The notes: generated by a model from the sequence alone, not told the origin. 54,644 nucleotides of DNA, filler included, from Sphacelaria rigidula (GCA_964200075.2; 2 parts of 2 records of this genome joined end to end with filler, not necessarily neighbours in it), one strand, 5' to 3'; counted from the whole stretch's first letter, positions 1 to 54,644 are shown. Translations and numbers: made by a program.

Positions 1-589
1 GTCGGTACTCGTACGTCACCCCGACCCCGGTTCTACGGAGATCCAGCCTTTCTAGGTATCTGAATCATTCGAACAGAGTTTGGTTTCGTCCAGAGGGATT
101 GAACGCCTCCGGAGGCTTGTTTTCCCCCTGGAGGGCCGCGCATCCCTCCGGAGGTATTTTGGGGGTTAGCCAAATGGCCGCGTGTTTAACCAATACCACA
201 CCCGGCTCGCTATGATCGACTACCTCTTGCGCGATGACGAAATACATTCGTGAGACAGCTGTATCACCGCATGCCGCCGCTGCTATGATGTCAATTTGCA
301 CACTACCCGTTGCCGTACATCATGTGTCCACTGCTGTCCACTGGAAACTACCGTAGGTTGCTTGAGATACCACACCCTCAGGAGCGATTTTCAAAGCTCG
401 ATTACTTTCTCTCGACGAGATGGTTGGAACGCCGCCCAGTTCAGCCCTGGCATCGCTTCAGATGAGGAGTAAGTGAGCTTTGAAAATCTGTCTAGGGGAT
501 GTGGTATCTTATGCGACCTACAATCGTGAGTGAGGATGTCAGTGTGCCAGTGTACTGCTCGGTCTTGTGCACTGCGGCCATAACAAAAC

Positions 590-731
590 AGCCGTATCGT
601 ATCGAATATCGATACTTGATACATATCGTGTCATATTCGGAATATCGACAAAAATATCGATATCGGCGGTTGTGATTCGATTTTCTAAGAATATCTATCG
701 AAGTTTTTTCTCGGTCCGATACGCAACCCTG
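590..731. mobile_element. Probable MITE fragment rich in ATCGATA/TATCG subterminal motifs
   Basis: Clustered tatcg/atcgata motifs end in ccgatacgcaaccctg, directly abutting the truncated SINE copy. Only one terminus is visible. Confidence 0.35.
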
Positions 732-910
732 GCTGAACCCTTCTCGCGATAAAAAATAAACGCAAGCACCGCAGAAGGGACGTGAGGTATTAAAAAAAAA
801 AAAAACTGTGTTGACTTTCCTCCTGTGTAACCCCGGTTGAATCCGCCCAAATATACCGAAAGCTGTAGACCGGTGTCCGGAATAGATGGGACGACAACAC
901 ACACAACGCA
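732..910 (+). mobile_element. 5'-truncated copy of the tRNA-derived SINE (3' half)
   Basis: Aligns by eye with 7012-7200 (gctgaacc..ctcgcgataaa..gcaagcaccgcagaagg..ctcctgtgtaaccccgg..tataccg..gaatag.tgggac) and has a short CA tail. Confidence 0.8.
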
Positions 911-1547
911 CAACATTTATTTGCTAATGACACAACTTTGAGTAATGAGCGTGAACCAGCCTCCCTGTACAGTGTACAACCGTTGTTGTACCGGCGTTCA
1001 TCAGCATTACCGACTGCCAGTGCGTTGCGAGATGATTCGCTAAATGCATATGCACTCAACGCATTGAGGAGGTTAATTTACAGCAGAAGAGCAGCAATGG
1101 TTCGTCCACCTAGATTCTTCTTAAGCAAGCCGCCGGGGCAATGTGGGTGTAAGGCATGCATGAAATTCTACGTGGGCACCGGCTCACGTCTGGACCAACG
1201 GGTCTGAAACATTGGCTACTGAGGAAAAGCAATACGAAAAATGAAAAATATTGAAGTCAGCAGGCACGTTCATCGGTCCATTCCGTTCACCAAAACGAAC
1301 CTTGTGTGCTTTGCCACGTGAAGTTCGTTCCCGTTTAGTGAGAGGTCAGACCCTTTCAACTCAGCTTCTCCTGAGTTCGCCCCACAGTTGCACATTGCGT
1401 GTTGTGGTGCAAGCGATTGGCCAAGCTAATCACCATACTGTGTACCGTTTCAACTTTTCGCTGCGTTCGTAGAGCGGGCACCCGCCGCACAGGATAAATC
1501 GTACAGTGCAGTGCACCACCAGTGCCCGTGTCACTCCGGTGTAAAAA

Positions 1548-4500
1548 ATGTCGTTGCGAATTACCTTCGTGGGCGTGGTGCGCTTCACCGATCGGGTGAT
1601 GGTGGCGGGATACTCTCCAAGCGAGGCGGGCGATGCACTAATCATCAAAGAGGTGAGATCGCAATAAAGCACAACTCAACGACCCAAGAGGGTGCTGGGG
1701 GCGGGAATTACGGATCGCTGATTGTTCCCTACTTTTTACGCGGGGTTGATGCCGACGGTATGGAGCATCCAGGGATCACAAGCATCGATCCGCCCTCTAT
1801 GCTCCCGCCCTGGTGAAGTCGACCTACGTTGCAAGGGATTGCACTGTTACCTACGTTTTTGAGGCGTACAGTAGTGTACGCATCAGTTTGCTGTTGCATT
1901 GTCCTTCCTGCAGTTTTTGGGTACTGGTCGCAGAAGCTGATGTATGCATCAATTTTTCGTCGTCGACAATTCGTTCACCCAACATACAGTCGGAACGCTC
2001 CGCATTTTTTACGAACATTACAGCAGCATTACAAAACAGAGGTAGTCGCCCAAGCCCTAGGGCAGCGTGCGGCTTGGGATTCAGAAGCCGTGCAATAATG
2101 TTGGTGGTATTACAATGTAATTCACCATGTTTGCATGCCAAGAAGTACGGCGTGAGTTTGTGCCACAGCTGCCCGTAGCACATGCCGCCAACTGTTTTTT
2201 ACGCGATACCACGGTGAACTTTCTGCAGCGTGCAACGAAATGCCTCACACCGTTGCGACGGCGGAATCATTTTTGCCACCAATAAATCGCTACATTTGCT
2301 CTTGCCCGTCTAGTCGAGGTTTTTACAATCGAACGTGAAACTCTGATGCGTGCGCATGCCTGTTTCTTTCTTGCATGTATGAAGCACAATGCAGTGGTAC
2401 AACAACTACAGTAGTTTCTTCGCCGACACAGCTGGGTCAAAGGCTTTACAGCTTACATATGTACACAGGGGCCGTGTGTACCGACATGGGGTACAGGCCC
2501 GGTCCGCTTTTTCAAACGGCCTACAAGTACTTGATCCTTTGACCTCCACGGTAGGTCATCTTGGATCCACAGTCATGATCGAAGTGAAAACAATTCCAAT
2601 TCGACAGATAACCTCTCCTGGCTGTGAAAGGGCCAACCCTTGACTCTTTGGTCGCCACGGTGGGCCATCGTAGCTCTTGGACTTGTATGTTATGCGAGGA
2701 ATTGATACTGTTTCAACCGATAACCCACCCTTCGGCCGCCAGCGTGGACCATCCTCGTCTCAAGTGCATTTTTCAAGTGAAAATGATGGCAATTCAACAG
2801 AAGATCCCCTTGTGCGGTCGAGGTATTACCGTTTCCTGCGACTCTCGGGCGGGTTTTCTCGGCTCCTAAAATGGAACGATCTTTATTTTTGTCAAATGCC
2901 TAGGCTAGACTGTACCCGAACCCCAATTCAGCGAATAGTAAGAATCCGTGGTCATGGGGGGTATAAGGGATCCCGTTGGCAAAGCGTGTGATGGTGGAGC
3001 TTAAACCTTAGACAGCGAGCGTCGGCTCGGAACGTATCACAAGCTGACAGTCCAGAGACATCCGGGATCTTCCAGGGGGCGGGGGGGGGGGGTAGTTTTT
3101 TGACAGGGGGGTGAAGGCCTGTTCGAACAACAGCTGAAAAGCTCACCAAGTTGACCGCATGTGTTTGAAAATTTTCCACGGAAAATTATAAGCCAGTAAC
3201 GAAGCTCGAGAGGAGCGGAGGGTCCACTCTGACCAATCACGGCTGTCAGAATGGCTGCCTTGTTTCCCTACGAGATTAATTAACCACTTGATGGGCATGG
3301 AACTTTCTCGTAACTTCACGATTTCGAATAGCTCTAACTCTAACCCTAAGGCGGGGTCTTATTAGAAGTGATTATCACTTTTCAAAAAAAATATTTTGGA
3401 GAAGTGATTGCCCCCACAACGACCAGTGCTGCATCTTATCGACAAGCAGTTTTGTTCAGATCAAAGCCCAGATCTGCGCACAGGTAAAAAATGCGGCGGT
3501 TCTGGAAGTGGCCGCAATCTTTCTGTACTGCTGGGGACAAGACGCAAAGAGGTGGTACAGCGCCGACACACCTAGCCACTAAAACCGACGGATAGACATT
3601 CACCACTTACGCGCATTAGCTCAAACTCTAGATCTTCACCATCGACACACGACAGCCTTTGTTTGACGGAAATCTGCTCAGTATTAGATGAAAGGCGGCC
3701 ACGTGCGTGTCGAATAGCAACCGAAAACGTGATTATGACTGTTTTGAGCGTGTGTTGTGCGCGTCTCACGCAAATCACCATTTCTCACTGAATTCTAAAC
3801 CGATTTGAGCAAGGTCACGCACAGCGTGCTCAGCTGATGAACAGCAATGAATGGAGCGGTGTGTTTTGGTTTGGAAGGGCAATGTGATCCTCAGGCTCAC
3901 GTTTGGTTGTCTTGAATTGTCTGTCAAGACTTCGGTTATGCCCCTGCCAACGGGATGTTTATGTTCCTGTTCAAGGTGTAACAAAACCACTTTTACAAAA
4001 GTGATTTTTTGGCACTTTTCGGGGGGGGGGGGGGGGGGGATCCCCGCAAACCATCATTGGTCGTTTTTTCCCAAAATGAATTCTTTAAAAATTTTGAAAA
4101 ATTTTTAAAANNNNNNNNNNCACACGTTATTTTTTTGTTCCTGTTGAATGTGTAACAAACCTAGTTTTACAAAAGGAATTTTTGGGCCCTTTTCGGGGGG
4201 GGGGGGTGGTATCGCAGCAACCAATCATCGGTCGTTTTTCACAAAAGTGATTTCTTGAAAAGTGTTGATAACTTCTGATAAGACCCTGCCTAACGGAGGC
4301 ATACCGAGAACCCTCGGGCAACGAGAGGTGCAAAGAGTCCTAGGCCAAGTGTGCGTTGCGAGACCTCTAATCCGATGTAGACGGAATCGCGTTCCGCGCA
4401 TGCGAGGAGCACAGCCCCCCAAAAGATCCCGATTTCGGTGTCCACACTCAAACCAAGTCGGAAAGTTCCATGCCTACCAAGCGGTAAACTCTACTGCTCC

Positions 4501-7193
4501 CTACAGTTGGACTACAGATGGCCTACTGCGCTGTCTGGCTTTGTTTCTCATCTCGTGGAGCTGTAGCGTCGAGCGAAAATCTATGGTTGACAGGATGACT
4601 ACGTGATTTTAGAGTGAAAAAAAGTTCTGAGAAATTCAATGGTTTTGGGCAGGTGAGCAGTGGACCCAGCCCGTCCTGAACGTGTTTTTGTCCAACTCGG
4701 TGCCGACGGCGTCGATATGAGGTTTGCCAACGCACACTGCCTAAGAGAACCTTTTCACCCCCCCCCCCCCCTTGCCCGAGGGTTCTCGTAGGCATTGGAT
4801 CGGGGTTAGGGCTAGTGTTAGTGTTACGATTAGCCTGTTCGAAAGATCAACCATAGATTTTCGCCCACAGCTAAAGGTCGCCTTTTCTCATGGTGGTGAT
4901 GACGATTCAACCATATATAACGTGGGCACAAAAAACGTGCGTTTTAGTCTGCTCGTGCTCTATACCGACGGCCTCACCCCTTTCGTGTTGCCGGCATAGC
5001 TTCACTAGCTTCACACTTTTGTCTGTAGTGTTGTGGAACACTAAGCAGAGACATGAGTAGCGCGCAGTAGACTGTGTTCAGTGGAGAGCCATGGCACGCT
5101 GACTGTATCTTGCTGATGTATTCGAAGACATGAAGCATACATGTGGACTGCACGCAATTGAGAGCAGAGTCAAAGCCGATCAGGGACTCTCCGGACTGCT
5201 TTCTATTTTGATGCCCAACACTCACATATTCGTGAACGGAGGCGTTTTGTGCAGCGAGAAAAGAGCTGGTCTGGCCCCCAAATGTGGCACAGTACATCTT
5301 AGTCCACTGACGGGGGGGTCGCTGTCGAAGGGTGGAATATCTTTATGTTCAGCTGATTTCGGCGGAAAAGCGTGCCCGCTGGGCGAGCGCTTGGAATCGT
5401 GAGCCCGTTTAACATCCGAATATGATGGCCCGACAATGAAACCAATCATTCAACCATAACATTTCGAACCCGACTGGGGAAGACTACTACGAGGCTTCCT
5501 ATCTGAGCGGTTTGGCTGCTGACAGTCCAGGGTTTTCCAAGAGTTTCCGAAGGGAGGAGGTGGGTGTCCTTGTTGACAGGGGAAGGGCTGCGGGCTCCCA
5601 GATCCCAGATGGTCGGAAAACTTCCCGCATCAACTATTTTATGCGTAATTCCAGGAAAATTCTAGGTCGAGTATTAGGCTTGATGAGGAGGGGCGTGACG
5701 ATTCCGATTGTTTTAATTATTGATGGGTGAATAGTCTGTCGTGTCCCTTGCAGATTGACTACGTTGGACTATCGCGCAGTCAATCACATGTGTTACCCAA
5801 ACTATTAAGGACGCTCAACCATCGATGCGCACAAGAGGGTAGTACTTTCTCCTCTCCCTTTTCTGTCGAGATGACTGCAGCACACTGCTGTAGGACAGTC
5901 TTTTGCCAAAATAGAAGAAACAAGAATCCATCGGAGTGCCCGCATACAAAAATCATTGCACTTTTGACAGCATCTTCGCTTGTGGAACTCTCCACCGTGG
6001 TTGGATTACCAGCTGTGACAGTTGCCACACTAGCTGGACACTAGACAGGCAGCATGTGCGCTGATCGGCGGCACGTTTGGCTTTGCGCACGAAGTAGCAC
6101 AGTGATGAAGCGATTTTTGGCAACACCGTCGATACGCACGAGTTTCCCGCAGACCAAAATCCGTGCACTAACCCTTCATGCATATCTCGACACGCTGGTG
6201 CACTAGTTCTCGAATCATGTGCAGCTGGGCGGCTGCTGCGCTGGCAAACAACACCGATCTGTTCTGGGATACTCTGTGGATGATGACCATCTATCTATAC
6301 GAACCTCAGTCACATAGCGTGTGTGGGGATGCTTAGTGCGGGAGGTACGGCCATACGTGCGCAGTCGGCGCTGCAAGGCGCCAAAACTTCGGCCACATGT
6401 CATGTGGGGCACAGCCAACAAGCCCATATCGCTGAATCTGGGGTTGCGCGTTGCAGCAGCACACAACGCGGCTAGATGAGATTGGGTTTGAAAAAAGTAC
6501 TTCTTAATTTTGGCGGAAGACTGACGACAGGAACCAGAAATGAGAACAGCGAAAATGCTGTGCCCGATTGGATCGTTACTGACGAGTGTATCGTTTTCAT
6601 AACGTCAGTCAACATCAGGAACCTTGGCGAAATTATATATGAAAAAAATGCCCGTGGTGTGTCAGCAAGTCACTGAGAGAGGCATGGCCGCTGCCTACGA
6701 CGCGGCAGTACCGGTGCTCGACGGTACATGCACACGGCGCACGCTGTTTTCAGCACGGCAGTCATGACCATCATGGGTGCTACTTACACTGCGTTCCATG
6801 CAAACGCACGTCTCTCACCGACATCATATAGAGCGCGCCACGGAGCCGGTCGCCCCGGTGGCTCAGTTGGTAACCTCAAAACTTCTGACGGTTGGGGGTT
6901 CAATTCTCGGAGCGATCTGGGATTTTTTTCTCACACCATGCCCGACAGTGGAGAGCGACTATGTCGTGGGTACACAAAATTCGACTGAACGGTCGACGAG
7001 GGAAAGGGATTGCTGAACCACTCTCGCGATAAATAATGAAATGCAAGCACCGCAGAAGGAAGTTGGGTATCAAAAACATATAATGAAGAAAAAGCTCCTG
7101 TGTTGACCTTACTCCTGTGTAACCCCGGCTGGTGCGCCCACATATACCGGAAGGTGTAGAATGGCGTCCAGAATAGGTGGGACAAACACACAG

Positions 7194-7264
<71 letters not shown>

Positions 7265-10200
7265 GCGAAAAAAAAAAAACGTGGCCCATGTGCAGAGGTT
7301 GGTTTCGATCTATAGGTGATCTGTGGTTATCCTCACGCAATGGGTGTCACGGATGAAACTACTCTGGTCAAAACATTCTGTCAACATAGGTTTATGCACC
7401 ACGAAATATATAGTATGTTGTAACCAGGGGTGTTGGTCGCATGCAGAGAGAAGCTGCTCAGCTACAGGTCCAGGTATACCGGCGTTAACGTCAACCGACG
7501 AAACTGTTCGGAAATGAGGTCCGGCACAAACTTGGCAACACCGTGTTTTTTTTCCAAGTAAGAAGTAATACATGCGAAACGACTGCTCAATGGAGCATCA
7601 TCCACTGATTTCTGTGTAATGTGATGTTAAAAAATCCCTCATCGTCTTCATAGTTGAGGCAAAAGGTAGGTAGCCTTAGCCTTGTTACCGCCACAACATG
7701 TCGGAACAAAATCGCCAGGTGACCTAACACGCCTGTAAGGTCAACGCTACGTATGGCTGATCAGCTGCTCTTTATTTGCGATCACCACACTCAGTGGCAA
7801 CACAACGTACAAGCCGCGCCCCCGACCCCTCATTCATGTGTAGTATTAGTATTCGAACCAAAACAGCCGTATCCGACATGTTTCCAGAGGTCCACCCCGA
7901 GGCTTCATTGGTCGCATCTGGCGCCCAAGTGGTCAGGCCTAGAGTGAACGTGTATGACAAAAGGGATGCTGTACATGGGAACTGAGGAGAACGGTCCTAC
8001 CAGTTTTTCTGCGTCCCGGTTTTGGTTGTCACTTCCACTACAGCAGTATGCATACAGTACAGAAGATCGTTTGGGCACACGGCCACCTTTCGGAACAATA
8101 TCGCCGGCTTATCTTCAACGTTGGCACCCCTGACATTAGACCAGTCTTGCGCCAAAAAAAAAGAAGGAAAAATCGGAACAGAATCCGACATATTTTCGCC
8201 CCAATACGCACCCACACACCGCGCAACCCCAGATTCAGCAAGATGGGGTTGTTGTCTGTAGTCTACATGACATGTGGTCGAAGTTTCAGCACGTAAATGC
8301 ACTGACAGCGCTTGCACGGCCGTGTCTCCTGAAATGAGCACCTCTACAGGCAATACCAAGATAGACTGCCGCGTAGAATGACATCATCCAGAGTGTGCGC
8401 AATACGGATCGATGTGTTCGTTTGCCGGGGCAGGAGCCACCCAGCAGGAAGTGAGCGTATCTGCGTGTCAACATATGCATCCACTGACGTCTCACGCAGT
8501 CTGGGCCGAGGGCACTGCGTTTTGAGGGCGTATCGATGGCATTGTACAAAATCCGTATTTTGCTTCGTGCGTCTAGTGCACCACGTAAAACGTGCCGCCG
8601 CTCCGGGAATATGCTATCTGTGTTGTGGTCTACCTCTGTGCCAAGTTTCAGGCTTGATAGAACAGACACGGCGGAGAAATCCATAAGCAAAATAAACCTT
8701 GATTTGTACTGAAAATACATTACTAAACCCCGTTGAACCGTCGAAAGATACATGAAGTGCGTATGATTTTTGTATGCGGGAATCTTGGCAGTTTACTTGC
8801 TTCTGTTTTTTTGGTGTGAGACTGATACACTCTACGCTGTAGCTGATCAGCTCCTCTTGAGTCTACGGGAAACGCTTCCCCATGACACGATATGCTATGT
8901 ATTTTGCATACCCTGGGCAATGGAATACACAGTCAAAAAGTGCACTGCGTACAGTACCGACTACGGCGCCTATTGCAGCAGACAAAATATTCCATATTGT
9001 ACGCAGTACATTTTAGACAGTGTAATCTTTTGTCCAGGGTGTGGTATTGTGTGGTTCCCAGCCCGTTACTTGTATACATTGATGCCAAGAAAGCCGCCCC
9101 GCCCCTGTGGTAAAGCTGGCATTTCAACGACCACTTCGAACGGATTTTATGGGCTTGAAGTTGGACAGAAACGGCGCTTTTTCACTGAATCTGGTTGTTG
9201 TCGGAATCCCGGGGAGATTTGCATTCAAAAGGCAGCTTGATGAATGTCGACATGCGGTTGAATTGCTATTGAAAATATGATGGAAAAATTGGCAGGTGTG
9301 AACCTGGGGGAAGGAGGGGTGATCACTGCAGACGAACTCGTCTCAAGCAGGGGGGGGGGGGGGGGGGGGGGGGTCGAAGGGTATGATGACGAATAAAATG
9401 AACGATTGTTTTTCACAAATTTCTCTCTGATGTTTGATCCGGGGTCGCTCTGTGGTATGTCGCGCTCCAGGGATGGAGTCTTCTGTTGCGAGGGGCTCCA
9501 GATGGGCGCATGTGTGATGCATATATAGAATGGCGCCCCGCTGGTCTAGTGGTACATTTGCTGTTACCATTAGAGCAGGGGAAACACGCGTTCGTTTCCC
9601 ACCAGATCCGTGTCCTTTGGTTTTTGTCCTCAAGAGTGTCTGACTTCCGTCGGTGAAAGCATGAAAACGTGAGGACCTGACTAGCAAAAAGAGTCTGCGT
9701 GGAGGAGTTTGTTAGGCGCGGGAGTGCTTGTTGTCATGATCCAATCCACGATACTAATATGTGAGGCGCATCGATCCCTCAGGACCACGGATTCATCCCG
9801 AGGAAGAGGACGGGTTAGCGAGAACAAAGAAAATGGGGAAAAGTGTGCTTCAATCAAGATACCATTGTGTAGCTATGATATATGCTGGGAATGTGTGTAC
9901 CGCAAGTTGTGTAAGTTTGCCCACCACCGTACTTAGGCGATTTGCGCAAGCGACTGCACTCGGGCTTCGTCGAGGCAGTCCTGGCACTTGGAGCAGCAGT
10001 GCTTGGCATACCTTGAGCTTGTTTTTTGCTCGTACACTACACGAGACGTGTGTTCCCTCTAGTGCAAACAGTACAGTGTGATGATGGCGAGACTCCGGCT
10101 CGAGCGAACGACAGTCTGCCCTGGACGGCCATGGAATGCCCTGGAGACAACCATGCGTGTTTTGCCGAAACGTGTCTCGTTTCATTTACAGGCAAAACTA

Positions 10201-13200
10201 AACTAGTTTCACTATACCTGAACCTGTGTTCTCTTGATCCGCGTACTGTACCCGCACCGGTGTAACGGTACGTCTTGATTCGTCGTACCACCTGCAGCTG
10301 ATGGCTAACCCAGATACTTTCGTGGAGCCCCGCAAGCGTTACACATCGGAGGGAAGCATGTTTTCGATCCACTACACGGCGGACGACAGCAATCGCGTGT
10401 ACAGCGCCGTCACTGATAAGGAGTATCCCCCCCGCATCGCCTTCGCCATGCTGGAAGAGATGCAGACAAAGTTCCTCACCAAGGTAAAGCGGCTAAATCA
10501 ACTAGTAATTATGCGGATCAAAGAGTGCAGTGCGGCACGGGGTTCTTCTAATGGTTTTGAAACTTTTCTTCCGCCGGGAGTTGTTTCACGGTCTTATACG
10601 GTGTATACCAGTGCTACCACTTCGTGTTTCTTTTTGTCTTCACCCCGTTAAACTCGGGGAAGCAATTTCTCACGTTTTTCTTGGCGCCTCTCTTCTTATT
10701 TTCATTTTGTAGGTAGGCTGGAATCTTGAAAAAAAGTCATGAGTTTTGTAAGGAACAGCAGGGACGGTATTGGAAAAGACGAGCCCGGCCAGTTTTTAAG
10801 GGCTGTATGTAACATACGTAGCTGGTAACGACGTCTGTAACCACGAGTTCGAGAGATCGGACTTATGTGCGGAAATAGTAATACTAAAATAATAAACCAA
10901 CACCGTGTAGCTGTCATGAAATGGGGGAGGTAGCGTTTTTTCCTTGGCACAGAGAAGGCCTGCTCGCTTTGCGTGTGGTGTAGCGGAGTACTACTGTAGC
11001 ATGACGATGTCTGTGAAGTTTGGGTGTGGACCTGCAACATGAACCCGACGAACTACCGTAGCCAATTTGCTGTAGCTCCTCAGTTGCCCCGTGTCGAGTG
11101 AGTTTTGAAGGGTAAGAAGGATCGAAGTCCCGTGGCTGCGTACTCCATGTGCGTCGTTGCACATTTTCTTCTGTCCACGGTAATACGTTCCCTCCGTGTC
11201 TCTTTTCGGGCCCTCCTTCGCGTCCTTCTCTGTTGTTGACCTCCTGGGGTGTTTATTTGATCTTGCGTGCATTATGTGCTTTGTTTATCGTGGTATCTCT
11301 CTTATGGGTTGCAGGTGGGAGACAAGTCTCTGACAGCTAGGGAGGGCAGCCTTTCACGGAGTATGAAGTCGAGCTTTAAGGACTTGTGCGTCAAGTATGA
11401 GGACGTGCGTAACGTGGACAGGATGGCGGCGGTGCAGGCAAGTCATTTCACAATACATGGTTTTTTTTCTTCTCAGGAGCCCTTGCATTTTATTTTTCCC
11501 AGGATAGTCACACCTGTTACCCGCATGGTATATGTCATCCTATATCCCACCATTGCCCCGAGTAAAAGACCGCATGCCACCCCGGACTTGCGGAATGAGC
11601 GCCTCTCAGGGAGGAAGGACTCAGATGTTGAATATATTTATGTTGGTGTGATTTGATTTCCACTTTTTTTGTTTTACCCTCTCCCCGGACCGTCATCCCT
11701 GCCCTTTCAACCCCGTGGCTATTATCCTCCAATCCCCAGTATGGGCTATGGCCATGTTCCTCATTCCTCACCCTCGGCATTGAGTGTCAACGCCCAAAGC
11801 CTGTCGTTCTAATTCCTGCCCGAAGTCCTGCCTCTGTAAGGCTTACCGACTCGAAGTCCACGTCGCATTGTCCTGGGTTAGATAGACCGTACCCATCTTC
11901 CACGAGTGCTGTTCACGTTTGTCATTTTGTCTAATGTAATTGGATGGACTATATTGTGTTCAGTATTGCACTCTATGATTAGTCTTGTCATTTATAGGTT
12001 GTCGGTTAGTGTCAGCGTTGTTTTACGCTGGGCAAACGAAGCTCTTCACGGCGTGGCAACTGTTGGACTCCAGGAAGTGTCTGATCGCGTCTTGTGTTTT
12101 CCTTCGCAGTTGGAGGCATTTGTCCATGTAGTACACGCTGTCACTGCAACATGTATATCTACATGAAACAGTGCATACATTTGTAGAGAAGACATTTCGC
12201 GCCAGCATTTCCAACTCCCAGACGTTCAACATATGGTACGTGATACGACATACATCAACATTTTGGTATCGTTCGCTGTGGGGCGCTGCGCTTGTGCAGG
12301 ACAAGGTGGATGTGGTTAAAATGACGATGCAAGACAACATTCAGCAGATGCTCGCCAACGAAGAGCGACTGGACCAAATCAGCCAGAATGCGGAGAACCT
12401 CAACGAACAGGTGGGTGCGCTTGGACATGACATATCGGAACACAATAAATACAATGTAATTACGCTGCAAACCCTCCGATGCGTGGAGTCAGATTTCGCC
12501 CATCTGCTGCGGAACACTACGATTTTTCAAGGGAACAAAGTCAACTTTGGACTTTTTGTGTGCCCCAAGACGCTCACCACAAACCTGTCAAGGAAGAGTC
12601 GGAAAAAGAGTGCGCAGCCCCAGTACATTCGGAGGAGAGAATGAGAGAGATGAGCAGAAATTTCTGCGGTATAATAGATGGTGCACAGTGCAGCACAAGT
12701 AAATCTGGTGACGGGTCGTGAGTGACGAAGGTGCAGTTTCCCCGCAAGGAGTCTGATCGCAGGGTGTCAGTTCGCTGCGGGGTCTGATCGCGCCGCAAGC
12801 GTACAGCCGGCGTGGAAATACTCGCGCTGTCCACGACATTGAAACCTCTGATGAGGCCCATGTCGTGCGTGGAGGTCTCGGGGTATGGGCAGACGAGCAG
12901 CACACAGCCGGTAATGGTTGTGTGTATATGAGAGTACTCGGCTGTGTTGTCGTTCTACGCGGGGTATGGCTTCGCTTCTTCAGCTTTCGGCTCTCCCCCA
13001 CCGGGAATAAGTGCCTCATGCAGGTCTCTTGTTTTTTTATCTGGTTGTGGTCATGTTGCTTTTGTTGATGCATATTTTGCTCTTGTTGGTTTGATCGGTG
13101 CCGTGCGTAACAGGCGAAGGTGTTTGAGAACCGGTCTTCGGCACTCCGGCGGCAGATGCGGTGCAGAGCCATCAAGGTACGGTACCAAGGATGATGCTGT

Positions 13201-13744
13201 AGCAGCACCAGCAGCACCTGCAGCAGTGGTCGTCGCCGTTGTAGTTATGCTATCAGCAGTACATGTTAGGGGTGATGAAGTCCTCGAAGTGCACTCGGTT
13301 TGTAATTTTTAGTGGGTTAGTATCCACACGTTCACTGTCGTCGTGAAAGCATGCGTTGATTTGTTGTGTGGTTGGTTGGTCCCTGTAAGTATCGAAGCAT
13401 GTGAGGATGTCGTACTTGCGCCAATACATACGAAAAACTGTCGTCTCTGTTTTTTTGTCGAGGATTCGTTGCTGACGCGCCACGTAGGTCCCCGAGTAGG
13501 CTGCGCTGAAGCACCAAGCATGTCCCCCGTTCTTTCCCCGAGCGGTGTTGTGCCGTGGGCCATGCACCTTAAACCCGGATTATTCTGCGGCGTGTCGTTT
13601 CCGCGGAGTCGAAAATGATGTACGCCCATGACAATGTTTGTCTCCTGTGTTCCGTTACAGGCGTGGATGGCGCTAGCATTGGTGGTGATTATCCTTCTCA
13701 TCATCATCATCGTGCCGATTGTTCAGCATGCCAAGAACAATTAA
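1548..13744 (+). CDS. VAMP7: Longin-domain R-SNARE (VAMP7/VAMP71-like), 6 exons: 1548-1652, 10298-10483, 11315-11437, 12300-12410, 13114-13176, 13661-13744 (~223 aa)
   Basis: All exons join in phase 0 with AG acceptors and GT donors, except one GC donor at 11438. Spliced protein: MSLRITFVGVVRFTDRVMVAG... longin (YPPRIAFAMLEEMQ), synaptobrevin coil (VQDKVDVVKMTMQDNIQQMLANEERLD...AKVFENRSSALRRQM), then C-terminal TM (AWMALALVVIILLIIIIVPIV). Confidence 0.92.
4111..4120. other. Assembly gap (10 N)
   Basis: Run of N flanked by poly-G-containing near-duplicate sequence. Confidence 0.99.
6845..7262 (+). mobile_element. Full-length tRNA-derived SINE with (CA)n tail, inside VAMP7 intron 1
   Basis: Pol III A box TGGCTCAGTTGG at 6859-6870 and B box GGTTCAATTCT at 6897-6907. 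The body is shared with 732-910, the head with 27246-27287, and it ends in a long (CA)n. Confidence 0.85.
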
Positions 13745-14456
13745 ACCGCCCACCATCATATTCGGCCAGAAAAGCGACCGGTAGCTCGATCTCTCAAAGC
13801 CTCTGCAAGCGAGTCTGGAGGATTGGCGTATAAGACACGCGCGCCGGGACGTTGTGACGGTCGACCCGTGTATTTTTCTGTACAGTGCCTACATTCATTC
13901 ATGCCTAAGTTCGTGTTTACATTAGTTCGCTCGAAAATAATGGGGAGGGGGGCGGGGGGATGAAAGAGGGGGAGTCCGTAGCGATGTTTTGGATGTAGCA
14001 GAAGCGTCCGCAACTGCTCATCTTATCAAGTACAGTAGCATCCTACTGGCTGCTATTAGGGCACTTGTCGAGATTGTGTGCGGCGACGGGGAGCTGGTTG
14101 GCAGTTGTTTGTAGGAATGGCGCGCAGGGGGGCAGGGGGGGGTCTTCCGGGTTGCGGGTTTCAATCGGGGTGTTTTTTGTCGCTTTGTTCTTGCGATTTA
14201 TTTCGTGCTTTCTCATTTCGATCGGGGGTGGCGTCATGTATCGGCAGAGTATCTAATGATAACATATCAGCAACATCAGCACAAGCGACTCATCGCTTCA
14301 TATATCGAGTTTCTCTACAATGACACTGCCTGGGAGATACGAACTGCATTCATGCTCGAATGGCACAAGCTTTTCGGAGGTGACGTGAAAGTGCAAGTCA
14401 GCGCACAGCGTGCGACTGTTTTTTTTTTCGCATCAGCGTCCCTAACTTTCTTTTTA

Positions 14457-15097
14457 TATCGCACCCCTGTGCGATAACTCCGATCCCTGTGTAGAAATCA
14501 AATCGAATCATCTGCTTCTGTGCATTTCACGCACACCCCTGTGCGATAACTCCGACACGTGCGATGCCGAATGGAATCACAGGGGCGACACGTGGTATTC
14601 CCAACGCATACCCCACACCCCTGTGCGATAACTCCGATGTTGATTGAAAATCACACGGGGGGGTACTACTGTTTCTCCATGTGTACTAATGTAGTAGGAT
14701 CCGCTTGCCCTTTAGAAAAGTGCACACAACACACCACACCAAAACGCGGCGAAATTTGGGTGAGAGGTAAAATCTCCACTGAGGTGTACACACATGCACG
14801 CACGCATCCACACGCATACAAACAGATGTATTCCTCCTGCCAGGCCAGAGGTTGCAGGCGGGGAGACGGTGGCTACCGAGTATTCAACGGGAAAGTTTCT
14901 CACTGTTACGCGTGCACCGCCACATTTCCATACACCCGGCAGTGGAGCCCAAGTTATATACGGCGCCGCGAGATGAGAGCACAAAAAGACGAACCGTTGT
15001 TGCAACTCAGTGTGTTCCCCGGTGTTGCAATGGATGGCACGCGACCTCGCACCCGAGAGGTGTATTTTCTCGGAGTTATCGCACCCCTGTGTGATAC
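14457..15097. repeat. Repeat/MITE-like element with reiterated CACCCCTGTGCGATAACTCCGA motif
   Basis: Motif at ~14462, ~14534 and ~14616, plus an inverted TCGGAGTTATCGCAC at ~15070. Confidence 0.55.
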
Positions 15098-15889
15098 GAA
15101 CGACCCTTGTCAGATCTCCGACCTGTGCGCGTACTCGCGCTTGAACGGTACGCGGATGTCATCTAACGCGCTGCGACATGTGTAACACGATGTGCTGCAC
15201 TTGGCTGCGTCTGCAAGGGTCCTTGGACGCCGCAGATACGTGTACCAGATAATCCTTTGCATCCTATACTCTGCGAAAGTTGAAAGTAAAACGCGCCCCT
15301 TGTACAAGGTGGGCATACGGCATCTCCGACGCTACCGTGTGTTTGATCGCTAACCCTGATGACAGAGTTGGGCGCTCGAGGCGTCGTCTGCGTGGCCTGC
15401 AGAATCACGGATTGGAGGGAGCGGATTCCCGTGCTCTTCTTCGACTACCATATGTGTGGACCAGGAGCGCACTGTCCTCCGTGCAAAATCTCAGTGGACT
15501 ACGAGTAGGTGATGCATGGGCTGACTGTGGTGAGCAGTCGGCGTGCCTTCTTTCATGCTCACTTATCATTTTTCAGCATGTTGAACCGGGTGCGACCACG
15601 CATGTGCTTAAACTTCTGTCTCGTCAACGCTCTTGTGTCTAAGCACATCGTGTGCGCAAAGACCTTCATGTGCCTCCGACCACCCGTGCTGGGACGCCTC
15701 TATGGACAACTTGCCTCAGGAAACACAATGCCCACTCAGTAGCTGCGCAACCACTCTGATGGTATCACAGTCAGCCGCTGACTACCCACGCTGCAGCAGA
15801 TTGATGCAGTGCGGAGTGGCGCAACAAGAACCAGCAATGTCATTTGGCAGGAGCAGCACTTGTGCAGGCACCTGCTACTGGTGACCCAT

Positions 15890-16145
15890 GAGTGATGCTA
15901 CGGTAGGGGTGCACAAATATTTTCCAAGATTGGAATTTTTAGAAGCCCCATATTCTATCCAAAATACGACTTATGAAATGTGTGAGATTACGCCAGGATT
16001 ACTTTCCCAGTGTGCCAGGGATACCCCGAATGAATTTGCAAACGGGGATGCCCTGACCCATACTTTTGTGCATCTGGAATCGTTGGGAGCCCCTAAACAA
16101 GACCAGATTTTGCGCAAAAAGTATACCCATACCGTGGCATTGCTC
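15890..16145. mobile_element. MITE with ~25-bp TIRs beginning GAG, degenerate 4-bp TSD (ccat/tcat); Sola2-like
   Basis: Left end gagtgatgctacggtaggggtgcac, right end gtatacccataccgtggcattgctc. A second copy lies inverted at 46434-46690. Confidence 0.8.
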
Positions 16146-16303
16146 TCATCTGCTTCAAAATCGCAAACATCAAATATCGCCTGTACAGTGTTGGGAAGCG
16201 CCCAACTTCACACATGTGATGCATACAATCAGAAGAGAAAAGAGGCCTGACGATGTAGCACAACATGCCGGCGTAATGCATTTTTGACCCGTACAAATGC
16301 TTT

Positions 16304-19300
16304 CTACTCTGACAAGTCGTCTTCGGCCGACACACTCCCGTCCAATCGCTTCAGCAGCGATAGCTTCTTCTTTTTCAGGATGGCCTCCTTGATCTTCTCC
16401 TGGGAAGGCACGGGCACGTGTGCTCGCACCTGCGCCGACGTTGCGGCTGAGGCCGCTGCCGCCGCCTGCCCCTTGAGGGGGGTAAAGTGCAAGGCAGTCA
16501 CAGCAGTCACAGGCGACAAGGCAGAGACGCCAAGTATGAGTGTTAATGCTCATGCCCCACAAACAGCGTCATTCCGTGAGTACAAGGTCGCTCATACACG
16601 CAACACCAACACATCTCACCAGAGAAGATTCACCTGCGCACATGTTTTTACTAATCCCCGTCTTCAGACACAAGCGAAGTAGTACCCTGAACAATACCTC
16701 AGTAGCAGGGGACGTTCGCACCGATGTCATCGCTAACACATGCTCGCGCTTGTGCTTGATACCGTTGTAGCAAGCAAAAGTAATACCCCCGGGTAAGCCT
16801 TGTTTCAATCTCAATTTTCTCGACCCGGTGGAACCCTAGGCTGCCGAAAGTTACTGTCTCAGAAATACGGCGTCGAACACAGCTGTAGCGCCAGTTTTTT
16901 CTTGGCATCACCGGCTCTTTCCTTTCAAGAGGTCGAGACTTTTATCCAAGCAGCGGTTAACTTGGTGCATCTACTGGTAGTCACACCTGTGAACATAACT
17001 TCGCACAAAGGTTTTGTTGTTGAGAGCGTGTTAACTTTGTTTCCATTAAGTAAGCAGTCTCTTGAAAACTCCAGGCGCCGCAATCTGTCAGAATTGCAAC
17101 GTAGCTTTTCTGGCGAGTGATGCGCGGCATCTCCGTTAGCACGTGGGCTGTGGAAATCACCCTTAATTTGCCTCTCCCTCTAACATAGTTCAGGTTTTCT
17201 CTTTCCTCCCAAGAACAATATAATATATTTTCAGGTTTCGCCAGAAACATCAACACACCAGCCAATTAAGACCTGAAGATGTAGTCCGAACCGCATGCTG
17301 GCCGTCACCATCACATCTACAGCTGTAATGATAGCATCAGTTAGATGTTCCCTAATGTGCGCTTTTAATTCCCTCATTTGATTGTTTCCATGAGGTGGTG
17401 ATGGGTGGCAGGCCACTTTGGTACCATTTTCATCGCCACAAACCCATAAAAATATGAAAAAAAATATCCTCAGAAACAAAACGTATAAGCAAGCGAAGCG
17501 ACAAGCAAAGGCGTAGCCTGTCACTTACTGCTACTACTATTACTACTACTACTAACATGTCTTCAGGCAAGAGGGTGGTGTATCTCTCGGTTCCGGCAAC
17601 CCGTTTCCGCCCCGATTTTTGTGGGCCAAAGGTGAACACACATCTTAGACCTTACCCGAAAACAGGCTGGAAGAAGTCTGAAGCCAACTACAGGAGCTGC
17701 AGGAATTACGTACAGCACACATATACTCATCAGACGACCTCGTCCTTTCCTTCCCGCTTTCTTTGGAGAGCAGGATAATGTCCATGCAACTCCCCAATGC
17801 AGCCAACCTCTCCTCCTGTTCAGTTGACAAGATTAGATCAACTTCTCTCACTCGCAGCTATCTCCCGATCACATCTCGAAAGAGTATACACCCCTACTCC
17901 GAATTCAGTAGCAGTCGTGAAACTAGAGTCAGAATCAGGGTAGAGATCTGATCGCATCTGACAGCTGAGTAGCTGGGATACAGTGTACCCTAACCCTAAC
18001 CCTAACCCTAAAAATAAAATATTAATGAAAATAAAATAGAGTATCCCCGCCCGCCCGCTCTCCTGGCTTTTCAGGCTAAACAAAAATATACGATAGTCGT
18101 GACATTCTCGAGACAATTGCTACCTCCTATGTGTGATGATTTCGCCATCACAAAGTTTGATACCTGAACGTCCTGCACATCTTCGTCGTCAGCGTCCTCT
18201 GGTTCCTCCTCCCCGTCCTCCTCCCTTCTACGTTTTGCTGCTTGCCACTCGGCCACAGCCTCCTCTACTTTCCGCTTTTCGACCACGGCCTCCTTTGCCA
18301 CCAGAATACCATCCTCCTCGTCCCTGATGTCCGAGGAGCAGTCATGGTAGGGTAGCGGGCGGTAAAGGAAAATGTACAGTATACACAGCGAAAACGTACA
18401 GCGAACAACATCAAAAAGTTTAGCCTTGTATGGGAACGTTGTGAGAAAATGTAGAGCGTGATTGTACAAAAGGCCGAGAACAGTATCAAGTGCAGCACCC
18501 GGAGTAGAAGAGGGAAACATTTTGACGCAGGTAGTGAAAGGGAACGTGGACAAACACCGCTATCACGGGAGGTGATGAGCAATCATAGAAATAGACATGA
18601 CATGCGGAACAAAAGGTGTAGCAGGTGCGAGATGAGAAATACGCGTCCACTTTCTCATGAGCGTCATCGCATAGTGCGACCTCCCTGAAGTATACGAGAG
18701 TGTAGTGCTATACAGTATGCATCAACAATCGAAGGGTGTCGGCCGTCGCAAACAGCTCCTGGTAGGCATTGTAGCTGCCGGGGATGTCAGCCAATATGCG
18801 CTCGAGTGCTCATGGCCCTTTGAAGACATGGAGGAAGAAACCACCGCGTAAGGGCGTGCCCCACCGAGACAGATGACCTGTTTGCTCAATCAGTTTGCAA
18901 ATAGATTTGCGCCCATAAAGACAACTGCCAGACTTATCGAGAACACATTTCGTCCCGATGCAAGCCAGATGTGCACACAGGTTCGAATATGCGGCGGTCT
19001 TAGCTGTCGTCGCGGGTTCATCTCTGCGCCGGTACGGCAAAGACGCGCAAGAAAAGGCAACACCTACACACCGATCCACAAACATGCATGCACAGACATC
19101 AACCATTTATGCGCATTAGCTTCACCGCTACGTCTCGCACATATACACACAACAATCTCTGTTCGATGGAAATCCGTTTCATATTGGCGTAAAGGTGGCC
19201 TCGTGCGCGTCAATTCCGACCAAAAACGTACCGTCGCTGACCCTCGTGTGGGTGCTTTTGGCGCACGTCTGACACAAATTCTCGTTTCCCTCTGAATTCT

Positions 19301-20409
19301 GGAAATATTCGACCGAAGGAAAGCTCATCACGCTCAGCTGATCAATAGCTACGGCTAGACTTACAACTTTATATGTTCGTTCACAGGGGAAGTGAGGCTC
19401 TCACTTTCATGTGTTGTGTTGGGTTGTGCGTCAAACGTTTGCATGTGCTCCTCCGATCGCTACGTTCATGTCGCAGATCATCGGTTTGCGCAAACCGAGT
19501 TCAAAGACTCCTGAACGATTATCAAAAATCTGTCCGCGCGAGCAGATTTTGTGGCAGTCCTCTCGGGAGGTGGTATCGCACCGATCGATCACGGGACCCA
19601 TAACAAAACAGATTTTGAGAAAATTGATTACTCTGCCTCGGCAGAACAGGTCCTAAACTCTCGAATGTCCGTGCCTATGAATCACGGGATACCTGCAGCA
19701 TCCCGTGGGTTAACTTTGGAACCGTCGCGAGCTTCCTCAACCAATCGAGACATGACACACTTGATCTCCCAACCTCAAATCTCAATCCTCAAAACTGCGA
19801 GGCACAAGGTATTATCTATCTCCGCTGTATCGTACTGTGGACGACGTGCGGAGCAATGACGGCACTGTGCTGTACTGTAGAGCATGACAGGCGTTCCTGT
19901 TGAGCCAATTCGACGCACCTGTACCCGTAGTAGTCGGGAGTGATGTACTCATACATAGCCTTCCGAGTTCGCCGCGGATTCTCCACATCCGACTTGTGGA
20001 ATAGCTCACGCACGCCTGGCAAATCTTTCGCTGCACCAAAATATTTGTACCCACCGCCCCCAGGTAACTCCCGTCCATCTGCATCGTACGATTTTGGAGC
20101 ATTTGCAGCATAATCTGGTCCACCTAACTCCAGTATTCGCTTGTCCCAGTGCGTCCGCTCTCGCAAAAGCTTATTGATTTGGTCATTCAGATCGCGAATT
20201 TTGTGCTCCCCGGCTCCGGCATTTTGGATCTCATGCACCCGTTTGCTGGTCTCGCGTATGATATCCCTCCGCCACATCTCCGCGTCTGTCAGATTTTCGC
20301 ACTCTGATGCCAGAAACGGCCGGCGCCCTCTCTCCGGCTTGGCCATCTGCTCCTTCATGGTGGTCCACTTGTTCATCATCATCTGCGCTTTTTCTTCATT
20401 ACGCGCCAT
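16304..20409 (-). CDS. ISY1: Pre-mRNA splicing factor ISY1; exons 20409-19919, 18323-18164, ~16465-16304
   Basis: MARNEEKAQMMMNKW...RRPFLASECENL...IRDLNDQINKLLRER.HW...GYKYFGAAKDLPGVRELF...PDYYGYR|DEEDGIL...HVPVPSQEKIKEAIL. Splice phases 2 and 0 are consistent with GT-AG. Confidence 0.95.
17988..18011. repeat. Interstitial telomere-like (CCCTAA)4 in an ISY1 intron
   Basis: Four CCCTAA units. Degenerate versions occur at ~3334-3348 and ~4803-4826. Confidence 0.7.
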
Positions 20410-20782
20410 GGCTGTCTAAATAGCGGGATAGATCCCCTAGTGAGCGGCAACTATTAAGGATGGGATAAGGCTGCTCACTCTATCCTCCGAGCCGGTCTTG
20501 TTAGATCGACCAATCTATCCCCACCGGAGTGGCGTCTGCGGTAGACACTTGAGGATTTACAAGGACAGGTGAACAAACACGGGATGCCGTTTTTCAAATC
20601 TAAGCTTCCGGTGGGCTAGGTATCATCCCACGACTGTAATAACGTACTGCTCCGTTCCAAATGTAAGCAGAGGAGTGCCTGAAATTCACCAGGGAACGCT
20701 GCTTACTGCTGGCGCTTGTCGGGTTGCGTCGGTTACCTCTGTTGCTCTCTGTTTCTGCGTAAAAGTTGCACACAGATATCAT

Positions 20783-21194
20783 TCAGTTATTTTCTAAAGT
20801 TTTATCAGTATCAACCATCATCCAGAGGATGCGGCGGAATTCTGCCAGCCTCAATCAGCGGTTTGAACTTTCAGTACAGGACAGAGCAGTGCCATGCAAG
20901 TGTACATATACGCGCGTTCGAATTATCGAAAGACGATGGTGGCATGTGCAGCTTTGGCAGTACTGCGTGACTTCCTCACTCGATTCCGTCAGTCATTTTC
21001 GAAAATTGTATCAGTATCAACCATCATCCAGAAAGTGCGGCGGAATTCTGCCAGCCTCAATCAGCGGTTTGAACTGTCAGTACAGGACAGGGCACAGTGC
21101 CGTGCAAGTGTATATGTACACGCGTTCGAATTATCGAAAGACAATGATGACATGTGCAGCTTTGGCAGTACTGCATGACTTCCTCACTCGATTT
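20783..21194. repeat. Tandem duplication, 2 x ~205 bp, between ISY1 and LRRIQ3 start codons
   Basis: Units ~20783-20984 and ~20990-21194 share long identical runs, e.g. tatcagtatcaaccatcatccaga and gcggcggaattctgccagcctcaatcagcggtttgaact. Confidence 0.95.
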
Positions 21195-21347
21195 TTCTCG
21201 TAATATTACACAATACACCACTTATCGCAGAGGGCTCGCCATAACTTGTCATGACTTCCCTCCCCCACAGGACTGTGATTTGAACCCTGGTTCATTTCAC
21301 CACTCTCGACCTATCCCGTACCCCGTAATCGGCGTAAATAGCAAAAG

Positions 21348-22711
21348 ATGGCCCAGCACGCGGTGGTGCCGCGTGTATGGATTCTGCCAAAGGAACATGG
21401 AAGTCAGGGGAATAAACTCGCGACTTTCCCCGCCTGGCGACCGAAACAGCAGCAGAGCCCGGTGTGGCGATTGGCAGATGAGGAAAACCTTGACCTCAGC
21501 TGCTTCGAAGGACGTGTGCTGGACGTATCCTACAGTTCCTTGCCGGATCTTCGTGGTGTCGCCGCAGCGCCTTCGTTCGAGTGGTTGACGGTTCTGTCAT
21601 TAAAGGAGATGGGGCTAGAAAATATTGAGTTGTTGAGACATTGTACGATGCTGGTCTACCTGGATTTATCTTCGAACGAGATTTCCGACCAAATCGATGA
21701 GATGTTTTGGACGTTTTGCCCGGATCTGTTGGTTCTGCTTCTGCACGGGAACAAGGTGAGAGGCTTGGCAGTGGTGACCCCAATCATCAGCCAACCGTAC
21801 ACATGGGCAAGCGGTGCAAAGACCTTTTGAGTGAGTATCCAACTTGACAATGACCTTGCAGTACGTAAAGCGACAAGGCAATGTTGTCGCACTCAATTGA
21901 GGCTTTTTGCTCTCTTTTCGTTGGGACGTTCGCCAGCATTTGAGTACAATCGGCCTATTAATAGTCGGTAGGAAGGGCGTAACGTTTTATGTTCTGCGCG
22001 CACCATCTACTTCAAGACGATACCACTCATTTCAATATATATATATATATTTATATATATTGCTGCTATTTTGACCCGCGCTTGGTGATCCCGCAGATTA
22101 AGGATTGGCGCACGACGATTAGCATTGGCCGTGTGCCCCGACTAACGTATCTGACACTGTTCTACAATCCTGTCAGCACGATGAAGATGTACCGCACCTT
22201 CACAGCAAACTACTGCGAGTCGTTGCGCGCCCTCGATCGTCACGTTGTTTCTGACGAGGAGGTGATTGAGGGTGCAGAATTCCCCCCGTGCAGTCGGTAT
22301 CAAACATGCTCGGCGACACTTGCCCTGCCTTCAGCGCTGTTCGGAGCGCTTACGGAGATACCGCTTGCGTCACGTCCGATCAGACACTGGGGGGGCAACG
22401 CCGGGCTTCGTCGATCGGGGGCGTATCTTGATCCTGAAGAGAAAAATCATCCTAGTTCGCGCCATCCGTTCGGAGATGATGAAGTGTTGGCGAGTGTCAC
22501 GCGGCGCGTTGAAGTGCTGCAAAAGTTTCATTCGGGGCAGAGTCCTGTGATTCTCCTACAGCGGCAGATTCGACGATTTCTGTTGGAAAAGGTAATCGCG
22601 AACGCTGTGGTAAAGATACAGGCGTGTGTGCGGATGTGGATTGTCACTCGAAGGGCAATGAAGCAACTCACGGAGCTTCTGCGTACGACTGGGGAACTTT
22701 ACCTCATTCAG
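21348..22711 (+). CDS. LRRIQ3: LRR and IQ domain protein (LRRIQ3-like), 5' exons 21348-21755 and 22097-22711; 3' part not found before the contig join
   Basis: LRRs (LVYLDLSSNEI, FWTFCPDLLVLLLHGN), LRR cap (LTLFYNPVSTMKMYR...LRALDRHVVSDEEVI), then SPVILLQRQIRRFL and the IQ motif KIQACVRMW. Joins are phase-0 GT-AG. Confidence 0.82.
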
Positions 22712-23094
22712 GTGCGCGTTGTGGAAAAGTTGCTGACTGCTCTCAGGCGTGCTGACTGCGTGATACAATGAGTGCTGATGTCTCACGGTGCAAGTATAAG
22801 CTATCGAGTTGACCAATATCTTCAGCAATGGATGGATGTCACAATTCGACTCACCGGTTTTGCCTCTCATGATACCCGTCGATGATCAACTAAACTGATG
22901 AATAGCTCCAACATTCGCAAGTTTATTGGTATACTCGTTTCAGTATACACGAAGCTCACATTTTCACAGCCTCGGATTACAGAGTAAGGTGCAGACGGTG
23001 AACTTCAACGGGTCCGGATCCGCCATACTCCAAAACCAGAACGCGGGTATTTGGAAATCCCACACCTCGGATAACGATAACTATTATTCAGTCG

Positions 23095-23865
23095 TGTTCA
23101 AATAACTATGTGGTCAGAAACCCGTACAACTAGTTGCGTCCATACAACTTTTCGATCAGAAACCCGTACAACCAGTTGCGTACAGACAACGACTCAGTCA
23201 TGAACCTCTTCAACTAATGATATGTTGACAACTGCCGGGTGAGAAACGTATGCAAATAGTCATGGAGCAAGCAGCTACCTCGAAGAACAACTGATAATTG
23301 CAGCTAACAACTAATTCACTGTTCATTTCTTCAGGGTGTGAAATATTGTAGCTGTATGGATGGAAGGAGGTACGAGGGGTTGTACTCGTCCAGCAGTCAG
23401 TGCACACCATCGTACTACCTACCGCTGCTGCTTCTACAGCCACCTCCGCTGCTTCTAGCCTAGCCGCTACTGCTCTGTGAAGTGCACTTGTGCTACGCCG
23501 CTTGCCAGTTCAGAACATACCCTAACGAAGCAAGAAAGCACTATCGGATAAAAAACGGCTGCATTCAACCATTCGACCGGAAACGTGTCCAACTAGTTGC
23601 GTGCAAACAACTGCTCGGTTAGAGTCCTGTGCAACCAAGCTGCGTGCATACAACTACTTGATCAGGAGGTTGGGTACCTGTTTTAGTTACGTGCATAAAA
23701 CTATTGGGTCAGAATCTTGTGCGAGTAGATGCGTGCAAACAACTATTATACTTGGTCAGAAATGTGTACAACTAATTTCGTGCGAATGGTGACTTGGTCA
23801 GAATCTTGTGCAAACAACTACCTGTACTCGGTTAGAGACCTGTACAACTTGTTGTTGAGCGAGAA
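23095..23865. repeat. Degenerate ~43-bp tandem array (ggtcagaaacc.gtacaactagttgcgtgca.acaact), in two blocks
   Basis: Units visible at ~23110-23280 and ~23570-23860. Confidence 0.75.
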
Positions 23866-24187
23866 ACTCCCTTGAATAGTTTCCGTAGTTGCAAATGACA
23901 ACTAGGTAGTTGAAATTTGTCGTGGTGTGTGGAGATTTCGTACAAATGATATTTGCAGAACGCAGTGGGCTGTTGTAGTAGATTTCCTTGCCGATGCTTT
24001 TAGATGTACATTGCACTGTCTGTGCGAGACGTCGTCAAGCACCAGCTCTTCGTTGAGAAGTTTTCAGAATCGTGCATACCTTGAGAAGCATTTGACACCC
24101 TTCTGTCAGACATCCAATCCATCGTTACAATGACTCCTAAGCGATGCTGGCTGGTTCAGGATGAACGTCCAAAATTAATTCCCCCGC

Positions 24188-24464
24188 GATTTCTCTTGCG
24201 GATCCTTGGAGTTGGATACTGAAATTTCGCACACCTGTACTACGGGATGTTGTGAAAAATTATGTGCATGTATATCTTTGTTTTATTTAATTTCGCCAGA
24301 TATTCGGGGTCCCGGGGGCCATATGATCATGTGGTCTCGTGGGACCCCGGATGTCTGGCAAAATTAAATAAAACAAAAATACATGCACAGAAATTTTCAC
24401 AATATCCCGTAGTACACGTGTGCGAAATTTCAGGGTCCAACTTCAAGAATCCGCGGGAGGAATC
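24188..24464. repeat. Long imperfect palindrome (fold-back element), ~138-bp arms centred on ATGATCAT (24323-24330)
   Basis: Left arm tgaaatttcgcacac.tgtactacgggat.ttgtgaaaa...ttgttttatttaattt.gccaga is the reverse complement of the right arm. Confidence 0.92.
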
Positions 24465-25129
24465 ACCCTTAGGTCGGCTCACGTTTAATACTATCTGCTG
24501 AAACCTTGATTACTTGACCTTAGTGTCAAGCCGACCTTGCTCTTATGCATTTAAGCTTGCATCGACTGTTTGGGATCACGTTTTCGAGTTGCGTAGTGAA
24601 AATTCGTACAAGCGTCCCTTGGACGACCTGGGGATGACAAAGATACTTTTGAATATAATTTGAGGCATTCTCCACCGGCGTCCGGGGGTCTTCACGCCTG
24701 GGCCCCCATAAGCCGGTGGAGAGCGGATGAACTTGAAAATATTCTCAACACTTTTTTTCTGCTCTATTTGGAACACTCATATCTATCAAGCAGCCATGTT
24801 TGAGGATGATCGGAGTTTTCTACGACAGATATAACGGAAACCGCCCCGAGACTTTCTGGGTCTTTGGTGTATCTCATCAGTGGAAATCCGACGAAGCCAA
24901 AACCCCACGCCACCCAAGTACTATGGCTTGGGGTATAAATTGATCCCATAAAAACCGTTGCCAAATGTGTCTTTTGTGTTAGATTCCCTATCTGATGGCG
25001 GTTACTATGGTTTAATTTATGATGAGATTGGGTGGAAATTGTATCAGGAATTTGCCTTTTTAGTTTCAGAACAATTTCACGGTTCGGACGAATGAAATGG
25101 GGATTCGAGTCATATTCAGCATTTGTGTG

Positions 25130-27160
25130 AACCAACCATACGATTCGTGCACAAGGTGTGTTTTGTACATGTTCTGGATTCGTGATTCGTGCGGCACTGC
25201 TTGGAGTGTACACATTCCCAGTGCGTGATTCGTACGATACACCGACGAGTGTACACGTTTCCCACCTTCCATTCGTATGGTATGAATCATAGGTACATTC
25301 TTCCTATTTTTGCACTGATGCAGTATGAATCATAGACACACGTTCCTCCCCCTTCCAACCATATGCCATGAATCACAGGTACATGTTCCCCATCTCCTGT
25401 GCGTATGACATGGTGCGTAAGAATATATTGCTTCTCACCTGTCATTTCATCGGGCGCGACTCTTCGATGGCGTGGTTTATTGCAGGTGGGGTAGGCAGAT
25501 AAGGGCATACAGGTTGCGAACCTCCCGAGAGCCATATCCTCAATAAACCAAAATTCAAGTATTGTACGCGCACGTAACACAACACATCAAATACAGTACA
25601 ACACACGCTCCTGCGTGCCTAGAGCGCTTCTTGTAGCCATTGATATTCCCGAGCTATGCTATTGACAGCCTCTGTGGTTCCATTTGTGACTGCATGTTGT
25701 GTTCCGTGGTACAGTTGACCTGAATATAGCACACATGAAGAAATATTTCGAACTCACGAGCACGAATCATACTTTGTAACGAGGCGTCCGCGAGATTCAA
25801 TACTGATTTTAGTGTGCAAGTTCCTCCGCACTGCCCCGGGAGATGACTGTTCGGGCCAATGCCAATGCTAGGGGTCCGGTTAGCGGGTTCGTGCTTTACT
25901 TTGTGCGGGGGTACACACGCGTTCGCCACCGTTCGAATGGACGCGCGATCGCGGTGGTACTGCAATGTTTCCGGCGGGCATGAACATTATTTCGAGAGAG
26001 GATCTATTCTCACGAGGGCTTTCACGAGGGCTTGGCAAGGCAAGAATACCGAGACCTTCCAAGAAGACGGACGGGACCGGGGCGCAGCCCCGGGTCCCGT
26101 GCGGCTTGTACTGTAATCAATATTACGAAGACCTGCGAAGAAGACGGCACCAGCACGAGTCGTCCCCGCATGTTTGTGGGAGTTTTCGGGAAAACTCCTG
26201 CAGCGTACATTGCAGTCCGCAGACAGTGCGGTACAGTGTAGCACAGCACGCATGTCCGCGCCTAGAGTGATTCTTCTAGCTGTTTATTTTCCCGAGCTAA
26301 GCTATTGACGGTCCTTCTTCGGTTTCCTGTTTTTCTTTGCGGTACAGTTGGCCTGGATATATATAGCAGTACGAACACAGCATGATACAGCACCGGTACC
26401 AATAGAGTCGTCCCCACGTGTTCACGTGAGTTTTCGGACACACTCCGGCAGCGCCCACTGCAGTCAGCGGATGGTACACTATAATGCGGCACAGTACAGT
26501 ACAGCACAGCATAGTACTGTGCAATCTGTACGGCGGACAGCAAATAACAGTAGCACGGAACCTTCCATTCATACTGCATATTTCTCCCCTTGGTTCATGC
26601 AGCAAGAATCACGTGATTCATGTACACGCTTTTCACCTTGCATTCGTGCACCGAGGGTCATGGGTACATGTTTCCCACCTCCCACCCATACGCCATGGAT
26701 CACATATACATGTATCTTCCCGTTCATTCATGTAGTATGAATCATGGGTGCATGTTTCCCACATTTCATTTATACGAGGTGAATCAATCGTACATGTTGC
26801 CCAATCTCCACTCATGATGAATCATACGTACTTGTTCTACGCCTTCCATTCATACGAGGTGAATCACACGCGAATATTTTCCAATTTCCATTCGTGCAGC
26901 ATGAACCATACGCATCTGTTTCCCATCAATGACTGATACAGGAATTGTGATTCGTACATACTTTGCACTCTTGATTCGTGTGACACTACTTGGAGTGTAT
27001 ACATTCTCACTTCGTGATTCGTGCGGTATGACCTTGAACGTACAACTTTACAATTCATGATTCATAACTAATGACTCTTTAGTATATGATTGGCGCTCAA
27101 CATTCATGGAGAGTCAACCCCCATGGACTCCGATTCGTCCGAACCATGAACAATTTTGAA
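25130..27160. repeat. Composite repeat region: degenerate ~42-bp arrays (tgaatca...tacatgtt.ccc...ttccattc) at 25130-25420 and 26590-27160, plus direct repeats 26140-26250/26385-26510
   Basis: Visible internal periodicity and duplicated segments, e.g. cttggagtgta.acattc at ~25200 and ~26990. Probably transposon-internal repeats. Confidence 0.65.
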
Positions 27161-27245
27161 GGTCCCTGATTGGCCGAGAAATATATTCACTTCTAGCGCT
27201 ACAGCAAAGGACGCAAATTTGTTCTGGCTATGCCACACCCTAACC

Positions 27246-27287
27246 GCCGGTCGCCCCGGTGGCTCAGTTGGTAACCTCGAATCCTTC
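27246..27287 (+). mobile_element. 5' head of another SINE copy, cut by the contig end
   Basis: gccggtcgccccggtggctcagttggtaacctc is identical to 6845-6877. Confidence 0.85.
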
Positions 27288-27387
27288 NNNNNNNNNNNNN
27301 NNNNNNNNNNNNNNNNNNNNNNNNNNNNNNNTTAATTAATTAANNNNNNNNNNNNNNNNNNNNNNNNNNNNNNNNNNNNNNNNNNNN
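27288..27387. other. Artificial scaffold spacer N44-TTAATTAATTAA-N44
   Basis: Exactly 100 nt and symmetric. The central 12-mer gives stops in all six frames. Confidence 0.98.
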
Positions 27388-30300
27388 GGAAGTAGTTGGT
27401 CGGAAGTAGCCGTTACGTATGGTGCAGATGGAATGTACATGCAGGGGTATGTGGTTGAGAGACTCTGGATGAGCCTGCGGAGCCCCGTATCTGGAAGGAT
27501 TGGGGCACTCCTCTTTCTTCCCTCTCTCCGCTCTTCTCCTCTGCTTCCCTTGCGGGTCTAATACAAAGGATTAACCTATCTCCCCCTTCCAAGTAACGGA
27601 CATACGAACACACTAGTGCGATCCCTCGAGGGAGTCCATTAGGAAATGGCGGGCCGCGCGGACGGGGGCGATGTCCCCGGCGGACTTCTCGGCGGGAGAT
27701 GAGAGCCAAGCTTCTGTTCCGCCGAGCAGCCACCTAGAGCTGCATCCCGCGGTGGTCGTCAGGGAGGGCGACACTGGTGGAGGAGAGAGCAGCAGTAGGC
27801 CGGGCGTGCAAGGCGTCCTGGTGCGGGCTGTGGAGGTCCCTGCTGAAGGTGGGTCTAGTGTATTCTGGAACACCGACTCTCTCCGTAGAAGAAGTTATGG
27901 CGATGTGTGTACAGCAGCGTCGCTGCCGCTGGGGGCACAAGCGAAAGTGTCACAGCAACCGACTATCCATACGGGAGAGGTCGGGCAAAGTCAAGTGGCG
28001 CCAAGAAGGGTGCTGCTGACAGTGGGGGCGCTAAGGAGAGCATGTCCACACAGAGAAGTCACTTTTATCATCGCGCATCACGGGTGGCGTTGCCCGTGAT
28101 CTGCTAGCTGATTTGCAGAGGGGGAGCAACAACAACGATACGGCAGGTCCGCCGTAGGCCCTCAGCTTCGCTGGATTGCGAGGGGGGGGCGGAGGCAGCG
28201 CGCAGGTTAGGCGCGAGCTCCACATGAAAGGCGTTCGAGTAATCGGCGCAACAGAACGGACGGAGGGTCCGTGAAGTCGCGCAGTTTTGGCGCGCACTCC
28301 ATTTGCGTAAATGGGCGGTGGAGACAGGCCGGTAGAGTGACCGTGCACACCTGGGACGCAAGGACACTCAACCCTGTTTGGCACGCGCGACGGCGCGTGG
28401 GGGGGAGTGGGCGCCGAATCACGCGTTGAGCGGGCGGCGTTTCTTCAATATAGTCAGCCCAGCACGGACGTACGGACCGTGGCTGTTTTGCCTCGTCGTC
28501 GGAACGGGGGGGGCAGCATGATAAGTCGCGCGGAAGTGCGCGCAAACCCAGCACGGACGGAGGGGCCGTGGCTGTTCTGCCTCGTCATCGGAGCGGGGAG
28601 AGTGGCATATGAAGTCGCGCGGAGATGGCGCGCAACCCGTCAGCCGGAAATGGGCGATGGGACAAGAGAGGGGCACAGCGGATTAGCGGTGTCATCACAT
28701 GATGTCGTGCGGAGGTGGCGCGCAACCCATCAGCCGGAGATTGGGCATTGGGACGGGCACAGCAGATAGTCATCTACGAAGTCGCGCGGGGAGGTGCCGC
28801 GCGCATTTCATCAGCCGGAGGAGGCGAAGAAGGATAAGCTGCGCGGCGCGGCCGCGGGCACTGCTGGATTCTGGTTGGAACTGGGATTTGTTTTGTTTCT
28901 TTTTGTGTACGGAGCCGATGCAACAGTAGCGTTTGTCTTTCACGGAACAGTCGCAGTAAAGGCGCTTTCTAGGAGTTTGAAGGAATCGCTTGTACGGTTG
29001 CCGCGTGTGTGGGAGTACGTGGATGACGTATAGGCCCGTCGTCCGTATACCTGAGTTTCATGAAGTCACCGATATACGTTTTCTCCCGCGTGGATGGAAC
29101 GTTGCAGAATAGGGGAGGGTGACGACGTGCGTGCGCGTCTTGTTTTGGAGAGTTCTATGCTTGGAAAGTTTGCGCCCGATCTGTGGATATTCTGCAACTC
29201 GACGGATTTGTGTTGTGCACAGATTTGTTTTTGTGTCTGAGGTGAAAGCATTTCGGTCTAGCAGGTATTTGGTGGCGGCGGGCGTTGATGAGCTCTGTAG
29301 GCGTTGTTGCACTCTTGTGAACATATTTGGTCGTGTTGCCACGTACGGATGCATGCCAAGTCAACGAATACTGGATGGTTGCTGTGTGTACGTCAATTGA
29401 AGATCACTAGGATAGCGCCTGCCCGGGGTGGGTAGAAAGCGCGCGTCGAATGACACACTAAGAGAGGGTGTATTGAGCCGTTCCCAACTACTAGGCGTGA
29501 TGCGCAAGGGAAGGCTTGAGGCTCAGATCATCAGTGTTTGGTTGATTGGCAGGCAGTGATAGATGCTTGTGGTGGTTGCTGTGACCAGGTTCGTAGAGTA
29601 CGACCTCACCGCGAGGGTGAGGGTGGAATCGACTTGTTTCGAACATGTTTGCGATATCGCGCGGGAAGGAGCCATTGACATTGATCGACGCATTTTTGTT
29701 TGCAGAAGAGTTCTGTCCATCCTTAGTTGAAGGAGAATTCGCGATGTGTTGAGTTTGAAGATCGTGGAGCCTTGTTGAGACTAGACGATTCGCGAGTGCA
29801 TCTGGACCAGTTAAGCTTGAACCAGTTTTGTTTCTGGTTGTCTTGATTTCTCGGAGGAATATTATCACAGTTGATCCCAAAACGGGGAGAACGTACTTGT
29901 CTGGTGAAGTTTTGATGCGGAATGCAATTAGGCAGGGAGGGCGTTGCCTGTAGACGTGTGGGACCTGGTCTGTATTGCACGTGCTGCACAAGGATTGAGT
30001 TCGTTTCATCGTTGCAGTGAGGATTTCTGGCATAAGCGGTGATACTCGGGATTGTAGAGTATTGCTTTGGGCGCATTATCCTTAGTTCTCATTGGTACTG
30101 CAGTACGGCCGTCGGAATCATCGATGATATGAACGGCTTATTAAATTTCGTTTGAGGCGTTGATGTCGACGGGTTTTGATCCGGTGGCCGGGTTTCCCCT
30201 TGAATTTTTGGTTTTCGTTGCGGTTAGATATTTCCAGATGTATTTCCGACGCACGAAAGGTTCTCCACTGGCGTAAAGAACCAGGGAGGGTGTTCGTGCG

Positions 30301-30524
30301 TGGAAGTAGTTGGTCGGAAGTAGCCGTTACGTATGGTGCAGATGGAATGTACATGCAGGGGTATGTGGTTGAGAGACTCTGGATGAGCCTGCGGAGCCCC
30401 GTATCTGGAAGGTTTGGGGCACTCCTCTTTCTTCCCTCTCTCCGCTCTTCTCCTCTGCTTCCCTTGCGGGTCTAATACAAAGGATTAACCTATCTCCCCC
30501 TTCCAAGTAACGGACATACGAACA
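27388..30524 (+). mobile_element. Non-autonomous LTR retroelement; 5' LTR 27388-27610 (start lost in gap), 3' LTR 30291-30524
   Basis: Near-identical direct repeats. The complete LTR has inverted ends TGTTCGT...ACGAACA and is preceded by the purine tract agggaggg (30283-30290). The 2.7-kb interior has no intact gag/pol. Confidence 0.88.
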
Positions 30525-30759
30525 CAATCTACACCTCATATCTTTACGCTGAAGCCTCGGGAGCATATGTGACAATGGTTTTCTCAAAGCCCTATAGAAG
30601 CACGACGAAACGCACCCCACAACATCGCTCTTGCAGACACGTGAACTGGATCGTATCGCAGACGTGCGAACTCGCACTCTTCTTCCTGATTTACAAAAAA
30701 ATAGTAACGGGGAACAAGGTTGCACACCTCCCCTCGGCTGCTTTCACGCACCGCACGCC

Positions 30760-31520
30760 TTTGCCTACGCTGGCATACGAGATGGTCCATCCACATAACA
30801 CCCAGCTCCCGGTACCGTGCGATCAATCAGAAAAATCACTCACCACGCACGCCCCAGCGGCAGTCTGGCTCCCTCCCGCGTGCGTTGTGTTGCAGACAAA
30901 TAGCCCTCCTCTCCGGAAAATAGCTTCGAGTTCAAAATAATCTCCCGGAGCTGCAACTCCGCACCACTTCGTCGCAGCGGTCTCAGTGCAAACGACGGTG
31001 AAGATGTGGCCCTGCGTGGCGTTTTCTCAGCAGGTGCTTGCGGCGGGGGCTCCGTACGTTGTTTCAGTATCCACATATGGGGCGAAACACGGAGCAGTTG
31101 AGTCCGTACGCGCGATGTAGAGCGAGCTCGATGGAGGGATGGATGGAGGGAGCGTGCGGGGGGATGTGGGATGGTGCTGCGGATGTGGGTTGGATTGTGC
31201 TGGGTCTGGAAACCAAGAAGAAGGTGAAATTGTTTCGTGACACATACTCGTTTCCTTTTACTCTGCGACGGCGCGATTGGCGGCAGCACAGAAATCCCCT
31301 GCGGCCGGTGTGCTCTATGAGCGTGAGGTTTTTGGGCGTGCTCTCAATACAGGAGCACTGCGGCAGCTATTACAATAGCAAAACACAGCAATTTTCTTTG
31401 CAGCTTTGGCCATCCCACCGACATGGTGCGGAGGTTTCAGCAAAGCGAGGTTCGGCGATGCCACTGATGCTAATCGAAGAACCCCTGTGGGCAGAGCTTA
31501 AAACGACTTTAACATGGGCA
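30760..31520 (-). repeat. Diverged copy of the promoter/5'UTR region of the NLR-like gene (paralogous to ~44900-45815)
   Basis: Shared blocks such as ctcccggtaccgtgcgatcaatc.gaaa..atcactcacc, gattggcggcagcacaga and ggcagagcttaaa. Confidence 0.8.
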
Positions 31521-31747
31521 ACTCGCCCTCTCGGTGGTTGCTCGGTGCGTGCAAAATGACCTGAGCATTGGGAAATCGCCCTCTTGGTGGCAACACCAGC
31601 GATGGGTGCGACCGGATGCAGTTGATACAGTAGTTTCAAAGCAGACCAAAGCCCCCGTTACTGAGTTTTCTAGGCCAGCCCAAGCGCGCCAAGGTTGCTA
31701 CGGTGGCGGCTACGGTGGCGGTACTCTCTATTGTGAAAAGTGGCACC

Positions 31748-32368
31748 CTACTCCCCCGTGTGCCGCCCGTTGCTTTTCATCAAATTGCGTTTGTCCAGCA
31801 TGCCCCTCGGCCACGCCTCCGTGAATTCAATTTCAATTTCAACATTAAAGTCATCCTGCATCTTCCCACCAGCCCGGTGGGTCTCGTACCAGACGCCAAA
31901 CTTGGAAAATATATCCTCTCTTGAAACACCAACAAATCTCTGGGATGACGCCACACGGGACGTGTCTGCCCCGCATATATCGCCCAACAGTATCGTCTGT
32001 GGGCTAACGTGGTCGTAAATGAGACCATCGGAGTCTTCGAGCCACGTGTGGAAGCTCTCGCTCCCCTCCGTCCACGGCTTTCCCGCGAGGATAAACCCTC
32101 CGTAAACAATGTGGATGTCACGCCCTTTGGTGTCCGCGAACCATAGACACCGACCTTGGCCCGCAGTTCCAGGCCAAGAGTTCTTCTGTAAAACTTTGCG
32201 TTCTCCAAAACGTTGTGCGGGCACCTCCCCGGTATGTCCGTGTAACCGGTGGACTGTCAACGGACTCTTTAACCGTGGGCGGCATTTTGTCACAGCAACA
32301 AGTGGTGCTCGTGAGCGGACAGCTACACCCGTGAATCGAGTAGCCACCGAGCGATTTGCTGCGCACAT
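31748..32368 (-). pseudogene. Frameshifted paralogue of the C-terminal part of 32950-33810 (HTWLED..DG..YDH motif)
   Basis: DNA 31770-32255 duplicates 32880-33352. The homologous peptide is split across ORF frames 31748-32368 and 31780-32208. Confidence 0.75.
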
Positions 32369-32819
32369 ACATAGACCCGACGCATCCCTTGGGGGTTGCC
32401 GGGGGGACGCACAAGGCCTTCAGCGCAGAAACGGTGCGAGACCCTTCTCCTCTCGCTTCATAGCTTTGGTCTTGCCACTCTTGGTTTTCTTTTTGTTGGC
32501 AGGCACGGTATGTTTACTCCAAAGAACCAAGAATTTGTACTTGACACAATTTGGCCGATCGGCAGCGCCGGTACCGCCAGTACGAGCAGTGGGTACAGTT
32601 CCAGTTGGATGCGTTTACTTCAATTGTGTCCAAAAGGCGCCTCCCCGTGGCGAAGATTCCTGATTTCTTCCGTGAGCGCAAGCGAGGCCAAGTGTAGGCG
32701 CATTCCCTTCCCGTATGCGATTAATACAGTAGTTTCAAACCAGGCCAAACCCCCTTGAAGCGCAGTGGCACAAGACGAAGCGCGCTAAAGGTTGCTTAGG
32801 TGGCGGTACGTCTCTGTTG

Positions 32820-33810
32820 TGAAAAGTGGCACCCTGATACTACGTGCCGCCGCTGGTGTTTTTGGATTAGACGAGGTTGATTATCAAATTGCGTTTGTCC
32901 AGCATGCCCCACGGCCACGCCTCCGTGAATCCCATTCCAATTTCAGCATTCAATTCGTCCTGAATTTTATGACCTGCCGGGTGGGTCTCGTACCAGACGC
33001 CAAATATATATATCCTCTCCTGAAACTCCAACAAATCTCTGGGATGACGCAACACGGGACGTGTCTGCCCCCGCATGTATCGCCCAACAGTATCGTGTGA
33101 GGGCTGACGTGATCATATATGCGACCATCGGAGTCTTCGAGCCACGTGTGGAAGTTCTCGTTGCCGTGCGTCCACGGTTTCCCCGCGAGGATCAATCCGC
33201 CGTAAACAATGTGGACGTCACGACCATTGGTGTCGGTGAAACCAGAAACACCGACCTTGGCATGTAGTTCCAGGCCAAGAATTCTTCTGTAAAACTTTGC
33301 GTCTCCAAAACGCTGTGTGGGCACCTCCCCGGTATATCCGTGTAACCGGTGGAGTGTTTCAGCGGGAATGGTTTTGGGGATCATTGTCTCGAAGCTGTAC
33401 TGACCGTGGCACGAGCTGTAGCCCTCCCTGATGTTGACCGGTATCGTCGACCGGACGAGAGGCATGAGCTCACTTGGTATTCCGGTGCCCACGTAACGCA
33501 CGTTGACCTCGAGACCCTTTGTGCAGTCTGGATGTGCCGGGATTCCCCAGGGCTCTCGAATGCCTCCCTTGTAACTCTTTCTGCAGACGATGCACTTGCG
33601 TTCGACGATAGCCTTCAGGTGTCCGATGCCGAGTTTGCACAGGGTTTTTCTCTGGTACGTAGTCATTTTCGGTTTGACGCTCGCGATAGCGGCCGGGATG
33701 TTGGCGTAGACGACACCTTTTGAGCGTCGGGACGCTCTCGCAAACGAAGCCATGCACTTGGCATCCGGTGGGAAGGCAGTCACGAGGTCGATGTTCACGT
33801 CGGCAAGCAT
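32820..33810 (-). pseudogene. Chimeric ORF: F-box-like N-terminus, CxxC...HxxC Zn motif, then transglutaminase/papain-like HTWLE-DG-YD segment; frameshifted at the 3' end
   Basis: 286-aa ORF. Similarity to the neighbouring copy starts abruptly at HRLHG.TGEVP, and the tail continues in frame 32867-33076. Confidence 0.55.
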
Positions 33811-34004
33811 GTTGATGCCTGAGAACGTAAAGTGATCTTGTTTCTGTCCGGTGTCGGATCATTGTTTCCGGCTTAAAGTGACGAGAGCTGCCGGCATATT
33901 GCGGTGGCAAAATTGCGGGCACCATGTATCATACCGGAACCACACCTGTCCCCTCCGCTACAAAAAAGTTGCGCGCGAATCGACCTGCATGTCGCCGGGC
34001 GTGA

Positions 34005-34694
34005 TCAACCAAAAAAATCAAATAGTTTCACCATCGACGCCAAAGTTTTGCTGGATGAGCGTTTTGACGCTGTCGAGAACATGAACTTTAGCATCTGTGT
34101 CAATCTCGACACCGATTTCCTCGCACATTTGATAGCAGTAAACTTTCTCTCGTCCATCCTTTTTCTCTTGAGAGACATGCCCTTTTCTTGCAGCTCATAG
34201 TCGTTCCTACGAAGGTCCTGGTACCCCTTCTGAAGCTCCTGGTCCCTGGATTTCATGGAGAACTCAACTACTTGTCTCGCGAACGCCTCACGATATTCCT
34301 CACTCAGATGCCTAAATCCCGCGGGCATGTCAGCACATTGAGCGCCGGCTCGAAAGCATTTTTCACGCATCGCAATATGACGTTTTTCTGTCTCGATGAC
34401 AAGCTTGGGATCACCCTTGAGCAGCTTACACACGGTGTGTGACATCTTGCGACGTACGTCGTCTGGAATCTCCGCCGGCAGTAACCACACGAGCTCAATA
34501 AGCATGTCGACCCCTGCGACGGCCGTTAAACCTCCGCTGTCATTGATCCGGCGCTGCTCCTCATCTGGAAGCGCTCCAATCTTGATACAGGCGGTCTCTG
34601 CTTCGTCTGTATCACACGCGAGCACCATCTTCGCCACGTCCACGCCTGATCCCTTACGCGATGTCCGATCGACGCGGATCGTCGTTGCATCCAT
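34005..34694 (-). CDS. Bro-N/KilA-like giant-virus-type DNA-binding protein with coiled coil (3' end probably frameshifted)
   Basis: TIRVD...GS..DV.KMVL.CD; INDSGGLTAVA..DMLIELVWLLP...RRK.SH.VC.LL.GD; MPAGF..L. Intronless. Confidence 0.75.
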   Translation of the reverse strand: MDATTIRVDRTSRKGSGVDVAKMVLACDTDEAETACIKIGALPDEEQRRINDSGGLTAVAGVDMLIELVWLLPAEIPDDVRRKMSHTVCKLLKGDPKLVIETEKRHIAMREKCFRAGAQCADMPAGFRHLSEEYREAFARQVVEFSMKSRDQELQKGYQDLRRNDYELQEKGMSLKRKRMDERKFTAIKCARKSVSRLTQMLKFMFSTASKRSSSKTLASMVKLFDFFG

Positions 34695-35049
34695 TGTGCT
34701 TGATTAATCATAGGCTATGTTATATTTTCGGGCTTTTGAACGCAGTGCTCGCTGGTTGTGTGCGACGTGCGAGCGTTTTTCAGCTCGTAAGTTTGGCCTT
34801 AACACTGATGTGTGCATTTACTTGGTGGCAGATAAAGGGTCTGTGTGGTCAGTTGACGAAGCTTCGCCGGCGGGACACACACGATCCGGATGGCTTATTA
34901 AATCAGATCCGCATCTATCGAGTGCCCGGGATGTCGTGAGGTATTTCCGTATTAACAATTGAGAGTGCCAAAAAAGAATGACTGGCCAGTGTCTGCAGAG
35001 AATCCATCTTACTAATCTGACTCAAAGGCAACAGCACACACTACTGATC

Positions 35050-35589
35050 TTACCCAACAACAGTCGGCGACGAACCCTCTTTCTTCTCCGCAACAAAAAG
35101 CTGCGCGCGAATCGCCCTGCAACCGTATGTAGCCGGGGGAAGCGGCTCGATATCTACGGTGTCCTCCTCAAGTGTGACCCACGCCTCGTCGATCCTCTCC
35201 TGTGTGTGCTTCCCCCATCCTGTGTACTTGTGCTTGATGCGGTTGCACATGTACTTAACATCCTTTGCCGCCCGCTTGGCCTTGGCGTACTCGACCTCGA
35301 CAGGGAATGGGAGTTGACACGCTCTGAGATCACAAAATGCTTCGTCGTGGGCCTGCCGAATTTTGTACCCTGTCGTGATCAACCAAATGTGTTCCTTCGG
35401 TTTGAAGTAGGGCCTGAAATCCACCAGGTTCCTGTTCATGGAAGCAGCAAAGTCAGACGCTTGGTAGAAGTCGTCTCCGATTATGCCGTCGGACGTGAGG
35501 TCATTCAGCAGCCTGAGAGCATCTTTCGTCTTCGCCAGCATTTCCTGCGAAACACCGTGTGTGCTGCATCCGATGAGCCAAGCCAACAT
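35050..35589 (-). CDS. Hypothetical intronless protein (179 aa), duplicated at 53921-54436
   Basis: The open frame is conserved between two diverged copies, with an AT-rich upstream region. No motif recognised. Confidence 0.7.
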   Translation of the reverse strand: MLAWLIGCSTHGVSQEMLAKTKDALRLLNDLTSDGIIGDDFYQASDFAASMNRNLVDFRPYFKPKEHIWLITTGYKIRQAHDEAFCDLRACQLPFPVEVEYAKAKRAAKDVKYMCNRIKHKYTGWGKHTQERIDEAWVTLEEDTVDIEPLPPATYGCRAIRAQLFVAEKKEGSSPTVVG

Positions 35590-35660
35590 CTTTGTCGCAG
35601 TTTGTGGTTAGGGTGCACGGTGTTTTAGCTGCGAAAGTTTGGTGCAAATAATAATTTAGG

Positions 35661-36347
35661 TTACACCACCTCGCTAATGTCTGGTTTGGTGATTTGGGCT
35701 ATCGTGTCAACGATGTGAACTTGAGCGCGCGAATCGAGCGTGATATCAAGCTCCTCTAAGGATCGGTACATATAGATAACGGTGTCACAGCGTTTGCGTT
35801 TTAGCGAGATCTTCCGTTCTTCAAGTTCGAGGGCCTTCCGCCGGAGGTCTTGATCCCCGCCCTTGAGGAACTGTTGCACCATTTCCTTTGCGAGCTCTTG
35901 TTGATCTTGGACCCCTAAAAGCTCAAAGCCGGCCGGCATGTTGTCCTTCTCGCCCCCCTGAGCGTGGGCGCGTAGGCTCGCCTCTCGCATAGCGATATGA
36001 CGCGCCTCAGTATCGGTCACCAGGCTTGCATCCCCGTCGCACAAACTGCACACCGCGTGGCACACCTTCCGGCGAACGTCGTCCGGGATTGCGCCCGGTA
36101 GCAACCAGATGATTTCGATAAGAAAATCAACGTTCGCGACTTGCGTATACCCTCCCCTGTTGTTGATTTGAAGTCTCGGACGGTCTTCGTCCGCGTCAGC
36201 GGTTGGCCCGAGAAGCTTGTTCAGCGCAGCTTTGGCTTGGTCTTCGCCACAGTCCAATACCATCTTTTCAACATCTACCAGCGATGCCCTGTTGGAGGCA
36301 TGGTCGACGCGAATAGTGGCATTGTCGAGGCCCGTTGCGGTGGCCAT
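35661..36347 (-). CDS. Bro-N/KilA-like giant-virus-type protein with coiled coil (228 aa, intact)
   Basis: ATIRVDHASNRASLVDV...LQINNRGGYTQVANVDFLIEIIWLLPG...RRKVCHAVCSLCDGD...MPAGFELL. Paralogue of 34005 and 48108. Confidence 0.8.
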   Translation of the reverse strand: MATATGLDNATIRVDHASNRASLVDVEKMVLDCGEDQAKAALNKLLGPTADADEDRPRLQINNRGGYTQVANVDFLIEIIWLLPGAIPDDVRRKVCHAVCSLCDGDASLVTDTEARHIAMREASLRAHAQGGEKDNMPAGFELLGVQDQQELAKEMVQQFLKGGDQDLRRKALELEERKISLKRKRCDTVIYMYRSLEELDITLDSRAQVHIVDTIAQITKPDISEVV

Positions 36348-36554
36348 GATGTTATGTGGGCTCAGTAAACATAATATTTGTTGGTGAATGAACGAGACGG
36401 AGCGCTCACACCGTCGGAACGCAGACGATAGGAATCGCTTGCTGAATCAGTCCAGCATCAGCAAGTTAGGGGCGTCCAACGACAATAGCCTCGAAAAATA
36501 ATCGAATCACATTGTGATACTGTGTAGGCAACATTAATTTTCCGCTGGGTGCCG

Positions 36555-38152
36555 CTACAGCTTAATGCCCAAAACCCTGTAGCAGTAGATGATGGTATCA
36601 CATCGCCGAAGCTTCGTCGAATCTTCGCCCACCGGCACCGCCACGCACATGGCCGAACCACCGACAGCCGTAGTAAAACGCCACTGGACACCACTGATCC
36701 TTTCCGCGAACTCGTCTTTGTCGAGGTCGCAGAAACGCCCCACCGACGCCAATTGCTCTTTATAGTATTTCACGATGTCGATCTCTCCCATCGCTGTACT
36801 CGTTTTGATCTTCATCGAAGCATAGGCCCTCTTCTCTTCAACCGATGCGTGTTCGAACCAGAATGGCTCGTCATGCTGCTTAGATTGGTAAACGACCTTT
36901 CTCCGTTTCCTCGGCAACGTGCTTGCGCATCCCACTCGTTGTCAATATGAGCCCTGTTATCACCAACAACGGTGCTGGCATCATCGTCGTCCAGATCATG
37001 CGCTGGTTCTTCCACGCCAACCTCTTCGAACGTAACCTTCACCGCGTGCGCATAACACACTGACTTCGCCATCTCGAAGTACTTGTCGGTATCTTTATCT
37101 CCGATGTATGCAAAGAGGTGCAGACGCCTGGCCAGATGAGGGTAGTGTGATTGGTACGCGAGCACCTGCCCGAGCCCATGCTTCCATCGATTGTGGTACT
37201 TCACCTCGATCACGGCATCGCTGGGAATATCAATGAAACCCAAGGGTGTTTCCACCTCACGTTCTCCTCCGATGAGAAAAGCAAGAGCATCTCTCACGGA
37301 ACTTTCCTTCACCCTAGTTGACTCCCCGTCTTCCTTGTACTCCACCGGCTGAAGCAGAGCTTGTCGAATGGCTTCTCCTCCTTCGACAGACCCCCACACC
37401 AGGTTGTTCTGCTCGATCTGGCGACAAAGACGGAGATCACGCCTCATTGCACGGAACACTGTCTCCACAGATTCACGACGGAGCGCTATCGAGGCACCAC
37501 TTAGCAACATCCAAAAAACTTCCACCAGGGTGTTAAAGTCAGCAACCGGTGTAGTGTGCCCACAGCCGTTGATTTTGATGTTCTTGATACGGGATTCAAT
37601 CGATGTCACACGATCATCCTTTTCAAGGACGCGAGTAAACATTTGTGCAGCACATTCACCAGAGGCCTCGGGACACAATAGCTGAATTACATCAATAATG
37701 CTAGCTTCGCCCGTAAGTTCGTCCATCTTGACAGCGCCGTTGATGTTGATGGACCGTGGAGCTTTCTGCAGGACAGAAGCTTTCGTTTCAACCAGCTCGA
37801 CTGCATGCTTTCTTCCACCTGCTGTTCCCTCGGCTGGGGTTGCTGCGTTTGGCCAGAGGGGTGAACATTTTCCATACGCTCGGGCAGGGCCTCTTTGAAC
37901 GCCTGGCCAGACTCTTCGCGCCACTTGGGACCGCTCATTTTTTAAAGGATGTCGTGGCACAACCCGAGCGTGGCAAAAGACATCTGTCTGCCATTTATGA
38001 GACGCGTGGACTTCTTTAGGCCATCGTAGCCCTCGAGGGTTCGGTGGACTGCTTTCAGAATGCTCGAGTTGTGTAGGTTCGGCATGATGTATTTGACCAC
38101 GCTTTGCACCTAAATGTCCCCCATGGGAGCGTCGATCGTGATCCTTGTTCAT
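36555..38152 (-). pseudogene. Bro-N-like domain(s) + PD-(D/E)XK nuclease + helical C-terminus; frameshifted
   Basis: KINGCGHTTPVADFNTLVEVFWML, then GGEREVETPLGFIDI..DAVIEVKYHNRWKHGLGQVLAY. The tail continues in frame 36555-36935. A degenerate N-terminal Bro-like unit with stops lies in another frame. Confidence 0.8.
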
Positions 38153-38382
38153 GATATTTATTTTGTATAATTCGCAAGGCACATTTCTATTTTGTGCTGT
38201 TGAACGCGGCGCGTGTTGGTTGTGAGCATCGCGTGCACGTTTTCCAAATCTCAAGTTAAGCGTAGACACTAGCCACCCGGCGGCGATGCGGTGGTCTTGA
38301 GAAAAAGTGGAGGAATGGTTACAGTTTACATCGCAACGTCAACCCAGCCCGCCACTGCCGTCCGACCACACAACAATGCCTA

Positions 38383-38694
38383 TCAACCGTCAGCACGAGG
38401 GAACGCGCGACGTCGAATCTCTGTGATGATATCAGCAAGCCCAACCCTTTCCCTCGTATCGTACAATCCAACTTTTTCGTACGCCTCCTTTAACGTCATG
38501 ACGATGTCCAATTCGGCCATGACGCGTTGTTTAGCGAGTTCGAGATCGTTTTTCCTCGCGAGCATTGCCAACTCGTGTTGCACCACCATATTCAAGTACG
38601 CGTCGCAGTCGCTGTCGGTGGCGTGATCGAAGATAGGAGGACCAATGCGAGCCCTCTTCGCCTGGCGCTGTCGGGTGAACGATCGGGTGTTCAT
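38383..38694 (-). CDS. Small protein resembling the C-terminal helical module of the Bro-like family
   Basis: PPIFDHATDSD..AY...MAELDIV..LKEAYEKVG parallels PFWFEHASVEEKRAY...MGEIDIVKYYKEQLASVG in 36555-36935. Confidence 0.55.
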   Translation of the reverse strand: MNTRSFTRQRQAKRARIGPPIFDHATDSDCDAYLNMVVQHELAMLARKNDLELAKQRVMAELDIVMTLKEAYEKVGLYDTRERVGLADIITEIRRRAFPRADG

Positions 38695-51080: not shown

Positions 51081-53115
51081 TCACCGGCGTCTCGATCGCT
51101 TCCTTGCTCTTTTCGGCGGCTGTGGTCGCACTGCCTCCTCAGGAGGGTCAGCATATTCGATGGTCACCCCGGCGCCTACCGCGATGTGTGCACGCGCTAC
51201 GATAGAGCATACATACCACCATCCATACTCCACACCGCCCGCCCTCTCGTACCACCATGGCTTCATTCGTTCTCCGCCCCCTCCAATAACTAATTTAGTA
51301 TTCGGCGTGAACGAGTGGTTGAGTAGTCGCAGCAAGCCGATTTCCATGAACTCTCGACAAGCGGGGACCGTACCGCGCATGGTTTTGCTCGGGTCGATCA
51401 CGAGCGCTCCTAGACCATCCGTGTGCATGATGTGACCCACGCACGTATAGCCACCACCTTTCGTGGCATACCCCGCAGGTACGTCTACATCCGGGAGAAA
51501 TACCGTCAAGAGAGTATCGCCTTCGGCAAAAGCGACCTTGGTGCCGAGACCCTTGCCATGGATTAGGCTGTCGATGTCCTTGAGCGCGTCGTGCGAAAAG
51601 AGATCTTTTTCCATCACGTCGTGTACCTGATTGATTTGCGAGAGAAATCAGCGGCAATTGTTTGGATGACGCGCACGGTATGAGGCCACTACGTTTTTGT
51701 AACAACCTGTGAAGCACCGACTATATGCGCCGCTCACCGTTATAGCGGACCGCTGTTCCGGCTGCTGCTGTCGTGTGCTGCGCCGAAGATGGTCACGCGA
51801 GGGTGGGCTGGCCTTCTTCAGTTGGTCTCGTAGATCCTCTCTTTCTGCACGTACTCTCGCCAATCGCCGCTCTAACTTTTGTGTTGCTGCCTTGATTTCC
51901 GCCTGGTCCAGAAGGGTAGCCGCGGGAATTGGCAGAATTTCAAACAGAACGAAGATCCGTAGCAACAGCGCCCTACAATAACCACTGCTGTACATGCATA
52001 CGAAGCGGGAACATGAGGATTTTATCGTTTGTTGCGGTGCTCTGTTTACCACGTGTCCGTTTTGGCGACATCAACTTTTGTTGCGAGATTGTTGGTTTTC
52101 CAATCCTCCTACCTCGTGTCCATCGCGACACCCGTTCTCGCTCCCGCGCCCACCAACTGTCTTTCCGGGATTTGGCTCCGGAGATGTGTCAGCACCCTGT
52201 CTTGTCCCCAGCTCGCATCCCTGAACGCCTGCTGCTTCCGCTACAGATGCGAGAAGACCTATCCTTGTGACACCTTGCTCCGCTCCGATCGCTGGCTCAA
52301 CATCACTCGCCACCGCCGATCCTTCACCAGGCGATGTACTGGACTCCGTCGCGGTCACCCCCGCTGCAACGAATGCTGCTGCTGCGACGTCTACTGCTGT
52401 TGAGGTCCTCGTGGCTGAGGGACGACTGGTCGCTCTGCTGCACGTCTAGATGGACCAGTCATTCCGTTTTTTTTGTGCTGGCCACAGCGAGTCCGAGCGA
52501 GGCCAGGAAAGTCATAACTGGCTGTCTTACCACACCCTTCGCACTTTTTGAGCAAACTGGTCATCCCCTCTGCGGCGTGTGCAGCACAGCGCCTCTTGTT
52601 ACCATCCGCCTCGAAGCCATACGAAGGGTAATGGTTGCAACCCACGTGGCTACACTTTTGGGAATCTATGAGGTGAAACACCCCCTCCTTGGCCTCATTC
52701 TGACACTGCTTGCATTTTCCGTCGATTCTCTCGGGTGTGTCTACGATGAAAGCGCCAGTTTCATCTACAAGGGGACACATGAAAGGCGCAAAAGGGCAAG
52801 CAGCGAGGAGAAATTGAAGACTTTATATGTTTCGTGCTTCTGCTGCGTGGAAACAAAAATGCGAGACACGTACGCGTCGCCGTGTACAAATACCGCTGAC
52901 TTCCACCTAGAGTTCAAGAGCGTCAATAGCATAACGCCTTGGAGCTTGACGTTTCGAGGGCTCCATCTACAGGTTTGTCCCAGATGCGGCCCAACCGCCC
53001 AACAGCACACATAGCAGCAGCGTTCGCTCGGTCGGAGCTCGGCTGTAGGCAACCGTTTTTCACCTTGCCTTGCAAACACCCCTCTCCCGCGTCCGCAACT
53101 ACATCTTCGTGGCAT
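51081..53115 (-). pseudogene. 4-exon gene: EsV-1-7 Cys/His repeats, linker, coiled coil, SET domain, basic tail. Exons 53115-53064, 52764-52050, 51902-51738, 51626-51081
   Basis: CSHVGCNHYPSYG....RRCAAHAAEGM and CEGCGKTASY....TRCGQHKKNGM; SET motifs SLIHGKGL, LLNHSFTPN and IAVGAGVTIEY. Three phase-compatible GT-AG introns. Exon 2 has one frameshift and one TGA (52071-52073). Confidence 0.75.
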
Positions 53116-53182
53116 GTTGTGAGCTGACCTCGAGTCGGCTGTGCTCAAGTTCCTCTCTCTTTGCCGGTGCTGCTGCTGTCTA

Positions 53183-53277
53183 CTATTGGCCCGGGGGCAC
53201 ACTTTTTGTGCTATTGGCCCATGTGCGGGGGGTGTACTATTGGCCCTGGGGCACCGTGATAAGTGCACTATTGGCCC
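53183..53277 (-). promoter_or_regulatory. Four GGGCCAATAG (CCAAT-box-like) repeats upstream of the SET-gene ATG
   Basis: ctattggccc at 53183, 53211, 53237 and 53268, i.e. 68-162 nt upstream of ATG 53115. Confidence 0.4.
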
Positions 53278-53339
53278 GCGTTTTTTCGGACGGAAGATTG
53301 CGCACAAGAGCAGAGGAAACACACACAACGCCGCCGTGC

Positions 53340-53495
53340 CTCTGCTGCTGCTCTGCTGCTCTGCTGCTACTCTGCTGGTGTGCTGGTGTGCTGCTGCCGC
53401 TGCTGCTGCTGCTGCCGCCGCTGCCGCTGCTGCTGCTGCTGCTGCTGAGCGCTGCCGCGTTACAGGTGAGCTCAATGTTCCACGAGAGAGAGCTT
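53340..53495. repeat. (GCT)n microsatellite-associated repeat, related to 45640-45692
   Basis: (gct)n followed by caggt.agctc.at....cacgagagagag at both loci. Confidence 0.7.
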
Positions 53496-53920
53496 TGATG
53501 TGCGTGATGTTTGAACGCAAGGAGTAAAAAGGGTGTTGTCTACAGCGCCGTTTCGTCGCCGGGGAGGAAAGGAGAAGCTGAACCACAATACCGTTTGCTC
53601 TGCGGCGCAAGTGGCCAGGACCGGTAAGGCACGAGCCGAGCTTTCATCGCTGCTGCAGCCGTTGTGCTGTACGAGCGTCAAGGTTTTGAGTGTGCTTGAT
53701 TTTAAAAACTGCTACAAGCAACAAAAGACAGCCGGTACACACTGCTGCAACAAGCCGCTGCAACAAGCTGCTAGAGTTCAAACTCGGCATCAAGAATACC
53801 ATGGTCCACCAGCTGCGCACTTCTGCCACATTCCCCTCGGTAGAAACTCAATAGAAGACCTAATTTCTCCCCACAGAATGTACTCTGACCCGAAAGCAAT
53901 GGCAAACACTACTGATACTA

Positions 53921-54436
53921 TCAATTAACAGTAGCCGGCGATGAAAGTTGAGCGCGAATTGCCCTGCAACTGCATGTAGCCGGGGGGAGCGGCTCGATGT
54001 CTATGGTGTCCGCCTCGAGCGTGGCCCATGCCTCATCGACCCGCTCTTTGGTGTGCTTCCCCCACCCTGTATACTTGTGCTTGATGCCATTGCACGTGTA
54101 TTTTACATCCTTTACCGCCCGCTTGGCCTTGCCGTAGTCGACCCCGACCGGTAGTAGAAGCTGACATGCTCTGGGGTCGCATGAAGCTTCTTCATGGGCC
54201 TGCCGAATTTTGTACCCTGTCGTGATCAACCAAATGTGTTCCTTCGCCTGGAAGAAGGGCCTGAAATCCACCAGGTTCCTGTTCATGGAGGCAGCGGAGT
54301 CCGGCGCTTGGTAGTAGTCGTCGCCGACATGGCCGTCGGACGTGAGATCATTCAGCAGCGCCAGAGCATCTTTTGTCTTCGCCAGCATTTCCTTCGAAAC
54401 ACCGTGTGTGCTGCATCCGATAAGCCAGGCCAGCAT
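53921..54436 (-). CDS. Paralogue of hypothetical protein 35050-35589 (171 aa)
   Basis: MLAWLIGCSTHGVS.EMLAKTKDAL... The duplication 53952-54556 vs 35104-35708 also includes the 3' tip of the upstream Bro-like gene. Confidence 0.7.
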   Translation of the reverse strand: MLAWLIGCSTHGVSKEMLAKTKDALALLNDLTSDGHVGDDYYQAPDSAASMNRNLVDFRPFFQAKEHIWLITTGYKIRQAHEEASCDPRACQLLLPVGVDYGKAKRAVKDVKYTCNGIKHKYTGWGKHTKERVDEAWATLEADTIDIEPLPPATCSCRAIRAQLSSPATVN

Positions 54437-54644
54437 CTTCGTCGCAGTTTGTGGTTGGAGGGAGTGGTGTTTCAGCTCCGAAAGTTTGGTGCAAATATTA
54501 ATTTGGGTTCCACCACCTCGCTAATGTCTGGTTTAGTGATTTGGGCTATCGTGTCGAGTAATCCTACGATAGGGCGGGGGGTATTTGGTTGCACGAAAAA
54601 TAGGGCTCATAAGTGTGTCAGACATTCCTCCACACTTGCGTTGC

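Follow-up and report, generated by a model that had tools for sequence, protein, structure and literature searches.

The 27,257-bp assembly contig at positions 27388-54644 of the window (the whole stretch of 54,644 nucleotides analysed here, from Sphacelaria rigidula) is probably, with a probability that we put at about 0.6, an old, rearranged and endogenised phaeovirus-derived region without core genes in brown-alga nuclear DNA of Ectocarpus-like character. Its main content would be a multigene family that is also clustered in phaeoviruses (EsV-1-210/211, a third EsV-1 gene, FirrV-1-A34/B3 and several FsV genes), each member with a predicted APSES/KilA-N-like DNA-binding domain and some with a putative PD-(D/E)xK-type nuclease domain as well. 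On this reading the region would not be an autonomous element.

Extent and gene content of the contig

The original prediction described a mosaic island of viral and host-type genes with its left edge at 30760. The unit proved instead to be a single contig that starts at 27388, directly after a run of N (27288-27387), has a scaffold gap on its left and contains the entire island; the SET protein encoded in the window is on record for a contig with exactly this length (54644-27388+1). The connection to the left flank crosses the assembly gap, a caveat for the viral-region reading, and the block is bounded on either side by ends of the assembly and not by those of an element. The right part is indeed unlike the left half, with 85 ORFs of at least 110 aa (14,149 aa) versus 48 (6,748 aa); the genes on the left are of ordinary host type (Longin/Synaptobrevin, Isy1, LRR-IQ) and bear introns, in contrast to the single-ORF genes on the right. 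GC content (0.51-0.58) is host-like and is no proof either way. All features are listed in Table 1.

Table 1. Features of the contig, in positions of the window
Feature	Position	Strand	Evidence or remark
Segmental duplication	30733-31292 and 44873-45473		69%, self blastn; no recognisable gene in 30733-31292
Segmental duplication	31612-32257 and 32711-33357		80%, self blastn
Segmental duplication	35097-35708 and 53944-54555		87%, self blastn
Segmental duplication, inverted	37022-37605 and 50492-49907		70%, self blastn
Segmental duplication	49357-49693 and 49768-50104		84%, self blastn
ORF like 244-aa Ectocarpus protein P0089	31793-32506	-	tblastn, P0089 residues 1-239, 49% identity
Chimeric ORF, P0071/P0076-family N-half and P0089-like part	32897-33858	-	tblastn
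Family N-domains	34362-34679, 35979-36314, 37343-37786, 48768-49112	-	
Family N-domains	49372-49698, 49783-50124	+	
Family copy 1, EsV-1-211-like N-domain and coiled tail, open ORF	34008-34703	-	viral-plus-window clade, support 100/98
Orphan ORF copy A	35053-35607	-	78% aa identity with copy B (tblastn)
Family copy 2, open ORF	35664-36446	-	N-domain comparison and tree
Family copy 3, FirrV-1-A34 type, pseudogene	36612-38142	-	P0002 residues 4-518 align in three frames
Fragment like the EsV-1-211 C-region	38404-38685	-	P0050 residues 280-367, 33% identity
NB-ARC-TPR (NLR-like) gene, frameshifted	42035-44232	-	TPR_12 E 1.6e-31; NB-ARC 24.3 bits, cut-off 23.5
NB-ARC P-loop; kinase-2; TTR	44052-44026; 43740-43717; 43674-43657	-	
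High-copy MITE-like repeat with terminal inverted repeats	46434-46690		depth 264,335 against a baseline of 24-31
Family N-domain fragment	47642-47888	+	E 3e-5
Family copy 6, open ORF, member nearest viral genes	48111-49178	-	EsV-1 identity and tree
Family copy 7, two tandem N-domains and nuclease-like domain, truncated	49327-50513	+	self blastn, tblastn
Small SET-like gene, single ORF	51084-51617	-	NHSFTPN and VTIEYADPP motifs
EsV-1-7 cysteine-rich repeat ORF	52394-52822	-	PF19114, E 1e-15, 57.7 bits, cut-off 25, 2 stretches
Orphan ORF copy B	53924-54520	-	self blastn, tblastn
Start of another high-copy repeat copy, contig end	54556-54644		joints 46690->54556, depth 105,468

Pfam searches matched 3 of the 123 ORFs of at least 90 aa (TPR, NB-ARC and EsV-1-7), one of the 150 ORFs of 50-89 aa at chance level, and none of the last 13. 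None of these 123 + 150 + 13 ORFs matched a capsid, a polymerase, a packaging ATPase, an integrase or a transposase, as the original prediction had stated for viral core genes and recombinases, nor did the contig ORFs yield a tyrosine recombinase or any transposase, the DDE type included. The 786-aa EsV-1 ORF that adjoins EsV-1-211 has no match in the window. No element termini were found, the only inverted repeats being paralogous genes in opposite orientation.

The predicted NLR was recovered as an NB-ARC region with P-loop and kinase-2 motifs followed by TPRs. Its next motifs lie in other frames (43619 and 43244), and the frame changes twice, between 43657 and 43619 and at 43248/43244; because the frames overlap or abut at both junctions, there is no room for introns. 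The description of the immune and chromatin genes as spliced therefore found no support, the SET-like gene being, like the family copies, a single ORF.

That SET gene is less secure than first described: its motifs and relatives speak for the assignment, while its own Pfam score (13.8 bits) lies under the SET cut-off of 22.4. Only four relatives were found in 5.8 billion clusters, three of which carry PF00856 (precomputed), and all five sequences conserve NHSF[TA]PN and VTI[EK]Y; NHSxxPN and a C-terminal Tyr are presumably SET signature motifs. SET clusters made up 27 of 30 Atlas matches, the nearest labelled mostly Nucleocytoviricota. The ORF resembles small viral SET methyltransferases of the chlorovirus vSET type as a short single-domain protein with such nearest clusters, and differs from them in its NHSFTPN signature, its sub-threshold Pfam score, its few relatives and its lack of a relative in IMG/VR (0 of 47).

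In the chimeric ORF, residues 4-170 of P0071 align at 33852-33364 (80%) and residues 88-239 of P0089 at 33339-32897; the P0071/P0076 family (about 380 aa, brown algae) shows a Pfam domain in none of 23 relatives. The 16 relatives of the orphan ORF share no consistent Pfam family, and an Atlas search gave no match. Over 156 codons the orphan pair has 82% amino acid identity and a dN/dS of 0.20.

A phaeovirus gene family in the contig

A single family accounts for five genes or pseudogenes, with six full N-domains, plus two fragments. The paralogues that had been called Bro-like (at least five, plus fragments) are thus real, whereas the Bro label found no support: the window ORFs gave no match to Pfam Bro-N (PF02498) at E<=0.01, nor did the intact relatives P0050 and P0002 at E<=5, and BRO-N proteins appeared in structure searches only at E 0.03-0.13. 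None of the searches assigned the N-domain to Bro-N. Baculovirus and phage Bro-N proteins are comparable in that they, too, form multigene families of viral accessory proteins, in which a DNA-binding domain at the N-terminus is followed by a variable C-terminus, and differ in that the window family has no Pfam Bro-N match.

The N-domains of the window copies share 23-47% identity with one another. The nuclease fusions that had been noticed correspond to a D..ExK nuclease-like C-domain in copies 3 and 7. Copy 3 runs from two N-terminal domains through this domain, which is 88% identical to an Ectocarpus protein named FirrV-1-A34, to a C-tail. The decay that had been reported is evident here and in the NB-ARC gene: copy 3 has two in-frame stops in its first part and two frame changes, and copy 7 has a frame change at 50370. 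Between the two N-domains of copy 7 dN/dS is 0.25, and a contig from run X1 spanning 49968-53341 is identical to the window.

Judged by its sequences, the family is truly phaeoviral, with members in EsV-1, FirrV-1 and FsV; a lack of NCLDV homologues, which the original prediction had named as evidence against itself, was not what we observed. P0050, which bears the name EsV-1-211, matches this gene of the EsV-1 genome, on a 335,593-bp IMG/VR contig, at 100% identity. An N-domain profile matched four viral loci: EsV-1 accounts for two, a 154,641-bp contig for the third and a viral contig from a metagenome for the fourth. The ORF of copy 6 has 70-75% protein identity with an EsV-1 gene (L003 9992-10837) and 58-67% amino acid identity with viral contig L004. 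A BFVD structure search returned 15 matches at E<=1e-3, headed by FirrV-1-A34 (7e-16) and including EsV-1-211 and four FsV proteins, and with the N-domain alone all seven significant matches were phaeovirus proteins. The same N-domain is found in EsV-1-210/211, the EsV-1 gene at L003 10166-10843, FirrV-1-A34/B3 and FsV B5LWG4, B5LWM3, B5LWF9 and B5LWG5, and an alignment of eight sequences has 13 invariant positions. FirrV-1-A34 also shares the layout of N-domain and nuclease-like domain over 241 aligned columns. The phaeovirus genes cluster in their own genomes, EsV-1 and L004 holding adjacent paralogues as the window does; compared with them, several window copies are broken. The nuclease-bearing type was absent from IMG/VR (0 of 250 candidate stretches). 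Apart from the family itself, the window shares no gene order within +-10 kb with EsV-1, L004 or L005, and a literature search found no paper that mentions 'EsV-1-211'.

In a tree of 60 N-domains, with sampling biased by the choice of relatives for their likeness to copy 3, the six window domains require at least three origins and their lineages are old. Copies 1, 2 and 6 form an exclusive clade with three viral genes (support 100/98), and copy 6 groups with the EsV-1 and L004 genes (99/92). Brown-alga assemblies, and not virions, are the source of nearly all 69 sequence relatives, so that these do not fix the direction of transfer and the 'host' rows of the tree may be proviral. Algal assemblies are full of viral insertions according to excerpts of a survey of brown-alga genomes (10.1101/2024.02.19.579948), and an 'algal' match is therefore no proof of a host gene.

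For the modelled N-domain, the nearest solved fold is of APSES/KilA-N type, at scores below the tool's noise level of 7-8: the Mbp1 structures came top (1bm8, Z 6.6, rmsd 3.1, 87 of 99 residues; 1mb1, Z 6.3), and only 4 of 48,161 chains reached Z>=5. Iyer, Koonin and Aravind reportedly found APSES and KilA-N to be related in 2002. Pfam KilA-N (PF04383) matched neither any window copy nor EsV-1-211, even at E<=5 on intact relatives; in relative P0067, a Pfam KilA-N domain stands in place of the window-type N-domain, ahead of the same C-domain (44% identity). Searched with the whole model, KilA-N proteins of megavirus, moumouvirus, mimivirus and HaV-01 gave E values between 2.5e-7 and 3e-4, and giant-virus KilA-N/APSES-nuclease fusions share the layout of P0067, in contrast to the window copies and EsV-1-211 with no KilA-N match in Pfam. 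In the nuclease-like domain 23 sequences without exception have D164, E172 and K174, an arrangement (D ... E-x-K) that we take to be the PD-(D/E)xK catalytic motif. Its fold matches (CdiA-CT, Z 6.5; ERCC1 central domain, 6.0; NucS, 5.8; BglII, 5.7) were scattered among unrelated rows, with a best Z of 6.7 and a model pLDDT of 50-75 in that part.

Duplications, repeats and read depth

Several segmental duplications had been noted, and self blastn recovered five pairs at 69-87% identity (Table 1); the unit at 30733-31292 has weak tblastn links only. For three duplicate pairs dN/dS was 0.20, 0.25 and 0.28. A functional host family would show such purifying selection between its duplicates equally well. 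The MITE-like repeat has a further copy (82%) at 15890-16145, in the host-gene half, with complementary ends visible in the alignment, and the segment at 54556-54644 aligns only partially to other repeat copies. Read depth over 35-39 kb is 2-4 times baseline, which we attribute to a second copy of that larger block, unrelated ORFs included. In organism B, another species, the counterparts of 53528-53894 and 35028-39345 are joined on a single contig of 4,575 nt, at about 7% differences, and 48.1-48.8 kb and 51.6-53.3 kb are covered as well. Another sample with the same species label contains 0.15 of the sampled words, at low depth (2-6), and yet has identical pieces.

Origin of the region

Two origins had been offered for the block: the accessory remnant of a degraded phaeovirus-like provirus, or DNA carried by a large mobile element, hitherto undescribed, that shuffles viral genes with host defence genes. 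The former fits the family members in phaeoviruses and the clade shared with viral genes only. The latter did not find support and strikes us as very improbable: viral-type and host-type genes do stand mixed in one block that is partly multi-copy, and the second sample holds only a small part of it, yet that sample is shallow and does contain identical pieces, there is no recombinase, transposase or match to the 786-aa EsV-1 ORF among the contig ORFs, no terminal repeats were seen at block ends that are assembly ends, the inverted repeats are paralogues, and the extra depth reflects a second block copy.

An unlikely, though more serious, competitor is a resident brown-alga family undergoing tandem birth and death, like NLR and EsV-1-7 arrays, from which phaeoviruses took members. 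The predominance of brown-alga assemblies among the 69 relatives, the dN/dS of 0.20-0.28, the parts conserved in organism B, the local tandem duplications and neighbours that belong to host-type expanded families (excerpts of 10.1101/2024.02.19.579948) all suit it. Set against these are the polyphyly of the window copies, three of which group with viral genes only, the 70-75% identity of one copy to an EsV-1 gene, the single ORFs of the family beside intron-bearing host genes, and the abundance of viral insertions in algal assemblies, which deprives 'algal' matches of the force of proof. We see a small chance that the family members are selfish genes of homing-endonuclease type which multiply inside viral and host DNA alike, and that the island is a landing zone of their own spread. 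The predicted architecture of a DNA-binding and a D..ExK domain, the paralogue clusters in EsV-1, L004 and the window, the raised depth over 35-39 kb and the several lineages at one place would agree; on the other hand, only two of five full copies have the nuclease domain, both broken, its fold is not established (best Z 6.7), the extra depth stems from one larger duplicated block with unrelated ORFs, and no target-site pattern was seen.

Under the preferred reading of a phaeovirus-derived region, several already diverged lineages would have arrived with viral DNA in one or several insertions, and core viral genes may have been lost or never present. Segmental duplication, gene fusion, MITE insertion, frameshifts and stops would then have reshaped the region on the host side, leaving it among host-type genes (NB-ARC-TPR, EsV-1-7). 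Comparable relics have been described, as far as excerpts of the reports go: a survey of 72 brown-alga genomes counted 792 viral regions, with sizes of 2-50 kb in 81.3% (10.1101/2024.02.19.579948), Porterinema has small core-less endogenised EVE fragments (PMC11890097), such as EVEs 40-2 and 94, and Ectocarpus has mosaics of viral sequence that include repeats, pseudogenes and TPR genes (PMC2373305; the 'viral DNA pieces' of Delaroque and Boland 2008). The contig shares with the Phaeoexplorer regions, these EVEs and these pieces, so described, phaeovirus-type single-ORF genes in a 2-50 kb block, an incomplete core set, pseudogenes, repeats, a transposon insertion, TPR genes nearby and host-like GC. 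It differs in having no NCV marker gene at all, and consequently falls outside the published definition of a partial provirus as excerpted (10.1101/2024.02.19.579948); its viral signal consists of one amplified accessory family plus the SET-like ORF.

The ORFs at 48111-49178, 34008-34703 and 35664-36446, the SET-like ORF and the orphan pair are open, with signs of purifying selection, and may therefore be expressed or co-opted. A bolder version, to which we give only a slender chance, is that the EsV-1-211/FirrV-1-A34 family comprises unrecognised selfish DNA-binding-plus-nuclease genes moving between phaeoviruses and algal chromosomes, the open copies, SET and NLR-type gene being kept as a virus-derived defence or silencing cluster. 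Core-less viral relics of the kind preferred here are, on the excerpted accounts, already known as common in brown algae.

Setting of the block

The window is eukaryotic. Its GC content is about 0.49 over the first 28 kb and 0.51–0.58 beyond, with N runs at 4111–4120, 27288–27331 and 27344–27387. The 'island' of the original prediction is a single assembly contig, 27388–54644 (27,257 bp, precisely the length recorded for the contig that carries the window's own SET-like protein), bounded on the left by a scaffold gap and on the right by the contig end at the onset of a high-copy repeat; the predicted start at 30760 therefore has no special meaning. The greater gene density of the right part was borne out, its long-ORF content (85 ORFs of at least 110 aa, 14,149 aa) being about twice that of the left half (48 ORFs, 6,748 aa), where Pfam matches fell on 5 of the 48 and represent ordinary host genes (see table).

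Several repeats accompany this layout. A left-half tandem duplicate of about 205 bp (20783–20985 and 20989–21193, 91% identity) lies between the Isy1 and LRR-IQ genes. A 225-bp direct repeat, 99.6% identical (27388–27612 and 30302–30526), has its first copy at the contig start after the N gap, and could be either a genuine repeat that breaks the assembly or an assembly artefact. The stretch 28001–30000 (GC 0.556) has a strong GC skew (+0.24) and a tandem-like internal repeat at 28458–28820 (71% identity), and none of its ORFs matched Pfam. At 53389–53509, a GC-rich simple repeat encodes poly-Ala in several frames and gave spurious matches to an EsV-1 run (L001 3088–3213).

Features located in the window
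Feature	Position	Strand	Remarks
Longin-synaptobrevin (VAMP-type) host gene	10238–12641	+	Longin and Synaptobrevin exons ~1.5 kb apart, Pfam
Isy1 splicing-factor host gene	19819–20415	-	Pfam E 2e-73
LRR-IQ host gene	21342–22768	+	Pfam
Chimeric ORF	32897–33858	-	N-half of ~380-aa brown-alga family (P0071 type) and C-part of 244-aa family (P0089 type), one open frame
Copy 1	34008–34703	-	open ORF
Orphan ORF pair	35053–35607 / 53924–54520		16 distant relatives (HMMER), no annotation
Copy 2	35664–36446	-	open ORF
Copy 3	36612–38142	-	pseudogene, with nuclease-like domain
Family fragment	38404–38685	-	C-region only
NB-ARC-TPR gene	42035–44232	-	frameshifted; TPR_12 E 1.6e-31; NB-ARC 24.3 bits (cut-off 23.5)
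High-copy repeat, ~257 bp	46434–46690		complementary ends; copies at 15890–16145 (host-gene half) and 54556–54644 (start only)
Family fragment	47642–47888	+	part of N-domain
Copy 6	48111–49178	-	open ORF
Copy 7	49327–50513	+	two tandem N-domains and nuclease-like domain; frame change at 50370
SET-like ORF	51084–51617	-	motifs NHSF[TA]PN and VTIEYADPP conserved
EsV-1-7 ORF	52394–52822	-	Pfam E 1e-15

An amplified phaeoviral gene family

Using tblastn and a profile search, we found six full copies of a domain of about 115 aa within five genes of the window, plus two fragments. The predicted count of at least five paralogues with fragments was therefore correct, but the label 'Bro-like' found no support: Pfam gave no Bro-N or KilA-N match on the window ORFs (E ≤ 0.01), nor on the intact EsV-1-211 and another relative, P0002 (E ≤ 5). 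A better name is EsV-1-211/FirrV-1-A34 family, possibly APSES/KilA-N-like.

The family is truly viral. Its member named EsV-1-211 (P0050) matches a 335,593-bp IMG/VR contig at 100% identity; on that contig, two adjacent paralogues and an opposite-strand fragment lie next to a 786-aa ORF, the same size as PMC2373305 gives for the EsV-1-213 integrase. The N-domain profile matched two loci in EsV-1, a third viral locus on a 154,641-bp contig and a fourth on a viral contig from a metagenome; the direct comparison covered about 75 kb of phaeoviral DNA (L001–L005). The protein of copy 6 is 70–75% identical to an EsV-1 gene (L003 9992–10837) and 58–67% identical to L004. Likeness to this EsV-1 gene begins at L003 9992, upstream of the first ATG (10166) of a 225-aa ORF; the EsV-1 copy at L003 9875–10843 may lack part of its N-terminus or have wrongly set boundaries. 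Fifteen viral proteins matched an AlphaFold model of copy 3 (pLDDT 64 overall, above 90 in the N-domain) at E ≤ 1e-3. FirrV-1-A34 (E 7e-16, 241 columns) and EsV-1-211 headed the list, which also contained FirrV-1-B3, four proteins of FsV, and KilA-N proteins from mimivirids and from HaV-01. A search with only the N-domain (pLDDT 73) gave seven significant matches, every one a phaeovirus protein. The counter-case raised at the outset, that these ORFs lack NCLDV homologues, thus failed, as EsV-1, FirrV-1 and FsV all carry members. The name 'EsV-1-211' did not occur in the literature searched.

Against 48,161 solved chains, the N-domain came closest to the APSES DNA-binding domain of Mbp1 (Z 6.6, rmsd 3.1, 87 of 99 residues), followed by a second Mbp1 entry (Z 6.3) and the granulovirus Orf22 N-domain (Z 6.2), all below the tool's stated noise level, and only 4 chains reached Z ≥ 5. 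Because of these low scores, a putative APSES/KilA-N-like DNA-binding domain is our best lead and not a result. In the relative P0067, a true KilA-N domain (E 2.4e-19) precedes the same C-domain (44% identity). This second domain, found in copies 3 and 7, has D164, E172 and K174 invariant across 23 sequences, a motif that fits a candidate PD-(D/E)xK nuclease; such folds (CdiA-CT, the ERCC1 central domain, NucS, BglII and the Avs4 nuclease) appeared at Z 5.2–6.5, scattered among unrelated rows. For the whole copy 3 model, Foldseek gave no PDB match at E ≤ 1e-3, and a whole-model VIA fold search reached at best Z 6.7, with no clear fold. The nuclease-bearing type occurred in none of 250 IMG/VR stretches.

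Origins, selection and decay of the copies

The N-domain tree comprised 60 domains, after exclusion of the 13 of 73 domain matches covering fewer than 70 profile positions and of L002, which overlaps L001. The six window domains require at least three origins: copies 1, 2 and 6 form an exclusive clade with three viral genes (support 100/98), while copies 3 and 7 group separately, each with different proteins from algal assemblies. Local duplication alone is therefore insufficient to explain the cluster, which contains lineages found side by side in viral genomes as well.

Values of dN/dS were 0.20 for the orphan ORFs, 0.25 for the tandem N-domains and 0.28 between copies 3 and 7 (between copies 1 and 2, saturated synonymous sites prevented an estimate), indicating that the duplicates were working genes during most of the time they diverged and that the breaks came late. 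Decay was noted from the outset and is evident: copy 3 aligns with residues 4–518 of a 520-aa relative only across three frames and with two in-frame stops, and the frame change in copy 7 is not an assembly error, since an independently built contig from run X1, the likely source sample, is identical to the window over 49968–53341.

Read depth in that sample was 24–31 over 47–53 kb vs 35–99 over 34.6–39.3 kb. In organism B, another species, a 4,575-nt contig joins the equivalent of 53528–53894 directly to 35028–39345, with about 7% differences, and other contigs cover 48.1–48.8 kb and 51.6–53.3 kb at about 5–6% difference. Together with an 87% duplicate within the window (35097–35708 and 53944–54555), these data suggest a second copy of the 35–39 kb block past the window's right end, in an arrangement that would either be older than the divergence of the two species or stem from closely similar insertions. 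An 85-nt stretch of copy 3 (37873–37957) is skipped both in the organism B contig and in another contig from the same sample, and so represents an indel difference between two copies of the block. Run X3, a second sample with the same species label, gave identical pieces at depth 2–6 over 34.6–45.4 kb, while in most of 47.3–54 kb depth fell almost to zero; such coverage, confounded by copy number, is too thin to claim a polymorphism. Run X10, tentatively taken as RNA, fell mostly on repeats and reached only low depth at 40.6–41.3, 42.0–42.6, 44.0–44.6 and 50.0–51.3 kb.

Neighbouring genes and repeats

The predicted NLR was recovered as the NB-ARC-TPR gene, with no sign of splicing at two junctions. 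In the usual motif order, the P-loop, kinase-2 and TTR motifs share one frame and the next motifs lie in other frames only 37 nt and 0–3 nt away, so both junctions are frameshifts. The predicted SET gene is supported, as a SET-like ORF, by its conserved motifs and its Atlas matches (27 of 30 are SET clusters, the named top ones carrying viral labels), less so by Pfam, where it scores 13.8 bits, under the SET cut-off. Its relatives number only 4, of which 3 carry PF00856; 14 of its 15 weak PDB profile matches are SET enzymes, and none of 47 IMG/VR stretches held the family. One relative has an N-terminal extension, which is cut by a stop in the window. The EsV-1-7 family is described as hugely expanded in the host itself (10.1101/2024.02.19.579948).

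At 31.8–33.9 kb lie two tandem ORFs of families known in brown algae, without Pfam domains; the chimeric ORF there is a gene fusion by rearrangement. The orphan pair had no usable Atlas match, and Pfam matches in 3 of 9 relatives examined (of 16), all to unrelated families, are taken as chance or repeat matches. The ~257-bp repeat reached a depth of about 264,335 in run X1 (baseline 24–31), with many joints and loose ends; it must therefore have very many copies in the genome, and we read it as a MITE.

Nature of the block

Most of the original prediction was right, with 'Bro-like' and 'spliced' left unsupported, and we consider the block an endogenised, decaying phaeovirus-derived region (probability about 0.6). 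Brown algae (Ectocarpus, Pylaiella, Sphacelaria, Laminaria) supply nearly all relatives of the window proteins, which places the source organism among brown algae near Ectocarpus, and a cluster of a host family from which viruses borrowed members is an unlikely alternative that still deserves some weight. That these are self-spreading nuclease genes seems more doubtful still. In line with the prediction, none of the 286 ORFs of at least 50 aa matched a capsid, polymerase, packaging ATPase, helicase-primase, integrase or transposase family in a stop-to-stop scan, which could miss short exons in smaller ORFs; that the block is the cargo of a large, undescribed mobile element is very improbable. 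PHROGs gave 0 matches on 16 ORFs, and no Rfam family was found in the window.

As a phaeovirus-derived region, the block is one more case of the viral relics known from brown algae. Three sources describe 792 viral regions in 72 brown-alga genomes, 81.3% of them of 2–50 kb and most single-exon and silent (10.1101/2024.02.19.579948); small, core-poor EVE fragments in Porterinema that contain introns and TPR genes, have a GC content like the host's, show some expression and are interpreted in terms of endogenisation (PMC11890097); and, in Ectocarpus cosmids in 2008, viral pieces scattered among repeats and pseudogenes, together with TPR genes and remnants of transposases (PMC2373305). Compared with these, the block is unusual only in its single amplified accessory family and zero marker genes, and it may already be catalogued among the published regions.

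The block thus adds one more example of giant-virus DNA fragmented and taken up into the genomes of brown algae, with a value mainly in annotation. An uncharacterised phaeovirus multigene family without a Pfam model gains a working description, with a putative APSES/KilA-N-like domain and, in some members, a D..ExK nuclease-like domain, and purifying selection on the host copies makes them testable candidates for co-opted or selfish genes.
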